From IMG/VR virus record IMGVR_UViG_3300042991_000236, positions 2,882 to 66,881 of that record: a stretch of DNA of 64,000 bases, one strand, 5' to 3'. The stretch comes from a virus. The number at the start of each line of letters is the position of its first letter. Within the stretch, counting starts at the first letter, position 1. A program made the position numbers and the translations under genes. This document shows positions 1-64,000 of the stretch, one piece after another. The notes under the pieces are model-generated. The model was not told where the DNA came from and searched no databases. It saw nothing but the letters and a program-made list of their open reading frames with translations.

Positions 1-8
1 CAGATCTC

Positions 9-560
9 ATGGGTATTAAGTACAGTCCCAATATTGGTGTAGCCTCTCTTAAAGCCAAGATAGAAGAAAAGAAAACAGCTCCTGTTGAGCCGGCTCCTGT
101 TGATGCTGCTTACGCTGCTGAAGAACTAGCAACTATTAATGCAGCTGCTGCCGTAGCCAATGGTGATATATTTACCCAAGGCGTGAGAGAGACTCCGGCA
201 CAGATTAATATGAAGCGGCGCCAGGAAGCTTTGAAGCTTGTGCGTATTCGCGTAACCAATATGAATCCTCTCAAGGGTAACCTGAAAGGTGACATATTCT
301 CGGTTGGTAATTCCCAGATCGGTTTCATCAAGAAATTCGTTCCTTATAACGTAGATGCCGGCTGGCATGTTCCTCAGATTATTCTGACTCATATGCAGCA
401 GAAGAAGTATATGACTCATTATGAAGTGAAAATTGGTAATAAGAAGGTGAAGAAGCATCGCCTGGTTCCGGAACTGGCTATCGAGATTCTTCCTCCATTG
501 ACTGCAGCTGAACTGCAGGAACTGAAGCAACGGCAGCTTATGGCTTCTGGTGGTCAATAA
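9..560 (+). CDS. N4 gp55-like conserved virion/morphogenesis protein (possibly 5'-truncated by window edge)
   Basis: RIRVTNMNP..GDIFSVGN..KKFVP..GWHVP pattern recalled from N4-like gp55; synteny upstream of gp54/gp53-like genes; frame open to the window start. Confidence 0.6.
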   Translation: MGIKYSPNIGVASLKAKIEEKKTAPVEPAPVDAAYAAEELATINAAAAVANGDIFTQGVRETPAQINMKRRQEALKLVRIRVTNMNPLKGNLKGDIFSVGNSQIGFIKKFVPYNVDAGWHVPQIILTHMQQKKYMTHYEVKIGNKKVKKHRLVPELAIEILPPLTAAELQELKQRQLMASGGQ

Positions 561-583
561 TTCATTCTTCGGAGGATTAAGTA

Positions 584-1048
584 ATGTCTATATGTTTGCA
601 GCCAGTAGATCTAAGTTTATCGGGATGGACTCCCACAACGCTTCAGGCAGATAACATTGAAAATGGTGTAGGTGAGGAAGCCAAAAAACTTGCCACACCC
701 TTGAAGAGTTTGACTTCTGAGACGATAGATGGGACGGGAGCATTTGATGTTTTGATGCGTTCAACGAAGCTGCACTTGCAGGCTGAGTATGAAGCTGGGC
801 GCATTACTGGTGCTGATTATGCTACCGTCTATCTCGGAGCTTTGACTGCTGTGCTGCAGACATCTATTCAATTCCTGTTGAACGAGCAGCAGGTGCATCG
901 TTTAGCTGCCGAGATTGGATTGATTCGTCAGCAGACAGTAACTGAATTAACCAATACAGAAGATAATATTCCGGTCGGTCTGGGATTTAATCATAGTCCT
1001 GTGGATATCGTTACCATTCCCTCTCTGGGACAAGGAGTACCTAACTAA
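584..1048 (+). CDS. N4 gp54-like structural protein, N-terminal part
   Basis: DGTGAFDVLM..HL..EY..GRITGADYA.VY motif; GGAGG RBS; synteny. Confidence 0.6.
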   Translation: MSICLQPVDLSLSGWTPTTLQADNIENGVGEEAKKLATPLKSLTSETIDGTGAFDVLMRSTKLHLQAEYEAGRITGADYATVYLGALTAVLQTSIQFLLNEQQVHRLAAEIGLIRQQTVTELTNTEDNIPVGLGFNHSPVDIVTIPSLGQGVPN

Positions 1049-1818
1049 TGGCTACTGAACCAGAAACTACGTCTTTATGTTATGACCCCTTGTCAGCCTA
1101 TACACCTCCTGTAGGCCGATTGCCTGTCTTGGGTAAGGTAAGGGCTCAGATAGATCAGATCAGAGCCTCTATCGTCAATGACGCGGCTCGTACAGCTAAC
1201 GAGGTTCTCAAGATCGCAGCCGAGGTTGCTGCTCTTGAAGTAGAAAAAGAAAAGGTTGCTGCAGAAGTTCTACGTATCGCTGCTGAGAAGCTAAAGATAG
1301 ACGCTGAGATTTTAGCTCTTGGTGTTGAGCGTGAAAAACTCCTGGTTGAGAAGGATAAGATTGCGGCTGATATCCTCTATATTGGAGTACAGGCTGACAA
1401 AGCGGCTGCTGAGAAACTGGCTATTGAAGCCAATATCATCAACGAAAATGCCCGTACAATCAATGATACAACCCGGGCAACCAACGATACCAATAAAACT
1501 GTTGGTGAACTCCAAGCATTGGCTGATAAGACTCTGGCTGAAGTCGATCTCTTGGATCAGAAGACCCAAACTGAATTGGCACAAGTATCTGATACGGTAA
1601 CTTCAGGTTCAGTATTTGGTGTAGTGGGTAAACAAAAAGATCTGTTTACTGCTCAAGCCGAAGGTTTTGCTCGGGATGCGGAACAGAAACTTGCCAAGAT
1701 CATGGTTGATTCATGGGCTGTTCGTGGATCAGTAGATAGCTCTTTTGACACAGCTACATCTGGGCTGTCTGATTTAGAAGTTGCTGCTGTGCTTGCTAAA
1801 GCAAAAGCTGGAATATAA
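1048..1818 (+). CDS. N4 gp54-like structural protein, C-terminal part with heptad coiled coil
   Basis: GVVGKQKDLF..Q..GF.RDAEQK.AK..DSW motif; TAATG stop/start overlap with previous ORF. Confidence 0.55.
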   Translation: MATEPETTSLCYDPLSAYTPPVGRLPVLGKVRAQIDQIRASIVNDAARTANEVLKIAAEVAALEVEKEKVAAEVLRIAAEKLKIDAEILALGVEREKLLVEKDKIAADILYIGVQADKAAAEKLAIEANIINENARTINDTTRATNDTNKTVGELQALADKTLAEVDLLDQKTQTELAQVSDTVTSGSVFGVVGKQKDLFTAQAEGFARDAEQKLAKIMVDSWAVRGSVDSSFDTATSGLSDLEVAAVLAKAKAGI

Positions 1819-1829
1819 GGAACTAATGA

Positions 1830-4139
1830 ATGGGTCTGTTCAGTAGCAAGAAAACTATAACCGTTTCTGCACGGACCCTCAATTTACTTGAAGCACCTAA
1901 AAATATCTTTTTAGAGACCATACTCAACTCTGTTGTTACCGGTGAACGACTGTCCACCAGTATCCTTAGTTTCCTACATAACAGTATCGTTATTAATGTC
2001 CCTCGTATATATGAGTATGCGAGGGATCATTATACTCTCGGCCTTCCTCAAGGCACTTCTCTCAATTATAATAATGCAGACCTGGATCGTATTGATGAGA
2101 TCCTGGCCATTGAAATAGGTAGCTCTCCACCATTGAAGACAATGGGTGCTACCTATATGGATATCACTCCTGTCATATCTGTCTACCCACACCTCTATAT
2201 TACCCGACAGTACAATCGATTTACCAATCTGATAGGTAACCCTCCGGCCGGTATAGTTTGGCAGCAGGAGCCAGGATCTGGAAGCTTGAACGTAACTACA
2301 GCAAATAAAGAGGTTCGTTTACAATCTGCCAGTGTAGCGCTGGATGGAGTCAGTATTGATGTAGTTTATGGTTTATTTCTTGAACGTCCTGTGGTCATCC
2401 CAGGAGATGAATTCTATGAAGCAACGATAGAAATCCAGTTTGTTGAGGAATCATACACCTATACAGAAAATGTTCCATTAGCTGGAATAGCATCTATCAC
2501 CTGGGGTGAAGAGTATCTGGTGGCCTTCTATAGAGAATACGATCAAGCTGGCGTGGTACCAATAAGCACTGATCGTCCTTGGTTATATCAGGTCAGTTCA
2601 AATGTGCATCCAGAATTGGCTCCAATAGATAATACGCCGGCGACGGTTGACTATTTTCCTGTAATCCCTTTGCGGTATTACAATAAAGACCTGATGAGTG
2701 AAGATTATTTTGAAACTCCTCTATACATAACCAGTAAAAAATTGGCCAAGTATGCTAATCTGGATTTGGATCTACTAGCAGAGAAGTTGAATAAGAACCC
2801 AAGTATCGGTGATATTGACCATGCCTATGTAATGTATGGGGTCAATGTTAGAACAGAAGTGAAAGAAAGCTTATTATATCTGCATGGATTTTTTGAACAG
2901 ATGTATGAAGCTCAGTATTCAAATGAACTCGAGTATCTAGATAAAGTTGGTACAGTTCCATATTATGGATTGGATCCAATAAATTCACTTGTATCTGGTT
3001 CTCTGGCTGGTAGTTCGTTTGAAGAGCACGGATTAAAGATATACCTTGATTATGACTACGTTACCTCTACTATTGCAGCCGGTCAGGTTGGTGATGGTAA
3101 GGTTGGAAATATTGAGAAAGAATTTATTGAGTACGGCCATGATGTTATTACCAATTATGACGCTGGAGAGGGTGGAATTATTGAGGTCATAAATCATATT
3201 CATAAAGGCGCAATTACTCTGCGCTTACAAACAGCAACTGATGTGGTGCATACAATTTCAGTTTATGGATTAGAGCATAGGAATCTGATCTATAAGAACC
3301 GATCTGAATATACGTCCATGCTGGATGTTATCAGAGACCCGGATGAGAATAACCTGGTTATTCCCATACAGTTTAATCTAGCTCAGAGTATGAAATTTAC
3401 AGTACGTATGAATTTATATGCTGATGCGATGTTGATGATAATCAATACATACCAAGTAATCAAAGGTAAATGGTATACTGCTGATTGGTTTAAAGTAATT
3501 ATGATTATTATAGCTGTGGTTCTTACTGTGGTGGCCTTGATGAGTGGCCAAGCTTGGGCTGTTACATTAATAGAGGCTGGTTACTCTACTCTTGCAGCAT
3601 ATGGTATTGTAATTGCTGTTAATATTATGATCAGTATAGCAGTGTCAATTGCAGCTAAATACTTAATTAAAACTTTTGGCCCAAAATTAGGTATATTCGC
3701 AACAGCCGTTTTAATGGTAGTTGCTATTATTGCTACAGGTGGTGCTTATTCAGGAGAGGCAGTAAATCAGTTTTTATTGATGACTGCTCAATACTGTCTT
3801 CAAGCAGGTGCTGCCTTAATTGCGGCATCGAATGACTTTCTTATAGAAAAAGGCCAAGATGTTGTAAATGAGTATAAAGATTTTTCAGCTAAGCTTGAGG
3901 ATAGATATAAAGAATTAAAGACTGCACAAGATCTATTGGACGAACCAGATTTCAATCCTCTGATGTTTGTACAGCCACCGAGATTAAAAATTGTACCAAA
4001 TGAGTCTCCTGATCAATTTTATACTAGATGTTTGGAGCTTCCTGCATATACAATGTTCACGATTCATGAGCAAATAGAAAATTTTTGTGATACACATTTG
4101 AAGTTACCAAAAACAATGCCTAAAACAAATTACGCTTAA
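1830..4139 (+). CDS. N4 gp53-like virion protein with C-terminal hydrophobic helices
   Basis: MGLFSSKKTITVS start, FPVIPLR, DIDHAYVMYGV, ESPDQFYTR motifs; 769 aa; synteny. Confidence 0.7.
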   Translation: MGLFSSKKTITVSARTLNLLEAPKNIFLETILNSVVTGERLSTSILSFLHNSIVINVPRIYEYARDHYTLGLPQGTSLNYNNADLDRIDEILAIEIGSSPPLKTMGATYMDITPVISVYPHLYITRQYNRFTNLIGNPPAGIVWQQEPGSGSLNVTTANKEVRLQSASVALDGVSIDVVYGLFLERPVVIPGDEFYEATIEIQFVEESYTYTENVPLAGIASITWGEEYLVAFYREYDQAGVVPISTDRPWLYQVSSNVHPELAPIDNTPATVDYFPVIPLRYYNKDLMSEDYFETPLYITSKKLAKYANLDLDLLAEKLNKNPSIGDIDHAYVMYGVNVRTEVKESLLYLHGFFEQMYEAQYSNELEYLDKVGTVPYYGLDPINSLVSGSLAGSSFEEHGLKIYLDYDYVTSTIAAGQVGDGKVGNIEKEFIEYGHDVITNYDAGEGGIIEVINHIHKGAITLRLQTATDVVHTISVYGLEHRNLIYKNRSEYTSMLDVIRDPDENNLVIPIQFNLAQSMKFTVRMNLYADAMLMIINTYQVIKGKWYTADWFKVIMIIIAVVLTVVALMSGQAWAVTLIEAGYSTLAAYGIVIAVNIMISIAVSIAAKYLIKTFGPKLGIFATAVLMVVAIIATGGAYSGEAVNQFLLMTAQYCLQAGAALIAASNDFLIEKGQDVVNEYKDFSAKLEDRYKELKTAQDLLDEPDFNPLMFVQPPRLKIVPNESPDQFYTRCLELPAYTMFTIHEQIENFCDTHLKLPKTMPKTNYA

Positions 4140-4159
4140 ACATATAAGGAGACCCCGCC

Positions 4160-4780
4160 ATGGCCAGTAAATTACAGATAGCCCCGGAAGCTCTTGGTTC
4201 ATTTACGCAATCACAAGCTACCCCCAGTTTTATAAGACCTGTATCTCCAGCTTATAAACCAGTTACTTCATTCAATCCCAGTTTTGGTAGTAGCTATAAA
4301 GCGCCTATAGGTAAACTTCCTCAATTAAGCTCAGCTGACTCTTTGAGTTCTTGGAATATACAAGCTCCAGATACAGCTGCTTCTGGTCTAAGTAATAGTT
4401 TAAGTATTGGTGGGCCTAGCACAGAACTGTCTGGAATAAATCCTGATTTTGCCCCAGGAGCAAAAACTCCTGGTATACCTGATATGGGTGGTAAATGGAT
4501 GGATGGAGCCAATATTGGTTTAGGTTTCGCTAAAGTCGGTCTTGATGTCTACAATGCTCTTGAGCAATCCAAGATGAACAAGTTTATGAAGGGCTACTAT
4601 GGCGATATGATGGATATGCAGAAATCTACCTTCGAGAATGAAGCCAAGATTACAAACGCTTCTATAGCCCAGCGTGAACAAAACAAACAGTCGGCTGCTG
4701 GTAATGCATTTGGTACAGCTGCGAGTGATGCAGCTGTTGCTGCAACTTTGGATAAATGGGGCGTTAAAGGAACTTTCTAA
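4160..4780 (+). CDS. N4 gp52-like internal virion protein
   Basis: AAGGAG RBS; synteny between gp53-like and gp51-like genes; Gly/Ala-rich amphipathic segment. Confidence 0.5.
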   Translation: MASKLQIAPEALGSFTQSQATPSFIRPVSPAYKPVTSFNPSFGSSYKAPIGKLPQLSSADSLSSWNIQAPDTAASGLSNSLSIGGPSTELSGINPDFAPGAKTPGIPDMGGKWMDGANIGLGFAKVGLDVYNALEQSKMNKFMKGYYGDMMDMQKSTFENEAKITNASIAQREQNKQSAAGNAFGTAASDAAVAATLDKWGVKGTF

Positions 4781-4793
4781 GGAGATCATATAA

Positions 4794-6872
4794 ATGGGCG
4801 ACATTAAGTACAAAGGCTTTAATGGCCTGGATGGTATGGCTCCTTTACAGCTGAGTCAAACGGCTACAGCCAATAGCTTTAAAGAAGCGCTGTCTGGAGT
4901 CGGTGAATTACTTAAAACTGTCGAGAAAGGGTATGTTGAAGATAATACTCTCAAGGTACAAGAGTATCTTCGCAACAATATCAAGAGTGCCGGCTTAGGA
5001 GCAGATGCTCCTGAGATAGATCAGATTGCTGGTAGCTTTGGTAAACTGATTGATAAAGATGCTATCGGTAAAACGATTATCTCTACCCGGGAAAAGATGT
5101 TGGCTGATGTTGATGATAAGGCTCAACTTAAAGCTGGTCAGGTTATGCGTGAAAGTAATGGGGATATGCTTAAAGCGACCCAGGCTATTAACGATACGTA
5201 TCTTGAGCATGGCGCTAAGCCTGGTTTGGCTATGCAGAAAGCCAAAGCTTTCCATGAAGAAAATAAGTTTATGCCTGAGCTTATTAAACTGGATGAGGAT
5301 AAGCGAGTTGAGGCTGCTATCAATAATGCCTATGCCCAGTCCCGTGAGAGTGGGGGTAAGTTCCTCATTGAAGACACAACGGCTGCAGCCCTAGCTGACA
5401 ATCCTCCACAGCTTCGAGAAAAAATTATGAAAGGACTACAGGAGCGTGAGAAACTTGAACGTACACTCACAGGTAAAGAGGTAGAAGAGATCACATTTGC
5501 TGATACGACAGCATCCAATTTGATAGCTGCTGAGAGGGCTAAAGGTGCCCAGCTAGAAGCAGCTGCTAAAGCTAAAGTTGATGCTATTGCATACAGTCCT
5601 GAAGGTGCTACAGAAGGTGCTAAGAAATTTGCTGCACAGATGGGTGGTCTTAATAAAGGTGTGGGAGAGGACGCTACTGGATCTTACTTTGCGTTTGGTA
5701 AAGATAATCTGGAAGATGGTGAAGTTCCCAACGCTTTGAATGAATTGAAGGTTCAGCTATTAAAAGGTGGCGTATCAAATGAAGATGCAGACGGCATCTT
5801 ATTTCAAGCTTATAATGAGTCTCGGGTTGATGGGGCTGGTGGAGTTTATGTCAAGGCTGGTAAATTGAAAGCCGCTGCCGAAAATTATGCTCAGCTCTAC
5901 ACTCAGAAAATGGCAGCAAAAGCTGAGTATACAAATATACAAGCTGAAAATCTTAAGAAGCAACTGGCCCTTGAACAAGAACGTACCTCTATGGTTCATG
6001 GCATGCGTAAAGGCGCAGCTGATGCCAAGGTGTATGGTAAGTCATTCAACATTGCTGATAAGTTTGCCAGCACCCCATTCTATACCGCATCATCTCCTGG
6101 ATTTCAGGATAGAGCAGACCAGTATAGTAATCCCCCACAGCCTGCCACAATTCCTGGTGCACCCAATCAACTGACACCTGAAGCTATTGTAAATCAGACT
6201 GCTGCTAATGAGGCAGCAGCTGCTAAAGGGGCAGCTAATTTAAAAGCAAAGGTTAAACCTCTTGGAAATAAAAGATTACAGAATGTAACTACCGCCTTCT
6301 TTGATGACATAACTGGAAAGAATAACCCAGCGCCTGTAGTTAAGGATGGCACCGCAAAAGCCGGAATCAATGACAGTACGCCCGCTGGTCAAGTTTGGAA
6401 CTTTGTTAAAAAAGCTGTGGGTGGAACATCTAAGGCTGAGGCATCTGTGTCATCTGCAGCTGATCCTATTAAATTTAAAGCAAATACTGAAAGCCTGATA
6501 CAAAAGATAGGCAAACAAGAATCACGTGGGGATTATAAGACCAAACCAAATGAGCGTACTGGTGCACTAGGTAAATATCAAATTCTTCCTAAAAACTGGC
6601 CAAGTTGGAGTGAAGAGGCAGGGCTAAAAAAAGATGCACCACTTACCCCAGCTAATCAGGATAAGGTTGCAAAATTCAAAATTAACCAATATATGAAAAT
6701 GTTTAATGGTAACCAGAAGCTGGCTGCAGCAGCATGGTATGCCGGGCCAGATTATGCTAAATCTATACAAAATGGTAAACCTTTGTATGACCTAAATAAA
6801 AGGCACGGCAAGAATGGTACAGAACTCTCTGTTGCTGAATATGTAGCTAGTGTGATTAACTGGAATAATTAG
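4794..6872 (+). CDS. Internal virion (ejection) protein with C-terminal lytic transglycosylase/lysozyme-like domain
   Basis: C-terminal QESRGDY..GALGKYQILPKNW..AAAAWYAGP; position equivalent to N4 gp51. Confidence 0.7.
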   Translation: MGDIKYKGFNGLDGMAPLQLSQTATANSFKEALSGVGELLKTVEKGYVEDNTLKVQEYLRNNIKSAGLGADAPEIDQIAGSFGKLIDKDAIGKTIISTREKMLADVDDKAQLKAGQVMRESNGDMLKATQAINDTYLEHGAKPGLAMQKAKAFHEENKFMPELIKLDEDKRVEAAINNAYAQSRESGGKFLIEDTTAAALADNPPQLREKIMKGLQEREKLERTLTGKEVEEITFADTTASNLIAAERAKGAQLEAAAKAKVDAIAYSPEGATEGAKKFAAQMGGLNKGVGEDATGSYFAFGKDNLEDGEVPNALNELKVQLLKGGVSNEDADGILFQAYNESRVDGAGGVYVKAGKLKAAAENYAQLYTQKMAAKAEYTNIQAENLKKQLALEQERTSMVHGMRKGAADAKVYGKSFNIADKFASTPFYTASSPGFQDRADQYSNPPQPATIPGAPNQLTPEAIVNQTAANEAAAAKGAANLKAKVKPLGNKRLQNVTTAFFDDITGKNNPAPVVKDGTAKAGINDSTPAGQVWNFVKKAVGGTSKAEASVSSAADPIKFKANTESLIQKIGKQESRGDYKTKPNERTGALGKYQILPKNWPSWSEEAGLKKDAPLTPANQDKVAKFKINQYMKMFNGNQKLAAAAWYAGPDYAKSIQNGKPLYDLNKRHGKNGTELSVAEYVASVINWNN

Positions 6873-6893
6873 TAGGTCTACTAAGGAGTCTAT

Positions 6894-9800
6894 GTGGCTG
6901 ATTCATCTATGCTTATTAACTGGGGTGTACCAACAACAGGTAGCCCTTCTACTGCTCCTGCGCCTATTGCCAGCTTTGAATCTATCATGGGTAAAGACCC
7001 ACGATACTTAAATGCTGATGCTGCTGGTAAAGCTCGTATGGAGTTTGCCTATCAGCAGTTAGCTGAAGCTCAGGCTTTACAGGATCCGAACAATCCTCTT
7101 GTTGCAGAAGCTAAAGCTGCCCAAGCAGAAGCAGATAGCCAGGGTTTCTTGGCTAACATGTTTGATAAAACCATACGGTCTCACAAGCAAGCCTTTGATG
7201 TTGCTCCTCGAGTTGCCGATGCAATGAATCCTGATGGATCCGTAGCTACAGACTTTGGAGCCTGGAGTGCGAAGTACTTTCAGAAGCAACAAGCTGCTCC
7301 AAGAACATATGAAGATAAAAAGCTTGATGCTGATCTGACTCAGAGAATCAAAGCATGGAATGATGGTGGGCCAACAGAAAAGGTTCAGGCAGCCTTTGGG
7401 ATCCTCGGAGATATACTGACCAACCCTAAAGCTGCTATGTACGCTGGAGCCGATTCTGCTTCGTCTATTACTGCAATGTTGCTGGGTGCCAAGACAGGTG
7501 GATTAATTGGTGGTGCTGCAGCTGGACCCGTTGGTGCTACTGTTGGTACAGTTGTAGGTACGGTTGGAGCTTCTGCTTCTCACTCTGCAGCCCTCAAGTT
7601 TATGGAACTGGTTCAGAAAGGTCTTGATGAAGACAAGATCCCATATACTGCTTCCAACATTCAATCCTGGATGGAAAATAACACAGATAAAGTTCAAGAA
7701 TACCAGACCAAGTCTACCAAGTATGGCATGTCTATGGGCGTGGCTGATGCTGCCTTTGGCGCAGTTGGTGGTAAAGTAGCAACAACCTTCGAGAGAGCAG
7801 CGTTGCGACAAGCCAATGCTTCAGCATTGGCGCCAGTCGGAAAAGCTGCGATCTCTGAAATCGTACAAAAAACAGGATCAACAGTTGAGGATGCTACTCA
7901 AGCATATATCCAGTCTCAGGCTAGAAACACTTTAGCTACGCAAACATTCAAATCCAAGGTTGGCTATAAAGCAACTGGTCTGGGCACAGAGATTATCAGT
8001 GAGCCGGCCACAGAAGCTATCGGTACTCTGTCAGCTGGTGAAGAGCTCTCTGCTAAAGAATTGATTATGGAGGCTGTTGGTGGTGTAGGTGCAGGACCAT
8101 ATGGGGCTGCAGTCAATACATCTATCTTTGGTACCAAGATAGCCGGTGACCAGACAAAGGCGTTTGCCAAAAAATTATTGGCCAGTACGCCTGAGTCCCG
8201 GGCAGCCGAAAAAGAACAGAAAGCTGAGATTAAAGCAGCGACTCTCCAGAGACAGTCTCCGGCACACTTCCAGAGAGAAGTTGCAGCGACTGATCCAACA
8301 GATCCGAAAGTTGATATGTGGGCTGACCATACAAATAAAGAAACCTATGATCCAATCAAAGCAGTAACTGTCCTGGCTAAGACAGTGGATCCTGATTCAA
8401 CAGTTGTAGAGAAAGCTCGTGCCGTACAAAACACTTACCTAGATGAGCTAAATAAAGACTACGATAAGTACGACGAACTGCAGGCGCAATTCGATGCAGT
8501 TAAAGATAAAGATAAAGCAGCAGAAGTTAATCTCGAAAGTCAGCTAGTTAATCAAAGGGCTTTACTTAAAGAGAAACGTAGTGTGTACGACCAGGTAGCC
8601 GGCCAAGTTACTTTGATAAAGAATGCGGCTTTAGAGGTTGGTAAAGATAAACCAGTAGATACACCACTGGATAATCCGGCAACCATTAAACCAGATGATC
8701 TGACTGATCACATTACTCAATCGTTTGGATCTCGTGATACGACGCCCGATGAGCAGATCACAGAACTCCTGAAGAGATCAGATCTATCAGCTGAACACAA
8801 AACCATGTTACAGGATATGGCTGACTCCAACGCTATCCGAAAGGTTATTACTGATAGAGCTACTAGTGGTAAGTCTATGGATCAGGTCAGTGCTGATATT
8901 TATCATGGTCCTAAAGGCTCTAAGTTCAAAGGTATTGACTCTTATAAACAAGGTGTCAGAGAAGCTCTTACTTCTGGTAATACTGTGCAATTAACCAAAG
9001 AGCTTGAAGGGCTTAAAGCTTTCAGAGATGCTCATGTTACCAAGGATCAAAATGTTACTGAGATCCTGGCAGCAATGAAAAGCAAAGAAGGCTTATCTAA
9101 AGAACAATCAGCAACCTATCTTAAACTTCAGAGAGAAAATTCAAACTTTGAATTACATCCGATAACATCGGTTGGAATGGCAGGTAATATCAAACGAGAG
9201 GCTGCTGCTCTGAATGCTGAAGTAAAGCTTGCTGAGAGTCTCATAGCTGTCCATAAGACCAAAGGACAGGTGGTAGCCTCACCTACTCCGAGTTCACCCG
9301 TTGTGAGCGATTCTGCTTCGTCCAGTTTAGATATATCTAAATTATCTTTTCCTGAACTACAAAGTATGCACGTTGCAGCTACTGCAGCCATTAACGCAAG
9401 TGATAATTTAGATTCAAATATGGAGCAGTTGGCTATAAAAAAGCAGGTTACTGATGAATTAACTAGAAGAGGAGTTGATCTTAAAGGTAGGCCATTAGTC
9501 ACAACGAGTTCGGCCTCTACAGCCAATCCTGCTTCGTCCGAATCTTCTGTAAAATATGGATTTAAATTATCACAAGATAAACTTGGAAAAGACCAAGGTA
9601 AGGCTGATGTTGCTAATGCTTTTATCGGGTATGGTGCGCTGAATAGAAAGAGCTCAACCGGGCAATATGCGGCAGATGCTAAGTCTCAAAATATTCCTGT
9701 AAATGAGGCCATTACTCCTGATGCCACAACTCGTGCTTTTGTATCAGTATCTTCTGAGGGAATATATAATATACAAACCATAGAACAAGCGGGTCGCATA

Positions 9801-10784
9801 CTTGATGCTGGTGGCACTGTTATTATGGATGCCTCTGGAACCAATAAAGGACAGTCTCATTCTCCTTGGAATGCTAAAGGTGAGGGTGCAGTACAGGACG
9901 CTTTAATAGCTAAATATGGTGCGCCTAAGAAATCTAAGCAGGGCTACAATGTTTGGAGTAATGTTGCAAACAAAGGTGGTGATTCCAGTGGCCAAGAAGA
10001 AGGGCGGGGGCAAGAGGTGCTAAAACCTGCAGAGCCTGTTGTAGCTGCTAAGCCCGTTAATCGTCCACACTTAAAAGATGCCAAAGTTGTTAATGGTATT
10101 CACATAATCAATAATGATAAGAGAGCTACCAAGGAACCAGCTGGTAGCTATGCTGATGGAACTATATTCGTAAACCGCGGTCTAGCGATCGAGGTGTACA
10201 ATGAAAAGCGTAAGCAGGATAAGCCTCATATTGCTCAGGTTATGGGCACCTACGCCGAATTTGAAGCCTTCCTTATAGCTCACGAAAAACATCATGTAGC
10301 CAATAAGCATCATGACACTATGGAGAAACGTGCAGATGGCACTATTGATATTGATCATTTAAATAATAAAGCACTTGAAGCTGAGGCAAGTGTAGCTGCA
10401 TTGACTCCTGAGCAGAAGAAAAAATGGAAAGAGCTCAATACAGCTAAGCCTACTTCAGAATCTAAACCAGGTTACACCGGTGATATCGATACTGACATTG
10501 ACCTAGCAAATGCTGAGATGGACGATGATAGTAGTTCGTATTATAACGAGGAAGGTATTGAATTTGCTGAAGCTGGATCCAATGAAATAAATGAATCGAC
10601 TGATGAAGATTTCTCTGATAGTTTACCGGTTAATAATATACCGGCTGCGGATCCTATCACTGTGTCGTATACAGATAGTATGGGTAACCTGGTAAATGAT
10701 GTATCTTTTGACCAAGCAATGAAAGATCTTGAGACCGAGATCAATGAAGCAAAAGCTATCCTTACGTGTTTTGGTTCTAAATAA
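6894..10784 (+). CDS. Large virion protein, probable separated N-terminal (injection) domain of the virion RNA polymerase
   Basis: 1296 aa; directly follows the gp51-like gene where N4 vRNAP begins; Gly/Ala-rich hydrophobic segments; no polymerase motifs; HEKHH zincin-like motif; AAGGAG RBS before GTG. Confidence 0.6.
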   Translation: MADSSMLINWGVPTTGSPSTAPAPIASFESIMGKDPRYLNADAAGKARMEFAYQQLAEAQALQDPNNPLVAEAKAAQAEADSQGFLANMFDKTIRSHKQAFDVAPRVADAMNPDGSVATDFGAWSAKYFQKQQAAPRTYEDKKLDADLTQRIKAWNDGGPTEKVQAAFGILGDILTNPKAAMYAGADSASSITAMLLGAKTGGLIGGAAAGPVGATVGTVVGTVGASASHSAALKFMELVQKGLDEDKIPYTASNIQSWMENNTDKVQEYQTKSTKYGMSMGVADAAFGAVGGKVATTFERAALRQANASALAPVGKAAISEIVQKTGSTVEDATQAYIQSQARNTLATQTFKSKVGYKATGLGTEIISEPATEAIGTLSAGEELSAKELIMEAVGGVGAGPYGAAVNTSIFGTKIAGDQTKAFAKKLLASTPESRAAEKEQKAEIKAATLQRQSPAHFQREVAATDPTDPKVDMWADHTNKETYDPIKAVTVLAKTVDPDSTVVEKARAVQNTYLDELNKDYDKYDELQAQFDAVKDKDKAAEVNLESQLVNQRALLKEKRSVYDQVAGQVTLIKNAALEVGKDKPVDTPLDNPATIKPDDLTDHITQSFGSRDTTPDEQITELLKRSDLSAEHKTMLQDMADSNAIRKVITDRATSGKSMDQVSADIYHGPKGSKFKGIDSYKQGVREALTSGNTVQLTKELEGLKAFRDAHVTKDQNVTEILAAMKSKEGLSKEQSATYLKLQRENSNFELHPITSVGMAGNIKREAAALNAEVKLAESLIAVHKTKGQVVASPTPSSPVVSDSASSSLDISKLSFPELQSMHVAATAAINASDNLDSNMEQLAIKKQVTDELTRRGVDLKGRPLVTTSSASTANPASSESSVKYGFKLSQDKLGKDQGKADVANAFIGYGALNRKSSTGQYAADAKSQNIPVNEAITPDATTRAFVSVSSEGIYNIQTIEQAGRILDAGGTVIMDASGTNKGQSHSPWNAKGEGAVQDALIAKYGAPKKSKQGYNVWSNVANKGGDSSGQEEGRGQEVLKPAEPVVAAKPVNRPHLKDAKVVNGIHIINNDKRATKEPAGSYADGTIFVNRGLAIEVYNEKRKQDKPHIAQVMGTYAEFEAFLIAHEKHHVANKHHDTMEKRADGTIDIDHLNNKALEAEASVAALTPEQKKKWKELNTAKPTSESKPGYTGDIDTDIDLANAEMDDDSSSYYNEEGIEFAEAGSNEINESTDEDFSDSLPVNNIPAADPITVSYTDSMGNLVNDVSFDQAMKDLETEINEAKAILTCFGSK

Positions 10785-10807
10785 GATTTATTACATAGGA
10801 GTAAACT

Positions 10808-11212
10808 ATGCGATTACCTGGTGAAAATTATGATATTGGTTTTCCGATACCAAATAGTAAACCAGCAGCCTCAACTAAAGCTATTGAACAGGGGAGTACA
10901 TTTACACTCCCCTTTTCTGTGACCTGTAACGATGCTTTGCACCACATAGCTATGACTTACAACGGTTTGAACAATGGAGCCGCAGGGCTCCTTTTATACA
11001 TTGATGGGGTTTCTGTGGCAGGTACTGTAGCTCTTAATCAAACGCTTAGTGCTACTATAACTTCTACTGCAAATTTTCAAATAAGTGGTCGAGCCGGTGC
11101 CGATAGCCTTGCTGGTGGTCTTATTGACGACATCCAGATTTACAATTGTGCCTTACCCCCCTCGGATATCTTAAGAGTTATGGGAATGTTACATCCACTA
11201 TGCAGAGTGTAA
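10808..11212 (+). CDS. LamG/concanavalin-like beta-sandwich domain protein
   Basis: HHIAMTY..LYIDG..IDDIQIYN.AL pattern. Confidence 0.6.
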   Translation: MRLPGENYDIGFPIPNSKPAASTKAIEQGSTFTLPFSVTCNDALHHIAMTYNGLNNGAAGLLLYIDGVSVAGTVALNQTLSATITSTANFQISGRAGADSLAGGLIDDIQIYNCALPPSDILRVMGMLHPLCRV

Positions 11213-11233
11213 ATTTGTGCGGAGGTTATATTT

Positions 11234-11629
11234 ATGATATTCCAGTATGAAAAAACTGGGCACCCTAGATGGAAGTATAGGGTGCTCAACTTTTATGTGT
11301 ATGAAACTTCCTTTTATGTTTGCTGTCCTATAAGCAATACCTGGGTCTATTTAATTCCCAGACGCTTTCTTAAGTTAATAGAAAACTACCACTGGAATGG
11401 TTTAGATTTCTTTCCAGATATTGCATGGATGATGAGAGCAGGGGCGATACATGACGCCCTATGCCAGCTTGCTAATGAAGGATTGCTTTCTCGTAAAATT
11501 GCTGATAAAGAGTTCAGGAGAGTTTTGATTGAAGACTGTCCTGAAAAGCATAAAGACTTCTGGCTTACTGTAGTTGAAGCTATGTATCTTGCTGTACGGG
11601 CATATGCCATATTAAATCGTAAACACTAG
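11234..11629 (+). CDS. DUF1353-like phage protein
   Basis: WNG..AGAIHDALCQ..RKIADKEF..MYLAVR pattern; GGAGG RBS. Confidence 0.55.
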   Translation: MIFQYEKTGHPRWKYRVLNFYVYETSFYVCCPISNTWVYLIPRRFLKLIENYHWNGLDFFPDIAWMMRAGAIHDALCQLANEGLLSRKIADKEFRRVLIEDCPEKHKDFWLTVVEAMYLAVRAYAILNRKH

Positions 11630-11636
11630 GAGCTTT

Positions 11637-12173
11637 ATGAAATTACAGCGAGTTATACCAACGATCATATTGGTTCTATTTGTTCTCAGCTTCTCAGTCG
11701 TATATGGAGCCACACAAGAAAAGTCAGGTTTGGCTGATCACATTACTGATATCCAAGGAATTGGTATTTATATCGCCAAAGTTGTAGTAGCTTCCATAAC
11801 AGGAATGGCTACTGTTATTTGGTTTCTCAGTAATATTGTCTGGAAAAATTGGCAAAAGAAACAGACAGCCAGGTATGAGGAAATTGCTGGTGAAAAAGAT
11901 GTACTTCTTCAGACTCTATCTAAAGAAAATCAACAGCTTCTCAAAGGTCAAGACGCCCTCTTAGAAAATCAAATGATTCTTCGTAAATCAATAATACATA
12001 TACATCTGGATACTCGTAAAAAGTTTGAACGAGTCGTAGGTGTAATGGGTGAATGTAAATCTTGTTCTCAAGCTGTGGAAAACTACAATTATAAAGCAGA
12101 ACATAGACTGGTACTTGATAGTGAGAATGATCATTGGGACGTAAATAACATTCCTAAAATGGAGAAGCCATGA
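11637..12173 (+). CDS. Membrane protein of the lysis cassette (holin/antiholin candidate)
   Basis: Two hydrophobic segments then coiled coil; ATGA overlap with endolysin. Confidence 0.5.
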   Translation: MKLQRVIPTIILVLFVLSFSVVYGATQEKSGLADHITDIQGIGIYIAKVVVASITGMATVIWFLSNIVWKNWQKKQTARYEEIAGEKDVLLQTLSKENQQLLKGQDALLENQMILRKSIIHIHLDTRKKFERVVGVMGECKSCSQAVENYNYKAEHRLVLDSENDHWDVNNIPKMEKP

Positions 12174-12601
12174 CACCTCAAGGAATCATCGTTCATCACT
12201 CTTTAACCAAGGATGGAAAAGTTGTCGACTATGACGCTATCAAGCGTTACCACATGCGAGAGAAAGGTTGGTCTGATATTGGTTATCACTTTATTATTGA
12301 GCAGGTTGGTGATGAAGTAGTCACAATTGATGGCCGTCCATTACATATCTCAGGAGCTCACTGTATAGGCAAGAATAACTATGCCGGCATCTGTGTAGTG
12401 GGTAACTATGACATCGGTAAGGAAATCCTCTCAGACGAGAAAATGGAAGCTCTGGTGGCACTTACTGCAAACCTCATGATTATGTTTGATATCTCTATTG
12501 AAAAGATTAAACGTCACCATGACTACCATCCAAAGTCTTGCCCTGGTACAGGATTTCCTTGGGAAGAGTATCTCGATCTGGTTCGTGAAACTTGTGGGTA
12601 A
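12170..12601 (+). CDS. Endolysin, N-acetylmuramoyl-L-alanine amidase (T7 lysozyme/Amidase_2 type)
   Basis: IIVHHS, GWSDIGYHFII, GAHC.G.N, HHD..KSCPG motifs. Confidence 0.92.
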   Translation: MTPQGIIVHHSLTKDGKVVDYDAIKRYHMREKGWSDIGYHFIIEQVGDEVVTIDGRPLHISGAHCIGKNNYAGICVVGNYDIGKEILSDEKMEALVALTANLMIMFDISIEKIKRHHDYHPKSCPGTGFPWEEYLDLVRETCG

Positions 12602-12932
12602 GTTTGTCACTGAAATAGGATCCAGAACTCAAAGAGCTATTCTTGGTTTAGTGGGTAAGAAATTCGTAGCCTGGTATGCAGCTACTTATTTACTGGTTCA
12701 AAATTATATAAATGGCAGCGAGTGGGTAATGCTCACCGTTGCCGTATTCGCACTACAGATTGCACAGAACAGATTCGGAGGCGGATATGCCATGGATTCA
12801 GGTAGTAGATGGAATTTTGGGTCTACGTATAGTCAAATGGGGGCTGCTAATCCTGGCCGTCATACTAATCGTAATGGCCGGAATGCAGATGTTCAAGATC
12901 CAGATGCTCAAGGCGAAGGTGATGGTGATTGA
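12585..12932 (+). CDS. Putative holin (start uncertain)
   Basis: KKFVAWYAATYLL..SEWVMLTVAVF two-TM pattern between endolysin and spanins. Confidence 0.5.
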   Translation: MKLVGKFVTEIGSRTQRAILGLVGKKFVAWYAATYLLVQNYINGSEWVMLTVAVFALQIAQNRFGGGYAMDSGSRWNFGSTYSQMGAANPGRHTNRNGRNADVQDPDAQGEGDGD

Positions 12933-13164
12933 AGCTGAACGAGATTCAGCCAGGATCGCTATACAGATGCAGAACGAATCCGTGCAGGCGTGGAAAGATG
13001 ACGCTGATCGCTTTAAGGCAAAAGTGGGTGATAGCAAGAAAGCTGCTGATGAGGTGGCTAAAGAGGTCAGAAAGACTCTTGACGATCTCAGTAAACAACA
13101 TATCCCAACAGATTGCTCTGGTGCAGTTGCAGTTGCCAGAAAGTTCATGGCGGTGCCCCAATGA
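12787..13164 (+). CDS. i-spanin (Rz-like)
   Basis: GGAGG RBS; N-terminal TM helix, coiled coil, C-terminal Cys; adjacent to a lipoprotein gene. Confidence 0.7.
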   Translation: MPWIQVVDGILGLRIVKWGLLILAVILIVMAGMQMFKIQMLKAKVMVIEAERDSARIAIQMQNESVQAWKDDADRFKAKVGDSKKAADEVAKEVRKTLDDLSKQHIPTDCSGAVAVARKFMAVPQ

Positions 13165-13409
13165 AAATCATACTGATAACAGCCATTCTTCTATTGACCT
13201 CGGGTTGCTGCAGCCTCTTCTGCAAACCAATCTATATCCCAATCCCTGTTCCTCCTGTCAAAGTCAAACTCGAACCCAATGTCCCATGTGATCTGACAAA
13301 TGATCAGACTTCAGATTCAGAAGTTGTACGGGCCATGCTTAAATGCATAGCTATGAAAAATGGATATATCAAGGATATGAAAACTCGACTGGGAGATTAT
13401 ATTCAATGA
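13161..13409 (+). CDS. o-spanin (Rz1-like lipoprotein)
   Basis: Signal peptide with lipobox LTSG-C; Pro-rich segment; ATGA overlap. Confidence 0.7.
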   Translation: MKIILITAILLLTSGCCSLFCKPIYIPIPVPPVKVKLEPNVPCDLTNDQTSDSEVVRAMLKCIAMKNGYIKDMKTRLGDYIQ

Positions 13410-13549
13410 GAGGTGGTAAAAATTGTGATCCTTGGCTTAACGGAAAATGTAACACCACATCCTGTAAATTCTGGGATCATTGTACTTTGATGAATGATAA
13501 TGCTTTACCACCAGGAACAAATCCGAAAGATTATCAAGGTGATGATTAA
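13406..13549 (+). CDS. Small Cys-containing hypothetical protein
   Basis: ATGA overlap with o-spanin; GGGAG RBS. Confidence 0.35.
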   Translation: MRGGKNCDPWLNGKCNTTSCKFWDHCTLMNDNALPPGTNPKDYQGDD

Positions 13550-13632
13550 GCTATGGCTATAAATCAATAAATATTGTAATAGAATGGGGACAGTTATTTG
13601 TCTCCATTTTTGTAAGTATCCAAGGGGAACCT

Positions 13633-16600
13633 ATGTCAAAACTCACCAGCTGTATTATGCAGCAGAGTCTGCAAGCACAAGAGCGTATACCTAAAGAAGT
13701 CAAAATCTGGGCTTCTAAAGAAAAAATGAAAGAAGCCTCTGAAGCTCTGGAAATACATATACAAAAACTAGAGACTATTAAAAAGAGTGTTCAAGACCAA
13801 TACGCTGATAAGCAAGACGCTTATAAAACACAGCCTGTTGAAAATTCTCTAGCGGCTTCCTATGTTAATCGAGCAGAAACAGATCCCACCAATGAACTGA
13901 ATACGTTTAAAGTAAAACCTACCTTCTGGCAGAATCAGGTTCAGCGGTTCAGAAGTATGACTGCTGCAATCGCTCATATATTCTCTCGTGATGTAGTTAC
14001 GGATGGAGAGAAAGCTGTACTGAACCACTTTATGGAAAAAGGTGGATTTGGTGCAAAGATGAATGTAGCCATTAGAGATATATTCAAGATGAAAGGTATG
14101 GAGGCAGCAGGAAAAGCAAGTAGTTTTAAGTATCGTTACATGGATATGCTTCAGTATCTACCCGGGCACCCAGCTACCTTTAATAAGAAGGCTGATAGGG
14201 ATGCTGCGACAGAGAAGCTACAAAAAGAAGGTTATCTTGATTCAGCAACCAGGAACGCTATAGCCGCCACAGTCTATGAGTGGGTCGCCACTGATGGTAG
14301 GAGAAGCATAAGTCAAACGGAGCAGTCCTTGGGGCGTTTACTGAGCTTAGAAAAGGATGAGTCATTACCACGAAATGCATTTGAACTTTTAGAAGATGCA
14401 GGTACTCATGCTGAGACAGTAGCCAAGCAGATGGGTAGAACAATACTTCAGCGTATGAGCATTGCAGCCGGCCCTAAATCTGATTCTCTAGCACAGGCAA
14501 GGATGGAGTTATCTCTTGGTTACCTGGCTCTGGCTGCCATGGAAGAGATAGGTTTAATTGAACGACAGTCGATTATTGCTGACCATACAATAGATGCTAA
14601 AGCTGGTATGAATAAGAAACAATTAGCAGCCAATCCTATTGGTATTGAGGCTTTAAAAAATGGTCACAATCTTACGAAAGAAAAACTTTTTTATAAGAAG
14701 GATGGTAGTAGGCCAGATCCAAAAGGATTGCTACTGATCAAAACAATAAGAGTTATTGATACTAAAACGCTCAAGGGTATTGAAAGTGTTTTTATGGATG
14801 GGCGCCAAGCTTTTGATAAGCTCTTTGCTAATGAGCCACAAGAATTTGGTGTTCGTTGGGTAGCTAAAAAAGTTAAGTCTTTCCGGATCGGGCGATCCAA
14901 TGTTAATTCCAATACCGAGCAAACTAATAATCTAAATAATTATAACAGCATACCGTATCAGCGTAATGATGGCGCTATTGGTTTTCTGAAGTCAATGTGG
15001 AATCTAATTGATAGCCAGAAATCTGATGAAGAAAAAGATGCAATGACATCTGTATTTCAAGAGATGTTCGGGGCGCCTGCAGCTGACAATTTATTAGACC
15101 TCCACAAGAAAAGTAATGAAGGTATACGAAGAGGTATCACGCAAGATTTTCAGGACATACTTGATTTTGAAATCGAGCGTGAACGAACAGGCAATAATGA
15201 GTTTTACCCAGCATCAGACTTTATGGTTCAGATGCGTATGATCATGCGTGGAGAGATCAATCCGCAGAATAAGAAAATGCATCGAGCTACATTTGCTCCT
15301 ACTGGATTCCAGACAACTTTTAAGAAAGATCCAAAAGGTAAACTAGACCAAGCATTCCTTGAAGCTGTAGCAGTCGCATTTGACCTTGAGACGGGCAAAG
15401 GACTTCTAGGTGATGCTGATGCTCAGGTTGCTGCATTGATGGACATCCTGAGCAATCCTGAGAATAAAAAATATGAAGCTGTATCTAAAGCAATCACAGC
15501 TATTCAAAAATATAACGTCAATGGCGAGATGACCGGAGCAATGTTGCAAGACATTGCGAACGGATCATCGGCCATTGACAATAAAGTAACAGGGCTTAAA
15601 GGTCTCTTCGAGTATGCCAGGTATGCCTCAGTAAAATCGGGTGAAGAATTCACTACCGATATGCATGCTGAGATCGATGGTGTCAGCAATGGTATTATTA
15701 TTGGTATTATACAACTCCTTCCAGACAGTGCCGATAAACGTACTGTATTAGCTATGGCAGCTATGGGTGGGGTCAGTACAAGTGCATTTAAAGAAAGTTT
15801 AAATAAGCTTTTAATCAAGAATAACTTGCATGATGCCTATCAGCGCATGGCTAAAGAGTGGGCACTAAATATTGCCAACTTTAAGCATGACTGGGCTGTA
15901 TCAAAAGATAAACAAGAACAAGTCTTATTTAAACAAGCTATGGCATTAGGTGGAATACTTGGAGAGTTCCAGGATAAAGAAGGGGTTATAAATAATATAA
16001 TTCGTAAGTTGTCCAAACCAAGAACTATGCAGATAGTCTTTGGTGCTGCTACGAAAGGGCAAATTAAATTATTCATGAGTGAGAGTGTTTTACATGATGG
16101 AATATATAAAAAAGTTGAAAAGATTATTGAAAGGGTACGTAAAGTAGATAAGGCAAATCCAGACCCACTATTAAGAGGGGACTTTACAAAGTTGATGGCT
16201 GATGTTGCACTCCTCACAGGTAACAAATCTTTCACGTTAGAAAAATATTTTGCTGTCAACAGCAAAGCAATTATCCTCAAAAACCTGCAAGCCTTCAAGC
16301 TGGAACAGACAGATATCAATGCCCTGACTGAGGCAGTAGAGGCTACTTATGGCAAGGCTATGGAGGGCGCAATTGATACTATCTACGGAGCTTTAATTGA
16401 AGCACGTAAACCTTTAAATGCTGTGGTTCAGTTAGCTGTAACTACCTACAACACTATTCTTAAAAAGTTGGTGGATATTAAAATTCAACAGCAAACTGAT
16501 GACCTGGTTGTTATGAAAGCCCGAGTAGATGAGCTATCTAAACAGCTATACGATCCTACCTTTACTGGTGACAAAGAAGACATTTCCTCACGCCTGGCTC

Positions 16601-19600
16601 AGTACAAAGAAGACATGCAATTCAAAGAAGATCCTACCGTAATTACTAAAGAGGATCTGGCTGACATACTTAAATCTATTGAACATCTTATTCCTAAAAT
16701 AAAGACGCCTATTCATAAGGCTGGTAAAGGTAACGAGAGTTATTTGCCATTGGCAACTGTCGGCAAAAATAGAGCTTACAATAAACAAGCTGAAGTTGAA
16801 CAAGAATACAACGGCAAACTATCAAAATATGTAGGTCATGCTGAAGGTATTCCATATCTGGAAAACTCTGGTGTAGCCCCAGTTATTACTGCCATTCATA
16901 TGATGGATTCTATGGTGGCTAATGGGTTGATGAAACAGAATACTCATTTCTTAAATAACCATGATGGTTTCTCACATGGAATAGGAGACAGTCAAATAAT
17001 AGCTGATGCAGCCAATACCATATTTGGTCAGATAATGACTGATTACAGTATTGCACAGGCGTTTGCTGACATGCATGAAGAGTTAGCAGCAAAAAGTAAC
17101 GAGATGATGAAAGCTCTGGAAGTAACTTCAGATGAACTCCTTTATGGCACCAAAATAGATCCAAAGTCGGGACTGATGACTGGTGGTTTAATTAACGACA
17201 ACGTCATAACATATGAGCTATTGAAGACTGCTCAAATAGTAACTGATAAGCAAAGAAAGGAATTCATTGGAGAAGACTTTTTAGGGGGGGCAGAATATAA
17301 AAAAGCTTTAGAAGAGTTTATGACTTTTGTTACTGAGTCTCTAGGAGATAGTGATGTAGATCAAATATTGGCTGCCCTTACAAAGAATATAAATAGTATG
17401 GCAGAACAGACTGCTAGAAATAAAAAAGAAATTACTGACGCTGTGACTCACTGGGGTAATTACCCGTATCATGGACTGGGTGTAGATGTCACACCTACAA
17501 ACACATCTGGTAAAGTATTTGGTGACATAGATACAAATACGGTTCTGTTCAATGATGAGACTATAAATGAAGTTGATAGATTAACTTTAAAAGAAAGAAT
17601 GGAACAAGGCCATGGTTCCAGTGATACAGATGTATCCATAAACAAGGATGACTACGATCCTGTCCAGATTATTGATCGGAAAAATGTATTAGAAGTCTTG
17701 GATGCAATTGTTGATGTTGATAAAGGATCTCCTCATATCAGTGTTCAAGATTCACCATCACATCTGAGCCATCTGAAGAAAATCCTCAGCTCTCTCGTGG
17801 CACCGGTGATGACTCAGGTTGAACTATTCATGGGTGAGCATAAGATAAACAATGAGACCCAGGGTATGTGGTCAGTCTCAGCTGATGGATCCAAAAAGAT
17901 ATGGATTCAAACTCAGCAGCGATCGACACTTCCCCCATCCGGTATGCTCAGCCATGGCATTCGTATGTCGACAGCTGAAGTTTATGTTCATGAGTTGGTT
18001 CATCATATTACCACTTCTGGATTAAAGAATTATCCTCATTTGCAAAGACAAGCAGAAGCTCTTCGTGAGCTGGCATATTCTGAGTTCAGCAAGATGTATG
18101 GTCAAGAAGCATACCGAGTATTCATGAGCGACCCGAATGCCGACCTGACGGATCCTGCAAACGAATATGAGATAAAAGCAGCCAAGGCCAGATGGAAATA
18201 CGTATTCAATTCAAAACGTAATCCAGATGGCAGCAATAATGGTGTACCTGAGTTTATCTCCCATGGCATAACCAACGAGAACTTCAAACGGGAACTGGCC
18301 AAGCTTACTGTTAGCCAGGAAATAATTGATGCCAGAAAATCCCTGCGAACAGTCTTCGGCCGAAATATGCAGGAGACAGTTGTTAATATTTTCACCTTGG
18401 TTACGAACTTTATTTATGAGCGATTCAATAAACAGCGTCACTCAGATAAAGTTGACCAGGAACTGGAAAACCTTGTACGAGCTATCTCATACACAGAGAG
18501 CAAGAATAAGACGATGTTGGCCCGGGCTGCTATAGCTCTGGAAGGAACACTTACAGCTATTGGTTTAACCATGGATGAAAAGATAGTTGGTAGGGCTAAG
18601 AAGATAATCAATAGCACAGCGGTTGGTAAAGCAGTAGAGGCAATAAAAGAATTTCCTGAATTAAACAATATGCTTTCTTATCAGATGAGGATTGCCCTCC
18701 ATTGGTATCATAGCCAGCAGCAAGGATTGATCCCCGCTGTATGGTCAGAGATGCAAGGGGTGACAGAAAGAGTCAAGCCTCTCCATGATATGATCAGAAT
18801 GGCTAAGTATGTCAGAGACCATGCAAAGAATGAAGCTGCAGCTACTATCCGGAAAGACTTGAAAGCTTTATTTAAAGAGCCTCTGGATACATTTACCAAA
18901 TCAGCCATCACAAAAGTGCTGCTTAAAACCGATGTCAGTTACCTGGTTGGTAAAGGCCTATCATCTCAAGTCATTACTGGTTATGTTTCCGATTCCTCTA
19001 AAAGAGAGGCTCGTATCAAAGAGATCCTTAAACAGATCAATCAGGATCCAAACCTTCAGCCATACGCACACTTCTTTGAGAATGCAGCTGATGACCTTGG
19101 TTACTTTATGATTAATAGTGTGCCCAAGAACTCAGTAGATGTACCTCTTATGAATGCCCATAATATTGTGGCAATAGCTGAGCGTACATATGACGCTGAA
19201 CACCAGATAAAATCGTATCCTAACGCTGTAGATCTGGTTGAGCAGTTGGCAACTCTGTACTCTCTCCGATACGTTAAAGGATCTGACAGAAATGCAGCAG
19301 TCAAAGTCATGACTGAAAACTGGTCAGCTATGGAAGATATCTTGAATCGGCATAATGCTTTAAAGGATCGTGCGTTCAAGGATACATTCTACGGTAATCC
19401 ATACGAGATGACCAAGGGCTATACGAAACAGATCCTCAACTCTAGGATACAGTTCGAGATGGCGCATGTTGCGGATCCAACAAATCCAAATGATCCTACT
19501 CGTAAAATGTACGAAGACGCCGGCTATTACATGCAGATTTCTCCTCTGAAGAGGGATCCAAAGGATCCAGTACAATCAGATATCTATCTGTTCAAATCTA

Positions 19601-21366
19601 CGCTGGGTACAGTTAATGACCTGCAGCCCGGGATTGCTTCATTTACTCAGAATATTGGTCGAGGTGCTGTAGCGTATGATATCCAAGGACAGCTGGGTAA
19701 CACAATCGATCCAGCTCAAGAAGCTGATAAGAATAATCAGATAGTTCTGGCCAGTGTGGAAGATAAAATTAAGGCAATGTTTAATCCAAGATCAGCCATG
19801 GATAAGGATAAATACAAGCACAGCAATAATCCGGAAAACTACATGGTACCGAAGTTTAATCATGTAGGTAAAATGACTGAGATGCGTTACATGATGAATG
19901 AGCATACCAAGGATACCGTCCTTGAGCAGTTTTCAGAATTCGATGCAGTACTGGCGGCCATGACCAGTCAGATAATTGATAAGGTAGTGGCACCCAAGAT
20001 AAACCAGGATCTGATTCTGGAGCTGAAGAGAATGGCAGATGATAAGGCCTTTGGTTTAAAAGCTCAGAGAGCTGCTTATGTAGAGATCTCTCCATGGTCG
20101 CCAGAAAAAAGATACAGAGATATCTATCATCAGCTTCCTCCCAAGGCTCGTCAGAATATTAAATCTGAGTGGGGTGAGGATAGGATGTGGGTGGCTCAGG
20201 ATGTAGTTGATCTGGCTTTTGGTCAACGTAAATACTCTCCAAGTGAGACCTTCGGTAAAACCAAACAGGAAAGAAACCTGTTTGAGAAGATATTGGTAGA
20301 AACGCTCAAATTAGCTCTAGGAACGACAAACTTTTTCAATGATACCCCGGCAGGGTCTATTGAGAATACGTCTGTCCAGGGCCGTGCTGTGCGTCGGGCT
20401 ACTGCAGTTTATTCAACTATGGCTCAATTAACCAAGATGGGTAAATCCAACATTGTTGTTAGGAACTTGCCAGTTATTGTAAATAATCATAGTAGTAATA
20501 TGATGTATCTCAAATCCAGAGGAATAACTTTGGATGAGATCTTCAGACTTAATAAAGAAGCAGCTCTTGATATTCTGCAATATCAGAAGGATAAGTCTGA
20601 ACTGGATTCCTGGATCAATAAAAGAGAACTGATAGCCAGAAAGCATTCAGTGCCTCAGGCTGAACGTAATGTCCAGATCACAAATATCAATCGTAAGATT
20701 GCGACTCTTGAGAATCAGTTGGCATTGAATAAGGTCACGGAATTGGTGAAAGCTGGAGCAGTCCCAGGTGTTGTAGATGATGTGGAAATGGGACATACCC
20801 AGTCACCACATACCTACGGCGTTGATAAATTTCTTGATGATACATTGAGTGTACTTCCGGATAAGCTTCAGAGAGCCGGCAAAGCGTTATTTATGACTAC
20901 AGATACTGAAGGCTTCAAGATGATGAACAACGCCGTTAAGCTTACTGACTTTACTGGTCGATATGTGTTATACCACCATTTGACTGGTAAGAAAGGAATG
21001 AGTAAGGATCAGGCCATCTCTGAAGTTATGGATAATTTTATAAACTTTGATCTACCTACCCATCGGATGATTGGTATGCTAAATGAGATTGGTCTGGTAA
21101 TGTTTTCCAAGTATCAGTTTCGAGTTCTCAAGCAGATAAAGAATGTATCGCTTGAGCATCCATTCTCTACGCTGGCTACCTACATCATTGGTAAAGCTAT
21201 GGGTGACAATAATATTATCAATTCAATTCCATTGGTTACTAAAGATGTATTTCAGTCACTGGCTAATCCATTCTTTACAGCAGCAGGCTCTTTATCTGAT
21301 ATCGTAACAGTGGATGGTGTACAACTTGCGGGCGGTGTAATGGCTGACGCAATTACTCCGAATTAA
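13633..21366 (+). CDS. Virion-encapsidated RNA polymerase (N4 vRNAP-like): catalytic and C-terminal domains
   Basis: 2577 aa; motif A EIDGVSNG, motif B RKLSKPRTMQIVFG, motif C NNHDG; HELVH zincin-like motif; C-terminal DF.GRY.LY.HL..F.NFD. Confidence 0.9.
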   Translation: MSKLTSCIMQQSLQAQERIPKEVKIWASKEKMKEASEALEIHIQKLETIKKSVQDQYADKQDAYKTQPVENSLAASYVNRAETDPTNELNTFKVKPTFWQNQVQRFRSMTAAIAHIFSRDVVTDGEKAVLNHFMEKGGFGAKMNVAIRDIFKMKGMEAAGKASSFKYRYMDMLQYLPGHPATFNKKADRDAATEKLQKEGYLDSATRNAIAATVYEWVATDGRRSISQTEQSLGRLLSLEKDESLPRNAFELLEDAGTHAETVAKQMGRTILQRMSIAAGPKSDSLAQARMELSLGYLALAAMEEIGLIERQSIIADHTIDAKAGMNKKQLAANPIGIEALKNGHNLTKEKLFYKKDGSRPDPKGLLLIKTIRVIDTKTLKGIESVFMDGRQAFDKLFANEPQEFGVRWVAKKVKSFRIGRSNVNSNTEQTNNLNNYNSIPYQRNDGAIGFLKSMWNLIDSQKSDEEKDAMTSVFQEMFGAPAADNLLDLHKKSNEGIRRGITQDFQDILDFEIERERTGNNEFYPASDFMVQMRMIMRGEINPQNKKMHRATFAPTGFQTTFKKDPKGKLDQAFLEAVAVAFDLETGKGLLGDADAQVAALMDILSNPENKKYEAVSKAITAIQKYNVNGEMTGAMLQDIANGSSAIDNKVTGLKGLFEYARYASVKSGEEFTTDMHAEIDGVSNGIIIGIIQLLPDSADKRTVLAMAAMGGVSTSAFKESLNKLLIKNNLHDAYQRMAKEWALNIANFKHDWAVSKDKQEQVLFKQAMALGGILGEFQDKEGVINNIIRKLSKPRTMQIVFGAATKGQIKLFMSESVLHDGIYKKVEKIIERVRKVDKANPDPLLRGDFTKLMADVALLTGNKSFTLEKYFAVNSKAIILKNLQAFKLEQTDINALTEAVEATYGKAMEGAIDTIYGALIEARKPLNAVVQLAVTTYNTILKKLVDIKIQQQTDDLVVMKARVDELSKQLYDPTFTGDKEDISSRLAQYKEDMQFKEDPTVITKEDLADILKSIEHLIPKIKTPIHKAGKGNESYLPLATVGKNRAYNKQAEVEQEYNGKLSKYVGHAEGIPYLENSGVAPVITAIHMMDSMVANGLMKQNTHFLNNHDGFSHGIGDSQIIADAANTIFGQIMTDYSIAQAFADMHEELAAKSNEMMKALEVTSDELLYGTKIDPKSGLMTGGLINDNVITYELLKTAQIVTDKQRKEFIGEDFLGGAEYKKALEEFMTFVTESLGDSDVDQILAALTKNINSMAEQTARNKKEITDAVTHWGNYPYHGLGVDVTPTNTSGKVFGDIDTNTVLFNDETINEVDRLTLKERMEQGHGSSDTDVSINKDDYDPVQIIDRKNVLEVLDAIVDVDKGSPHISVQDSPSHLSHLKKILSSLVAPVMTQVELFMGEHKINNETQGMWSVSADGSKKIWIQTQQRSTLPPSGMLSHGIRMSTAEVYVHELVHHITTSGLKNYPHLQRQAEALRELAYSEFSKMYGQEAYRVFMSDPNADLTDPANEYEIKAAKARWKYVFNSKRNPDGSNNGVPEFISHGITNENFKRELAKLTVSQEIIDARKSLRTVFGRNMQETVVNIFTLVTNFIYERFNKQRHSDKVDQELENLVRAISYTESKNKTMLARAAIALEGTLTAIGLTMDEKIVGRAKKIINSTAVGKAVEAIKEFPELNNMLSYQMRIALHWYHSQQQGLIPAVWSEMQGVTERVKPLHDMIRMAKYVRDHAKNEAAATIRKDLKALFKEPLDTFTKSAITKVLLKTDVSYLVGKGLSSQVITGYVSDSSKREARIKEILKQINQDPNLQPYAHFFENAADDLGYFMINSVPKNSVDVPLMNAHNIVAIAERTYDAEHQIKSYPNAVDLVEQLATLYSLRYVKGSDRNAAVKVMTENWSAMEDILNRHNALKDRAFKDTFYGNPYEMTKGYTKQILNSRIQFEMAHVADPTNPNDPTRKMYEDAGYYMQISPLKRDPKDPVQSDIYLFKSTLGTVNDLQPGIASFTQNIGRGAVAYDIQGQLGNTIDPAQEADKNNQIVLASVEDKIKAMFNPRSAMDKDKYKHSNNPENYMVPKFNHVGKMTEMRYMMNEHTKDTVLEQFSEFDAVLAAMTSQIIDKVVAPKINQDLILELKRMADDKAFGLKAQRAAYVEISPWSPEKRYRDIYHQLPPKARQNIKSEWGEDRMWVAQDVVDLAFGQRKYSPSETFGKTKQERNLFEKILVETLKLALGTTNFFNDTPAGSIENTSVQGRAVRRATAVYSTMAQLTKMGKSNIVVRNLPVIVNNHSSNMMYLKSRGITLDEIFRLNKEAALDILQYQKDKSELDSWINKRELIARKHSVPQAERNVQITNINRKIATLENQLALNKVTELVKAGAVPGVVDDVEMGHTQSPHTYGVDKFLDDTLSVLPDKLQRAGKALFMTTDTEGFKMMNNAVKLTDFTGRYVLYHHLTGKKGMSKDQAISEVMDNFINFDLPTHRMIGMLNEIGLVMFSKYQFRVLKQIKNVSLEHPFSTLATYIIGKAMGDNNIINSIPLVTKDVFQSLANPFFTAAGSLSDIVTVDGVQLAGGVMADAITPN

Positions 21367-21376
21367 GGAAGGATAT

Positions 21377-24300
21377 ATGCCTGATAGAATAGTTGCCTTT
21401 CATTCAATGGTTTTCAGAAGGTCTTCTTATGTAATGACACCAGAAGATATTGAATGGCCTACTGGTGGCGTATATGAGTACCCAGTACCAGATAACGACT
21501 TCTGGACTCGCATACCTCTTCCAGGTGACGATCCTTTATATGTATCGATGCGTATCTTCACCAGTGATGGTTTGTTCCCTCAAGAGGATTTATGGAGTCC
21601 TCCTGTCTTATTTGTCAAGCATGGTGATAAAGGTGATACGGGTTCCAGTGGAGATGCTGGAGATGACGGTCTTCATGGATTAAATGGCGCGCCGGGTACA
21701 CCAGGTAACCCGGGTATTGACGGATCCAATGGTGTGGCTGGGGATGGTATTATATGGGCAGGTAATGCTTCTTCTCATCCAGCAAATGCTTACGAGAATG
21801 TGGCTTATTATAATACCACGGATAAGAAGAGTTATATCTATCATGATGGTGTCTGGTACCAAATGACTATTGATGGTACGGATGGTCAACAAGGAACTCA
21901 TAGTGCGATAGCAACTCTTTATAAGAAGAACACCAGCACTACAGTACCTCCTATCAGTTTCAGTGGAACTTTTACATATACCTTTGCTACAGCCCTATTA
22001 TCTGGTGGTACTTTAGAAGGTTGGACACAAACTCTTCCTGCTAGTAACCCGGGTGAGTATATATGGGCTAAGCAGGCTTCTGCTGTATCTGAATTTGCTA
22101 CAGACACTATTGAAGCTCAAGAGTTTTCTGGGGCTGTTGTAATTAGTGGTGTTGGTACTAATGGTGCAGCCGGCCTGGACGGAACCAGTGTTGTTTTTAA
22201 AGGGACAGTTGCTCTGATTGTAGATCTACCAACTACAGCCCCTGAAGGAGACCTCTACGTTGTTCTTGAAGATGGTAATGGTTATGTCAGTGATGGTGGA
22301 TCTCCAACCTCAGTATGGACTTCTGTAGGGGCAATTCAAGGTCCTCCAGGTGAACAAGGATGGTCAGTTCAGATTGTTTATCATGATGCTTCAGCAGCAG
22401 GAGCAGCTCCTACGTTACCCACTAATGCTGCAGGATCAGATAATGGTTGGTATGATGTTATAACTGCAGCAGCAAATTGGATGACTATTAAAGTTGACGA
22501 TGGCACAGGAACTGTATGGGGCGCAGCTAAAAAGGTAACCGGTGTAGATGGTCTTAATAGCGCAACTGTCAGTCTTTATCAAAAGAGTACAAATGGATCC
22601 ATACCTCCGGCATTACCCTCAGGTACATTCACTTATACATTTGCTACCAATCTACTATCCGGAGGTACTTTTAATTCTTGGGTACAATCAATACCTAGTA
22701 TGAATAAAGGTGAGTATCTTTGGACAATCCAGGCTACAGCCAGTTCTGCTACTGCCACTGATGCCATACCTTTTACAGAATTTTCTTCACCAGTCATCTC
22801 ATCAGCCAATGGTACTGATGGTTTATCAATCGTTTGGCATGGAGAAGCTGCAGCACCTGAACTAGCATGGGAAATAGCAAACCATACCTATAAAGATACC
22901 ACCAACGGTTGGGTGTATATCTATAATGGTAGCGCTTGGGAATTAATGGTTTTCGATGGAAGTGATGGTGCAGATGGCGCAGATGGCGCAGATGGCGCAC
23001 CAGGATTACCGGGAGCTGATGGAACAAATGGTGATTCTGTTGATATTGTCTTTGTAAGAAGTGCGACTACTCCTGGGATACCGACAGCTTCTGTTGGTGT
23101 ACCTTCAGCTCCTATACAATGGTATTCAACTGTAGCAGGAGCAAATACTGCCGGAGGATCCAATATACCCTTATGGAGTAGTGTTGGGTACAAACCACAA
23201 AGCACTGGTGATTACACCTGGGATGCTCCAATCCGAGTAGATGGAGATAAAGTTGCTGAAGTGACAGTATACACTCGAGGTGTTCCTTCAACGGTTCCTA
23301 CCGGAGGAACATATACGTTTGGTGCTGCTACTCCCTTAACGACATTACCTACTTCTACCGGAGCAACCTGGAGTCGTACGATTCCTACTGGTACTTTACC
23401 CGTGTATACCTCTCGAGCAGTTGTTTCAACAGTCTCTGGAAACACAGCAGCTGTACCAATCACCGGTTGGTCAACTGCAGTAATTATGGTAGAGAATGGG
23501 TCCATAGGAGCTACAGGCTTATCCGTATACATTACCTATAATGACGCATCAGCTTCCGGTTCAGCTCCTGCTTTACCTACTACCGTTGCCGGCACTAATA
23601 ACGGATGGCATACAGCAGCAACAGCAGCTTCAAACTGGATGTCCCAAAAGATAGATACCAATCCCGCTACCTCAGCAACCTGGGGAGCAGCTATTAAGAT
23701 CAAGGGTGTGGATGGAGCAACAGGGGCTACTGGAGCAACCGGATTAACCGGATCAAGTGTTTTAGTTGTGTATGCTGATGCCATAGCCCCAGCCACTCCA
23801 GCTAATAGTGCAGGAGTACCTTCAGGATGGTCTTCAATAATTCCGGGTACAGCGACATATGCTATATGGGAAACCACAGGTACAAGGGCCACTGGAGGGT
23901 CTGTATACGTTTGGACAACTCCTGTGATATCTACTGCAGGATGGAGAAAACCAGGACAGACAACAATTGATGGTAATAAGATATATACCGGTAACGCATA
24001 TGTGGATACTTTACAAATTAAAGGTAACGCCGTAACAATACCTTTAGCAGTGGAAACAACAACAAATTATACTGTGTATGTTGCGGGTGCTGGAATACCT
24101 GAACCAAATTGGATTGATGTTCCAAATGCTACTAAACAGTTGATAGTCCCAACTGGTCAAACATTTCCAATTATAATGCAATGTGCGTTTGAATTTGATT
24201 TAAACTATCCCACAGATGTAACTAGCATTTCTGGTATTCAATTTAGATTGGTATATTACAATACCGGTACGGCTGTTACTACACAAGTTGGTACTATACA

Positions 24301-24535
24301 AAGTCGGTTAGCTCAAGAATATATAACAGTAGATGGTGGTGAAGGAGGACTGACTAATGTTGGTAGAATTTATGATGCTACAAAACATGGATTGATAAAC
24401 ATACTTGGAATTAGTAGTGCTTCCTTAGCTGCAGGGACATATAATTGTAAGTTACAGAAAAAACAATATAATTCTCGTGGATATTTAACTATATTTGCGG
24501 GGTGTACACTTACAATATTAGGAGCTAAAAGATGA
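21377..24535 (+). CDS. Tail fibre / receptor-binding protein with modular repeats and collagen-like linkers
   Basis: G-x-y repeats; duplicated SGTFTYTFAT.LLSGGT modules; TTIDGNKIYTG..VDTLQIKGNAVT. Confidence 0.75.
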   Translation: MPDRIVAFHSMVFRRSSYVMTPEDIEWPTGGVYEYPVPDNDFWTRIPLPGDDPLYVSMRIFTSDGLFPQEDLWSPPVLFVKHGDKGDTGSSGDAGDDGLHGLNGAPGTPGNPGIDGSNGVAGDGIIWAGNASSHPANAYENVAYYNTTDKKSYIYHDGVWYQMTIDGTDGQQGTHSAIATLYKKNTSTTVPPISFSGTFTYTFATALLSGGTLEGWTQTLPASNPGEYIWAKQASAVSEFATDTIEAQEFSGAVVISGVGTNGAAGLDGTSVVFKGTVALIVDLPTTAPEGDLYVVLEDGNGYVSDGGSPTSVWTSVGAIQGPPGEQGWSVQIVYHDASAAGAAPTLPTNAAGSDNGWYDVITAAANWMTIKVDDGTGTVWGAAKKVTGVDGLNSATVSLYQKSTNGSIPPALPSGTFTYTFATNLLSGGTFNSWVQSIPSMNKGEYLWTIQATASSATATDAIPFTEFSSPVISSANGTDGLSIVWHGEAAAPELAWEIANHTYKDTTNGWVYIYNGSAWELMVFDGSDGADGADGADGAPGLPGADGTNGDSVDIVFVRSATTPGIPTASVGVPSAPIQWYSTVAGANTAGGSNIPLWSSVGYKPQSTGDYTWDAPIRVDGDKVAEVTVYTRGVPSTVPTGGTYTFGAATPLTTLPTSTGATWSRTIPTGTLPVYTSRAVVSTVSGNTAAVPITGWSTAVIMVENGSIGATGLSVYITYNDASASGSAPALPTTVAGTNNGWHTAATAASNWMSQKIDTNPATSATWGAAIKIKGVDGATGATGATGLTGSSVLVVYADAIAPATPANSAGVPSGWSSIIPGTATYAIWETTGTRATGGSVYVWTTPVISTAGWRKPGQTTIDGNKIYTGNAYVDTLQIKGNAVTIPLAVETTTNYTVYVAGAGIPEPNWIDVPNATKQLIVPTGQTFPIIMQCAFEFDLNYPTDVTSISGIQFRLVYYNTGTAVTTQVGTIQSRLAQEYITVDGGEGGLTNVGRIYDATKHGLINILGISSASLAAGTYNCKLQKKQYNSRGYLTIFAGCTLTILGAKR
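22964..22999 (+). repeat. 9-bp tandem repeat GATGG(T/C)GCA x4 encoding (DGA)n
   Basis: Read directly from sequence. Confidence 0.85.
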
Positions 24536-25062
24536 GAGTAGTTATATATCGATTAAATGATGGAAGTATACTTAGGAATGTAACAGGACCTATTGATCAA
24601 ATTATTGATGAATGTCTAGAAGGCGAAGAGTATTATATAAATTGTCCTATAGGGACTACTCATATTATTAATAATGAACCTGTAACAATTATACCACCCC
24701 CACCTGAACCCATAGTACCAACTTTATTAGAAGTGAAAACTAAGAAATACTATGAGATGAAGACAGCAAGAGATATTGCTGAACTCCAAGGTTTCACTTA
24801 TTTAGGAAAAACTTTTGATAGCGACGTAAAGGCTATGAAGCGTATCACAACTGCAGTGCAAGCAGCTCAAGCTTATCCAGCATTTTCTGTTGAATGGGCA
24901 TGTTCAGATAATACGACCATCACTTTGGATGCTGCTCAAATGATTGCTATGCCAATATATATTGCTGCAACTGGTGATGCTATTCATACGAAATATAAAG
25001 GGCTTAAGGAGCAAATTGCAGCTGCTACTACAGTAGAGGAAGTTGAAGCTATTGTTTGGTAG
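24532..25062 (+). CDS. DUF4376-like tail fibre assembly protein
   Basis: FTYLGKTFDSD..W.CSDN..LDAAQM..IAAATTVEEVEAIVW; ATGA overlap with fibre gene. Confidence 0.75.
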   Translation: MRVVIYRLNDGSILRNVTGPIDQIIDECLEGEEYYINCPIGTTHIINNEPVTIIPPPPEPIVPTLLEVKTKKYYEMKTARDIAELQGFTYLGKTFDSDVKAMKRITTAVQAAQAYPAFSVEWACSDNTTITLDAAQMIAMPIYIAATGDAIHTKYKGLKEQIAAATTVEEVEAIVW

Positions 25063-25081
25063 GATTGGATAAAGCAGAAAG

Positions 25082-25113
25082 GAAAAGCCCCTTATTCAGG
25101 GGCTTTCTTATTT
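25082..25113. terminator. Bidirectional intrinsic terminator between converging late and middle blocks
   Basis: AAAGCCCC-TTATTCA-GGGGCTTT with A/T tracts on both sides. Confidence 0.75.
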
Positions 25114-25213
25114 GTGAGGAGTTCTTTCATAGGTTGTTTACAGATAGCACACAGAGGTACTTCTGATTTGGCAAGTAATACCATCTTCGGGTAACATTGG
25201 CAGACGTAGTCTT

Positions 25214-25846
25214 TCATAGCAGATCATCGAAAATAATGGGGATACGGGTTGACATATCCTTGAGTAAGGGGATAGCCACCTCTCTCATCTGAGGATGCGC
25301 TGCAGGGGCAGTACGGAGCTTGAAGAAGTGTCTCCATTCTCGTAGGTTTGCAGTCATGACTATCTCAGTCTTGAGGGAGTTTGGAAGTACCGATCGAGCT
25401 TGCTCAGGTTTCCAGCCCATAGCTCTGAGTTCTTTATAAGATTGTTCGGATGCCCACATAGCAGATAACCAAGGCTCTCTATTGATGAACTTGGCCCAGT
25501 GTTCATCATACATTCCTGGTTCAACTTCAACCCATGGTGGAATAATAAATGCTATATGACCACCGGTATAATCACAGTATCTGGTCGACTCCTGAGAGTA
25601 GGATGCAATACGATGACGTACGATCTCATGACTTATGCCACGGTCACAGATGAATCGGACAGAAGCCGATGCATGTTCCAATACGGACTCATGACCACGT
25701 TTCAGAATCATCTTCGCAAAGTCAGCTTTTGATTCTTCAGTAATTTTGGCTTCGCTTTTATAACAGCATCTACCACTTAGTTCTATAAGGTTAAGTGGAT
25801 CTGAAGTTATTTGTAAAATAGTGGATGACGCTTTTATTAATATCAT
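25214..25846 (-). CDS. thyX: Flavin-dependent thymidylate synthase
   Basis: GHESVLEH, RGISHEIVRHRIASYSQESTRY, ARSVLP, NLREWRHF. Confidence 0.95.
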   Translation of the reverse strand: MILIKASSTILQITSDPLNLIELSGRCCYKSEAKITEESKADFAKMILKRGHESVLEHASASVRFICDRGISHEIVRHRIASYSQESTRYCDYTGGHIAFIIPPWVEVEPGMYDEHWAKFINREPWLSAMWASEQSYKELRAMGWKPEQARSVLPNSLKTEIVMTANLREWRHFFKLRTAPAAHPQMREVAIPLLKDMSTRIPIIFDDLL

Positions 25847-26364
25847 AAACCCTCCGTTATATGCTTCCATGTATTACCAATAACAGCCTCTGTTATAGTC
25901 CAACGGCTAACATTAAATAAACTAGCTATCTTTGGATGGCTGAGTCCTTCTTTACTTAATTTTCTAGCAAGAATAACATTTTCATTTGTTAAAATTGCGG
26001 AATGGTTTCTTTCTCCTACTTGTGCATCTCGCTCTTTAGTAAGCATATCTTGCATATTATCACGTTGGGTACCCAAAAAAAGATGATCTGGGTTCACGCA
26101 CATCGTAACATCACATTTGTGACAAACTTGTAAGCCTGTTGGTATCTCACCTTTAAAAATTAAGTAAGAAGCTCTATGTGCCCATTCTGGGTAACCATTA
26201 AAACTGAACTGACCATAAATAAAACCACTACCAGCTTTTCTAGTAGACGCTTGCCATATCCAACAATCGTTCGCATTTTTTAAAACTTTTTGTAAAAAGC
26301 GGTCTTCAACAGATTTCTTTTTGTAGACCATCTGTGTTGTCTGAATATGTTGTTTTTTAGGCAT
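25843..26364 (-). CDS. HNH homing endonuclease (free-standing)
   Basis: AHRASY..VCHKCD..CVNPDHL..GT..DNM.D plus C-terminal HTH. Confidence 0.9.
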   Translation of the reverse strand: MPKKQHIQTTQMVYKKKSVEDRFLQKVLKNANDCWIWQASTRKAGSGFIYGQFSFNGYPEWAHRASYLIFKGEIPTGLQVCHKCDVTMCVNPDHLFLGTQRDNMQDMLTKERDAQVGERNHSAILTNENVILARKLSKEGLSHPKIASLFNVSRWTITEAVIGNTWKHITEGL

Positions 26365-26439
26365 GAGCGTGTCCTTTAAAGTTTTAATTATAATGACACA
26401 TTTGTAGCAACAAGTAAAGAGATTTATAGCAAGGTAGGT

Positions 26440-26754
26440 TTAACCAGTAGCATGGAAATTCTCCTCTTGTAGCTCTTTCCATAATAGAAAGACTACATTG
26501 CATAATGCGTGGCTAAGATGGCTATGACCACTTTCGGGATCTAATAGCTCACCTTGACGATATCTGGATAGATGTCGCAGTAAAGCGGCAAAATACCGAT
26601 TTTTCATATCTGGGACTGTTTCCCATCCAGAAGGTTTACCGTATTTCTGGCAACCATACGTAAGTATTTTAGCCAGTTCATCCATACATTCAAATGGGAT
26701 GAGATCATACTGTAGTTTACCTTCATCAAATTTTTGACCTTTAGTGACTGACAT
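26440..26754 (-). CDS. dATP/dGTP diphosphohydrolase-domain protein (DUF5664-like)
   Basis: KFDEGKLQYDLIP..YG.QKYG..A..RH..D.ESG..HL.HA.CN. Confidence 0.8.
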   Translation of the reverse strand: MSVTKGQKFDEGKLQYDLIPFECMDELAKILTYGCQKYGKPSGWETVPDMKNRYFAALLRHLSRYRQGELLDPESGHSHLSHALCNVVFLLWKELQEENFHATG

Positions 26755-26933
26755 TAATCCTCCTGTTCTTTTTGTTCCCTACGATATCTCAAGATGACAT
26801 AGATTATGAACCAGGAGATAAAAATAGGAAGTACTGCCAGGATTAATGTAAAGCCGGCTACCGCCAAGCTTCCGACTAACATTAATCCCAGCAGCAGTGC
26901 CAGCGCCCTAAGTGCATCTAGCGCCTTTCTCAT
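26754..26933 (-). CDS. Small membrane protein (59 aa, not in ORF track)
   Basis: Manual translation MRKALDALRALALLLGLMLVG..; AAGGA RBS; 1-nt overlap with next gene. Confidence 0.55.
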   Translation of the reverse strand: MRKALDALRALALLLGLMLVGSLAVAGFTLILAVLPIFISWFIIYVILRYRREQKEQED

Positions 26934-26935
26934 GG

Positions 26936-27235
26936 CTAGTCCTTACCAAACAGGGGCTTCTCTTTGATGTCCTCTGTTTTGACTTCCGCGGTATCCGTAG
27001 CTACGGTCTCCTGCTGGAAAGACAAGCCAGTCGCTTCAGGAGCATCGGTGGTGATGTCAACGATGGTGTCTGCAACTGATGGTGTATTGGAGATATCGAT
27101 GGTGGCCGACATCCCGTTAGGAGCACGGCCAGCAATCAGGGATACGGTGGTGTGACCGGTGATGCTGATTCCCTGGTTACCTATGAAGGATATAATAGCC
27201 TTCTTGATTTCAACTTCGTTCAACGTGATCTGCAT
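26936..27235 (-). CDS. N4 gp46-like hypothetical protein
   Basis: MQITLNEVEI..L.AGR..G.SA.IDI..K.LFG; AGGAGG RBS; follows SSB. Confidence 0.55.
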   Translation of the reverse strand: MQITLNEVEIKKAIISFIGNQGISITGHTTVSLIAGRAPNGMSATIDISNTPSVADTIVDITTDAPEATGLSFQQETVATDTAEVKTEDIKEKPLFGKD

Positions 27236-27350
27236 GATTTCTTTCCTCCTGGTATGATGTTTCTTGGTTGGTGGTGTCATTAACTTTTTAACAACCATGG
27301 AGGCTATCTGTAATCCAAATAGCCCCCATGGACCGATAGGTGGCTTAAGC

Positions 27351-28094
27351 CTAGCCAAACAGACTGGTCTTAGGAGCTGCATCCCCTGATGCTACCGGAG
27401 CACCTTTAAGACCGGCACCTTTGACTTCGGTAGATTGATCATCAACCTGACCTTTCCACTTGGCCAGCCACTTGTCAGCAAAGTCAGCTGGGATCCCGTT
27501 CTTGATTTCAGACGAGGTCTTACGCTCAACCGGATCCAGGAACTTGTCAACCACGTTGGTTGAGTAGACTTTACCGGTAGCTTCATACTCACCAGTGGCA
27601 GCATTCTTGGCAGTCTTGTCCTGGATCTGATTGAGAACGGCGCCACAGATAGGCTTACCGACGAGGTCAACAAGCATGTCGACTTCAGTAGGCTTCTCGG
27701 TTTTGGTTTCAAAATCATACAGCTTGATGGCGCGCTTCTCACTGGAAGCTTCGAGAATGCTTTTGCCGGTGACGATCTGAGCCAGTGCATCAATCAGGCT
27801 GAAGCCCGGGAGATTGAACTGCTCTTTCTTACCGTCTTTTTCTTTCTCGTAGTAGGTTTTGTTACCCTTGGCATCACCAGAAGTGATGTACTCAGTCATC
27901 TTGATCTCACGATCTCCCTGAGTGGTAAGAACCAGGTTGACAGCCATGGCACCGGATTTTGCTTTGGTAACATAGGCATACTTGATGATAAGGTTGTAGA
28001 TGTCAGAAGCCAGAGATTCACGTTTCTGCCCTTTAACTTGATCCTTATCCGCGGTTACAGTTTTGCTGGTGTTTACTGAATCGAAAATTCCCAT
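27351..28094 (-). CDS. Single-stranded DNA-binding protein (N4 gp45-like)
   Basis: I.YAY..SGA.AV..YITSG..KG.K.YYE..LPGF; C-terminal SLFG; synteny. Confidence 0.8.
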   Translation of the reverse strand: MGIFDSVNTSKTVTADKDQVKGQKRESLASDIYNLIIKYAYVTKAKSGAMAVNLVLTTQGDREIKMTEYITSGDAKGNKTYYEKEKDGKKEQFNLPGFSLIDALAQIVTGKSILEASSEKRAIKLYDFETKTEKPTEVDMLVDLVGKPICGAVLNQIQDKTAKNAATGEYEATGKVYSTNVVDKFLDPVERKTSSEIKNGIPADFADKWLAKWKGQVDDQSTEVKGAGLKGAPVASGDAAPKTSLFG

Positions 28095-28159
28095 TTGCGT
28101 ATTACTCCTTTTGTTTGGATACCCTGCCTATAGCAGTGGTGTTGGTAAATAAATTTAAG

Positions 28160-28500
28160 TGAAGATTTGGAAGAATGACAGCACCGGTAGGGGACGCGCC
28201 CAGGGCTAACTATCATTCTTCCTCATCCCCGCGTTCCCGTCTATTTCCGGGCTGTCAGGTTTCATGTTGTCAGCTTTCCTCTGTCAGGGTCCATTTAAGC
28301 CTACCAATTATAAGTTCTGGCGCGTAGCTCTGACTTTATTGGTTGCCGCATTATCCCATGCCTTCGCGGGTGGCTATTACCGCCCGATGGATACTCGAAA
28401 TTAAAGTGGGTGATGATTCAACGTACACGGATTGGCTATCCACTCCTGAAGATTCTCAGGCAAGCAATTGGCAGTACCGGCTTTCGCTCACCACCCACAG
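28160..28500 (-). ncRNA. Candidate structured RNA cluster upstream of SSB
   Basis: About 340 nt ORF-free; stems GGAAGAATGA/TCATTCTTCC and GTGGGTG/CACCCAC; CTGACAGCCCGGAAATAGACGGG element. Confidence 0.45.
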
Positions 28501-28504
28501 CTGA

Positions 28505-28651
28505 TTAAGACTTTTTACCGCAGACAGTACAAACTGCTTTAGTAACTATTCCATGTGTAGTTACGTTGTGTACTCTGTTACCCTTGCCATACGTAGTATC
28601 TTGATAAGTATGTTCACAAGTACAATGACGTATTTCTGTTTTAGTTGCCAT
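28505..28651 (-). CDS. Small Zn-binding protein (48 aa, not in ORF track)
   Basis: Manual translation MATKTEIRHCTCEH..CTVCGKKS; AAGGAG RBS. Confidence 0.6.
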   Translation of the reverse strand: MATKTEIRHCTCEHTYQDTTYGKGNRVHNVTTHGIVTKAVCTVCGKKS

Positions 28652-28667
28652 AATGCATTCTCCTTAA

Positions 28668-29396
28668 CTATTTGTGGTAATCGTGAAGACGTTGAAGCAG
28701 AAGTTCTGCATCATTATCTATGAATGTTTCCTGTATGGACCACATGCCCATACTGGAACGGATACGATGATTAACAGTATCCTTGGTTATCTTGGTTTGA
28801 TAGACATACTTGTATCCAAGAAGAGTATCTTCTTCGCTGATATTCAACATAGGATTGGCATAGTCTTTCAGAGCTGATAGAGCAACCTTACGAGCTGTAA
28901 CGATGGTAGAGAAATAAGCTTCCACACCGTTATTCTTGGTGGCTCCCTTGATTGGTACCTTAGTTTCCACAACCATTTCATTTTCGTTGAGGACGTTAAG
29001 TACATGAGCTGTCATGATTACGTTCTTGGTTGAACGAGCAACCTTGTCCTGCATGAGCTCTTTGAAGAACTGTTGATAGTTCTGCCAGCCTTTCATAGTA
29101 TCGGCTGCTGGAAGGACGTATACGCTCTCAAACATATCCATGAGAAACGTAAGGCTGTCGATCACTATTGTATGGATAGTAGGCATATTCTCGGCTTCTT
29201 CGAACGCCTGAAATACGACCTTGGGATCGGTGACCTTTACCTGTTTGAACTTGGAAGGAAATGGTAATTTCTTGCCGGCTTCACAGTTCAGGTAAATTAC
29301 ACCTTCAGGATTGCGGAGGTTGCGGAGTGAGGCTGATTTACCTCCCCCACTTGGTCCACAGATCAGTACGAGATTGTCATTACAATCGTTTGGCAT
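28668..29396 (-). CDS. AAA ATPase, Sak4-like (N4 gp44-like)
   Basis: Walker A GPSGGGKS, IVIDSLT; synteny between primase and SSB. Confidence 0.8.
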   Translation of the reverse strand: MPNDCNDNLVLICGPSGGGKSASLRNLRNPEGVIYLNCEAGKKLPFPSKFKQVKVTDPKVVFQAFEEAENMPTIHTIVIDSLTFLMDMFESVYVLPAADTMKGWQNYQQFFKELMQDKVARSTKNVIMTAHVLNVLNENEMVVETKVPIKGATKNNGVEAYFSTIVTARKVALSALKDYANPMLNISEEDTLLGYKYVYQTKITKDTVNHRIRSSMGMWSIQETFIDNDAELLLQRLHDYHK

Positions 29397-29418
29397 ATTG
29401 GTTCCTTTTGAAATTGAA

Positions 29419-29660
29419 TTGCAGGCGGTCTTTATTACCGACACGCCGGGGAGTTTGGCAGCAACTCAGAATCGATCGAGGTGATTACTTTTACGGCACC
29501 AAAGCCTTTTCATCACGGTTGCATCTATCCTTTAACTGGTCTATCCGCCGATTCACTGACCTTTATTACACCGCCTGCAAATGAATTGTAGAATGGTAGA
29601 GAGACTTCTTTACGCCGTAGGATGTAAATACGCTCACGCTCTCCAGCTACCATTCTACAA
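29419..29660 (-). ncRNA. Candidate structured RNAs between primase and ATPase
   Basis: Perfect 14-bp stem TTGTAGAATGGTAG/CTACCATTCTACAA and 11-bp stem TTGCAGGCGGT/ACCGCCTGCAA. Confidence 0.5.
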
Positions 29661-29664
29661 ACTG

Positions 29665-31845
29665 TTAAGCTCCACCTTGCTGGTAGTATTTCTTGGCTAC
29701 CGTTTTCCGAATAGTCTGTTCGATCTCATCATTACTGAGAGGATTCTCTAGTTTCTCATTCAGACTGAGGATCTTCATGTCAATGTCAGCAAGAGCGTAG
29801 CCAGAGTCGACCAACATCAATGCATATTTCAGAAGCTGGTTGTTACGATTGCCACTGGTGATGTTGAGCATGAACCAACGCTCTACACCGTTGAGATTCT
29901 GATGGCTGAGTATGAGCTCTTTACGCTCGTCATTCTTACTGGTACGAGGAATGAAGAGTAGGGCATCCAGCATCTCTCCTGTATTCACATGGATATCTGC
30001 TCCATCGTAGGTTGCCCATTTCCTGGCGCGCTGACCGGTATCCGTATCACATTCGAATGGAAGCCAGTCATAGATGTTTCGCATGAACTCTTTGTAATCG
30101 AGCTCATTCAGCTTGAGAATGTAGTTCATAGGCAGAACCAGTCTGAACCGATGCTCTTGAGCTGTGTGGCGTTTGGTAGTATGGATGGCATAGGTGTAAT
30201 CTTTGAGCAGGACTTTAACTGTATCCAGCTTAACGCCACCGTCGACATCCAGTACCAGAAGGTTAAACCCAGGCACCATTTCTTCCTCGGCTCTCCGGCC
30301 GCTGCTTGTATGATGGCTACACCAGTGGTGATCAACCATTTTGAACAGCTCAGGAAGTTTGTCAAATGGTGCCTGAACATTCTCGTATCCAACAGCGAAG
30401 TCAGTGCTGTGGGATAGATACATCTTATCCAGCGAAGTAGGAACCAGGGTTTCACCAGAGATAAATTCGATATTGTTTTCGAACTTCCTCTTGATGATGA
30501 CGGAATTCTTATAGCCCCAGGCTATAGCCAGTTGCATAAGATCCATCTTTAGAGCCTGAGACCCTTTGTAGAAGGGCAGACTCTCGGTGAGGTCTACGTG
30601 TGTTGCCTCACGATTGATACTGGCCAGATACTTTGCCAGCTTCACATAATTCTTGTCCTGGTTCATCATGGCTTTGAATGCCTTGCCGGATTCTTCTGCC
30701 ATGGCTATAGCGTGATACAGATTGTCTTCTGTGATCTCACCATGTCCGTCTATGAATGCTAGACCTCCAGCAAGTTTGAGGGCTTTGAAATACCGGTGAC
30801 CGAGTTCAGCTTTGTAGATCTCTTCATGGTCTCCGAGCTTGTCAGCTATATCTTCACAATGAAGCTTGTACTGTATGAGGAGAAGACTGACATCTTTTGA
30901 TACCTGGATCTCTTTGCAGTAGTTGATCTCTGCAGCGAGAATAGCGAACCGGTTTGACAGAGAAGCAATCAGTGCTTCAGATGTAACACTGGTTAACTTG
31001 TCATAGATATCCGCGGCTGACAGATGTTTATTACGTCCGGAACCTTTGGTATATCCAAAGAAACAGCGTCTGCCGTAACCGGTCTGAATAAATGTCCAGA
31101 ATTCATCTTCAACCTTGGCGCCATCAAAGAGTTTGGCCGGCGTACCGAAGAGCATAAGGTTGGTTGGGGTCTTACCCTCAATCTCTTCCGATCGTACGTT
31201 CTCTTTGGTATTCTTGGTCAGTTTCTGCTTGACCTTGCCAACGTCAAAGAGTTCGAGGAAGGTTCCCAGTACGTCAACATTACCAAGTAAATTGGATCCG
31301 ATCTCATCAATCTCCAGGTTCATGGCGCCGATGTTTGCCATCAGAAGCTTGTGACGCATCTGCTTCACGGCTGCCGTAGTACCTGAGTCAAATGAGAATG
31401 CCATTTTACCAAGACTTTCATATTCCTTGACTGTCTGCAGATGCATTTCATCGAATTCGATCATAGGTGAAGTAAGGCTTGGGTTCTGGTTATGAATGTT
31501 TGTCCGTTTAACCGATAATGCCCGGAGATTCTTTTCCGACAGCTTAGGAAGAGTTTCTTCAAAGAAGACGGTCCGGAATTTGTTAATGATGTGGTCTTCC
31601 AGTAAATTGGTACTATGACCTTTACCTATACCGGAGAGCCCCAGGTTGATACCATAGAAATTGACAGGTATATCCCCCCTGTCTTTTGTCTTTATATGGA
31701 CACGCATAGTGGCTGCCATTTTACAGACGTAGTAACAGACCATCATCCGAAAGAATTGTGGGTTAGAGTTTTGTGTCTTCTCGCACAGTAACTCCACTAT
31801 CCGTTCCGTCGTTGGATGAAAGGTCAGTTTGCTGAGATCCCGCAT
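29665..31845 (-). CDS. DNA primase / primase-helicase (N4 gp43-like)
   Basis: SGIGKG, DEIGSNL, VLDVD, H..FRLVLP, GNRNNQL (PriCT-like); AAGGAGG RBS. Confidence 0.85.
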   Translation of the reverse strand: MRDLSKLTFHPTTERIVELLCEKTQNSNPQFFRMMVCYYVCKMAATMRVHIKTKDRGDIPVNFYGINLGLSGIGKGHSTNLLEDHIINKFRTVFFEETLPKLSEKNLRALSVKRTNIHNQNPSLTSPMIEFDEMHLQTVKEYESLGKMAFSFDSGTTAAVKQMRHKLLMANIGAMNLEIDEIGSNLLGNVDVLGTFLELFDVGKVKQKLTKNTKENVRSEEIEGKTPTNLMLFGTPAKLFDGAKVEDEFWTFIQTGYGRRCFFGYTKGSGRNKHLSAADIYDKLTSVTSEALIASLSNRFAILAAEINYCKEIQVSKDVSLLLIQYKLHCEDIADKLGDHEEIYKAELGHRYFKALKLAGGLAFIDGHGEITEDNLYHAIAMAEESGKAFKAMMNQDKNYVKLAKYLASINREATHVDLTESLPFYKGSQALKMDLMQLAIAWGYKNSVIIKRKFENNIEFISGETLVPTSLDKMYLSHSTDFAVGYENVQAPFDKLPELFKMVDHHWCSHHTSSGRRAEEEMVPGFNLLVLDVDGGVKLDTVKVLLKDYTYAIHTTKRHTAQEHRFRLVLPMNYILKLNELDYKEFMRNIYDWLPFECDTDTGQRARKWATYDGADIHVNTGEMLDALLFIPRTSKNDERKELILSHQNLNGVERWFMLNITSGNRNNQLLKYALMLVDSGYALADIDMKILSLNEKLENPLSNDEIEQTIRKTVAKKYYQQGGA

Positions 31846-32050
31846 AATACTCCTCCTTTGTAGTAGTAAATTGTTCACGCTTGATATCAAGCATTTCGGC
31901 TACCAATAACCTGAGTACAGGTTGTAGCCTTTCTGTTATCTCATAGGCATGGATATTCAATGCATCCAAGGAGATTTGTTCCTGTGGGGATAGAGGAGAT
32001 AGGGAAATGAATTTGGCTGTTATGTTGGTTTCCAATTGAAGCTGGCTCAT
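31763..32050 (-). CDS. Hypothetical protein
   Basis: ORF in operon with GGAG RBS; overlaps primase start. Confidence 0.4.
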   Translation of the reverse strand: MSQLQLETNITAKFISLSPLSPQEQISLDALNIHAYEITERLQPVLRLLVAEMLDIKREQFTTTKEEYYAGSQQTDLSSNDGTDSGVTVREDTKL

Positions 32051-32051
32051 G

Positions 32052-32528
32052 TCAGTCTCCCTGTGTGTAACGTTGACGGTCTTTTAAAGACACACGTTTG
32101 CGTTTGAAATCACAATGAACTTCATATTTATCAGTAGGAAAACATTTTGTTATGACCTGTTCCAGCCAAGTCAATACAGCACTGGATGATGCAAATTTAC
32201 CATCATCCATTCCTTTTTCAGGAAAAGGTACTTCATCTGCAAGATCATATGTTGAAGGACATTTCGAATTATATTCTCTGGGATGATCCCAGCAGGTAAT
32301 CCACATTTTTTCTTTTGGGTCCCAAAATGGATCTGCATCTATACGGATGTTCGGGTAATAATGCATACCACCTACTGCTGCATAGCTGCTTATGGAGATG
32401 TCTACTCTGAGTTTTATATCAGGAAATAGTTTGGATCGAAGACGATCTTCCCAGCCAGGATAATCAGCCATACATCCGCCAAAACAGCTGCCGGCACCGA
32501 TGTACTTATTTTTTTGATTGGATGACAT
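32052..32528 (-). CDS. Hypothetical protein
   Basis: ORF in operon with AAGGAG RBS. Confidence 0.55.
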   Translation of the reverse strand: MSSNQKNKYIGAGSCFGGCMADYPGWEDRLRSKLFPDIKLRVDISISSYAAVGGMHYYPNIRIDADPFWDPKEKMWITCWDHPREYNSKCPSTYDLADEVPFPEKGMDDGKFASSSAVLTWLEQVITKCFPTDKYEVHCDFKRKRVSLKDRQRYTQGD

Positions 32529-32971
32529 AAGCTTTCTCTCCTTCTTCACCAATTACACTGTCAGAGATGCGACTCATATAACCAAGATCATACAGCTCAC
32601 CAAGATCATTCTCTTCATTACGTGACAAGCCAAGATAATAAACAGTGCAACCAGATTCCAACGCCTTGAGTAATGCATTATGAATCCAGGCACCATGACA
32701 AGGTCGTGCTATTATGACCACTTCGAAGTCCTTAAAATTAACATGTTCAGCATCAATAATATAGATTTCGGTGTGGGCCTTATCTCGATAATACAGATCA
32801 ATCGGCATGTACTGTGGAATGGTCTTTTGAAGCTTTGATGCCAGTAATCCAGTACCGGCCCCCAAGCTCTACAATCTTTAACCCTTTAAGTTTACTTTCC
32901 AGCCAGATTAATCCTTGGGCTGTTGGTGTAAAGAATGTTTGAGATGGAAGCGTATCAAACAGCTCTTTCAT
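32506..32971 (-). pseudogene. Class I SAM-dependent methyltransferase-like gene, frameshifted in a G5 run
   Basis: Removing one G at 32859-32863 joins the ORFs and gives motif I KIVELGAGTGLL. Confidence 0.7.
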
Positions 32972-32972
32972 G

Positions 32973-33965
32973 TTAGATCTCCAGTAATCCGTCAGCAATT
33001 AACTGTTGGGCTTGCGAACAAATGTTGATAGCAGCACAATAATTACAGGCTTTGGCCATACCTTTAACAATATCGATACAGCCGGTACTGCCATCTTTCA
33101 ACAGACGAGTTTGAGCTTCAGCAAAACTGTCGAAGTTCTTGGTTGAACGATCTTTTGAGGCGGGATTCTTATAGTATTTGTAGACAGTAGGATCTTGCCA
33201 GAGTTCTTCCTTGGTACAAGGTGGCAGATCTTGTTCATCTTTCTTGAGATTGGCAGCGATGACTCTCAGCTGACCAGAGATCCACTGCTCTGTTTCTTTT
33301 AGAGACATCAGAGCTATGGGCACAGTCATCATACGATGTGGTGGGTAGCCCTTGTTGATCTCGATCTTCGATCTGAGCTTTGACCAGTCAGTGAATGTGT
33401 AGTTGACCAGCATACGATCACTGGTGATGATATCCGGATTGAGCCAACGATAGATAGATCCCTGGATCTTATACTTTTCGTTATTGCTGTTCTTCATGTA
33501 GGCGTAGACACCGGTGGTCTTATGATCTTCCAGCTCTCCGTCACCAACAAAGTCGAACTTACCCACAACGACAAAACCATCAAGTGGCTTTTCAGCTCTC
33601 TGCTCGATATAAACAGGGATAATATCTGGTACTGATTTGAGATCTTCCGGAGTTGGATTAACTCTGATTCTTTGAATAGTCTTTTCAGAGTATCCAAGTT
33701 TCATCAGTGCAGGAATGTATCTTCTCTGTTCCCAGCAGCGTTCAATGCTGTCATGAATCGAGGATCCGAAACTGGATGCAACCAGGTCGCTGATATCGAT
33801 TGACATATCCTTGGTTTCAGCTCGACTTGACAGAATGACTTGTCTAGGAGATTTCAACAACCTGGTTGCCGATATAGCATTTGGTCTTGGGTCGTAGTCA
33901 TAGCTATCTGTAGCTAGGAATACTGCCATGGATAATCCGATCTTGGTGTTATTTGTCAGCTTCAT
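32973..33965 (-). CDS. PD-(D/E)xK exonuclease (N4 gp42-like)
   Basis: ISATRLLK, G.SIH, EQR..GKFD..DHKTT, C-terminal CNYC..C. Confidence 0.8.
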   Translation of the reverse strand: MKLTNNTKIGLSMAVFLATDSYDYDPRPNAISATRLLKSPRQVILSSRAETKDMSIDISDLVASSFGSSIHDSIERCWEQRRYIPALMKLGYSEKTIQRIRVNPTPEDLKSVPDIIPVYIEQRAEKPLDGFVVVGKFDFVGDGELEDHKTTGVYAYMKNSNNEKYKIQGSIYRWLNPDIITSDRMLVNYTFTDWSKLRSKIEINKGYPPHRMMTVPIALMSLKETEQWISGQLRVIAANLKKDEQDLPPCTKEELWQDPTVYKYYKNPASKDRSTKNFDSFAEAQTRLLKDGSTGCIDIVKGMAKACNYCAAINICSQAQQLIADGLLEI

Positions 33966-34028
33966 AAATCTCCTTTTCAAGTGACAGAAAAACCACACCT
34001 GGCGTATCCAGATGTGGGAGGTAAACTA

Positions 34029-34043
34029 ACTGCCGGAGGCAGT
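34029..34043 (-). promoter_or_regulatory. Template-strand GGA-triloop hairpin, N4-type promoter candidate
   Basis: + strand ACTGCC-GGA-GGCAGT, intergenic. Confidence 0.55.
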
Positions 34044-34048
34044 GGAAC

Positions 34049-34453
34049 TCATTTTACAGAATAAATTTCTATTGCTACTCGAGGATTATGTCTGTCAATC
34101 CCGCCGAATTTGTATCCGGTTTCTACATAGTGTTCAAAAGTGTCATCAGGAAGTTTCTTGGCTTCGACCAGTGCATCCATAAAGAACTTATCATGAATGG
34201 AACAGACGTTGGGAGTATCAGTCTTTCTGGCAGATTTAGGGAATAAGATAAATCGTACAGCTACCTTCGATAATTCTGGAAGCTTGGCTATTTGCTCTTG
34301 CATCATACCCTTGTAAAGAATTTTGACATCGTTCAGAGTAAACCGATTTGTATTTCTGTACGTGTTCAGGTTGAGGATCCAGGATTTATCATTCATGGTT
34401 TTGCGTGGGAGATAAACCAAGAGAGGGGAAGATAGCGTAGCAACATGCTCCAT
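34049..34453 (-). CDS. RusA-like Holliday junction resolvase / endonuclease
   Basis: LNLNTYRN, D.PNV.S..DKFFMDALV..LPDD, PRV.IEI. Confidence 0.65.
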   Translation of the reverse strand: MEHVATLSSPLLVYLPRKTMNDKSWILNLNTYRNTNRFTLNDVKILYKGMMQEQIAKLPELSKVAVRFILFPKSARKTDTPNVCSIHDKFFMDALVEAKKLPDDTFEHYVETGYKFGGIDRHNPRVAIEIYSVK

Positions 34454-34615
34454 ATCATCTTCCTCGCACTTTTCTAAGGTTATTGATGTAATCGTCAAGT
34501 TGCTGTTTGGTAAGTTCAATACCATACAGCTCTTTGGCTTTCTTGAGGACTTCATCTGAATTGGTGGTTGTGTGGGCAAGAATGGATAACATCTGCAGGC
34601 GTTGTGCTTCAGTTA

Positions 34616-34894
34616 TCATATAAGACATCCAGCTATCTGATCATTACATAAATCGGTAGCATCCTTGAGCCCTCGCTGATACCACATTGCTTGCATATGA
34701 TCAACGGTGCCACCGCACTTGATGCACTTGTATTTGGAGAATAGTTTTTCTTCATCTACAACTTTAAAATCATGCGGTTTTACACAACTGTTTAAAGATT
34801 GTATATTCGTTTTGACCTCGTCCAGAATACCCATCTGTTCTTCTTTGGGTATGCCGGAAACTTTTTCCATTGTATCGAAGAAATTGTGTGCCAT
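34616..34894 (-). CDS. Hypothetical Zn-binding protein
   Basis: C..H.F and CIKCG; GGAG RBS. Confidence 0.55.
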   Translation of the reverse strand: MAHNFFDTMEKVSGIPKEEQMGILDEVKTNIQSLNSCVKPHDFKVVDEEKLFSKYKCIKCGGTVDHMQAMWYQRGLKDATDLCNDQIAGCLI

Positions 34895-34912
34895 TTGATC
34901 TCCATAACTTTA

Positions 34913-35506
34913 TTAGGCGTATTGCCAGACAAATCCATGAGCTTCAGGTCTGCCGCCTTTACAGGCGTAATTTATATTTGTTCTACAAAATCCTGTATCT
35001 CTGGCAGCTTTAGAAATAGATAAGTGTGTCTTCATATATTCGCCAGATAGTGTTAATTGTACGATTTTTTGGCATTGTCTAGTTACACGTTTACAGCTTT
35101 TTCGTTCTTCATAAGCTGCATCATTATTTTCTTTCCAAGTGACTAATCGAATATTTGTGAAAGAGTAGCCTTCAGTAGAATTTATTCTATCCACTGAAGG
35201 TCTTAAATTTTTAACATAACCACTTAACTCCCAATTATTAAACAGTCTGATTAGCCCGTTGGCATGTAGCCAATCAGACAATTCTTGTTTAGTGTACGTT
35301 GGTGGTTTATGCCCTCTTTGCACTGAAGCAGTTATTTCACCGTTGTATATATTTGAAATAATACCTGGGACAGTTTTATAGTATTTTTTAACATGCTCAG
35401 CAACACAGGATTTACATACCAAACTGTGTCCATCTTTATTGCTGGGTGCGCGTGAAAACTCTGTAAGTAGTTTTAATTTAAGGCACCTTTTGCAATTTCT
35501 CTTCAT
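34913..35506 (-). CDS. Putative HNH-type homing endonuclease with Zn ribbon and NUMOD1-like tail
   Basis: CKRC..CKSC, PSVDRIN..Y..NIRL..N, SISKAAR..AHGFVWQY. Confidence 0.75.
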   Translation of the reverse strand: MKRNCKRCLKLKLLTEFSRAPSNKDGHSLVCKSCVAEHVKKYYKTVPGIISNIYNGEITASVQRGHKPPTYTKQELSDWLHANGLIRLFNNWELSGYVKNLRPSVDRINSTEGYSFTNIRLVTWKENNDAAYEERKSCKRVTRQCQKIVQLTLSGEYMKTHLSISKAARDTGFCRTNINYACKGGRPEAHGFVWQYA

Positions 35507-36218
35507 GTTTAACAGTCCTTTCAAGTATTTGTTCTATACTGATGTAGTTAGGTAATGTACAGGCTTTACTCCAGTCTGGATAATAAATATCCAGATTCGC
35601 ACCAAGTTTTACTGTCGGATGTTGCAATTCAACAAGACCATCCCACTTCATACAATCAATCAAATTATCATTTACCCACTTAGTTATACCAGCAGTGTTC
35701 TTAAAAAACAAGTAAATTGAGTCATGAATTTGGGCACAGAGAAAGATGTCATAAATGTATGGAGAAGCCCATACCCTTTCCCTGAATTCATTGGCTGCCC
35801 GGGAGTTCAGTAGACCATAAGACTGACCCATCATATTACCAGCTGTACGGCCTTCAGCGGCTGCCTTGTATCCAAGCTTACCTGGACCATTCATCAGCAG
35901 TAAAAGCGTCCTGAGCCTCAATCCGAAGGCTCCTGTGACGTATCCATCAATCGTTGCCTGCTGTAACCGTGCAGCTACCCAATCATCAGCTTCCTTATAG
36001 AGCTCATGATAATTCGATTCAATCTTAAGAGCTGAATCCTTATCCAGACCAAGATTATTCATCAGGCCATGGAAGGTTCCCTGGTAGGTAAGCAGGAATG
36101 TAGGGGCCTTAGAGTCTTGACGTTGCTTTGGATATTTGTCTTTGATGCTGTTGATGATCTCTGGTCGTAAGCCATTATCAATTTCTTCAATCATTTCATT
36201 ACCAGTTAATTTAAACAT
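35478..36218 (-). CDS. DNA polymerase A, C-terminal subunit (motifs B and C)
   Basis: RQDSKAPTFLLTYQG, GRTAGN, QIHDS; GGAGAGG RBS before ATG at 36218. Confidence 0.88.
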   Translation of the reverse strand: MFKLTGNEMIEEIDNGLRPEIINSIKDKYPKQRQDSKAPTFLLTYQGTFHGLMNNLGLDKDSALKIESNYHELYKEADDWVAARLQQATIDGYVTGAFGLRLRTLLLLMNGPGKLGYKAAAEGRTAGNMMGQSYGLLNSRAANEFRERVWASPYIYDIFLCAQIHDSIYLFFKNTAGITKWVNDNLIDCMKWDGLVELQHPTVKLGANLDIYYPDWSKACTLPNYISIEQILERTVKHEEKLQKVP

Positions 36219-36702
36219 CACCTCTCCCATGATTTGGATGGTAACCATAAAAAATTTCAGCGTCTTTTCTGGCTTTAATAGCCTCTTGTTTATCAAGGAA
36301 ACGGCCAAGTGGAATTGGTTTAGATTCGTGCCAAATCATAGCCACCCACTTTTTACGTGATGCTGACCAGGACACACCAACAACACCTGACTGATTGTTC
36401 TTTTGTAGCCCACAGTTTCGATTATTATCTGTCATAGTGGCATCTCTTAAGTTGCCCCATTTATTATTTAATCTATTCTGATCTTCATGATCTACAAATT
36501 TAGGTAGTATACCGGTTTTCATTAGGTAGATTGCTCGATGAGTTTTTAAGGTTTTACCTTTAAAACCAAAGTATCGATAACCATCAGAACTAATATAACC
36601 GGCTTCTTCTCCAATTTTGCATTTACCTGATTGCTTCTTCCAGATGAGTTTTCCTTCTATCTCATCATAGTGAAAATACTCATGCAACTCTGTGTTTGTC
36701 AT
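36211..36702 (-). CDS. HNH-AP2 homing endonuclease splitting the DNA polymerase gene
   Basis: THR..VDHEDQNRLNN..NLR, N.SGV.GVSW..KW.A.I. Confidence 0.9.
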   Translation of the reverse strand: MTNTELHEYFHYDEIEGKLIWKKQSGKCKIGEEAGYISSDGYRYFGFKGKTLKTHRAIYLMKTGILPKFVDHEDQNRLNNKWGNLRDATMTDNNRNCGLQKNNQSGVVGVSWSASRKKWVAMIWHESKPIPLGRFLDKQEAIKARKDAEIFYGYHPNHGRGDV

Positions 36703-39571
36703 AATACTCCCCTATTGGTCGTTGATTACCGTCAGGGCATAGTACCATCGTATCCGCAGTAAGTATATTAGTTTGTCCATCAAGTGTTATTTTAAATTTT
36801 CTACCTGCTGTTACTGCTTGTTGCAGATCAGGCATATCGTCTTTAAAGTAACTATAAGCTCTGATGGAATGGCCGTCGAAACCATCAAGGTAAACTGCCA
36901 TCTTGTTGGTGTCTCTGGTAGTCAGAGCTGCAACCATATCTTCGAGAGAATTGAAGTCAGCTCCTCCAAAGAGCCATCCTGTAATACAACCGAAGCAACT
37001 TTTGATAAATTTGCCCCAGATCGAGGTCGCAGGTAAATTTTGCAAGTTTGGATTTGAACTATTATGAGAATAAAAGCCACATGATAAATAGCTTTCATCA
37101 TCAGCTACTGTCAGGTCATATACAGGAGTGCTTCCGCAATAGTTGATTTCCTTGATTTCAATTCCAGGCTGTCCTGCGCCTGCAAATAATGAAGTGTTTT
37201 GTGTCCTGAATTGGTAGTCAATGCAAGATTGTCTAATGCATTGTTCAACGGATTGTTGTCGATATGATGCACGATCATGTTGTCCGGTAACTGAAGTAGT
37301 CCCAGATGTTCCATCATTACTGCTTGATGAACAAAAACTCTTTTGTCGTTGAAGAGTATAGTCAGATAGCCTTTGCAGTCTGAACACTCTCCTTTCCAAT
37401 TTGGGTGCTGTTCTTTGAACCTTCCCTTGATAGGGTTTTTGTCTCCTGTTTTTGAGGCCGAGTATTTTACTGCTTTTATTGCAGCAAGTTCGTCTTTGGA
37501 CATATTCGTTCTCAACACATGAGAAATATTGTGCAGAGTGGTTGCTAATGCTGTAGCAATATTTTCCATAGTCATCCCATTTTTTAATGACCGGTAAAGA
37601 TGTAGAGTTGCTGTTACATTTATTGGATTGGTTACCCATGCTTTGGATATTGACATTGAGGATCTCCTTTATTGTTTTCCATTCTCCAGAAGACAATAAC
37701 ACTTTATGGTCAGTTGTGCAAGTGAAAATCTTCCCATTACACAATCTGATATTAACCATGTAATCTAAGCCCTTGTAAATGGTATTAATCACAGGTTTCC
37801 AATTACCTTTATGGGTATATACGTAGTCACCAATTTTAACTTGGTAAATGGGTATTTCTCCACGATTGGTAATAATAGGAGTCCATGGAGCTACACATGA
37901 TAACCTTCCTGATACAGTGCCTCCGAGGTTGAAGTTACCATACAGTCTCCAGCTTCCATCAGGCATCTGTACTGCCTTTTCGAAAGCAGGTATGAATGAT
38001 GTAAGTATCTTATCTACCTGAGCCAAGCCTATCAAGGATTTGATGATAGCAATGTATTCCAGGTTTTGAGTGTGGTGAAGAAGCTTTTCAAGAGTGTCTC
38101 CACCAGTGGCCGGCTGACCAGTATCAGTGGTATCTATGATTGGAAACTTCAGGTAATTATACAAAAGGTTAGCTACCTGTTGACCACTGTTCGGATTAAA
38201 TCCAAGTCTCGTAATTCTAGGATCATCCATATTAAAGACTTTCTTCTTGGCCGCTGCAGTAAACTCCTCACACTTTTTAGCTTTAACCTCTAATTGACAT
38301 TCCATGATCAGTTTGGAATTATCCAGTTTAGCTTGGTATCCACTTCGTAGATCAGTCAGAGTTTTCTTTACCCGGGCTACTTCATCAGGAAAGATAGGCA
38401 TGCCTACCAATTCAGTTTGAAGTAAGGTAATCAGGGAAGGCTTGAACAGCTCTTCATAGATTTTTAGTTGATCCTGCTTGACCATGACTGAATGGTATTT
38501 GTTATAGACATGCCAGCCCGCTAAGCAGTCTTTACCGTTATACTCCAGTAGCCTATCCAAAGGGATCTTATCTGTATCGCCTATATCTTCTTCAGCATAA
38601 TTACCTAAGTAATCCGCAGATAAAACTTTAAGCTTAAGGACATTCTCTACGGCATTATTGGTAGCCAGATAGGTGATCAGCTTGGTGTCATCGAAGTCTC
38701 TGGTGAGAGCTTTGATTCCTTGGATCATACCTACATAATCCTGGAGATTCTTCATCCAGAGCTCATACGTCAGAACCTTGAAATCATATCCTCCATTATG
38801 AGGAATGAGTTTACCTTTATAGTTCTCGAAGAAGAGCATCAGCATATGTTTTACATATGAATTGAACGGCTGATTAATCACCAGATCTGTGCTTGGAAAG
38901 GATCCACGATCAACAGGGAATGAAATAAAGTTATGCTTGTCCCAAGCAAAAGCGATTGTGGCAATACCACATGTCCAGAAGTCCAGACCTCTAGCTTCGA
39001 TGTCAACTGTAAGTGCAGGCTTGGTGTGCAAGAATTCCAGTGCAGTAGCAATCTCTCCTAAAGTCATAGGATACTGAGCCGAGTGAATTACATTGGATCC
39101 TGGGGCTTCGTAGGTCCCAGAAAGGAACTGTTTGAGATAGCCTAGAGCATTGCTCATTTCCTTATCTGTATGGGGATTGTACTTAGCCGCGTTGTAATTA
39201 GGAGCGTAGAAAACATCGAATTTGTTTTCATATCCCTGGAGTCCAGACTTGACAGCGTATCCAATAAGATCAGTAGCTGTCTTCTGCTTACCGGTCAGGT
39301 ACTTAAAGTACTTTGCGTCAGTAACCAGAATAGTCTTGATGCCAAGCGTCAGGGTTGAACACAAAACTGTCTGAAGATGTTCTTTAGCCAGTGCTGCTGG
39401 GCATTTGTCATTGTCGTCATACCAGAGGCTGTAGGCGATAAAGCCAGCAGGATTAGCTCCAAGAGGATCGATATAAGCAGTCTTAATTTTCTCACTATTG
39501 AAACTGGTTTCTTTGACGAGTATTGCGACTGAAGCAGAAGTTGGATCAGCCCCATAGATTGCGTGTTGCAT
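36680..39571 (-). CDS. DNA polymerase A, N-terminal part (3'-5' exonuclease and motif A), intein-containing
   Basis: DIEA, HNGGYD, YNGKD exonuclease motifs; GTVSGRLS|SSNPNLQN; GADFNSLE. Confidence 0.92.
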   Translation of the reverse strand: MQHAIYGADPTSASVAILVKETSFNSEKIKTAYIDPLGANPAGFIAYSLWYDDNDKCPAALAKEHLQTVLCSTLTLGIKTILVTDAKYFKYLTGKQKTATDLIGYAVKSGLQGYENKFDVFYAPNYNAAKYNPHTDKEMSNALGYLKQFLSGTYEAPGSNVIHSAQYPMTLGEIATALEFLHTKPALTVDIEARGLDFWTCGIATIAFAWDKHNFISFPVDRGSFPSTDLVINQPFNSYVKHMLMLFFENYKGKLIPHNGGYDFKVLTYELWMKNLQDYVGMIQGIKALTRDFDDTKLITYLATNNAVENVLKLKVLSADYLGNYAEEDIGDTDKIPLDRLLEYNGKDCLAGWHVYNKYHSVMVKQDQLKIYEELFKPSLITLLQTELVGMPIFPDEVARVKKTLTDLRSGYQAKLDNSKLIMECQLEVKAKKCEEFTAAAKKKVFNMDDPRITRLGFNPNSGQQVANLLYNYLKFPIIDTTDTGQPATGGDTLEKLLHHTQNLEYIAIIKSLIGLAQVDKILTSFIPAFEKAVQMPDGSWRLYGNFNLGGTVSGRLSCVAPWTPIITNRGEIPIYQVKIGDYVYTHKGNWKPVINTIYKGLDYMVNIRLCNGKIFTCTTDHKVLLSSGEWKTIKEILNVNIQSMGNQSNKCNSNSTSLPVIKKWDDYGKYCYSISNHSAQYFSCVENEYVQRRTCCNKSSKILGLKNRRQKPYQGKVQRTAPKLERRVFRLQRLSDYTLQRQKSFCSSSSNDGTSGTTSVTGQHDRASYRQQSVEQCIRQSCIDYQFRTQNTSLFAGAGQPGIEIKEINYCGSTPVYDLTVADDESYLSCGFYSHNSSNPNLQNLPATSIWGKFIKSCFGCITGWLFGGADFNSLEDMVAALTTRDTNKMAVYLDGFDGHSIRAYSYFKDDMPDLQQAVTAGRKFKITLDGQTNILTADTMVLCPDGNQRPIGEYYDKHRVA
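37061..37897 (-). mobile_element. Intein (279 aa) in DNA polymerase
   Basis: Starts C(VAPWTPI); block B CTTDHKV; block F VYDLTV; ends SHN followed by Ser; removal restores GRLSSSNPNLQN. Confidence 0.93.
37111..37656 (-). CDS. HNH endonuclease in an alternative frame inside the intein
   Basis: HPNWKG..GY..VFVHQ.VM..IVHHIDNNPLNN.LDNL..H..H; AAGGAG RBS 7 nt before ATG. Confidence 0.85.
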   Translation of the reverse strand: MSISKAWVTNPINVTATLHLYRSLKNGMTMENIATALATTLHNISHVLRTNMSKDELAAIKAVKYSASKTGDKNPIKGRFKEQHPNWKGECSDCKGYLTILFNDKRVFVHQAVMMEHLGLLQLPDNMIVHHIDNNPLNNALDNLALTTNSGHKTLHYLQAQDSLELKSRKSTIAEALLYMT

Positions 39572-39583
39572 AGAGGCTCCTGA

Positions 39584-39799
39584 TTAATAAGGTTTGTATC
39601 GATCTTTCTGATCTTGGTTTAAATCTAATGCTTCTTGAAGAATTTCTTCTGTAGGATTGAATGAATCAATATTATCAGCAGCCCAAAGAATATATCCAGG
39701 ATCTTCCTCAAGGACTTCTGTAACGGATTCATATTTATGTTTACCAAAAGGGAACACATAATTGTAGTTCTGTTTGAGCATATCTCCGATGGTTGGCAT
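39584..39799 (-). CDS. Small FGKH-motif protein (exonuclease X C-terminal-like)
   Basis: FPFGKHK..V..DPGYILW. Confidence 0.6.
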   Translation of the reverse strand: MPTIGDMLKQNYNYVFPFGKHKYESVTEVLEEDPGYILWAADNIDSFNPTEEILQEALDLNQDQKDRYKPY

Positions 39800-39809
39800 A
39801 AAGACTCCG

Positions 39810-40126
39810 ATGTTAACAGATTACAAGCTATAAAGAGGTTGGGTTGTGCCTACTCCTAATTATCCCTTACGCTCCCAGCACGGGTACTTGTAGCTCTGTA
39901 GTTTCTATTGGCGCCAGGCTTTTCACCCGGCTTGAAGGTTTCAAATTATTGAATGGGCGTCTGCCTTTAAAATCCCATATGTATCTGGACTCTCCCAGAG
40001 GTCACGCCGTTATTCCTGCTACTGGCTCCAGGCGTTCTCATGCCGCGTTTACTCCTACAGGTTTGGGCCAAGATCCTATCCCCACTTTAGGCTTGGAACG
40101 GCTCCTTTACGGATGGGGACCGTAAA
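39810..40126 (-). ncRNA. Candidate structured RNA cluster upstream of the DNA polymerase operon
   Basis: About 320 nt intergenic with several hairpins (TTTACGG/CCGTAAA; ACAGA..TACAAG/CTTGTA..TCTGT). Confidence 0.4.
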
Positions 40127-40127
40127 A

Positions 40128-40550
40128 CTATTTGCCGAGATCCTCGATCTGCGACCGGCAGGATTCCAATACTTCGTAAGCCTTTTTGGGGCTGACGAGT
40201 TCAACAAGACCAATGGCAGTTCGAACCTTATATTCGAATGCGGTCTGTTTTTCTTCTAGAAGCTTACTGTGTTCTGTACAGGCATCGCACATGAGACTGT
40301 CAACAGTCTCCCCAAATGCATTTTTAAAATCCTGTATGGCTTCATCGCGCATCTTTTCCAAAGCGTTTAGCTCTGCATCCAGATTATCCAGATAAGCTAC
40401 GGCTTCGAGGAGTTCAGTATTACCTGACTCTTTGATTGTGGTTTCCAGCTCAGGAGCCGGGAATACCTGATTGAGTTTTCTCCAGTGTCGTTTAATAAAT
40501 ACACCGACATGCTGGGCGACGAATGACCTTGCCTCCGGAGTACATTCCAT
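40128..40550 (-). CDS. Hypothetical coiled-coil protein
   Basis: ORF in operon. Confidence 0.55.
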   Translation of the reverse strand: MECTPEARSFVAQHVGVFIKRHWRKLNQVFPAPELETTIKESGNTELLEAVAYLDNLDAELNALEKMRDEAIQDFKNAFGETVDSLMCDACTEHSKLLEEKQTAFEYKVRTAIGLVELVSPKKAYEVLESCRSQIEDLGK

Positions 40551-40552
40551 GG

Positions 40553-41071
40553 CTAGGCTGCTGCTACGGACAAAGCACGGAAAGCTTTGAGTTGACGAGC
40601 AAGCTCAAGAGATCCTTTACGTGCGCGTACGCCGGCTGACTTATTACCAGCCAACTGTTTTGCTGCGTCCACCTTGAAATTGTCAATCAACTTCTCGATG
40701 ATATCCAACTGCTCTTTCATACATCCTCCTGATTTAACTTCTTTTATTTTCTCCTTAATAGGAGCTTGTGGAGCTTGTGGCTCAACAACTGGTTTACCTT
40801 CTTGAAGGCGCTCAAGTAACTCTTTGAGCTGTTCTTGCATACGTAGTTCAAATTCTCTTGAGGCTATGATCCAGTCCTCTGGTAGATAGCCTCGATAAGT
40901 ATTATCGATATGTTCGAACTGACTTTGGATCTTTTTGAGTAAGTTATGACGCCGACTATTTGGTACAGCCAAAGCGATCATAATGTTGCAACAGATCTCC
41001 AGATGAGCCAATAAGCTCATTTGGTAGGCATCCTGCTTGGTCATGGGGAAGGAGAGGTCTCGGTGGTTCAT
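40553..41071 (-). CDS. Hypothetical protein with C-terminal Hc1 (histone H1-like) domain; nested in-frame start at 40720
   Basis: GNKSAGVRARKGSLEL..LK.FR; AGGAGG RBS before internal ATG. Confidence 0.65.
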   Translation of the reverse strand: MNHRDLSFPMTKQDAYQMSLLAHLEICCNIMIALAVPNSRRHNLLKKIQSQFEHIDNTYRGYLPEDWIIASREFELRMQEQLKELLERLQEGKPVVEPQAPQAPIKEKIKEVKSGGCMKEQLDIIEKLIDNFKVDAAKQLAGNKSAGVRARKGSLELARQLKAFRALSVAAA

Positions 41072-41268
41072 TGCATTACTCCATTTATTTCACGCATTCT
41101 TTGTACGAATTTACCAAGAGCTTTCATAGTTTCCATACGAGCACCCTGTTTACTTAAACCGACTACTCTTCCGATATGGGAAAAAGATTCATATGCTTCC
41201 AGTTCAGCTGCTATCTGTTCCCCAAGAGAGTAATGCTGTTTCCAGACAACTTCTCTTGTGCTGGCCAT
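41068..41268 (-). CDS. Small HTH DNA-binding protein (sigma region 4-like)
   Basis: SFSHIGRVVGLSKQGAR..KAL.K. Confidence 0.55.
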   Translation of the reverse strand: MASTREVVWKQHYSLGEQIAAELEAYESFSHIGRVVGLSKQGARMETMKALGKFVQRMREINGVMQ

Positions 41269-41438
41269 TATTTCCCCTTACGCATAACCTTTGCCAGGTC
41301 AGCTGAAGTGATTTCTGTTACGCCATATTTACCTTTGGATGTCTGTGGCTTATAGAATAGTAAACCAAGGACATAGCCGATAAGAGCACCTACTATGAAA
41401 AACACCCAAGAGTTATCTGTTGCGATATTGATTGTCAT
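41268..41438 (-). CDS. Small membrane protein (56 aa, not in ORF track)
   Basis: Manual translation ..WVFFIVGALIGYVLGLLFY..; overlapping start/stop codons. Confidence 0.5.
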   Translation of the reverse strand: MTINIATDNSWVFFIVGALIGYVLGLLFYKPQTSKGKYGVTEITSADLAKVMRKGK

Positions 41439-41572
41439 AGAGCACCTTTATTTGAATGGTAGTTACAACTGGTACAGGCAAAACAGCGGGGACAGGTACG
41501 TTGACCCGGGGTTATGGTTAAACCACATACCTCACAGTGAGTGCAAGCATTTTCTTCAGGTGTGGGATCCAT
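41435..41572 (-). CDS. Cys-rich Zn-finger microprotein (45 aa, not in ORF track)
   Basis: Manual translation CTHCEVC..CPRCFACTSC; GAGGTG RBS. Confidence 0.55.
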   Translation of the reverse strand: MDPTPEENACTHCEVCGLTITPGQRTCPRCFACTSCNYHSNKGAL

Positions 41573-41575
41573 ATG

Positions 41576-42133
41576 TCACCTCGAGAGCAGAAGTAACTTA
41601 TTCATCAGCATCTCTCGTAAGATGGCTATGGCCCCTTTGTAGTGTTGGATGATATCTTCAATGTTCTTTTTAGTTTCATCCATTGATGGGCGTTCAGATA
41701 AGGCTCCACCGTAATTGATAAAATCATATTCTATGTCAGTGAAGAACTCTTTCAGATGGTTTACCAAAATAGACGGTAAGAGTGCATCCAGGACAATACC
41801 ATTATTAGAGTAGCTAAGTACTGCACGAAAGTAGTTGGAGACATCAATAATCCCAGAGTCACCACTACGTTTCATGATATTATCGTAGTCTTCATACAGT
41901 GAGTAATGAAGTGGTGGTGCATTTGCATTATTCATGGGAGCTGCAGTCACTGGTTCTTGAGGATGAATCTCACCCAGATAAAAGAAGTGCTTAGCACTGG
42001 TTTTACGGATGATACCATTCCTGATAGCCAATTCTTTCAAGCCTTCAGTTTCCACCTGTTGGATGTAACGAAAGGACTCATTCATTAACTGCTGATGAGC
42101 CATCTCTCTGAGTGAATTTATTGTTTCGGACAT
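41576..42133 (-). CDS. Hypothetical protein (N4 gp38-like position)
   Basis: Follows helicase; AGGAG RBS. Confidence 0.55.
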   Translation of the reverse strand: MSETINSLREMAHQQLMNESFRYIQQVETEGLKELAIRNGIIRKTSAKHFFYLGEIHPQEPVTAAPMNNANAPPLHYSLYEDYDNIMKRSGDSGIIDVSNYFRAVLSYSNNGIVLDALLPSILVNHLKEFFTDIEYDFINYGGALSERPSMDETKKNIEDIIQHYKGAIAILREMLMNKLLLLSR

Positions 42134-42151
42134 TGCCCTTCTCCTATTGGA

Positions 42152-43498
42152 TCAGTAGCAATACCGATCCGGAAGATATCCGTAGCAGACCACTTGTTTG
42201 GCTGCCCGGGTTACGCCTACATAAATCAATCTGGCTACGTCAGTCGCACTCCAGTTCCTACCAATATCGGCCAGATCCAAGAATACTGTTTCGTAAGTAC
42301 TTCCCTGTGATTTATGGATAGAACTTGAGTACACGGCTCTGAGATCGAACCAGTTCTCCTTGATCTCGAAGAATTTCTTCCACAAGGTTTTATCATCCTT
42401 GGCTTTAGCAGCCAGGTCTTTCATCAGATCCTTTGCGTCCTGAAAGTTATCAGGCATGAAGCTTACATAGGTGTCGTCTATCTCGATCATACGACCGAGG
42501 ACTCCATACACAACTGTAGGTTGAGGGTTGATATGAGTGATGGTTACTTCGGAGTCTACAGACCTTGTATAGCTGCCATTTTCCTTGATGAATTCATTGG
42601 TGACTACAACCTCACCAACTTCGAATCCAAGAGGTAAATTTAAAGCCTGTCTGATATGGTTGTTGTATTCCTGAACTCTTTCATTTGTCCAGGCCAGAAC
42701 CTTGCTGGTAGAGGTATCCCAGTGAGGGTGTTTGAATGATGATTCGATCATAGTTTGAAAGGTAGGCCCCTTGACATGAATGACATCATGATTATTAAAT
42801 TGGATCGGTTGAAATTTACCAGTCTCAACTGTCCGTCTGAACTGAGTTCCTGTAGCCAGAATATGACCAGCATTACGGACAATTTCATCCAGGGATACCT
42901 TCGTACAATTTAACGCATCCATAGCAGAGAAACTCTGTCCTACCGGTGCCAACTGATATTTGTCCCCTATGTAGACAATCTTGGTTCGAGGATTATTGGT
43001 CAGGGTACTGCAGATAATCTCGTGCAACTCTTCACTGATGAAGGAAGCTTCGTCAACAAAGACCAGTGGTATAACATTGTCGAATACCGATAGAGGAGTC
43101 ACACCGCCATTGGTAAATGTCAGATTGGTTTTACCGGTCTTATAATCATTGGTGACCTTGAGACCTAGCAGTGAGTAGATCGTATTGAGCTGGATATCTG
43201 AACGCATAGCCATCAGATCTGAAAGGAAATCATCGATCACATTGACAGCCTTATTGGTAGTCGCTGTGATCTTGATATCAAACTCTTTCACTTCTTTCTG
43301 GAGCAGAAGGCAGTAGGCTTTATACTTGGCATAGAAAGTCTCGAGTAGGTACTTGATCAAGAAACTCTTGCCAGTACCTGCTGCTCCCTGTATGACCAGG
43401 AAGTTCTCATCGCTAACCAAGAAATCCAGAAAAGCATTATTGGCTTTCTGTTGATCCTGGGTGAGTATTATTTTAGAAAGATTTTGGTTCGTCATCAT
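42152..43498 (-). CDS. SF1B (Dda/RecD-like) DNA helicase
   Basis: GAAGTGKS, TATTNKA, VDEAS, GDKYQLAPV, IHKSQGST, YVGVTRA. Confidence 0.92.
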   Translation of the reverse strand: MMTNQNLSKIILTQDQQKANNAFLDFLVSDENFLVIQGAAGTGKSFLIKYLLETFYAKYKAYCLLLQKEVKEFDIKITATTNKAVNVIDDFLSDLMAMRSDIQLNTIYSLLGLKVTNDYKTGKTNLTFTNGGVTPLSVFDNVIPLVFVDEASFISEELHEIICSTLTNNPRTKIVYIGDKYQLAPVGQSFSAMDALNCTKVSLDEIVRNAGHILATGTQFRRTVETGKFQPIQFNNHDVIHVKGPTFQTMIESSFKHPHWDTSTSKVLAWTNERVQEYNNHIRQALNLPLGFEVGEVVVTNEFIKENGSYTRSVDSEVTITHINPQPTVVYGVLGRMIEIDDTYVSFMPDNFQDAKDLMKDLAAKAKDDKTLWKKFFEIKENWFDLRAVYSSSIHKSQGSTYETVFLDLADIGRNWSATDVARLIYVGVTRAAKQVVCYGYLPDRYCY

Positions 43499-43757
43499 GT
43501 ACTCCCAGTAGTTTAATCATTTTTTGTTCACGATATTCTTTTTGAGAAATGGTGCAAACATCTAATTCAGGCACCTTATCAATGAATTTAATAGGAGTTC
43601 CAGAATACTTTTTATCTATGGCTTCGGCTCTTTCCAGACAGGCGAGTAAAGCTACACCATCTTTGTAAGGTAAGATTATATTGAAGCTATAATCAAAGCT
43701 GATGGTCATATAGCTCACGACAGTATCTATTTCCGCATTGGTAATTGTTTTAGCCAT
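43473..43757 (-). CDS. Hypothetical protein
   Basis: ORF in operon with GGGGG RBS. Confidence 0.55.
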   Translation of the reverse strand: MAKTITNAEIDTVVSYMTISFDYSFNIILPYKDGVALLACLERAEAIDKKYSGTPIKFIDKVPELDVCTISQKEYREQKMIKLLGVHDDEPKSF

Positions 43758-43774
43758 GGTGTACCCCCCGTTAT

Positions 43775-44518
43775 TTAAACAGGTGTACCAAGGAGGTCAC
43801 CCATACTTTCTTTTTGATGTTGCTCTCTGGTTATAACCAAATGCTCTTCACCATTGGAGCACAGAAAATAAACAGTATCATCCTCGCTCACACGGATAGT
43901 TCCATGTTTGTCAGCTTCATGCAGAAACGTAATGGCAATAGGATATGATCCTTGAGCCAAAGTCAGATACCGTTTAAGGTTATCTCTTATCTTAGCTATG
44001 CCGGTAAGAACTTCATTGGCATATTGCTTTTTGGTTTCAAATTCAGTGATAATGGACTGGCGTTCTTTAAGAACAGACTGGTACTCTGAATCTTTTTCTT
44101 TCCAGTCGGCTAGCAATTTAGCTGTGCGCCCTACGTCATCTTTTATCAAAGCAAATGCTTCAGGAGTGTACGCAGGAATGCTTTTTATCTCTGGCCAATA
44201 GTATCCATCTCGTTCCATTGGTTTCATTACCTGAACGCTACTAGAGCTTTCTACAGCATAGATCCCTTTACAGACCATGGCATCAATAACATCCTGGGCA
44301 TCGGTGACTGTTCTAAATCCCCAGTTGCCAACCTTATACAACATTGCATCAGGTTTACTACCAGCTGCGTCAGGTTTTGATCCTGGATGATCTGGAAGCA
44401 AACTGACGCCGGCATGAGCACACTCTAGGTCGATGATTTGACGGTACTCTTCTGAATTATAGGATATGGTAATAAGCTCCTGAAAGGTAAGCTCTGATAA
44501 TCGTTTTATGGGTTTCAT
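43775..44518 (-). CDS. Hypothetical protein
   Basis: 247-aa ORF with GAGG RBS. Confidence 0.6.
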   Translation of the reverse strand: MKPIKRLSELTFQELITISYNSEEYRQIIDLECAHAGVSLLPDHPGSKPDAAGSKPDAMLYKVGNWGFRTVTDAQDVIDAMVCKGIYAVESSSSVQVMKPMERDGYYWPEIKSIPAYTPEAFALIKDDVGRTAKLLADWKEKDSEYQSVLKERQSIITEFETKKQYANEVLTGIAKIRDNLKRYLTLAQGSYPIAITFLHEADKHGTIRVSEDDTVYFLCSNGEEHLVITREQHQKESMGDLLGTPV

Positions 44519-44526
44519 GGTTTCCT

Positions 44527-45693
44527 CTATTTCTTTTTGATGTTGTAGTGAATGGTTCTTCCATGATCACATGTCCATTTTGGATCATCATGGATAATCC
44601 ATAGGATTGGGATATTCGGATTTACTGGTTTGGTTTTGGTGAACTCACCATCAGTGAATACCAGAATCAGAGTTGGCCGATGTTCTGCTACCCAATCATG
44701 AACTGGTTGGATCCTTGTTCCTCCACGGCCAACAAACTTCAATTCCTTGAACGGGTTCTGATCATCTCTCAATTCCTGTGTACTCTTCAGGACAGTATTG
44801 AAGTCGATGACAGTTATCTTCTTTGGATGCATAGACTGTTGGATCTCAGCGATCTTGGAAATGAACACGTTGAATTCATCGTCAGATACGGAGCTGGATG
44901 AGTCAACAGCAATAGCTATATGAGGCAATGCTTCTGAGTGAGCCACCGGCATATAGTGAGCCGGCAGGAATCTTTTGTTTGGACGACGAAATGAATAGTC
45001 ATCCTTGGCGAAATCGGTCAGGTAGTTCTGGAGAATCACATGCCAGGGGAGTGGCGGATTAAGAGTATTTGCCAACTCGATCTCTACTTCTCCCGGGATG
45101 CTCCCTGGTTCCTGCTTGGCCATCTTTGCTTGAGTGGCAGCGCGCAGTATGATCGTAGTTACCTCATCCTGAGTTACAGGATCTGTCCCTGATGCAGCCT
45201 GATCCGGATATGATACATCGCCACCATTCATTGGATTGGAACCGCACTTGGCTAGGATATTGGCTTTCTCCTGCTCGTTCTTTTTAACCAGGATGTCATA
45301 GACTGCTTCGGTAGTCATTCCATCATACTTGGCGTCTATCAGACCACCTTTAGGTAACGAGTATTTGGCTTTAGACAAGAACCCATTTATAACATAGTCA
45401 GCGGCAATATTCCACCATTGTGGATCTCTGGTACCGATTCGATGCATATGGTCAAAAGCTACATGAAGAACCTCATGTGCAAGAAGACCGATCCGTTCAT
45501 TGGGTGTAAGGTCATTAAAGAAGTTCGGATTTATAAGAAGGGATCTGCCATCAGTCGCAGCTGTAGGACAGTCCTCAGTGATTGCTTGTTTGAGAGAGAA
45601 AAGAATAGTCGTGTAATATACAGTCGATTTCATCATCATCATAGTAATTTTAGCTATTTTTAAAGCATCTGTTGCGTCTGTGAGTATTGACAT
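44527..45693 (-). CDS. vWA-domain metallopeptidase-like protein (DUF2201; N4 gp25-like)
   Basis: PTAATDG, HEVLH, WNIAAD..IN, MIDAS DSSSS, GRGGT, FTDG. Confidence 0.88.
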   Translation of the reverse strand: MSILTDATDALKIAKITMMMMKSTVYYTTILFSLKQAITEDCPTAATDGRSLLINPNFFNDLTPNERIGLLAHEVLHVAFDHMHRIGTRDPQWWNIAADYVINGFLSKAKYSLPKGGLIDAKYDGMTTEAVYDILVKKNEQEKANILAKCGSNPMNGGDVSYPDQAASGTDPVTQDEVTTIILRAATQAKMAKQEPGSIPGEVEIELANTLNPPLPWHVILQNYLTDFAKDDYSFRRPNKRFLPAHYMPVAHSEALPHIAIAVDSSSSVSDDEFNVFISKIAEIQQSMHPKKITVIDFNTVLKSTQELRDDQNPFKELKFVGRGGTRIQPVHDWVAEHRPTLILVFTDGEFTKTKPVNPNIPILWIIHDDPKWTCDHGRTIHYNIKKK

Positions 45694-45732
45694 GAATTCT
45701 CCTATAAAGTATCGCTTTGAATAAATCAAATC

Positions 45733-45749
45733 AGTGGCCGGAGGCCGCT
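45733..45749 (-). promoter_or_regulatory. Template-strand GGA-triloop hairpin, promoter candidate
   Basis: + strand AGTGGCC-GGA-GGCCGCT upstream of the vWA gene. Confidence 0.55.
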
Positions 45750-45825
45750 TTTAACTCTTTACGAGTTTTACCACATCGAGCACATTTTGCCTTGTCCTTT
45801 GGAATCTTATTTCCACAAGTACATT

Positions 45826-46104
45826 TCATGATTGGTTTCCTTTAGCTTTAGCAATAGCTGAATTTGCATCATCAATAGCTTTCTGCCATTTACCACCTAC
45901 TTCTCCATAAGTATTTATTGCTAAATCAGCTGTTGCTTGCATATGTAATACAGTCTGTTCCAACGCTTCAAGAAGATCCGGAGCTGCAGCGATTAAACGA
46001 GCATCATCTGGAGTATATGCTGCTGCAATGAATCTTCCTTCAGAATTTAATACTCCCCCAGACGACCAATCTTTACGTTTCCATGGTCCTGGTGAATGAC
46101 TCAT
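45826..46104 (-). CDS. Conserved phage hypothetical protein
   Basis: HSPGPW..ARLIAAAPDLLEAL..AIAKAKG. Confidence 0.7.
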   Translation of the reverse strand: MSHSPGPWKRKDWSSGGVLNSEGRFIAAAYTPDDARLIAAAPDLLEALEQTVLHMQATADLAINTYGEVGGKWQKAIDDANSAIAKAKGNQS

Positions 46105-46373
46105 TTTAGTTCTCCTTCTGGATTACTATGGTTGATAATTTCATGTGCATGAATTGACTGCATCAGATCATTTTCTTCTTGGTTCAATCTAAGTGTTTCA
46201 ATATACTCTTCATATGTCTTTTCATTGATATAGAAGAACCACTCTTCCTTGGTGTAATTGATTCCATCATGATGATGGCTGCCACATTTAAGACAGTAAA
46301 AATGAGGAACTTTAGGTTCCTCTGATTTTCGGTAATAACTGAAGTTACTCATTTCTCTGCCACAACATTCCAT
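46101..46373 (-). CDS. Hypothetical Zn-ribbon protein
   Basis: MECCG..YCLKCG. Confidence 0.5.
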   Translation of the reverse strand: MECCGREMSNFSYYRKSEEPKVPHFYCLKCGSHHHDGINYTKEEWFFYINEKTYEEYIETLRLNQEENDLMQSIHAHEIINHSNPEGELK

Positions 46374-46389
46374 ACTGGTACTTCCTTGG

Positions 46390-46764
46390 TTAGATTTTGA
46401 TGAATGATGCTTTGACTTTCTCGATGAGAGAGACGACATCCGGGCTGTCCATCTGTGCTATGACCAGAGCATTGAAGATCTCATTGTCATACCGGTAAGG
46501 AACATTTACTTCAGTCTGATTCTTACGCATTGACCTGGTAATATCACTTACTGTCAGCTTGGTCAGATCAGTATGCTTGCGAGCAATATACTCACGAAGG
46601 GCATTGTTCATAGTTTTAACAGCTTTGATGGCCAATACAGCTGCAGGTTTATTCTGCTCATCCTGGATTATATCCAGTTCTTTCTGTTTACTCTCAGCAG
46701 CCTCCTTCAGTTCAGATATGATACGAGCAGACAATGCAACCAGTTCTGTTTTATTCAATTTCAT
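46390..46764 (-). CDS. Hypothetical protein
   Basis: AAGGAG RBS. Confidence 0.55.
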   Translation of the reverse strand: MKLNKTELVALSARIISELKEAAESKQKELDIIQDEQNKPAAVLAIKAVKTMNNALREYIARKHTDLTKLTVSDITRSMRKNQTEVNVPYRYDNEIFNALVIAQMDSPDVVSLIEKVKASFIKI

Positions 46765-46896
46765 TTGTTTCTCCTTGGTTATTTGATTTGGTTTATCGCC
46801 TTGCTGCCTACGGGATTTCCTCACTCATAATTAAAGTACCGTCGCTGGAAGCTCGGGTACTTTAATTCTTCGCTCGAAAATACCTACGGCAGCCGG

Positions 46897-47094
46897 CTAG
46901 GAATAGTAACAGATCAAATGAGTGGCATCTTTAGGTATGTCTTCTACCTTAATAATAACCTCATATTTGCTGTCAATTATGGTAGGAATATCGACCATGT
47001 TTTCTTTGTCACATGTATCCACACTAGGACAAATCTCAAAGTTGTCATTCTCAAGAAGTTTCAACTCTTTTACACCTACTACCCAAACATCCAT
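46897..47094 (-). CDS. Hypothetical protein
   Basis: Short ORF in operon. Confidence 0.45.
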   Translation of the reverse strand: MDVWVVGVKELKLLENDNFEICPSVDTCDKENMVDIPTIIDSKYEVIIKVEDIPKDATHLICYYS

Positions 47095-47125
47095 TCCTAT
47101 GACACACCCCTTTATTAAAGTTTAT

Positions 47126-47803
47126 TTAAAAAATCTCGGAGGCAACCGCATGTGCCCAGTCTCTAATCGCAGGAACTTGAAGAAGTTCTTTCTTACGCTT
47201 GAGAGCTGCACGAATCGATGTGGTACCGAATTCAAGTGGGAGCCTCTGTATGTACTTCATCAGAGCATCAGCACCCGCCTCGTCGATATATGACGCAACC
47301 ATGTGGGATAGTGCATAAAGCAGAGCTGGATCTTCAGGTATGGTCATTCCTGTAGGATCTCTTTTGATGTCATTAATATTTGGCAGTGAAGAGCAGTAGC
47401 TCAGGTATGCATTGAACTCGTGAGCTATGCCGGCTGACAAGGTACCGATGAGAATGTCGAGAAGACCTGGAGTTACATCTTTCCCCTTGATCAGCTTAGA
47501 GGCAAATTCCCAAGTCCTGGGGCATGCAAAGGTAGAGTCATTATGATTTGGATCAAAGTTGTGAAGATGTTCAGGTCGGCCTTCCATATAGCTGACGATT
47601 CGGTGATCGATTCCGTTACCGGTAGCCCACTCAATCCAGAGGCGCGCATCAACATCGAGTTCAAGATGAACCAAGCGTGATTGCATAGCTGTGCTCATGC
47701 GATTGACTATGGCGCCATCTGAAGCTTTGTTGCCAGCGCAGACTATCGCTACATTCTTATGTAGATGGTGGACACCTACCATTCTGTCTAATACTAATTT
47801 ATA
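47126..47803 (-). CDS. MoxR-like AAA ATPase (N4 gp24-like), exon 2
   Basis: YKLVLDR..CAGN..AMQSRLVH..CPRTW; in frame with exon 1 after splicing. Confidence 0.88.
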   Translation of the reverse strand, partial: YKLVLDRMVGVHHLHKNVAIVCAGNKASDGAIVNRMSTAMQSRLVHLELDVDARLWIEWATGNGIDHRIVSYMEGRPEHLHNFDPNHNDSTFACPRTWEFASKLIKGKDVTPGLLDILIGTLSAGIAHEFNAYLSYCSSLPNINDIKRDPTGMTIPEDPALLYALSHMVASYIDEAGADALMKYIQRLPLEFGTTSIRAALKRKKELLQVPAIRDWAHAVASEIF

Positions 47804-48672
47804 CCTTATGTTCAATTGAGGTCGTTATTCTCAATTCGCACCATTACGTGCAGCTACATATTTCTATGCAGAGCAGACTATATCAACCTCTTCAGCGCAT
47901 CTGTTAAGAGGGTTACCGTTTCGAGCCACTTGGCCCTACTCCCTTTCGGGATAGTCGTTGGACATTTAAGGAAAATTACGATTACGTGAAGTATCATTTA
48001 TATTATCTAAAAGAGTATCGACATAATGGGCAGCTTCTTCTTCTGTATGGAAAGTTTTCCATCCATAAGAACTTTTTCCATCATGTCTGATAGATGCAGC
48101 CCATCGTTTACACGCTTTTGGATTTTTCACGTAAGTTACATTATTAAATCTCGATTTACCCATCTTAGTTTTTAAACCAGTTCTTACTGCATGTAACTGA
48201 TTATGAGAACCATTGGATATTTCTAAATTGGTGGCAGCATTGTTTTGCTTGTTACCATCAATATGATTCAATTCAGTACTTTGACAAAAATTTGGTATAA
48301 ATGCTGTAGCAACCAATTGATGAACAGAAAATGTTTTAGGATTATCACCTAATGACAAGCCAATTATAGAATAACCACGACGATTTATTTGTTGTCGAAG
48401 TATCTTACCATTCACCATTTTTACACAATTGTTTCTACATAAAACTTGTCTGGTTACGCTACGAATATTTCCTAGATTTGATACTTCGTACATACCAGTA
48501 AAGTCTTTAACATCTTTCCAAATTTCAGTCATAAATTCTCCTATTTAGTAACGGATTGTCTTTATGCTTGTACTGTACTATAAACTAATACAGGCGTCTA
48601 CAAGATAATAAGAGTTCCCCATTTTAGGTAACTTTAGACCCAGGATTTCTCCTGTGAATGCCTATGTTGTTA
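47804..48672 (-). mobile_element. Group I self-splicing intron (IA-like) carrying a homing endonuclease
   Basis: 5' exon ends in U with P1 GCU/U..AGGC; core CAACGACTATCCCGAAAGGGAGTAG and GATATAGTCT; terminal G; splicing restores VQAAA|YKLVLDR. Confidence 0.88.
47966..48532 (-). CDS. Intron-encoded NUMOD4-HNH(-AP2) endonuclease
   Basis: EIWKDV..YEVSNLG.IRS; VHQLVA.AF..NHIDGNK.NN..NLE. Confidence 0.9.
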   Translation of the reverse strand: MTEIWKDVKDFTGMYEVSNLGNIRSVTRQVLCRNNCVKMVNGKILRQQINRRGYSIIGLSLGDNPKTFSVHQLVATAFIPNFCQSTELNHIDGNKQNNAATNLEISNGSHNQLHAVRTGLKTKMGKSRFNNVTYVKNPKACKRWAASIRHDGKSSYGWKTFHTEEEAAHYVDTLLDNINDTSRNRNFP

Positions 48673-49002
48673 AGCGGCTGCTTGCACGGCCAGAGGAGCT
48701 GATGGGAATTCATCCAAGAATAGCAACCAGCCATCATAACCTGGTGGTGGTGTGTCCAGACCCTGGAGAGGGAAGTGAGCTGGCGGAGCATAGCCCATAC
48801 GAGCACCGTCATGCGTAGGGAATCCGCAGAGATCCGTTGGGTCACACTGGGACAGTCGAAGATCGATAACCCAAAGTTTGAACTGTTTGGCTATGAATCG
48901 TAGGATGTCCGATTTACCAATTCCAGGTGAACCAATAATATTAGGTACAAGACCAGCTGCCAGAATTTCTACTACTGCTTCTTGTAAAGCTTTTGCGTTC
49001 AT
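48673..49002 (-). CDS. MoxR-like AAA ATPase, exon 1
   Basis: GSPGIGKS, IDLRLSQ.DPTDL.GFP, LFLDE. Confidence 0.88.
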
Positions 49003-49358
49003 TTGTTCAATTTCTCCTTATGTAAATATTTGTATAGTTCACTAGCAAAACAATCTGGATTTATATAATCAGAGGGCAGACAAACATTATTTTGTACAAA
49101 AAAATATTCATCATCTGGTGGAGCTAAACACCAAAGGGACATAACGAAAAGTTTCCACCAATCTTGTGTTTGAGACCATCTCCAAAGTTTTCCAAAACCA
49201 GACCATGAGGAAAAAGTGTGATTCTCCACGTCAAAATCAAAATAACGTGGATCGTTGTTTCTTCCACAATGTTTACAATCAGTTTGACCTGGACCTGATT
49301 CATGCCAGCATTCACCCATAGCTTCAGTTAGAAACTTATCTCTTTTCTGGTTCATCAC
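48999..49358 (-). CDS. Hypothetical protein
   Basis: ATGA overlap; Cys/His/Trp-rich. Confidence 0.55.
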   Translation of the reverse strand: MMNQKRDKFLTEAMGECWHESGPGQTDCKHCGRNNDPRYFDFDVENHTFSSWSGFGKLWRWSQTQDWWKLFVMSLWCLAPPDDEYFFVQNNVCLPSDYINPDCFASELYKYLHKEKLNK

Positions 49359-49501
49359 TTATCCTTTTAAATTCCCATGTGAAATAACATCCACCATGAC
49401 AAACTCTTATTGCTTTGTACCCTGGTGGTACTCTTGGTGGGGTTGATTGTTGTTTTCTTAAAATTTGATTCTGAATCATACATACTCCTTTTGTACAAAA
49501 C

Positions 49502-49514
49502 TCGCCGGAGGCGA
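49502..49514 (-). promoter_or_regulatory. Template-strand GGA-triloop hairpin, promoter candidate
   Basis: + strand TTGTACAAAAC-TCGCC-GGA-GGCGA, intergenic. Confidence 0.6.
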
Positions 49515-49742
49515 TTACTCCTCTGGAACTACTGATTGGATTTTACATCCACAATGTCGGGATCTGCCCTCACGTAGAGAGGCGTACCACATATCTTTTT
49601 CAACACCGCAGAGACATTTAGCCAGAACATAGCCTTTCTTGTTGGAATGGCCGATTACAGTCCAGGCATAGTACATTTCACCTACTCGATTCTTTCTACA
49701 ACTGTCTGGTGCTAGTGCTCCCCATCGTTTAGAGGATCCCAT
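49515..49742 (-). CDS. Small protein resembling the N-terminal Zn domain of HNH-AP2 endonucleases
   Basis: WTVIG..KCLCG.EK..LREGRSRHCGC, similar to N-terminus of 55934..56605. Confidence 0.5.
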   Translation of the reverse strand: MGSSKRWGALAPDSCRKNRVGEMYYAWTVIGHSNKKGYVLAKCLCGVEKDMWYASLREGRSRHCGCKIQSVVPEE

Positions 49743-49923
49743 CACGCCACCCAATCCTTTTTGAAATCTCAGGTGTAAACCAGCCTTTTGATATAAAAGA
49801 ATCCCGGAAGTATGTACCAGTGTCTCCTTGAAGCAAAGGTTCACCTGGTTTAGCAAACCGCCATATACGAGCCATTTCTTCTTGAGTCATGGCATCTATT
49901 ATTGCTTTCTGTTCAGGTGTCAT
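49729..49923 (-). CDS. Conserved small hypothetical protein
   Basis: IDAM..WRFA.PG.P..G.YF..TPEISK.IGW. Confidence 0.6.
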   Translation of the reverse strand: MTPEQKAIIDAMTQEEMARIWRFAKPGEPLLQGDTGTYFRDSFISKGWFTPEISKRIGWRDGIL

Positions 49924-51065
49924 TCACCCTCCCCGGTAAACCGTAGGAGTTTGTTGAAGTCAGTATCCAGATCTGTAGCCACATCAGTTGTACCTTCATA
50001 TTGAGGCTGAAATAAGGATCCACCCTCATAGTAATACTTGTAGCGGATCTCAACATAATCTCCTACCAGGGGCATATCATAGTTAGCCGGTATAGTTACA
50101 TTACCAACATCAACCCAATGATGCGCTTGTGAATTCCAGCAGATCAGAGCGACACTTCGTTTCCCCTCTGTAATACTGACTACCCGGGCCTGTGTATGCT
50201 GCCAGAAGATGACTTTAAGTTGATCACCTAAGCGGTTAGGTCTTCCTGGCTTATGGATTGCATCCAGTCGTTTGAATACAACTCCCTCACCACCATTGGC
50301 TTTGACCTTATCCCAGAGTCTCTGTTTAGCTCTGGTTCCCTCATAGAGAGGAATAATCTCTGTTGAGGCATTCCCATATTGAATATGGAAATTAACCAAT
50401 GCATTAAATCTCTGCCGGTAAGTGATGTCCTTGTAGGAGTATTGGTTATATCTGAGGATATCAAAGATATACAGCTTGCTGCCGATAGCCTCACCATCCA
50501 GTTGTAGACTGTCTACCGGTTTCCTGAAGGTAACAAATGTAGGAATCAAGAAACCAAGCTTATTGGCTGCCCGAGGCTCTTTATTTACCAAATCAATTAA
50601 GACTGTATGGCGCCTACCATTCTTCTTCTCTTGAGCTCCCCAAGCATCGTCATTGATGTACTGTTGAGCCTCTTCTTCAGAAATCTCGTTGAGGAGCTGA
50701 GGTAAAAAGCCGGAAGGGATTTTCTCCGTACGCCGGGTAGAAGTGTCAGTAACACTAAGCAGCACATCATTTTTCATGATGGCCGTTACAGTAGTATCTC
50801 CGGAGCCTGGGTCTACAGTAATTCTATGCCCCCAGATATTACCGCTGATACCATCAGCTATCTGGTAACCCTTGTTGAGCTTTTCCATGAATTTCTTCTG
50901 GAATTCGGTTGCAGCCTTTACTTCGCTGGCAAGTGTTTGTTTGGATATATTCAATCCAGAACCGCGGCGGCCGTAAGCAACATGAAGATCTGCTCCGTTC
51001 TGTAGAAGATGATAGACCTTATCAGATCCCCCACCGGTGAAATGTAAATCAGCTTTCTGTGTCAT
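49920..51065 (-). CDS. ATP-dependent DNA ligase with N-terminal WGR-like domain
   Basis: SDKVY..YGRRG; motif I QEKKNGRR, LDGE, FDIL, EGVVFK; C-terminal OB-like. Confidence 0.8.
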   Translation of the reverse strand: MTQKADLHFTGGGSDKVYHLLQNGADLHVAYGRRGSGLNISKQTLASEVKAATEFQKKFMEKLNKGYQIADGISGNIWGHRITVDPGSGDTTVTAIMKNDVLLSVTDTSTRRTEKIPSGFLPQLLNEISEEEAQQYINDDAWGAQEKKNGRRHTVLIDLVNKEPRAANKLGFLIPTFVTFRKPVDSLQLDGEAIGSKLYIFDILRYNQYSYKDITYRQRFNALVNFHIQYGNASTEIIPLYEGTRAKQRLWDKVKANGGEGVVFKRLDAIHKPGRPNRLGDQLKVIFWQHTQARVVSITEGKRSVALICWNSQAHHWVDVGNVTIPANYDMPLVGDYVEIRYKYYYEGGSLFQPQYEGTTDVATDLDTDFNKLLRFTGEGE

Positions 51066-51067
51066 GG

Positions 51068-51253
51068 TTATCTCCTGTATTTGTCTTCATTTCTTATTGC
51101 GAACATGATTGCTTGATCTCTGGATCTGAAACTGGCGACATTTTTTCCGTTAAGCATGTCTACAAAATAGACAGTATGATAATTACCAGACCGATCTTGC
51201 ATGATATCGGTTGGCTCAACCTGGAGTGATTTGTTTTTGAAGATGATGTTCAT
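51068..51253 (-). CDS. Hypothetical protein
   Basis: ATGA overlap. Confidence 0.5.
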   Translation of the reverse strand: MNIIFKNKSLQVEPTDIMQDRSGNYHTVYFVDMLNGKNVASFRSRDQAIMFAIRNEDKYRR

Positions 51254-52026
51254 AAATTTCTATGGCCTTTTTCAGGCATGAGTGCATTCTTGTAACAACC
51301 GGACCAATCGAGAGCTTGTTCCCAATCATCAGTTGGTTCTGTCCAACTTCGTTTAAAATGCTTAGGGTTTATTTTACCGTTGTAGTGTAAATGCCCATCT
51401 CTAACATGTCCAAGTAATGGTGCATCAGGACATGAGCATGCTCTAATATCTCCCCAAGGTTTGATCATAAAACCACCACAACATTCATCAACCATGCCTA
51501 AGCCTTTACGCTTGGCTCGACCGATATTCATGATTTGTGGTACCTGAGACACATCCCTGGTTTTAAATGGAGAGCTAGATATTTGATTTCTTTTAGTGAA
51601 GAACTCACGAATTTCTGTTTTCTGGCGTTTATGCCAGTAGTCAATACTTAAGTCGATAGACACAGCCCAGCTGCTGTATATTTCATTCATCTCACTAGCA
51701 AAATCAATCATGTCCCAGACTTTCTTGGTGGCCAATCCATTTGTAGCAAACCAGATAGATGCCTGATTATCCATACCAAGGATTAGTTCAATCATCTGTT
51801 TGATTCTCGGATGCATTAATGGTTCACCACCACCAAAGGTGTAATACTGATCATCTCGAAGAAATTTCATTGTATCCAGAAATGTTCCCCAATCCATATG
51901 TGAACCTACACCAGGCCGGCAACCAAAAGCGCAGTGATTGCAAGCTTGATTACACTTTGTTGTTATTTGAATATAACTTGCCACGTCTATCTCCTTATTC
52001 AGGAGATAGTATCTCCTGTGGTTCAA
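51250..52026 (-). CDS. Radical SAM protein
   Basis: CNQACNHC, FGGGEPL, TNG, SID; C-terminal Cys cluster. Confidence 0.88.
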   Translation of the reverse strand: MNHRRYYLLNKEIDVASYIQITTKCNQACNHCAFGCRPGVGSHMDWGTFLDTMKFLRDDQYYTFGGGEPLMHPRIKQMIELILGMDNQASIWFATNGLATKKVWDMIDFASEMNEIYSSWAVSIDLSIDYWHKRQKTEIREFFTKRNQISSSPFKTRDVSQVPQIMNIGRAKRKGLGMVDECCGGFMIKPWGDIRACSCPDAPLLGHVRDGHLHYNGKINPKHFKRSWTEPTDDWEQALDWSGCYKNALMPEKGHRNL

Positions 52027-52249
52027 TGATTACGTTATGGTATGTGCGATGCCCTTTTAGTACAGGCATATCGTGATGAAGTGAACGTATGGTATATGTC
52101 TCACCTGGCGCCCAGTCTTTGGATATCTCATTAATAAGAATCCGATCGATAATGAGCTTACCTTTGTTTCGGTAGAGCCGACAGTGAATGTACTTGGTTC
52201 CCCTACGAATGACTGTATAGGTGGCAATGTAATTCGTATGCGTGATCAT
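51995..52249 (-). CDS. Hypothetical protein
   Basis: ATGA overlap; GAGG RBS. Confidence 0.5.
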   Translation of the reverse strand: MITHTNYIATYTVIRRGTKYIHCRLYRNKGKLIIDRILINEISKDWAPGETYTIRSLHHDMPVLKGHRTYHNVIIEPQEILSPE

Positions 52250-52482
52250 AGATCCTCTTTTATGAAGACAGGGATATCCAGCTTCTGAGCAATAGCTCTA
52301 CATTCCCAGCAGGGCTCTGATCCCCAGCCACGAATGGCATTCATCTTGCGATCGATTGCTTGAGACTTGGCTGTTCTTTTAAATCCAGCCAGGTCATGAA
52401 CACCTGAATCCATAAGATGCAATAGCTCTCTCTTATTCAGGGCATGGAATGGATGTTTCTGTTTTGCCATCTTCCACCTCAA
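52246..52482 (-). CDS. Hypothetical protein
   Basis: EPCWEC motif. Confidence 0.55.
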   Translation of the reverse strand: MRWKMAKQKHPFHALNKRELLHLMDSGVHDLAGFKRTAKSQAIDRKMNAIRGWGSEPCWECRAIAQKLDIPVFIKEDL

Positions 52483-52587
52483 TTATTTCATATTTGACTA
52501 AGGGCTCACCGTACTTAGCGATGTACTTCTGAAGGATGTCATAATCTCCATCTTCAGTTCCTGTCGGCCAATGGTATCTGACTTTCT

Positions 52588-52812
52588 TCATCTCATTCTC
52601 CTGTAGCCTGGGTGTTCTGATTCACTGTATTTGATACTAGTATCTGGGCTACATGGATTAAACCACCCCATACTTGGAGGATGAAATGCACATACCCAGG
52701 CACTGATGAATTTGGTGATCAGGTGTAGATCTGAAGTTCTGCAGCCAATAGTTTTAGCCAGCTGAACTACATTGTAGAGCTTAGCTCCACCAGGTATGAT
52801 TTCGAACATCAC
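52588..52812 (-). CDS. Hypothetical protein
   Basis: GTGA overlap; GAGGAG RBS. Confidence 0.45.
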   Translation of the reverse strand: MMFEIIPGGAKLYNVVQLAKTIGCRTSDLHLITKFISAWVCAFHPPSMGWFNPCSPDTSIKYSESEHPGYRRMR

Positions 52813-52991
52813 TCTCCTCGTTTCTTAGCTTCATTGATACAGTTTTGACATTCTTGTTCAGGATCCAAAACTGTACATACTGTATGAGCTCCCATGAATG
52901 ACATAAGATTTATCAGTTTAGTAGCATGGTCATCACAACATGCTGTTATACCCGAGGGTGTATGAACGAATTTGGTAGCAGGATATTTCAT
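52809..52991 (-). CDS. Small Cys-rich protein
   Basis: CC..H, C..C; AGGAG RBS. Confidence 0.55.
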   Translation of the reverse strand: MKYPATKFVHTPSGITACCDDHATKLINLMSFMGAHTVCTVLDPEQECQNCINEAKKRGE

Positions 52992-52999
52992 AATTACTC

Positions 53000-53362
53000 C
53001 TAGAAAGGATTGATTTTAGGGAAGTACCCTTGACGGATCCTGGTTTCCCATTCACCGCATGTAATGGCGCTGAGCATAGTAAGGTGAGTGTCTATGGTTT
53101 TTCGTCCAATGTGAACGATATATCGACCTTTTACTTTTTCAATATTGACGTTGGGCAGTTCAGCTCCATACCAGAGGAAACCAAGTAATTCAGTTCTACC
53201 ATCTGCGTATTTATTTCTTTTGGCTTTAACCTCTCTAACTGTCCAATTGGTTCGTAACCTGGCATGACCTAACTGCATTTGTTTCCTCCTCATGTTCGTA
53301 CCAGAATCTACGTTTATAACAGCAATCCCGGGCTTGCTTAAATGTGTTATGTGAAAGATCAC
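53000..53362 (-). CDS. Hypothetical protein (start uncertain)
   Basis: GAGGAGG RBS suggests an internal start at MQLGH. Confidence 0.45.
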   Translation of the reverse strand: MIFHITHLSKPGIAVINVDSGTNMRRKQMQLGHARLRTNWTVREVKAKRNKYADGRTELLGFLWYGAELPNVNIEKVKGRYIVHIGRKTIDTHLTMLSAITCGEWETRIRQGYFPKINPF

Positions 53363-53910
53363 AACGTCGGCATGGGTAGGTTGGATGGCCCATAATATTC
53401 CGTAGTCTATCTTGGGCGGTCATAAAATCTGTAATTTCCCTATTCATCTCATCCTCCGGAGAATGCTTGAAGTACTGTTTGGATCATAATGATCAACAGC
53501 ATTAAGGCGAAGCAACAACAGGCCGTTACTGCAGCCACAAGTTCTTTATTCATACTACCCTCTCTCTTTTTGTTTTCCACATTTTGAGCACTCATACCAA
53601 GTATTGGGAGTTAATGGCTGACCTTTTACAGTCCATTCATGATCACATAACAGTTCTACATAGTTCATTTTCCTGGCTATAAGGTCTTTTGCAACTAAAC
53701 TAAACAAACTCATAAGTTCTCCAGTAGTTAACCTATAAGTTAACTTTTTGACTATCTAAGATACGTGTAGAGTTTGACTCTTTTTGACCAGTTAGGTGTC
53801 AGGGTAGTGTTATGCCCTTTTGGTCAAAAACGTCAAAGTTATGTGTTATGTTTGGGGTGTTTTGAAGGTACTCTTTTCCTGTATAAATATCTACAAGAAA
53901 TTGTGCAACA

Positions 53911-53925
53911 ACAGCCGGAGGCTGT
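53911..53925 (-). promoter_or_regulatory. Template-strand GGA-triloop hairpin, promoter candidate
   Basis: + strand TTGTGCAACA-ACAGCC-GGA-GGCTGT at the head of the middle block. Confidence 0.6.
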
Positions 53926-53987
53926 AAGTCAGGCTGGAGTATAAAAAGTTAACTGCCTACCCAATTAAGGATAGACAGTAGTTAACT

Positions 53988-54650
53988 TTAAGAAAGAATT
54001 TCATGATTGATGTTTGGGATGGTTGAGTAACGCCATTTATAGCCATAAGCATGAGTTCTTAGGTAATTTCTATAAGTCCCGTCAGGTCTCTTTTGTGGTT
54101 GTATCTTTTGATTACAAACATCATGGATATTTATTCTGCATGTTACTCCAAGATGTCTTGCTGCCGCAGCAACTGAGTGAAATCTTTGAATAAAATTACC
54201 ATCCATATCTAGCATATCTACAGCATGATTGTGCTTTGTATTGGTGCCATTAAACGTATCATTGCTATACCGTTGAATGTTCTGTTTAGAAGTACTGAGT
54301 TGGATATTATCCAGTCGATAGCTTATTCGGTCATTAATTCGATCAATAGATGGTTTAATATCTTTTGTATAATCAGAAATTTCCCAAGCTTTAAATAGTT
54401 GATTGAATGCTGGTTGCGCTATAAGCCAAACATGGAGATCTTCGGCTGTATAAGTAGGTGGTGTATACTGTCTCTTTTTAGATATCGCTCGCTGATGTCG
54501 AAGCATCTCTTTTGCCAGTCCTATTGATGTGCGATGATAACGTTTTCGACATTCTTTACATTCGTTTTGTAATCCTAGTAACCCAAAGGAATACTTATGA
54601 AAATTGTCAATTGATAAGTCTTTTTTACAGCATGCACATTGTTTTGTCAT
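53988..54650 (-). CDS. Putative HNH-type homing endonuclease, paralogue of 34913..35506
   Basis: CACC..CKEC, PPTYT, PSIDRIN..Y..NIQL, SVAAAAR..AYGYKWRY. Confidence 0.75.
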   Translation of the reverse strand: MTKQCACCKKDLSIDNFHKYSFGLLGLQNECKECRKRYHRTSIGLAKEMLRHQRAISKKRQYTPPTYTAEDLHVWLIAQPAFNQLFKAWEISDYTKDIKPSIDRINDRISYRLDNIQLSTSKQNIQRYSNDTFNGTNTKHNHAVDMLDMDGNFIQRFHSVAAAARHLGVTCRINIHDVCNQKIQPQKRPDGTYRNYLRTHAYGYKWRYSTIPNINHEILS

Positions 54651-54728
54651 GGCGTCTCCTAAAAAATTTGGTGTACCCTCATAGAGAAGGTACACCATTA
54701 TCATAAAGTATTCAAGTCATAAAGTACT

Positions 54729-55937
54729 CTATGACAAAAAGTATTCTGATTTCATGATCTCGTCACCAAGATTGTTCGAGGCTTTGGTGTAATTGAAGGT
54801 AGGGTCATTCCTTACCTCTCTGATGATCTGTACGCCTACGTTGCTGTCAGCAAGCTCTACGAGGATATCCCTGTAGACCTCTCTCATTTCATTGACGTAA
54901 TTCGGATGGCACTTGAATGCGTCATGGATAGTTAATACAGGGAATGAAGGACGGGTAAGTGTTTCATCGATTAATGCAGAGAGTTCAATTCTGTATCCAA
55001 TCGAGAATTCAAGTACATTGTTCTCTGTAATGAATTCAACTCCACGTAAACTTAAGAATCCATGATCTCTTGCCGAGACTTCAATTGGATGTAAGATCAT
55101 TGGATTGGATGGTTTATTACTGGCATGACCCAAAATACAGTCTACTTCAAGTAATCGAGCACGATCGTAGTTACAGCGTCTGACAGTCTCTCTTACTAGA
55201 AATCCATCAGTGGCGTGAACCATGTTGGCGGCAACCGCAAGACCAAATTCTGAACCAATATTCTCCTCATAAATATATGTCAGTGTGGAATGATCCAGTT
55301 CATCAATCTCGATCTTGGCCTTACATTTCTGTAACACCGGTACACGAGCCTGGAAGCCATCAGGTAGCGTATGACTGTGAACCAAGGCATTAGGTTGCCA
55401 AGATGATAAGAGTTCCTGCATAAGGAAGCATGCTCCAGGAGCTACCAATTCTTGAGCCTTATAGAATGCATAAAGCTCATTGGTTTCCTCACCAAATATC
55501 CTCTTAGGTGTTGCTACAGATCCATAATAATGGGTCATCGTAGCAGATTTAGCATCAGCTCTCGGAACTGTTACATCACTGGGTAACATGGCATTCATGG
55601 CTTTAGTACATTCTCCATACATATCCATTCTCTTGGATCCAATAACACCAGTATTGGAGCTGGTTACATGACAGCCCGTAAGGATGCCAAGGATGGATAT
55701 GCCTGATGCACATGCGTCTAGCTCTACAAGGAAACCTGATGGCCTACCTGCAAGAGCGTCTTCAAGAGCTAATACACCGGCAAGGAACTGAGCAGGTTTC
55801 TCTGCATAGGCAACCTTAGCATGCAGATCCTTAATCGAATCTACCCAAGCTATGCGCTGTTTGAAGGACTTCTTATCAAGTCCGTATTGGTTGGCTATAT
55901 CTATTTTGATGTATTCCAACGCTGAAAAACGTATCAT
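54729..55937 (-). CDS. RNA polymerase II subunit 2 (N4 gp16-like)
   Basis: LDACASG, RADAKSATMTHYYG, ANMVHATD, IHDAF. Confidence 0.92.
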   Translation of the reverse strand: MIRFSALEYIKIDIANQYGLDKKSFKQRIAWVDSIKDLHAKVAYAEKPAQFLAGVLALEDALAGRPSGFLVELDACASGISILGILTGCHVTSSNTGVIGSKRMDMYGECTKAMNAMLPSDVTVPRADAKSATMTHYYGSVATPKRIFGEETNELYAFYKAQELVAPGACFLMQELLSSWQPNALVHSHTLPDGFQARVPVLQKCKAKIEIDELDHSTLTYIYEENIGSEFGLAVAANMVHATDGFLVRETVRRCNYDRARLLEVDCILGHASNKPSNPMILHPIEVSARDHGFLSLRGVEFITENNVLEFSIGYRIELSALIDETLTRPSFPVLTIHDAFKCHPNYVNEMREVYRDILVELADSNVGVQIIREVRNDPTFNYTKASNNLGDEIMKSEYFLS

Positions 55938-56605
55938 ATAGGCTCCTGTATTTTATGTGGAAGTTGATGATCTAAAATATATTGATTTCTGTATGTCACA
56001 GCAGCATGCTCTGTGGGGAAGATACCAAGATGGATATTTTGAAAATTAACACAAATTCTTGCTCTCCATCTATTCTCCCCAATACAATTGATACCCATAA
56101 AATTGAATTTAGTATTTGACATTTTATTACGATTAGCTTGTTGAACTGGTTTGGTAACCCAACGACAATTATCAGGTGAATACCCTAAATCATTATTTTT
56201 ACGGTCTAGTTCTAATGCTTCGTTAAAACCATTTTGTCGGGCCCACTGAGCGAATACAGCATACTCTGACCATTCTTGACATATACTGATTCCTCTTGCA
56301 CCATACCGAGAATACGCTTTCGACTTGGGATTATTACACCTCTGATTCATCGATTTCCAGCGTTTGTAAAGGGTGGATAATCCAGATTGGAGAGCCTCTC
56401 CATGTATGGTTTGATCTTTAAATTGATCGCACCCACATGAATAGACTCTTCCTGATCTGACATTTCCTAGTAACATGACCTTTTTATTACCGCATTTACA
56501 AAGGAACAGAGCTTCACGACAGTTCTGTTTCTTTCTGGGTGTGTCACCTAAATAGGTCAATCCATTAAACTGATCACCAATAGTTACTGTAATTACTTTT
56601 GGCAT
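55934..56605 (-). CDS. HNH-AP2 homing endonuclease between the RNAP subunit genes
   Basis: C.CG..SCGC, YGARGI.IC.EW, LDRKNN..YSPDNCRW, AP2-like tail. Confidence 0.88.
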   Translation of the reverse strand: MPKVITVTIGDQFNGLTYLGDTPRKKQNCREALFLCKCGNKKVMLLGNVRSGRVYSCGCDQFKDQTIHGEALQSGLSTLYKRWKSMNQRCNNPKSKAYSRYGARGISICQEWSEYAVFAQWARQNGFNEALELDRKNNDLGYSPDNCRWVTKPVQQANRNKMSNTKFNFMGINCIGENRWRARICVNFQNIHLGIFPTEHAAVTYRNQYILDHQLPHKIQEPI

Positions 56606-56633
56606 ATAAACTCCTTAATTTATTAGTTATTTA

Positions 56634-56662
56634 TATATACACTATTGGTGATCGAATGTCAA
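56634..56662 (-). promoter_or_regulatory. Sigma70-like promoter
   Basis: TTGACA-N17-TATATA upstream of HNH and RNAP2. Confidence 0.55.
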
Positions 56663-56684
56663 TTAGTCATATAGTTAGTCATGA

Positions 56685-56900
56685 TTATTCTCCTGTAAGT
56701 AATGAGTCCATTAAGGACTTCTGTAAGCATGCAGATAAATCTCTCGCACATGGAATGCAAATATGCTGATAGAAGTCACTACCAGCTTTACGAGACGTAA
56801 GGGTGATCAGTTTTCCTCTATTAGATAAAGTGCATATCTCACACCAGACACCTTTATTAGCGTCAAGTTCAGTCATGATCAATCCCTGTTCATGTATCAT
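56685..56900 (-). CDS. Hypothetical Zn-binding protein
   Basis: CEIC..CIPC; ATGA overlap. Confidence 0.5.
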   Translation of the reverse strand: MIHEQGLIMTELDANKGVWCEICTLSNRGKLITLTSRKAGSDFYQHICIPCARDLSACLQKSLMDSLLTGE

Positions 56901-57703
56901 AATTTCACGATCTCCTTATTGGCTAACTGAACGATAGCCTTTTTGTATGAGCTTCCTTGGTATCCCACGCAGTAACCGCTGGCGTAACAGCGTCCACGAG
57001 TATCATTGGAGTGCTCAAGATAGAAGAGGTTTCCCTGTTGTTCTATGAGCTCATAGATGCCCTTAGAGTGTTCCACGAATGTATCCCAAGCATCTACCTG
57101 CTCTTGGGTTTCATGTACGTTGGTGGTAGTTTCAGGCATGCTCTCGATGATCCTGAGTTCAAGACTCAAGGGTATGTTGTTCATGCGATTGATATGATCA
57201 ACGCATACATCACCCTCATGTTGTTTAAATCTGGATCCAAGGATCTGAGATTTAGTGAGAGGCTCTGGCTCTTCAAACACTGGCATGTGCTTGATGAACT
57301 GAGGGATCTGTACTCGGAGCACATGATCGGTAGTAATCATCATAGTCTTATCCGATGTTTTGGTAATGACTATGAGTTCACACTGGTAAGCCAATGCTAT
57401 CATTTCAGCGGCTGTCTTGATTCTATCGAGAGTATCAGCACACTTCACATGATTAGCTATGGCGCCTATCATAGCCTGATAGGTGATACCATTCGGATGA
57501 AGCAGAGCCATAGCAAACATATGATAGACAACCTCATACAGCTCTTCTACTTCAGGACTCCATTCAGCCAGTCTCTTGTTCTTACTGGCGTAGTGATGAC
57601 TCATGTAACACCATTGATCCAAGGTTTCAACAGTGTCCTGTATATCCTGTATGAATGGGTTATGGTCAAAATAGTTCATCAGCCATTTAATTTCTGGTTG
57701 CAT
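56897..57703 (-). CDS. RNA polymerase II subunit 1 (N4 gp15-like)
   Basis: Y.SK.KRL, ILG..H, DTRGRCY..GY..QG..YKKA. Confidence 0.9.
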   Translation of the reverse strand: MQPEIKWLMNYFDHNPFIQDIQDTVETLDQWCYMSHHYASKNKRLAEWSPEVEELYEVVYHMFAMALLHPNGITYQAMIGAIANHVKCADTLDRIKTAAEMIALAYQCELIVITKTSDKTMMITTDHVLRVQIPQFIKHMPVFEEPEPLTKSQILGSRFKQHEGDVCVDHINRMNNIPLSLELRIIESMPETTTNVHETQEQVDAWDTFVEHSKGIYELIEQQGNLFYLEHSNDTRGRCYASGYCVGYQGSSYKKAIVQLANKEIVKL

Positions 57704-57704
57704 A

Positions 57705-57872
57705 TCATTCTCCTTGTATATAATTCATAAATTTGTTGAGACTATGAACATATCTCTGTAATTGCTTACGCTCATACCTCTTGAGCTTAAATGGATTGGA
57801 ATACGACAAACCAGCATCGAATGCTTTGAGTTTAATTATATAATTCACTGCTTTAGTTAACTTCTCCGCCAT
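57705..57872 (-). CDS. Hypothetical protein
   Basis: AGGAG RBS. Confidence 0.45.
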   Translation of the reverse strand: MAEKLTKAVNYIIKLKAFDAGLSYSNPFKLKRYERKQLQRYVHSLNKFMNYIQGE

Positions 57873-57882
57873 AGACTTTCTC

Positions 57883-58098
57883 CTATTCAGGTGGATTGAG
57901 TTCTTCATATGGGTTACCATCAAACATTTTAGCCAATGGCGAAATGATGTATTCGCCATCAACATAACTTATTGCACATACCGCAATTACTGTATTACCA
58001 GTAACCTTGTCAGTACACTCAACAAGGGCTAGATCTCCATTCTTGGCCGCTTTAATAATAGTTTCCAGATTACTTTGATAACCTTTCTGAATTGCCAT
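57883..58098 (-). CDS. Conserved hypothetical protein
   Basis: NGDLALVEC.D..TG..PLAKMFDGNPYEEL.PP; AAGGAG RBS. Confidence 0.65.
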   Translation of the reverse strand: MAIQKGYQSNLETIIKAAKNGDLALVECTDKVTGNTVIAVCAISYVDGEYIISPLAKMFDGNPYEELNPPE

Positions 58099-58166
58099 AG
58101 ATTTGCTCCTTTAGTGGAAAATATGACAGCTACCCTTTTCAGAGTAGCTGTCGAAAGAGGTGACTA

Positions 58167-58487
58167 CTAAGCGGCTTTCTTGATTACAGTGATCTTACTG
58201 ATATCAAGCTGAGCAGGCTTTTCGTGGTGAAGGACAATGCGAAGACGAGCATTGACCATAGCAGAACCATCATTCTCGGTAGCGAGCTGGATCAGAGCCT
58301 TGTCTTCAAGGGTCAGATACTCGTTATCAAGCAGAGAGAAGCCTCTGTTGCTACGCAGGACAGCATTACCTTCATCATCAACAATCTCCCAGTTGACGAA
58401 TGCAAGGACTTTGGTTTTCTCTTTTGCAAGAGCAGGTTTACCGGATGTTACTTTCGATGCTGCAGGGACGAGGGTTGGTCTAGCCAT
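58167..58487 (-). CDS. Possible Drc/N4 gp2-like ssDNA-binding RNAP II cofactor
   Basis: Early position upstream of RNAP1, size, K..AF.NW pattern; weak recognition. Confidence 0.4.
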   Translation of the reverse strand: MARPTLVPAASKVTSGKPALAKEKTKVLAFVNWEIVDDEGNAVLRSNRGFSLLDNEYLTLEDKALIQLATENDGSAMVNARLRIVLHHEKPAQLDISKITVIKKAA

Positions 58488-58529
58488 GGTGATAGTTCTC
58501 CTTGATAGTGTTACAAGATATGGACAGAG

Positions 58530-58551
58530 TCCGAATATATAAAAAAGGTTT
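58530..58551 (-). promoter_or_regulatory. Early phage promoter candidate, copy 4
   Basis: AAACCTTTTTTATATATTCGGA, one of four aligned copies. Confidence 0.7.
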
Positions 58552-58581
58552 AGGCTTTAGTGTGTGCCTTTAAACAAAGGA

Positions 58582-58602
58582 CAAAGCCCTCCGAAGAGGG
58601 CT
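58582..58602 (-). terminator. Intrinsic terminator with UUCG loop
   Basis: AGCCCTC-TTCG-GAGGGCT followed by TTG. Confidence 0.6.
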
Positions 58603-58684
58603 AAGAGTGAAATGAGTATTACGAGGATAGTTGGTGGGTAACTGCTGATTAGGGCATAAGGTGCTACCTCCGTATACTGTAAGA

Positions 58685-58927
58685 TTATTTGAAGAATGAA
58701 CCGCCTGATTTACCAGCATAGGTGGATTTGCTGGAAGAGCTTTTGCTTTTGCCTTTACTGCTACCGCCGAAGAATGAACCACTGGATGTACCAGAGCCCT
58801 TACTGTAGCTCTTACCGGACGACTTGCTATAGCTTTTACCAGAACTCTTACCAGAGCCTGAGCCTTTAGCGTATACCGGTGCTACAGCCATACAACAGAT
58901 AACCAATGCAATCATAAAACTTTTCAT
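58685..58927 (-). CDS. Secreted Gly/Ser/Lys-rich low-complexity protein
   Basis: Signal peptide ending VYA; GGAGG RBS; own promoter and terminator. Confidence 0.65.
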   Translation of the reverse strand: MKSFMIALVICCMAVAPVYAKGSGSGKSSGKSYSKSSGKSYSKGSGTSSGSFFGGSSKGKSKSSSSKSTYAGKSGGSFFK

Positions 58928-58951
58928 AACTACCTCCAGAGATATTTAGAT

Positions 58952-58973
58952 TCCGAATATATCAAGAAGGTTT
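58952..58973 (-). promoter_or_regulatory. Early phage promoter candidate, copy 3
   Basis: AAACCTTCTTGATATATTCGGA. Confidence 0.7.
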
Positions 58974-59000
58974 GAGGTTTTAAGTGTGTGCTTTTTGACT

Positions 59001-59026
59001 AAAAGAAAGGGAGCCGAATGGCTCCC
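59001..59026 (-). terminator. Intrinsic terminator
   Basis: GGGAGCC-ATTC-GGCTCCC-TTTCTTTT. Confidence 0.75.
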
Positions 59027-59055
59027 TGGTGATACTGAGATGAATGAGATTATTA

Positions 59056-59241
59056 CTAGATACCATCCATCAGTTTCTTTCTGTCCTTAATAACATTGAT
59101 AGCAGCGTCAACATTATGAGGATTCTTAGCAGCTACTGCGTGAGGATCAATAGTCTTCTTCTTTGGATCATTTGGATCAATCATTCTCGGTTTCATTACT
59201 TTCTGTACAAGTGCTCCTAGTCTTGATTCAGCCATGGTCAT
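59056..59241 (-). CDS. Hypothetical early protein
   Basis: AAGGAG RBS. Confidence 0.55.
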   Translation of the reverse strand: MTMAESRLGALVQKVMKPRMIDPNDPKKKTIDPHAVAAKNPHNVDAAINVIKDRKKLMDGI

Positions 59242-59282
59242 CTCCTTTTAAATAAAAAGAATATAGACCATCTATTTGTCTA

Positions 59283-59363
59283 TGTCCAGACAAGACGTTC
59301 CAGAGGGCTTGTCCCTCTGGAAGAGTTTTTCCTGCATAGGAAAAACTCCAGTCTTGTTGGACA
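59283..59363. other. Near-perfect three-way-junction inverted-repeat element
   Basis: 13-bp outer stem with one bulge enclosing adjacent 10-bp and 11-bp perfect hairpins. Confidence 0.75.
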
Positions 59364-59369
59364 GCAGAG

Positions 59370-59567
59370 CTATTTACTCAATAAATCACGAAGCTTGATG
59401 AACTCTTCATAGGTACGAGTTGCACGATATTCAGCACTACGAAGTTCTGCAGATGCAGATGCGTAGTCACCTCTTTTATGAAATAGAAGGGCTGTTCGAA
59501 TAGCTTCCATAGTGCTATCTGCAAAGCGCTTAAATAGCAGTTCTTTGTTGTGAATGTTTACATCCAT
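59370..59567 (-). CDS. Hypothetical early protein (start uncertain)
   Basis: ORF in early block. Confidence 0.5.
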   Translation of the reverse strand: MDVNIHNKELLFKRFADSTMEAIRTALLFHKRGDYASASAELRSAEYRATRTYEEFIKLRDLLSK

Positions 59568-59599
59568 CGCATGAATAATTGTTAGGTGCCTGTTCCATA

Positions 59600-59818
59600 T
59601 CAGCTCCCCTCTAGTGATTGCTTATGAAAGACATGATCTCTCATAGCTGGCGTATGAAACTCTGGATGTCCAATCCTGAAGGCTTCCCAATAAGCCTCAA
59701 CACAATAGTCACATGTGCAGGGCTCGTGATCTCCTGATCTCTCTTTTATAAGAGCGATAGCAGTGAGTATGTTGACTATTAATAGACAACAGATGAATAG
59801 GGCTGTTAGCTTGCTCAT
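59600..59818 (-). CDS. Hypothetical membrane-anchored protein
   Basis: N-terminal TM; CTCDYC; GAGGAG RBS. Confidence 0.55.
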   Translation of the reverse strand: MSKLTALFICCLLIVNILTAIALIKERSGDHEPCTCDYCVEAYWEAFRIGHPEFHTPAMRDHVFHKQSLEGS

Positions 59819-59975
59819 GAGACTTTCTCCTCTTGGTTAAGGTGATGGTAGCCTCTGCAGTCTAAAGACGACGTACAGAGGCACCTGCTTCGTTAGGGTT
59901 TAGGGAAGTATGATCCACACACTGTCCCCTCTTTAGCTCCGGTACACAATGATGCTAAACAGCAGTTCTTGCAAC

Positions 59976-60185
59976 TCATGATTTCATTCTCCTTTCAGCC
60001 TCTCTGAAGCCGTCAGCCATAAAGTCATGGAACCAATGGATAGCCAATGCTACAAGCATGATGGCTATGGGTAAGAGTATGCAGATAATAGCAATCTTCA
60101 GTTCCATATAATCTGGAGATGCATATCTCTCTGCGTAGATTGAACCAACGATAGCGAATATAGCGGTGTAAATAATTGACTTCAT
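59976..60185 (-). CDS. Hypothetical membrane protein
   Basis: Two hydrophobic segments; AAGGAG RBS. Confidence 0.55.
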   Translation of the reverse strand: MKSIIYTAIFAIVGSIYAERYASPDYMELKIAIICILLPIAIMLVALAIHWFHDFMADGFREAERRMKS

Positions 60186-60239
60186 ACTATCTCCTTATGA
60201 AATGAGTAAGGCGCCATTGCTGACGCCTGTTAGAGTTAA

Positions 60240-60533
60240 CTATTTGGATGCTGGTGGCCAGTAGATGAGCTCACCAACTACCTTCTTGAGGATGATGTGA
60301 CATTTGTAGTCACGGGCTTTAGGTACACTGGACTTCATCACACCCTGATAGATATTCAGGGTAGGATGTTTCTTCAGGAAGAATACACCTTTCGAAGTGA
60401 CCAGTTTGACGGTGCTAGAGTCTTCAATAGTGACAGACACTTTACCGTCCATATCGGAGAACAGATAAACTTCTTTGCTAAGTTTAACGATCTCATTCAG
60501 GGCATTGACGCCAACCAGCTTCATTTTAGTCAT
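60240..60533 (-). CDS. Hypothetical early protein
   Basis: AAGGAG RBS. Confidence 0.6.
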   Translation of the reverse strand: MTKMKLVGVNALNEIVKLSKEVYLFSDMDGKVSVTIEDSSTVKLVTSKGVFFLKKHPTLNIYQGVMKSSVPKARDYKCHIILKKVVGELIYWPPASK

Positions 60534-60564
60534 GGAACTCTCCTTTTGTTAGTTAGTAGAATAG

Positions 60565-60800
60565 TGATACGGAGAGCTACTCCGCTTCTGGTGAATGACT
60601 CACTAGCTAGGTGAGCTGTCGGCTAGTCAGCCAAACGTGATACAACAGTAGTGACTAATCTACTGAGGTTGCTACAGTGCTCACCTAAGCCTGTGAGGGT
60701 AGAGTAGTTGTACAGCCGGCACAATGGCCTAGTCGCTTACAACTCAACACTCTCGCATGGAGTGCTGCACGAAGAGGCATGTTAGCCTCACATTAGGATA
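60565..60800 (-). ncRNA. Candidate structured 5' leader / ncRNA downstream of an early promoter
   Basis: About 240 nt with a series of hairpins and no same-strand ORF in the track. Confidence 0.45.
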
Positions 60801-60807
60801 TTGGATA

Positions 60808-60829
60808 TCCACATATATAAGAAAGGTTT
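60808..60829 (-). promoter_or_regulatory. Early phage promoter candidate, copy 2
   Basis: AAACCTTTCTTATATATGTGGA. Confidence 0.7.
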
Positions 60830-60884
60830 GAGCCTTTACCACCAGTGCGAGATTTATAACTTACATTGGAATACTATCTAGATG

Positions 60885-60929
60885 GTGTGCCTTTGGGTGT
60901 GCCTGTAAGTGTGCTTTTAAGTGTGCCTT
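60885..60929. repeat. Four phased GTGTGC(C/T)T repeats (11-13 nt period)
   Basis: Read directly; the same hexamer lies beside promoter copies 3 and 4. Confidence 0.7.
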
Positions 60930-60970
60930 AAGGGAAAGCTTAAGCCCACTCCGGAGAGTGAGCTTAGGTG

Positions 60971-61171
60971 CTATGCAAGCTGCAAGGATTTACGCTCGGC
61001 GCGTACCTCTTCCAGTTGCTGTGAGATCATCTCGTTAGATAGAGATCTCAGTCCTACAGAGGCATCAGCTGCGATACCTGTGATGTTCTCAACAGCTATG
61101 AAAGCGTTGTTGAGTGCGCGAGATGCGCTGCCGATACATGCGAATACAGAGGGTTTAGATGTTGCGTTCAT
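60971..61171 (-). CDS. First early gene (N4 gp1-like position)
   Basis: AAGGAG RBS before ATG at 61171; follows promoter copy 1. Confidence 0.55.
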   Translation of the reverse strand: MNATSKPSVFACIGSASRALNNAFIAVENITGIAADASVGLRSLSNEMISQQLEEVRAERKSLQLA

Positions 61172-61270
61172 GGTGATCTCCTTGATCAAGGGAATGGTGG
61201 CTGCTCCATGAGGAGTCAGGTCGTTGGCTACCAGTGCCACTACGTCTGGTAGTTGTAGGATCTCAATCGA

Positions 61271-61292
61271 TCCACATATATAGGGAAGGTTT
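61271..61292 (-). promoter_or_regulatory. Early phage promoter candidate, copy 1
   Basis: AAACCTTCCCTATATATGTGGA. Confidence 0.7.
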
Positions 61293-61428
61293 GGGTGTTG
61301 ACTTGAGGATGGAACTTTCGAGGCCAAAGTTATTTAGTACCCGGGGGGTGGCTTTGGTGTTTTGACTTCAAGCCATACAGTACTGCTTCTGTACCCAGAT
61401 TATATAATTTCCAAGGTTAATTTATTTC

Positions 61429-61457
61429 TTGCGTCTGAGCTACAAGATGTTTATACT
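61429..61457 (+). promoter_or_regulatory. Sigma70-like promoter, probably giving a leaderless mRNA
   Basis: TTGCGT-N17-TATACT with ATG 7 nt downstream. Confidence 0.5.
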
Positions 61458-61463
61458 ATTCTT

Positions 61464-61694
61464 ATGTCTATCTCAACCCTATCTAGAGATGATTATCTTT
61501 TTATGCAGAGTCGTAAGAAACTTATGGATGACTACGGCGTGGATAACATACAAATTGCTGGTAAGTTACCTAATGAGTTAAAATCAGAATTGTTTCTGCT
61601 TGGAGCTAGTTTTGATGCCATTCATATGTACAATACTGATTATGATGTAATAGTTTATGAACGTACTCTCTATATGATTCCATTGGATCGGTAA
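61464..61694 (+). CDS. Hypothetical protein
   Basis: ORF from MSISTLS; no SD sequence. Confidence 0.45.
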   Translation: MSISTLSRDDYLFMQSRKKLMDDYGVDNIQIAGKLPNELKSELFLLGASFDAIHMYNTDYDVIVYERTLYMIPLDR

Positions 61695-61899
61695 TACCTT
61701 CCCCTCTCCCCTATCTAAATATTCTCCAGGTTATAGGAGAGAAGCGTGGACAAGACAAACGAGCGACAGCGAGGCTTGTCGCAGTCCAAAGCTTCTCGAC
61801 TGATAAGGTAAAATAAAAGCTTAATTGTGAGGTGTAGATTGTATATATATGTGTTCAGTCGTCTGATTTCATTAATGATATCAGGTAGTTGAAAATCAC

Positions 61900-61987
61900 T
61901 TCTTGTAATTATTTTACAGGAAATCTTTTTTCTTGTAAATAGTTTACAGGAAGTGTAGTTTCTTTCTTGTGGTTTTAAATACAAGAA
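61900..61987. promoter_or_regulatory. Three phased operator-like palindromes TTCTTGT-N9/10-ACA(G/A)GAA
   Basis: Copies at about 61900, 61930 and 61964; related copy at 53876. Confidence 0.55.
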
Positions 61988-62000
61988 GGTCGGAGGATGT

Positions 62001-62318
62001 ATGTACGGAAGAGAGGAAAAAATGGCAGAGATAAGAAGGGCTTCGAATGAGTGTTGTGAGACAGCACCAAGAGATGTACGAGAAGTAGGTAGAGCTATGG
62101 CTGATCTGTATCATGTGATTGATAGATATGAAAATCTCGTGCACAGATTATCAGATCGATTGAATTCAGTTGTATCTTCAGCTCCGCCTTCTTGTGAAGA
62201 TGGTGCTAAGGAGCCTGGTTATTGTACTGGATTAGCTTCCAGCATTGATGACTGCCGTAGGAAACTCAGAGATATAACCAATATCCTTGAGAGTTTGTAT
62301 GAAAGGATAGAGCTGTGA
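62001..62318 (+). CDS. Hypothetical coiled-coil protein
   Basis: GGAGG RBS. Confidence 0.6.
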   Translation: MYGREEKMAEIRRASNECCETAPRDVREVGRAMADLYHVIDRYENLVHRLSDRLNSVVSSAPPSCEDGAKEPGYCTGLASSIDDCRRKLRDITNILESLYERIEL

Positions 62319-62551
62319 TGACTATTCGAGTTTTAAATAGTGATAAGAAATATAATCAGCAAGCGATTGATTCTCTTCGTATTTTACTAGCCCAGGCTGA
62401 AACAGGTGAAATAAAAGAATTTATGGCCGTTTCTAAATTAGCCAGTGGTGAGTATGAACATTGCTGGACTGGATGTGAAAATCTCTATGAATTGGCAGGC
62501 CAGCTTGAACGAATGAAATATTTGACTATGGAAAGAATGAATGTAGGGTAA
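62315..62551 (+). CDS. Hypothetical protein
   Basis: GTGA overlap; L..LL..A..GEI pattern. Confidence 0.6.
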   Translation: MMTIRVLNSDKKYNQQAIDSLRILLAQAETGEIKEFMAVSKLASGEYEHCWTGCENLYELAGQLERMKYLTMERMNVG

Positions 62552-62603
62552 ATCAGCTGCCCATTCTCAGCTGGTACAACAATTATCAATGGAGGTAGAA
62601 CCC

Positions 62604-62783
62604 ATGGAAACAACAATTAAAGACGCAATCAAGAAGATGGTAAAAAGAACTGGTGACCTGTCAGATACCGGTGATTCAATGCGGTTATCTCAGGCAGCTC
62701 TTAACCTGGCTCATGTAGCAGCAACATTTGCTAATATTGAAGATATAAAGGCAAATACTGAACGTATGAAAAAAGGTAATTAG
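62604..62783 (+). CDS. Hypothetical protein
   Basis: GGAGG RBS; SQAALNLAH. Confidence 0.55.
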   Translation: METTIKDAIKKMVKRTGDLSDTGDSMRLSQAALNLAHVAATFANIEDIKANTERMKKGN

Positions 62784-62784
62784 T

Positions 62785-63072
62785 ATGGGCCGGCTGCTCA
62801 GAGAAATAATGAATGACGAGGATGAGACTTTTCACACCCCATCTGAAGAAATGATTCCTGAACTAATTATGCTTGGGACTCTCGAGCATAAAGAATTATC
62901 CTTACAATCCGGTAAGATAATTCATATGGACATCATCAATTACAATGGTAAGAACTACGCCATGAAGACGGTAGATGGTGGTAGATGGTTTGGCACCTAT
63001 GATGAAATGCATTCAAGTGAAAGAACAGTAGAGTTGGACAGTGTATATGACGAAGTAAGATTCAAACACTAA
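62785..63072 (+). CDS. Hypothetical protein
   Basis: ORF in operon. Confidence 0.5.
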   Translation: MGRLLREIMNDEDETFHTPSEEMIPELIMLGTLEHKELSLQSGKIIHMDIINYNGKNYAMKTVDGGRWFGTYDEMHSSERTVELDSVYDEVRFKH

Positions 63073-63084
63073 AGGAGGCAGGTT

Positions 63085-63579
63085 ATGCAAAAGTACATTG
63101 GAGTAAAGGCAGTACTGGCAAAGAAAATGACGCTTGGTGACTACAACAAACTCAGGGGCTGGGAGATGCCTGCTCAGGAAGAGCCTGAAACAGAAGGGTA
63201 TCTGGTTGAATATCTGGATGGTGGTAAAGCCAATCATCCTGATTTTCTTGGATACATATCCTGGTGTCCCAAGGAACAGTTCGAAAATGCCAATCGGCCG
63301 GTTGATCATATGACCTTTGGCCATGCTATTGAGGTGGCCAAGCAGGGAGCTCGTATAGCCCGGGCTGGCTGGAATGGTAAGGACATGTTTGTTGTTTATC
63401 AACCTGGTTACCCAGAGGGGATCCCTTGTAATGCCAATACTGCAGCGGCTTTCGGTTATGAGTTGGGTGAGTTGTTCAAGTGCCGGCCGTATCTGCAGAT
63501 GAGGTGTGCCGATGGTACGCATCAGATGTGGCTGGCGTCGCAGAGTGATATTCTTGAAGAAGACTGGGTAATCGTATGA
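63085..63579 (+). CDS. Tad2/DUF2829-family anti-defence protein with an extra N-terminal domain
   Basis: MTFGHAIE..K.G..IAR.GWNGK.MF..PYL.M..DG..WLASQSDIL.EDW. Confidence 0.8.
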   Translation: MQKYIGVKAVLAKKMTLGDYNKLRGWEMPAQEEPETEGYLVEYLDGGKANHPDFLGYISWCPKEQFENANRPVDHMTFGHAIEVAKQGARIARAGWNGKDMFVVYQPGYPEGIPCNANTAAAFGYELGELFKCRPYLQMRCADGTHQMWLASQSDILEEDWVIV

Positions 63580-63710
63580 CAATCCAGTGTACAGATGTAA
63601 GATACATGACTGATATCCAGCAGTTTAACCCAATGGATGTAATCTGTATTGAATCCTTAGAGTTTGGTTACAGGGTTTGGTACAGAGAGTAATAAATCAA
63701 GGAGAGTGTT

Positions 63711-63905
63711 ATGCAAGATCACGAGCAGAGAGTCATTGATGAGAAAACTGAGTTGGATGGGAAGTTTGCCAGTTTGTGTCTATTCCATGGATCAGATGTG
63801 TTTAAGTCCCTGGATCCAATAGATCAGGATCTACTGGTTAAGCAGGCTGATATTATGGCTGAGTATTCCTGTATTCTCGGGGATAGGATAGCGAGATTCA
63901 AGTAG
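63711..63905 (+). CDS. Acb2-like anti-CBASS nucleotide sponge
   Basis: HEQRVIDEK.EL..K..L..F..F..L..LL..Q..M..Y..IL..RI..F. Confidence 0.78.
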   Translation: MQDHEQRVIDEKTELDGKFASLCLFHGSDVFKSLDPIDQDLLVKQADIMAEYSCILGDRIARFK

Positions 63906-63931
63906 GTACGAACAATAAAAGGAGAAGAATT

Positions 63932-64000
63932 ATGATGAGAGCAAAGATGAAAGTGACTTCAGTAAATAAGTTTTCTGACACATGCCTACAGCTTGAGATG
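63932..64000 (+). CDS. Hypothetical protein, truncated by window end
   Basis: AAGGAG RBS; MMRAKMKVTSV. Confidence 0.5.
   Translation, partial: MMRAKMKVTSVNKFSDTCLQLEM

What the first reader, a model, noticed from the sequence alone, without database searches (positions are those of the whole stretch)
6894..21366. Virion RNA polymerase apparently split into two genes with the lysis cassette in between
Established: N4 vRNAP is one ~3500-aa polypeptide (N-terminal injection domain, polymerase, C-terminal domain) directly after gp51. Seen: a 1296-aa ORF without polymerase motifs occupies that position. It is followed by ~2.85 kb of LamG-like, DUF1353-like, holin, amidase and spanin genes, then a 2577-aa ORF with its own RBS and motifs A/B/C, 3873 aa in total. 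Inference: this is a two-chain vRNAP, either a fission or a pre-fusion ancestral state.
Basis: partly seen in the sequence, partly recalled or inferred. Interest (0 to 1): 0.85.

Follow-up and report, generated by a model that had tools for sequence, protein, structure and literature searches.

The report
Split virion polymerase with paired cysteines
An uncultivated N4-like phage encodes its giant injected RNA polymerase as two separate genes with lysis genes between them, and each half has a single cysteine right at the cut end, which suggests the halves are re-joined by a disulfide bond before injection.

Summary
ORF 6894-10784 (1296 aa) is the N-terminal domain (NTD) of an N4-type virion RNA polymerase (vRNAP). 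ORF 13633-21366 (2577 aa) is the polymerase plus C-terminal domain. About 2.85 kb of LamG, amidase and spanin genes lie between them. This is not a misassembly: five other viral contigs show both chains with different cargo of 0.5-7 kb between them. The C chains of this clade (13 of 13) form one group, sister to fused forms, so a fission is favoured. The cut maps to the flexible NTD-polymerase linker of N4.

The new result concerns cysteines. Fused vRNAPs are almost cysteine-free. Every N chain here (11 of 11) has its only cysteine 4-6 residues from the C-terminus, and every C chain (13 of 13) has its only cysteine at residue 5-11. The same pattern appears in a second lineage (L020) and at the other linker in the published two-gene vRNAP of Alteromonas AD45 phages. 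A complex prediction places tail and head together (0.75; best control 0.02).

Best reading: a two-chain vRNAP stapled end to end by a disulfide. This is inferred and has not been shown. Two-gene vRNAP has one published precedent. The cut site, the cargo and the cysteine pair were not found in print.

The parts
1830..4139 (+). gp53-position virion protein (769 aa)
   Evidence: phrog_2220, E 1.3e-109. The same family precedes the ejection genes in L020. N4 order is gp53-gp52-gp51-gp50.
4160..4780 (+). gp52-position small protein (206 aa), no cysteine
   Evidence: Assigned by position only; no PHROG hit. 0 Cys.
4794..6872 (+). gp51-position protein (692 aa), no cysteine
   Evidence: Assigned by position only; no PHROG hit. 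0 Cys.
6894..10784 (+). vRNAP N chain (1296 aa): NTD core, variable region, conserved tail
6993..9341 (+). NTD core (residues about 34-816), including a Gly/Ala-rich hydrophobic stretch at about 185-235
   Evidence: phrog_2206 profile 141-834. BLASTP to fused L008 residues 40-645. Conserved block of alignment A1. Hydrophobic stretch seen by eye. N4 has membrane-spanning helices at 224-278 according to PMC13434306.
9381..10538 (+). Variable region of the N chain (residues 830-1215), fold unknown; HEKHH at residues 1130-1134 (10281-10295)
   Evidence: Not conserved in A1. No usable Pfam, PDB or Atlas match. AF2 model pLDDT 37.5. Relatives carry GGDEF at this position.
10653..10781 (+). Conserved C-terminal tail (residues 1254-1296); the chain's only cysteine is Cys1292 (codon 10767-10769)
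   Evidence: A1 shows invariant C1292. Cys census. Predicted interface. Coordinates checked.
10808..11212 (+). LamG/ConA-like protein (134 aa), cargo
   Evidence: PF13385, E 5.8e-12.
11234..11629 (+). phrog_1158-like protein (131 aa), cargo
   Evidence: phrog_1158 'tail assembly chaperone', E 4.3e-7. The same family lies just before the C chain in L013.
11637..12173 (+). Membrane protein, holin candidate (178 aa)
   Evidence: Hydrophobic segments by eye. No family at E<=0.001. Its position just before the endolysin.
12170..12601 (+). Endolysin, N-acetylmuramoyl-L-alanine amidase (143 aa)
   Evidence: PF01510, E 5.7e-13. phrog_822, E 1.8e-22.
12787..13164 (+). i-spanin (Rz-like); start taken at the internal Met
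   Evidence: phrog_9841, E 1.3e-5 for ORF 12739-13164. One TM segment by eye.
13161..13409 (+). o-spanin candidate (lipoprotein, lipobox LTSGC)
   Evidence: By eye. No family hit.
13633..21366 (+). vRNAP C chain (2577 aa): head, polymerase, C-terminal domain
13633..13824 (+). Head (residues 1-64); the chain's only cysteine is Cys7 (codon 13651-13653)
   Evidence: Cys census. A2 shows C7 nearly invariant. Predicted interface residues 3-64.
15670..16971 (+). Polymerase motifs: EIDGVSNG (15670-15693), RKLSKPRTMQIVFG (16003-16044), NNHDGF (16954-16971)
   Evidence: Invariant columns in A2. HMM match to N4 residues 1352-2107.
17989..18006 (+). HELVHH: the HExxH motif of the C-terminal domain
   Evidence: Invariant H1453, E1454, H1457, H1458 in A2. 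A conserved HExxH in N4 CTD subdomain C1 is reported in PMC13434306.
21377..25062 (+). Tail-fibre gene (1052 aa) and small tail-fibre-type gene (176 aa) after the C chain
   Evidence: phrog_3904, E 5.1e-20; phrog_2837, E 4.1e-15.

Best explanation
This phage makes its injected virion RNA polymerase as two polypeptides. An ancestral single gene was cut in the flexible linker between the membrane-binding N-terminal domain (NTD) and the polymerase. The gap now holds exchangeable tail-fibre and lysis genes. Shown here: the homology of both chains to vRNAP, the conserved two-gene layout, the map position of the cut, and the cysteine pattern. Inferred: a roughly 45-residue tail on the N chain docks on the first 64 or so residues of the C chain. 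The only cysteine of each chain (Cys1292 and Cys7) then forms an interchain disulfide, probably once the virion meets oxidising surroundings. Because both cysteines lie within a few residues of the facing ends, the product is almost a linear thread. Like single-chain N4 vRNAP, it could pass N-end first through the narrow tail channel. Further inferred: in the reducing cytoplasm the bond opens and frees the polymerase-CTD from the membrane-bound NTD.
For: Homology and cut site: phrog_2206 hits for both chains. Colinear BLASTP to the closest fused vRNAP: N chain 34-722 = residues 40-645; C chain 59-2561 = residues 795-3141. HMM mapping puts the C-chain start at about N4 residue 880-1000. N4's NTD-polymerase linker is 907-1006 (PMC13434306, passages).

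Conservation: 10 stand-alone relatives of the N chain and 12 of the C chain, all 2504-2666 aa and starting at the same point. Both chains lie on contigs L010/L003, L011, L013, L014 and L027, with different cargo between them.

Cysteines: N chains, 11 of 11 have one Cys (two have CC) within the last 6 residues and none elsewhere. C chains, 12 of 13 have one Cys at residues 7-11 and none elsewhere; the 13th has it at residue 5 when read from the upstream ATG. Fused forms: 9 of 9 have zero Cys, as do N4 and VBP47. Published Cys frequency for vRNAP homologues is 0.00075%, against 0.865% for the proteomes (PMC11445570, passages).

Recurrence: in L020, an 836-aa NTD chain has its sole Cys at 835 and the C chain has its sole Cys at 6, with cargo between; 8 of 9 relatives keep the penultimate Cys. 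In AD45-P1, cut at the other linker, the upstream chain (2481 aa) has its sole Cys at 2479 and the downstream chain (1409 aa) has its sole Cys at 4. Control: pSb-1, whose three vRNAP ORFs were treated as calling errors by PMC10654107, has no Cys at all.

Census of the best 150 representatives: 30 of 46 proteins that start near the polymerase have a Cys in the first 12 residues, against 2 of 104 fused-type. Of those two, one is an NTD-less protein by HMM offset and the other has a doubtful V start.

Docking: complex prediction scored 0.75 against a best of 3 controls of 0.02. That mark is reached by 58 of 80 solved complexes and 2 of 110 mismatched pairs. Runs agree in at least 42% of contacts, and partner pLDDT is at least 59. 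The interface includes head residues 7-8 and tail residues 1292-1294. The NTD and linker of N4 are unresolved in the solved structures, so the pass is unlikely to come from memory.
Against: No experiment shows a disulfide, co-packaging or ejection of either chain. The complex output does not list Cys7-Cys1292 among its lowest-error pairs. It only places both segments in the interface, at modest pLDDT (51-61) and with my own alignments, so the calibration holds only roughly.

Five full-length-looking NTD-less representatives have no cysteine (P0099, P0104, P0112, P0135, P0146). Their genomic context could not be seen.

In L014 the N-chain Cys is the 11th residue from the end, not within the last 6.

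Virions assemble in a reducing cytoplasm, and the record encodes no thioredoxin or DsbA. A glutaredoxin-like match is below cut-off and has stops. The Erv1 search was uninformative.

Terminal cysteines can be artefacts of broken genes, as in L022.

The AD45 authors read their cysteines the opposite way, as a sign that the protein is not injected (PMC3821669).

The tail has no detectable counterpart in fused forms, so it is not a simple half of an old fold.
Confidence: 0.55

Rival explanations
1. The two chains form a non-covalent complex only, through tail-head helix pairing. The cysteines serve another purpose, for instance as ligands of a shared metal site (a zinc clasp with nearby histidines) or as a site of modification.
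For: The predicted tail-head interface is mainly an antiparallel helix pair (head 36-57 with tail 1290-1272). Many C chains have C-I-x-x-H-G-x-K-x-H directly after the Cys.
Against: The histidines are not conserved: the window's own head and those of P0023, P0024 and P0025 lack them. A helix pair would come apart if the protein is threaded unfolded through a channel of about 35 A (PMC13434306). The rival does not explain why the cysteines always lie within a few residues of the chain ends, nor why the same pattern appears at a different cut site in AD45.
Confidence: 0.2
2. The chains are now independent proteins. The N chain has become a separate ejection or effector-carrier protein. The polymerase-CTD is packaged on its own, or is not injected at all, as the AD45 authors proposed.
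For: In N4 the C-terminal domain is said to suffice for encapsidation and the N-terminal domain to serve injection (Kazmierczak 2002, as quoted in PMC3821669). N chains carry variable inserts, including GGDEF. Five NTD-less proteins have no Cys.
Against: The conserved tail and head motifs face each other, and each holds its chain's only Cys. The complex prediction passes its controls. The two genes stay linked on every contig that shows both.
Confidence: 0.13
3. The two-gene state is ancestral, and single-chain vRNAPs arose from it by fusion.
For: The tree is unrooted, and a root on the stem of the split clade would be compatible with the first tree.
Against: Split forms lie in several places among fused, cysteine-free forms. 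Well-supported branches force at least 5 changes, and one clade of all split rows is rejected (lnL difference 657.6, p-AU 4e-116). Rooted on N4, or judged by the long branches, the deep nodes are fused.
Confidence: 0.1
4. The layout is an artefact: a misassembly, a frameshift error or a decaying pseudogene.
For: Broken vRNAP genes do exist in databases: L022 has two frameshifts and pSb-1 has three ORFs.
Against: Between 0.5 and 7 kb of intact genes lie between the chains on five other contigs. Tail and head are conserved as protein. Short contigs of two other runs match at 99% or more, and one bridges the C-chain start (13498-13849). Both ORFs are intact, with ribosome-binding sites.
Confidence: 0.01

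Closest known systems
Escherichia phage N4 gp50 (virion RNA polymerase) and its Schitoviridae homologues
   Same: The domain order NTD, T7-like polymerase, then CTD with HExxH. The position after the gp53/gp52/gp51-type genes. Strong avoidance of cysteine.
   Different: N4 gp50 is one chain of 3500 aa with zero Cys. Here there are two genes 2.85 kb apart, each chain with one Cys at the facing end, plus a new tail and a new head segment. Identity to described phage vRNAPs is only 23-27%.
Alteromonas phages vB_AmaP_AD45-P1 to P4: vRNAP in two adjacent ORFs (PMC3821669, passages read)
   Same: A natural two-polypeptide vRNAP whose stop codon was verified by PCR. Each chain has its sole Cys at the facing terminus, at 2479 of 2481 and at residue 4.
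   Different: The cut lies between polymerase and CTD (upstream chain = NTD+RNAP, downstream chain = CTD), not between NTD and polymerase. The genes are adjacent with no cargo between them. The authors took the cysteines as a sign that the protein is not injected.
Fused vRNAPs of uncultivated relatives (L008/L016 3147 aa, L015 3125 aa, L012 3604 aa)
   Same: Closest sequence relatives of the C chain (28-29% identity over about 2600 residues) and sister group of the window's split clade.
   Different: Each is a single gene with no terminal cysteines: 0, 1 or 2 internal Cys.
crAss-like phage virion RNA polymerase made of several packaged proteins (as mentioned in PMC13434306, passage)
   Same: A virion-borne, ejected transcription machine that consists of more than one polypeptide.
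   Different: According to that paper it is a different, multisubunit-like enzyme. Its relation to the N4 domains is described there as open. I did not test it here.
Two-chain proteins held by an interchain disulfide that is reduced on reaching the cytosol (the general principle of AB-type toxins; recalled, not from a call)
   Same: The proposed logic: covalent linkage outside the cell and release by the reducing cytoplasm.
   Different: No homology is implied. Here the link would be end to end between two separately translated chains, in a phage ejection protein.

Membership tests
N4-type virion RNA polymerase (phrog_2206) | T7-like single-subunit polymerase core with the ExDGxxxG motif | tested here: met
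   EIDGVSNG at C-chain residues 680-687, invariant in A2. HMM match to N4 residues 1352-2107. phrog_2206, E 5.6e-265.
N4-type virion RNA polymerase (phrog_2206) | N-terminal (injection/membrane) domain homologous to gp50 NTD | tested here: met
   It lies on the separate 1296-aa chain: phrog_2206 profile 141-834, E 1.1e-19; BLASTP E 9e-21 to the fused relative.
N4-type virion RNA polymerase (phrog_2206) | Large C-terminal domain with a conserved HExxH | tested here: met
   HELVHH at 1453-1458, invariant in A2. PDB match to N4 residues 3031-3453. HExxH in N4 subdomain C1.
N4-type virion RNA polymerase (phrog_2206) | One polypeptide of about 2800-3800 aa | tested here: not met
   Two ORFs of 1296 and 2577 aa, 2.85 kb apart. 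This is conserved in relatives.
N4-type virion RNA polymerase (phrog_2206) | No cysteine residues | tested here: not met
   Exactly one Cys per chain, at 1292 and at 7. The rest of both chains is Cys-free, as in the family.
N4-type virion RNA polymerase (phrog_2206) | Gene position directly after the gp53/gp52/gp51-type ejection genes | tested here: met
   A phrog_2220 protein, then 206-aa and 692-aa Cys-free proteins, then the N chain. N4 order. The gp52 and gp51 equivalents are assigned by position only.
N4-type virion RNA polymerase (phrog_2206) | Packaged in the virion and ejected into the host | not testable with these tools
   This is an uncultivated phage record and no proteomics data exist.
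Split intein (protein trans-splicing) | An N-intein of tens of residues that begins with Cys at the end of the first chain, and a C-intein that ends before Cys/Ser/Thr at the start of the second | tested here: not met
   Only 4 residues follow Cys1292 and only 6 precede Cys7. No intein family was found in Pfam.
AD45-type two-gene vRNAP | Cut between polymerase and CTD, with adjacent genes | tested here: not met
   The AD45 upstream chain aligns to VBP47 1073-1909 and the downstream chain to 2104-3182. The window is cut before the polymerase and has cargo between the genes.
Phage lysis cassette (endolysin plus two-component spanin) | A muralytic enzyme, an inner-membrane spanin and an outer-membrane lipoprotein spanin; a holin | tested here: inconclusive
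   Amidase_2 is met. An Rz-like spanin is met at E 1.3e-5. The o-spanin rests on a lipobox seen by eye. The holin is only a candidate membrane protein.

The most novel reading that the evidence does not exclude
Giant ejected phage proteins can be encoded in pieces because a redox-gated, end-to-end disulfide restores a single thread for passage through the tail. This solution evolved repeatedly, at both flexible linkers of the N4-type polymerase. Reduction in the host cytoplasm then acts as a release switch. It would free the polymerase from its membrane anchor in the NTD/RNAP cut, or free it from its autoinhibitory CTD in the AD45-type cut. The freed N chain doubles as a carrier for exchangeable injected domains such as GGDEF cyclases.
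Probability: 0.4. Interest if true: 0.9.

Novelty: new variant of a known kind. Interest (0 to 1): 0.8.

Why it matters
An open question for N4-like phages is how a protein of about 3500 residues passes through a channel of about 35 A and becomes active inside the cell (PMC13434306). These phages are a natural experiment on that question. The polymerase has been cut at a flexible linker, more than once, and each time the two new ends carry the only cysteines in a protein family that otherwise avoids cysteine. If the ends are joined by a disulfide, then chain continuity is a requirement for ejection, and the reducing cytoplasm provides a built-in release step. Both ideas can be tested directly in the cultured AD45 phages.

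There are practical consequences too. Surveys that define N4-like phages by a full-length vRNAP, or that concatenate 'broken' ORFs (PMC10654107), can misread this clade. The gap between the two genes is also a hotspot for tail-fibre and lysis gene exchange.

Tried and rejected
Searches that found nothing:
- Megablast of 6000-22000 against phages gave only a 46-base chance-like hit.
- tblastn of the N chain against phages gave nothing.
- The single-protein locus search for the N chain gave nothing. An alignment query was needed.
- An HMM of the tail had no significant match in any fused vRNAP (best E 0.007 among 27 sequences, at a non-colinear place).

Variable region of the N chain: Pfam gave only a sub-threshold NAD_binding_7 hit, PDB gave E 0.93, and Atlas scores were 0.78 or lower. 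The single-sequence AF2 model had pLDDT 37.5, so I ran no fold search.

Alignment method: a global MAFFT alignment of split and fused forms misplaced the heads. I replaced it with hmmalign to the A2 profile.

Split-intein idea: rejected (see the membership test).

A supposed third cut site (P0057, 1707 aa, ending in CC): rejected. On its contig (L022) three reading frames carry consecutive homologous pieces, so the gene is broken by two frameshifts and the CC is an out-of-frame reading.

Further lineages:
- The locus search for P0076 found nothing.
- The search with alignment A3 found no close relative of that clade, only other vRNAP loci, including L027.
- The N chains of the P0076/P0089/P0061, P0053, P0055, P0114, P0122, P0085 and P0080 lineages therefore remain unseen.
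- In L004 the large ORF after the N chain is not a C-chain homologue by BLASTP. Its C chain must lie beyond the contig end, or be absent.

Regulatory scan: promoter-like sites were not enriched (11 against 16.2 expected) and terminator-like sites only mildly so (9 against 5.2).

Redox enzymes in the record: none usable.

Sequencing runs: no RNA holder was listed. In runs X2 and X3 no listed contig covers 10546-11286, which says nothing either way.

Pfam discrepancy: my Pfam scan gave no family for the C chain, while the collection's precomputed column lists PF21894 and PF21867. I did not resolve this.

Paper supplements are closed. The supplementary tables of PMC10654107 and PMC11445570 may list members of this clade or further cysteine counts that I could not see.
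Full report
WHAT IS THERE. The window is bases 2882-66881 of a 66,881-base virus record that CheckV rates about 90% complete. Two ORFs lie on the + strand at the stated coordinates: 6894-10784 (1296 aa, GTG start) and 13633-21366 (2577 aa, ATG start). I call them the N chain and the C chain. The PHROG profile of the N4-type virion RNA polymerase (vRNAP; phrog_2206, 3406 positions) matches the N chain only over profile positions 141-834 (E 1.1e-19). It matches the C chain up to position 3392 (E 5.6e-265). The C chain has the polymerase motifs EIDGVSNG, RKLSKPRTMQIVFG and NNHDGF and the HExxH of the C-terminal domain (CTD). Its match to solved N4 vRNAP structures covers N4 residues 3031-3453.

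The genes upstream follow the N4 order gp53-gp52-gp51-gp50. Here that is a phrog_2220 protein, followed by two cysteine-free proteins of 206 and 692 aa, and then the N chain.

Between the two chains lie:
- a LamG-type gene and an Amidase_2 endolysin;
- a phrog_1158-like gene;
- an Rz-like spanin;
- an overlapping lipoprotein ORF and a membrane protein, both recognised by eye.

The labels 'DUF1353-like' and 'holin' were not confirmed by any family search.

NOT AN ARTEFACT, AND NOT ALONE. The N chain has 10 stand-alone relatives of 790-1300 aa. The C chain has 12 relatives of 2504-2666 aa that all start at the same point, while the 9 weaker hits are fused proteins of 3308-3776 aa. Five IMG/VR contigs show both chains with different genes between them:
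- L003/L010: about 7.2 kb, including a tail-fibre-like gene and an amidase;
- L013: about 6.6 kb, with a tail fibre, a lysozyme-like gene and a phrog_1158 gene;
- L014: about 2.9 kb, with a tail fibre;
- L011: about 1.75 kb, with an endolysin and a holin;
- L027: about 0.5 kb, with one small gene

.

Laid contigs of two other runs match the window at 99% or more, and one bridges the C-chain start. A fourth run holds a 90-95% relative whose contigs diverge just after the N-chain stop and just before the C-chain start. That is the same pair of break points with different cargo. The gap is therefore a variable slot for host-recognition and lysis genes.

WHERE THE CUT IS. The N chain (34-722) aligns with residues 40-645 of the closest fused vRNAP (L008/L016, 3147 aa), and the C chain (59-2561) aligns with its residues 795-3141. 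A profile of the C chains reaches N4 gp50 at residue 1352 for profile position 469. This places the C-chain start at about N4 residue 880-1000. According to the 2026 N4 structure paper (PMC13434306; outline and passages read), N4 gp50 has an NTD (1-906), a low-complexity linker (907-1006), the polymerase (1007-2101), a short linker (2102-2123) and the CTD. The NTD binds membranes and is only loosely tied to the rest. The cut therefore lies in or next to that first flexible linker.

The N chain consists of a conserved NTD core (to about residue 800), then a variable region, then a conserved tail of about 45 residues. The tail has no detectable counterpart in fused forms.

THE CYSTEINE PATTERN. 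This is the main new result. Fused vRNAPs lack cysteine: 9 of 9 fused hits, N4 and VBP47 have none. The DEV paper (PMC11445570; passages) reports 0.00075% Cys in vRNAP homologues of 191 viruses against 0.865% in their proteomes. It attributes this to passage through the periplasm. Mechanical ORFs of 150 aa or more in this window have 1.0% Cys.

Against that background:
- Each of the 11 N chains has one cysteine site (two have CC) within its last 6 residues and no other cysteine.
- 12 of 13 C chains have exactly one cysteine, at residue 7-11.
- The 13th C chain (P0021) has it at residue 5 when its ORF is read from the upstream ATG on contig L014.

The flanking motifs (I-L-x-C near the N-chain end, L-x-x-C-I near the C-chain start) are conserved as protein. 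They are not out-of-frame noise.

RECURRENCE. I found the pattern in three further settings and checked two controls.

(1) A different lineage (L020, 35% identical to P0164) has the same gene order. It has an 836-aa NTD chain (phrog_2206, E 2.5e-17) whose only Cys is residue 835, then two cargo genes, then a C chain whose only Cys is residue 6. Eight of 9 relatives of that NTD chain keep the penultimate Cys, and the ninth looks truncated.

(2) The Alteromonas AD45 phages have a published two-ORF vRNAP with a PCR-verified stop codon (PMC3821669; passages). I find that they are cut at the other linker. The upstream chain is NTD plus polymerase, and the downstream chain is the CTD. The upstream chain (2481 aa) has its only Cys at 2479. 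The downstream chain (1409 aa) has its only Cys at 4. Only four near-identical AD45 phages are on record, so this counts as one event. If a ribosomal frameshift joined the two frames, only the downstream Cys would remain.

(3) I took a census of the best 150 of 268 representatives found with C-chain residues 1-700:
- Of 46 proteins that begin near the polymerase, 30 have a Cys within the first 12 residues.
- The other 16 comprise six fragments shorter than 2000 aa, four proteins that begin well inside the query, P0021 with its miscalled start, and five full-length-looking proteins with no Cys at all.
- Of 104 fused-type proteins, 88 have no Cys at all.
- Only 2 of the 104 have a Cys in the first 12 residues. 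One of these is in fact NTD-less by HMM offset, and the other has a doubtful V start.

Controls. The three vRNAP ORFs of pSb-1, treated as calling errors in PMC10654107 (passages), have no Cys. A candidate third cut site (P0057) proved to be a gene broken by two frameshifts, and its terminal CC is an out-of-frame reading. This shows that terminal cysteines alone can mislead.

DIRECTION AND NUMBER OF EVENTS. In a 27-row tree (IQ-TREE quick, 2118 columns) the 13 C chains of the window's clade form one group (SH-aLRT 100). They are sister to three fused forms (support 100; the joint group has 98), and all other fused forms lie outside. A 155-row FastTree and a 39-row IQ-TREE (998 columns) scatter the 'NTD-less with N-terminal Cys' proteins among fused forms. 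The label changes 9 times, and well-supported branches force at least 5 changes. Holding the 19 such rows together costs 657.6 log-likelihood units (p-AU 4e-116).

Caveats:
- The group was defined by sequence features, but after I had seen a first tree.
- Only the window clade and the L020 lineage have both partners verified.
- The root is not inferred.
- Recombination could move a junction between lineages.

With N4 as outgroup, the deep nodes are fused. I therefore favour repeated fission over repeated fusion.

HOW IT MOST LIKELY WORKS. Complex prediction was given the head (C chain 1-260, alignment A2) and the tail (N chain 1215-1296, alignment A1). It scored 0.75 (runs 0.74, 0.75, 0.76) against 0.02 for the best of 3 controls. 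That mark is reached by 58 of 80 solved complexes and 2 of 110 mismatched pairs. The runs share at least 42% of contacts, and partner pLDDT is at least 59. The counts hold only roughly because my own alignments were used. The interface is an antiparallel helix pair (head 36-57, tail 1290-1272), plus head residues 3-12 and tail residues 1292-1296. Both cysteine-bearing ends therefore lie in it. The Cys-Cys pair itself is not among the listed lowest-error pairs.

My reading, which is inference:
- The tail docks on the head during assembly.
- The two lone cysteines form a disulfide once the particle is in oxidising surroundings.
- The joined product is nearly linear because both cysteines sit within a few residues of the ends, so it can be threaded like the single-chain enzyme.
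- The cytoplasm then reduces the bond.

This explains three things that the rivals do not explain together: why the cysteines exist at all in a cysteine-avoiding family, why there is exactly one per chain, and why they sit at the facing termini at two different cut sites. No phage-encoded thiol oxidoreductase was found, so oxidation would have to be spontaneous or host-dependent.

WHAT IS KNOWN AND WHAT IS NEW. Known from the literature:
- single-chain N4-type vRNAP and its domain map (PMC13434306);
- cysteine suppression in ejection proteins (PMC11445570);
- a two-ORF vRNAP in AD45 phages, whose cysteines were read as evidence against injection (PMC3821669);
- 'separated' vRNAP ORFs treated as errors and concatenated, with vRNAP hits under 2500 aa discarded (PMC10654107).

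I ran six full-text searches. None turned up a paper describing a cut between NTD and polymerase with genes in between, or a terminal cysteine pair or disulfide joining vRNAP chains. Subscription-only papers and supplements were not searchable.

VERDICT. Fission is favoured over an ancestral two-gene state. The disulfide staple is a well-motivated but untested mechanism, with confidence of about 0.55.

Noticed in passing
Relatives P0008 (839-947), P0010 (961-1057), P0013 (901-1038); aligned with window 9381-10538: The variable region of the N chain carries a GGDEF diguanylate-cyclase domain above Pfam's cut-off in three relatives, and just below it in P0009. P0008 keeps a GGDEF-like signature and the others are degenerate. 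An ejected chain that carries exchangeable enzyme domains would be an injected effector carrier.
   Followed up: partly
window 10281-10295 (N chain residues 1130-1134): An HEKHH (HExxH-like) motif lies inside the window's own unique variable region. The fold is unknown (AF2 pLDDT 37.5), and there is no usable family, PDB or Atlas match.
   Followed up: partly
window 16039-16041 (C chain F803): In the polymerase motif ...PRTMQxxYG the window has Phe where 10 of 13 clade members have Tyr; P0015 and P0016 also have Phe. In T7 RNAP the equivalent Tyr helps to discriminate ribo- from deoxyribonucleotides (recalled, not tested).
   Followed up: no
window 13587-13612: A short GC-containing hairpin followed by a T run lies in the 83-base spacer just before the C-chain ribosome-binding site (by eye). 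The consensus scan did not list it.
   Followed up: no
window 13343-13549: A 68-aa ORF rich in cysteine (CDPW..C..C..C), with no family hit, lies between the spanins and the C chain.
   Followed up: no
L022 15060-15300 (IMG/VR contig of 76,093 bases): The vRNAP gene is broken by two frameshifts within about 150 bases. Three frames carry consecutive homologous pieces, and the out-of-frame end reads CC. This is an example of how artefactual terminal cysteines arise.
   Followed up: yes
window 25214-26364 (- strand): A thymidylate synthase gene (phrog_85, E 5.7e-56) lies directly beside an HNH endonuclease gene (phrog_1872, E 2.2e-32), at the switch from + strand to - strand genes.
   Followed up: no
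L018 2327-2572 (AD45-P1 record 72326-72571): The AD45-P1 genome, which also has a two-chain vRNAP with terminal cysteines, is annotated as encoding a thioredoxin-domain protein. Any relevance to the proposed disulfide is unknown.
   Followed up: no
L003 and L010 (one IMG/VR contig of 75,882 bases): The N-chain gene runs off the end of the record and continues at its start. The record is therefore circularly permuted or terminally redundant.
   Followed up: partly

What the first reader, a model, noticed from the sequence alone, without database searches (positions are those of the whole stretch)
16003..16044. Natural Tyr->Phe in motif B of the virion RNAP
Seen: R-KLS-K-PRTMQIV-F-G (TTT at 16039-16041), exactly the R-x3-K-x7-YG spacing but with Phe. 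The phage's own RNAP II keeps Tyr (RADAKSATMTHYYG). Established: this Tyr (T7 Y639, N4 mini-vRNAP Y678) discriminates the 2'-OH, and Y->F relaxes rNTP/dNTP selectivity. Inference: the enzyme may naturally accept dNTPs or 2'-modified NTPs, use another discrimination route, or have a primer-making role.
Basis: partly seen in the sequence, partly recalled or inferred. Interest (0 to 1): 0.8.

Follow-up and report, generated by a model that had tools for sequence, protein, structure and literature searches.

The report
Common Phe variant in virion RNA polymerase
The phage's injected RNA polymerase really carries Phe where coliphage N4 and T7 carry the sugar-sensing Tyr, but about a quarter of related polymerases do too, and nearly all of those also carry a particular His at a second sugar-sensing position.

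Summary
Window 13633-21366 (+) encodes a 2577-aa N4-type virion RNA polymerase (vRNAP). It carries R791-x3-K795-x7-F803-G804, and codon 16039-16041 is TTT. Sequence alignment puts F803 on N4 Y1675, which is mini-vRNAP Y678; a weak profile alignment puts it on T7 Y639.

The Phe is not a rarity. It is present in 36 of 151 non-redundant vRNAP polymerase domains and needs 11-12 Tyr/Phe switches on the tree. Cultured Pseudomonas phages YH6 and Littlefix have it. A 2010 paper on LUZ7/LIT1/PEV2 already notes a "Y678F substitution". The window's nearest relative has Tyr.

One result goes beyond the finding. Phe rows carry His at the column of H1089 in 35 of 36 cases, against 45 of 115 Tyr rows. H1089 appears to be the equivalent of T7 H784, the second ribose-sensing residue. 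In 9 independent Phe/Tyr pairs, His changed in the same direction in about 7 and in the opposite direction in 0. This column ranked first of 577 scanned.

My reading is that F803 with H1089 is an alternative active-site set-up, not a lost sugar check. Interest is moderate.

The parts
13633..21366 (+). Virion RNA polymerase gene covering the polymerase domain and C-terminal domain, 2577 aa (P0001). It has no N4-type N-terminal domain.
   Evidence: PHROG 2206 'virion RNA polymerase', E 5.6e-265. N4 vRNAP chains in PDB match at E 5e-25. The AF2 model of residues 440-1320 has pLDDT 90.6, and its best Foldseek hits are N4 mini-vRNAP, E 2.5e-21, TMq 0.63-0.65.
16003..16044 (+). Motif B: R791-x3-K795-x7-F803-G804, at the end of the O-helix-like helix
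   Evidence: R is conserved in 108 of 109 rows and K in 109 of 109. The model has a helix at 788-802 that ends just before F803.
16039..16041 (+). TTT codon for F803, the homologue of N4 mini-vRNAP Y678 and T7 Y639
   Evidence: hhalign places it on T7 Y639, weakly. Contigs of runs X2 and X3 are identical here.
16897..16899 (+). CAT codon for H1089, in I-H-M-M-D1092. This is the column that co-varies with Phe, and I take it to be the equivalent of T7 H784.
   Evidence: hhalign hit 2 aligns it to T7 H784 and D1092 to T7 D787, but the hit is weak (E 0.021, probability 2.3%).
16876..16887 (+). A1082 and I1085, on the same helix face as H1089 (i, i+3, i+7). They rank 3rd and 4th in the covariation scan.
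   Evidence: The model has a helix at 1082-1099.
15676..15693 (+). Motif A: D682 (N4 D559) through G687. By spacing, G687 would correspond to T7 G542.
   Evidence: D is conserved in 108 of 109 rows. N686 and G687 are invariant in 45 sequences. The spacing D537...G542 in T7 was read from L013.
15235..15237 (+). R535, the equivalent of N4 R424 in the T/DxxGR motif
   Evidence: R is present in 106 of 109 rows.
16960..16965 (+). Motif C: H1110-D1111, in N-N-H-D-G-F
   Evidence: D is invariant in 45 sequences. It aligns to T7 H811-D812 in hhalign hit 2.
6894..10784 (+). Separate 1296-aa ORF that resembles the N-terminal domain of giant vRNAPs, suggesting a split vRNAP
   Evidence: It matches PHROG 2206 profile positions 141-834 of 3406, E 1.1e-19. 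phmmer against PDB sequences, which include full-length N4 gp50, found nothing.
54729..55937 (-). RNAP II large subunit with motif B Tyr (RADAKSATMTHYYG at 55562-55521)
   Evidence: Tyr is present in 119 of the 120 best homologues; the remaining row is a truncated sequence with a gap there.
56897..57703 (-). RNAP II small subunit
   Evidence: PHROG 2166 'N4-like RNA polymerase', E 2.3e-48.

Best explanation
The ORF encodes a working N4-type virion RNA polymerase. F803 occupies the position of the ribose-sensing Tyr (N4 Y678, T7 Y639).

In this family the site switches back and forth between Tyr and Phe. Phe is kept almost only when the residue three positions before the conserved Asp upstream of motif C is His. 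Here that residue is H1089, and I equate it with T7 H784, the second residue implicated in ribose discrimination.

The family therefore has three common active-site states: Tyr+Gln, Tyr+His and Phe+His. Phe without His is nearly absent. The window's enzyme is Phe+His, and its closest relative is Tyr+Gln.

The inferred mechanism is as follows. The enzyme still makes RNA. The hydrogen bond from the Tyr hydroxyl to the 2'-OH of the incoming NTP is lost. His1089 and its helix face (A1082, I1085) make up for this, either by sensing the 2' group near the primer end or by holding Phe in place.

What is shown: the homology, the recurrence of Phe and the coupling to His. What is inferred: the role of His in sugar selection, and any change in dNTP use.
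For: Homology and intact catalytic residues.

Recurrence of Phe:
- Y 80 / F 29 in 109 rows, needing 10 changes, at least 8 of them forced by well-supported branches.
- In the window's own clade of 36 rows, 8 Phe rows need 7 changes. This is no more clustered than shuffled labels.
- P0001 (F) is sister to P0002 (Y) with support 99-100.
- Named phages YH6 and Littlefix carry F, and the substitution is noted in PMC3715699.

Coupling to His in 151 non-redundant rows: F/H 35, F/Q 1, Y/Q 52, Y/H 45, Y/other 18.
- Of 9 phylogenetically independent F-versus-Y pairs, His changed the same way in 7.0 and the opposite way in 0.0, sign-test median p 0.0156 (FastTree).
- With IQ-TREE the figures are 6.8 and 0.0, same p.
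- In a scan of 577 variable columns the His column ranks first, 6.96 against 5.0 for the next. Two neighbours on the same helix face rank 3rd and 4th.

Equivalence to T7 H784:
- T7 residues were read from locus L013.
- H784 is at least 90% conserved in T7 plus 23 RNAP II sequences.
- hhalign hit 2 aligns F803/Y639, H1089/H784, D1092/D787 and D1111/D812 in the same order.

Roles of Y639 and H784 in T7 RNAP: PMC4551944, passages read.

Contrast with RNAP II: Tyr in 119 of 120 homologues.
Against: - The His column was found by a scan, not predicted in advance. A p of 0.016 would not survive correction for 577 columns. The case rests on the column ranking first and on that column being the one I equate with T7 H784.
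- That equivalence rests on a weak profile alignment (E 0.021, probability 2.3%) plus motif spacing. The tool's own A1-versus-A2 comparison aligned only motif B, at probability 0.4%.
- I could not read coordinates, so contact between F803 and H1089 is not shown.
- One Phe row has Gln (P0104, a 1131-aa partial sequence).
- N4 itself has Gly at this column with Tyr, and 45 Tyr rows have His, so His is not specific to Phe.
- No biochemistry exists here for any natural-Phe vRNAP. Two literature searches found none.
- The coupling could be plain side-chain packing with no part in sugar selection.
Confidence: 0.55

Rival explanations
1. The Tyr/Phe choice is nearly neutral. vRNAP makes only a few early transcripts in a cell where rNTPs far outnumber dNTPs, so the hydroxyl is dispensable. 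The link to His is side-chain packing or shared ancestry, not sugar sensing.
For: Phe is scattered like shuffled labels within the window's clade. Only Y or F ever occupies the column, which suggests the aromatic ring is what is required. Sister pairs differ in it. The point about NTP pools is general knowledge and comes from no call.
Against: Pure neutrality does not explain F/H 35 against F/Q 1 when 52 of 115 Tyr rows have Gln. It also does not explain why the His column ranks first of 577. RNAP II of the same phage group keeps Tyr in 119 of 120 homologues, so the hydroxyl is not generally dispensable in related enzymes.
Confidence: 0.28
2. The Phe enzyme really has relaxed sugar selectivity, and the phage uses this. 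For example, it might incorporate dNTPs or make mixed primers for replication.
For: T7 Y639F accepts 2'-modified NTPs (PMC4551944). [quoted passage not shown]
Against: No feature of the window points to such a role. The phage has its own primase (29665-31890), DNA polymerase (36680-39571) and helicase (42152-43498). Close relatives with the same gene set carry Tyr. The coupling to His argues for retained checking.
Confidence: 0.08
3. The Phe is an artefact: a sequencing or assembly error (TAT read as TTT), or a misalignment in which another Tyr fills the site.
For: A single A-to-T change would produce it. The independent support is contigs at depth of only about 3.
Against: Contigs from other runs are identical over 15735-16320. 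Thirty-five other non-redundant homologues carry Phe. The motif spacing is exact, and all 109 rows align in one column. phmmer and hhalign both place it on the Tyr.
Confidence: 0.03

Closest known systems
Coliphage N4 gp50 virion RNA polymerase (mini-vRNAP; PDB 2po4, 3c3l, 9pnq)
   Same: Homologous polymerase and C-terminal domains and the same fold. The R, D, R, K and D catalytic residues are shared. The genome context also matches: a two-subunit RNAP II, and primase, helicase and DNA polymerase of the kinds seen in N4-like phages.
   Different: N4 has Tyr at motif B and Gly at the His column. N4 is a single 3500-aa chain with an N-terminal domain at residues 1-919 (PMC13492108). Here the chain is 2577 aa and an ORF resembling that domain stands apart. 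Identity in the polymerase domain is only about 23%.
vRNAPs of Pseudomonas phages of the LIT1/YH6 (Litunavirus) and Littlefix kinds
   Same: They carry a natural Phe at the motif B Tyr site together with His at the H1089 column (L012 and L005 are both F/H). The substitution was noted in print in 2010 (PMC3715699).
   Different: They belong to a distant all-Phe clade of 17 rows. They are about 3400-aa single chains. The window's Phe is a separate, recent switch, since its sister carries Tyr.
T7 RNA polymerase and its engineered Y639F and Y639F/H784A mutants
   Same: The same two positions appear to be involved. Y639F widens 2' substrate range. H784 lies in the minor groove of the hybrid, and H784A is thought to remove termination after a modified nucleotide (PMC4551944).
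   Different: T7 and the RNAP II homologues keep both Tyr and His. The laboratory mutants remove them. Natural vRNAPs lose one or the other but almost never both. Relatedness to T7 is seen only at fold level (E about 1e-8).

Membership tests
N4-type virion RNA polymerase (PHROG 2206; Schitoviridae gp50-like) | Sequence homology to gp50 polymerase and C-terminal domains | tested here: met
   PHROG 2206 at E 5.6e-265. N4 vRNAP chains match at E 5e-25, with stretches in the Pol and CTD regions.
N4-type virion RNA polymerase (PHROG 2206; Schitoviridae gp50-like) | Mini-vRNAP fold of the polymerase domain | tested here: met
   The AF2 model has pLDDT 90.6. The ten best Foldseek hits are all N4 vRNAP entries, E down to 2.5e-21, TMq 0.63-0.65.
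N4-type virion RNA polymerase (PHROG 2206; Schitoviridae gp50-like) | Catalytic residues R424, D559, K670 and D951 (N4 mini-vRNAP numbering, as listed in PMC2784036) | tested here: met
   R535, D682, R791 and K795 are conserved. D1111 is invariant in 45 sequences. Its identity with N4 D951 is by motif and by the MAFFT alignment.
N4-type virion RNA polymerase (PHROG 2206; Schitoviridae gp50-like) | Tyr of motif B (Y678) | tested here: not met
   The residue is F803. However, 36 of 151 family members also lack the Tyr, so it does not define the family.
N4-type virion RNA polymerase (PHROG 2206; Schitoviridae gp50-like) | One giant chain with N-terminal, polymerase and C-terminal domains | tested here: not met
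   The chain is 2577 aa and begins roughly where the N4 N-terminal domain ends. An ORF resembling that domain lies at 6894-10784. Most of the window's clade is 2400-2700 aa.
N4-type virion RNA polymerase (PHROG 2206; Schitoviridae gp50-like) | No cysteines (noted for N4-like vRNAPs in PMC2784036 and PMC3715699) | tested here: inconclusive
   There is one Cys, at residue 7, before Met9. A start at Met9 would give a Cys-free chain. The true start was not determined.
N4-type virion RNA polymerase (PHROG 2206; Schitoviridae gp50-like) | Packaged in the virion, injected, and transcribes early genes from hairpin promoters | not testable with these tools
   This needs virion proteomics and transcription assays. 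Hairpin promoters were not looked for.
T7-like single-subunit RNA polymerase (Pfam PF00940) | Match to the Pfam family model | tested here: not met
   The Pfam-A scan of P0001 found 0 families at E up to 1. Likeness to T7 and mitochondrial RNAPs appears only at fold level, E about 1e-8, TMq 0.33-0.41. The phage's RNAP II large subunit does carry PF00940.

The most novel reading that the evidence does not exclude
In virion RNA polymerases the two residues known from T7 work on ribose discrimination (the Y639 and H784 equivalents) behave as a mutually dependent pair. Evolution has repeatedly exchanged Tyr+Gln for Phe+His and almost never allowed Phe without His. If so, natural Phe+His enzymes such as this one select ribose by a His-based route. 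Natural or engineered Phe+Gln versions should then be the truly promiscuous ones.
Probability: 0.4. Interest if true: 0.6.

Novelty: new member of a known kind. Interest (0 to 1): 0.42.

Why it matters
As first stated, the finding matters little. A Phe at this site is a frequent natural state of vRNAPs and was noted in 2010.

The pattern around it is more useful. There are at least 11 independent Tyr/Phe switches, and nearly all the Phe forms sit on a His background at the column I equate with T7 H784. That amounts to a natural mutagenesis experiment on how single-subunit RNA polymerases tell ribose from deoxyribose.

It gives a direct four-enzyme test: F/H, Y/H, Y/Q and F/Q. It also points to natural enzymes that may accept 2'-modified NTPs without the loss of stability seen in engineered T7 mutants, which is of practical interest for making modified RNA.

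It also shows that the Tyr should not be used as a family-defining residue when annotating vRNAPs.

Tried and rejected
- Megablast of the gene against cultured phages found no match. tblastn found 91 records, all under 60% identity and 27% or less in the 60 rows listed, so there is no close cultured relative.
- A first covariation scan limited to -330..+160 around motif B found no consistent partner. The His column lies further downstream and appeared only when the window was widened.
- The 98-row independent-pair test was not significant (median p 0.0625). Significance came only after adding sequences.
- The in-tool profile comparison of A1 with A2 aligned only motif B, at probability 0.4%. 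The local hhalign on trimmed fragments gave the longer but still weak alignment.
- phmmer of the ORF at 6894-10784 against PDB sequences found nothing. Its likeness to the N-terminal domain rests on one PHROG match.
- The review PMC4496689 contains no text on Y678 or dNTPs. PMC13434306 and PMC13492108 do not discuss the Tyr.
- The primary papers were not held: Kazmierczak 2002 and Padilla & Sousa 2002. Supplementary Fig. S2 of PMC3715699 could not be seen; only its legend was read, so which of its sequences carry Phe comes from my own reading of YH6 and Littlefix.
- The source run X1 laid no contig; nothing follows from that.
- I did not look for early hairpin promoters, did not predict the host, and did not check H1089 in other runs.
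- Rows left out:
  - From the 109-row set: 5 sequences too short around the motif, 4 misaligned, and those with no phmmer alignment over the site.
  - FBKp27 (Y-S by eye) was left out of the tree.
  - From the 98-row set: 4 sequences with a short C-terminal side.
  - From the 151-row set: 12 rows lacking one site, and 9 near-duplicates at 97% identity or more.
Full report
WHAT IS THERE

The window is part of an N4-like phage genome with 41.8% G+C. ORF 13633-21366 (+) encodes a 2577-aa protein, P0001.
- It matches PHROG 2206 'virion RNA polymerase' at E 5.6e-265.
- It matches the N4 vRNAP chains in the PDB at E 5e-25, in both the polymerase and C-terminal regions.
- A local Pfam-A scan found nothing, although the protein collection lists precomputed PF21894 and PF21867 for it. 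I did not look up what those accessions are.
- An AlphaFold2 model of residues 440-1320, built on 45 homologues, has mean pLDDT 90.6 and pTM 0.88.
- The ten best Foldseek matches of that model are all N4 vRNAP entries (E down to 2.5e-21, TMq 0.63-0.65). Mitochondrial and T7 RNA polymerases follow at E about 1e-8.

The surrounding genes fit an N4-like phage:
- a two-subunit RNAP II (54729-55937 and 56897-57703);
- a primase, a DNA polymerase, a Dda-like helicase and an exonuclease;
- tail fibre proteins.

No cultured phage is close. Megablast found nothing, and all 91 tblastn records are under 60% identity, 27% or less in the 60 rows listed.

THE OBSERVATION

Bases 16003-16044 encode R791-KLS-K795-PRTMQIV-F803-G804, with TTT at 16039-16041. 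The bare pattern also occurs by chance in the window, so its meaning comes from homology.
- phmmer aligns this stretch to N4 so that R791, K795 and F803 fall on N4 R1663, K1667 and Y1675. These are R666, K670 and Y678 of mini-vRNAP, counting from residue 998.
- In the model the helix 788-802 ends just before F803, as expected for the end of an O-helix.
- The other catalytic residues are in place:
  - R535 (N4 R424), D682 (N4 D559), R791 and K795 are conserved in 106-109 of 109 rows.
  - D1111 in N-N-H-D-G-F is invariant in 45 sequences.
- Contigs of two other public runs cover 15735-16320 without a difference. They may be one data set filed twice, they are contigs at depth about 3, and the likely source run laid nothing. 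This supports TTT but is not a raw-read check.

HOW COMMON PHE IS

I collected homologues by a word-indexed search (26 proteins) and by an exhaustive HMMER search of cluster representatives (109 proteins).
- Among the resulting 123 proteins, the residue aligned to F803 is Y in 79 and F in 27. It is not aligned in 14, and 3 rows are misaligned.
- I read motif B in ten named phages:
  - Pseudomonas phages YH6 (Litunavirus) and Littlefix have Phe.
  - N4, phi50-12, pYD6-A, Ea9-2, Axy11, inbricus and JA-1 have Tyr, and FBKp27 has Tyr-Ser.
[quoted passage not shown] I could not see the figure itself.
- On a tree of 109 polymerase-domain fragments, built without the trait's columns, Y 80 / F 29 need 10 changes, at least 8 of them forced by well-supported branches.
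  - One clade of 17 rows is all Phe and holds YH6 and Littlefix.
- In an IQ-TREE of the window's own clade (36 rows), 8 Phe rows need 7 changes, which is no fewer than shuffled labels give.
  - P0001 (Phe) is sister to P0002 (Tyr), and P0005 (Phe) is sister to P0004 (Tyr).
- No residue other than Tyr or Phe occupies the column.
- By contrast, the 120 best homologues of the RNAP II large subunit have Tyr in 119, and the last is a truncated sequence. That set is less divergent (41% identity or more) than the vRNAP set.
  - Among the six vRNAP relatives of 41-56% identity listed, two carry Phe.

So the Phe is real but ordinary for this family, and it is on record.

A COUPLED SECOND SITE

I asked whether anything changes together with Tyr to Phe.
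- A scan limited to 160 residues downstream of motif B found nothing consistent.
- Over the whole 881-residue domain, one column stood out. All 10 Phe rows of alignment A1 have His at P0001 position 1089, while the 35 Tyr rows have Gln 24, His 10 and Leu 1.
- In a 98-row alignment the table was F/H 26, F/Q 1, Y/Q 35, Y/H 30 and Y/other 6.
  - Of 572 columns, this was the only one where a residue shared by at least 90% of Phe rows is held by under half of the Tyr rows.
- The phylogenetically independent pair test on that set was only suggestive (8 pairs; 5.3 the same way, 0 the opposite way; median p 0.0625).
- I then added 17 IMG/VR loci and 24 further proteins from a profile search, aligned everything to an HMM (172 sequences), and removed near-duplicates.
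- In the resulting 151 rows the table is F/H 35, F/Q 1, Y/Q 52, Y/H 45 and Y/other 18.
  - Tyr/Phe needs 12 changes on a FastTree tree and 11 on an IQ-TREE tree.
  - Of 9 independent pairs, His goes the same way in 7.0 (FastTree) or 6.8 (IQ-TREE) and the opposite way in 0.0. Median p is 0.0156.
- The same statistic run on all 577 variable columns puts this column first: 6.96, against 5.0 for the next, which is P0001 position 1004. A1082 and I1085 rank third and fourth.
  - Positions 1082, 1085 and 1089 are spaced i, i+3, i+7 on a modelled helix, so they lie on one face.
- In the window's clade the two states read S-P-x-V-x-x-I-Q-M-x-D with Tyr and A-P-x-I-x-x-I-H-M-x-D with Phe. Tyr+His forms look like intermediates.

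WHAT THE SECOND SITE IS

H1089 lies three residues before the nearly invariant D1092 and 22 residues before the motif C Asp D1111.
- In T7 RNAP, read from the T7 genome record, H784 lies three residues before D787 and 28 before D812.
- The window's own RNAP II shows the same V-H-x-x-D-G pattern.
- H784 is at least 90% conserved across T7 plus 23 RNAP II sequences.
- A local profile-profile alignment places F803 on Y639, H1089 on H784, D1092 on D787 and D1111 on D812 in one co-linear hit. The hit is weak, however (E 0.021, probability 2.3%), and the in-tool comparison recovered only motif B.
- I therefore treat the equivalence as likely, not shown.

Passages of PMC4551944 say the following about T7 RNAP:
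- The Y639 hydroxyl hydrogen-bonds the ribose 2'-OH.
- Y639F allows 2'-fluoro and 2'-amino NTPs.
- H784A is thought to remove premature termination after a modified nucleotide.
[quoted passage not shown] By alignment or spacing, the P0001 counterparts of those four residues would be R535, G687, F803 and H1089.

READING

The most likely account is this.
- The polymerase is functional.
- The family tolerates the loss of the Tyr hydroxyl when the His is present.
- Tyr+Gln and Phe+His are alternative set-ups reached repeatedly through Tyr+His.
- N4 itself is Tyr+Gly. I recall that N4 Y678F relaxes sugar selectivity, and a Tyr+Gly enzyme has no His to fall back on, so that would fit. The primary paper was not available to check.

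Whether the His acts on sugar choice or only packs against the aromatic ring cannot be decided here. The rivals are:
- near-neutral drift with packing-only coupling;
- a real, used relaxation of sugar choice;
- artefact.

The phage's own primase and DNA polymerase and the Tyr in close relatives with the same gene set argue against a special primer-making role.

CAVEATS

- The His column was found post hoc.
- Its p-value alone would not survive correction for multiple testing.
- The T7 equivalence is weakly supported by alignment.
- No coordinates could be inspected.
- Most sequences are metagenomic predictions.
- The sample is made of cluster representatives, not all genomes.

NOVELTY

A vRNAP with a natural Phe is a new member of a known kind. 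I found no paper that holds both 'vRNAP' and 'H784', or both 'vRNAP' and 'Y639F', in the searchable library. That library lacks most subscription journals.

Noticed in passing
window 6894-10784 (+) and 13633-21366 (+): The vRNAP looks split. A separate 1296-aa ORF matches the N-terminal part of the giant-vRNAP profile (PHROG 2206 positions 141-834 of 3406, E 1.1e-19). The Pol-CTD chain begins roughly where the N4 N-terminal domain ends. About 2.8 kb of other small ORFs lie between the two genes. Many relatives are also 2400-2700 aa, so this may be a clade-wide architecture.
   Followed up: partly
window 55934-56605 (-): A 223-aa HNH endonuclease ORF (PHROG 374, E 2.5e-56) sits between the genes of the two RNAP II subunits (54729-55937 and 56897-57703) and overlaps the large-subunit gene by 4 bases. 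It may be a homing endonuclease insertion.
   Followed up: no
window 13651-13659 (+): P0001 has a single cysteine, at residue 7, two codons before Met9. N4-like vRNAPs are described as cysteine-free (PMC2784036, PMC3715699). A start at Met9 would make this one cysteine-free too.
   Followed up: no
P0001 residue 1004 (window 16642-16644): This is the second-ranked column in the covariation scan. Leu is favoured in Phe rows (5.06 the same way against 0.04 the opposite way). P0001 itself has Ile there. It is not explained.
   Followed up: no
proteins P0251-P0266: These are vRNAP-like proteins of 4200-5000 aa, longer than N4 gp50. One source names one of them with a YbiA-like (DUF1768) label, and one carries PF01464. 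All have Tyr at motif B, and some have Gln or Ser after it instead of Gly.
   Followed up: no
window 44527-45729 (-) and 53988-54704 (-): There are further nuclease genes in the replication module: a 400-aa HNH endonuclease (PHROG 1314) and an endonuclease VII-like ORF (PHROG 1035).
   Followed up: no
P0001 versus Pfam: The local Pfam-A scan gave no family at E up to 1, while the protein collection lists precomputed PF21894 and PF21867 for the same protein. The discrepancy is unexplained.
   Followed up: no
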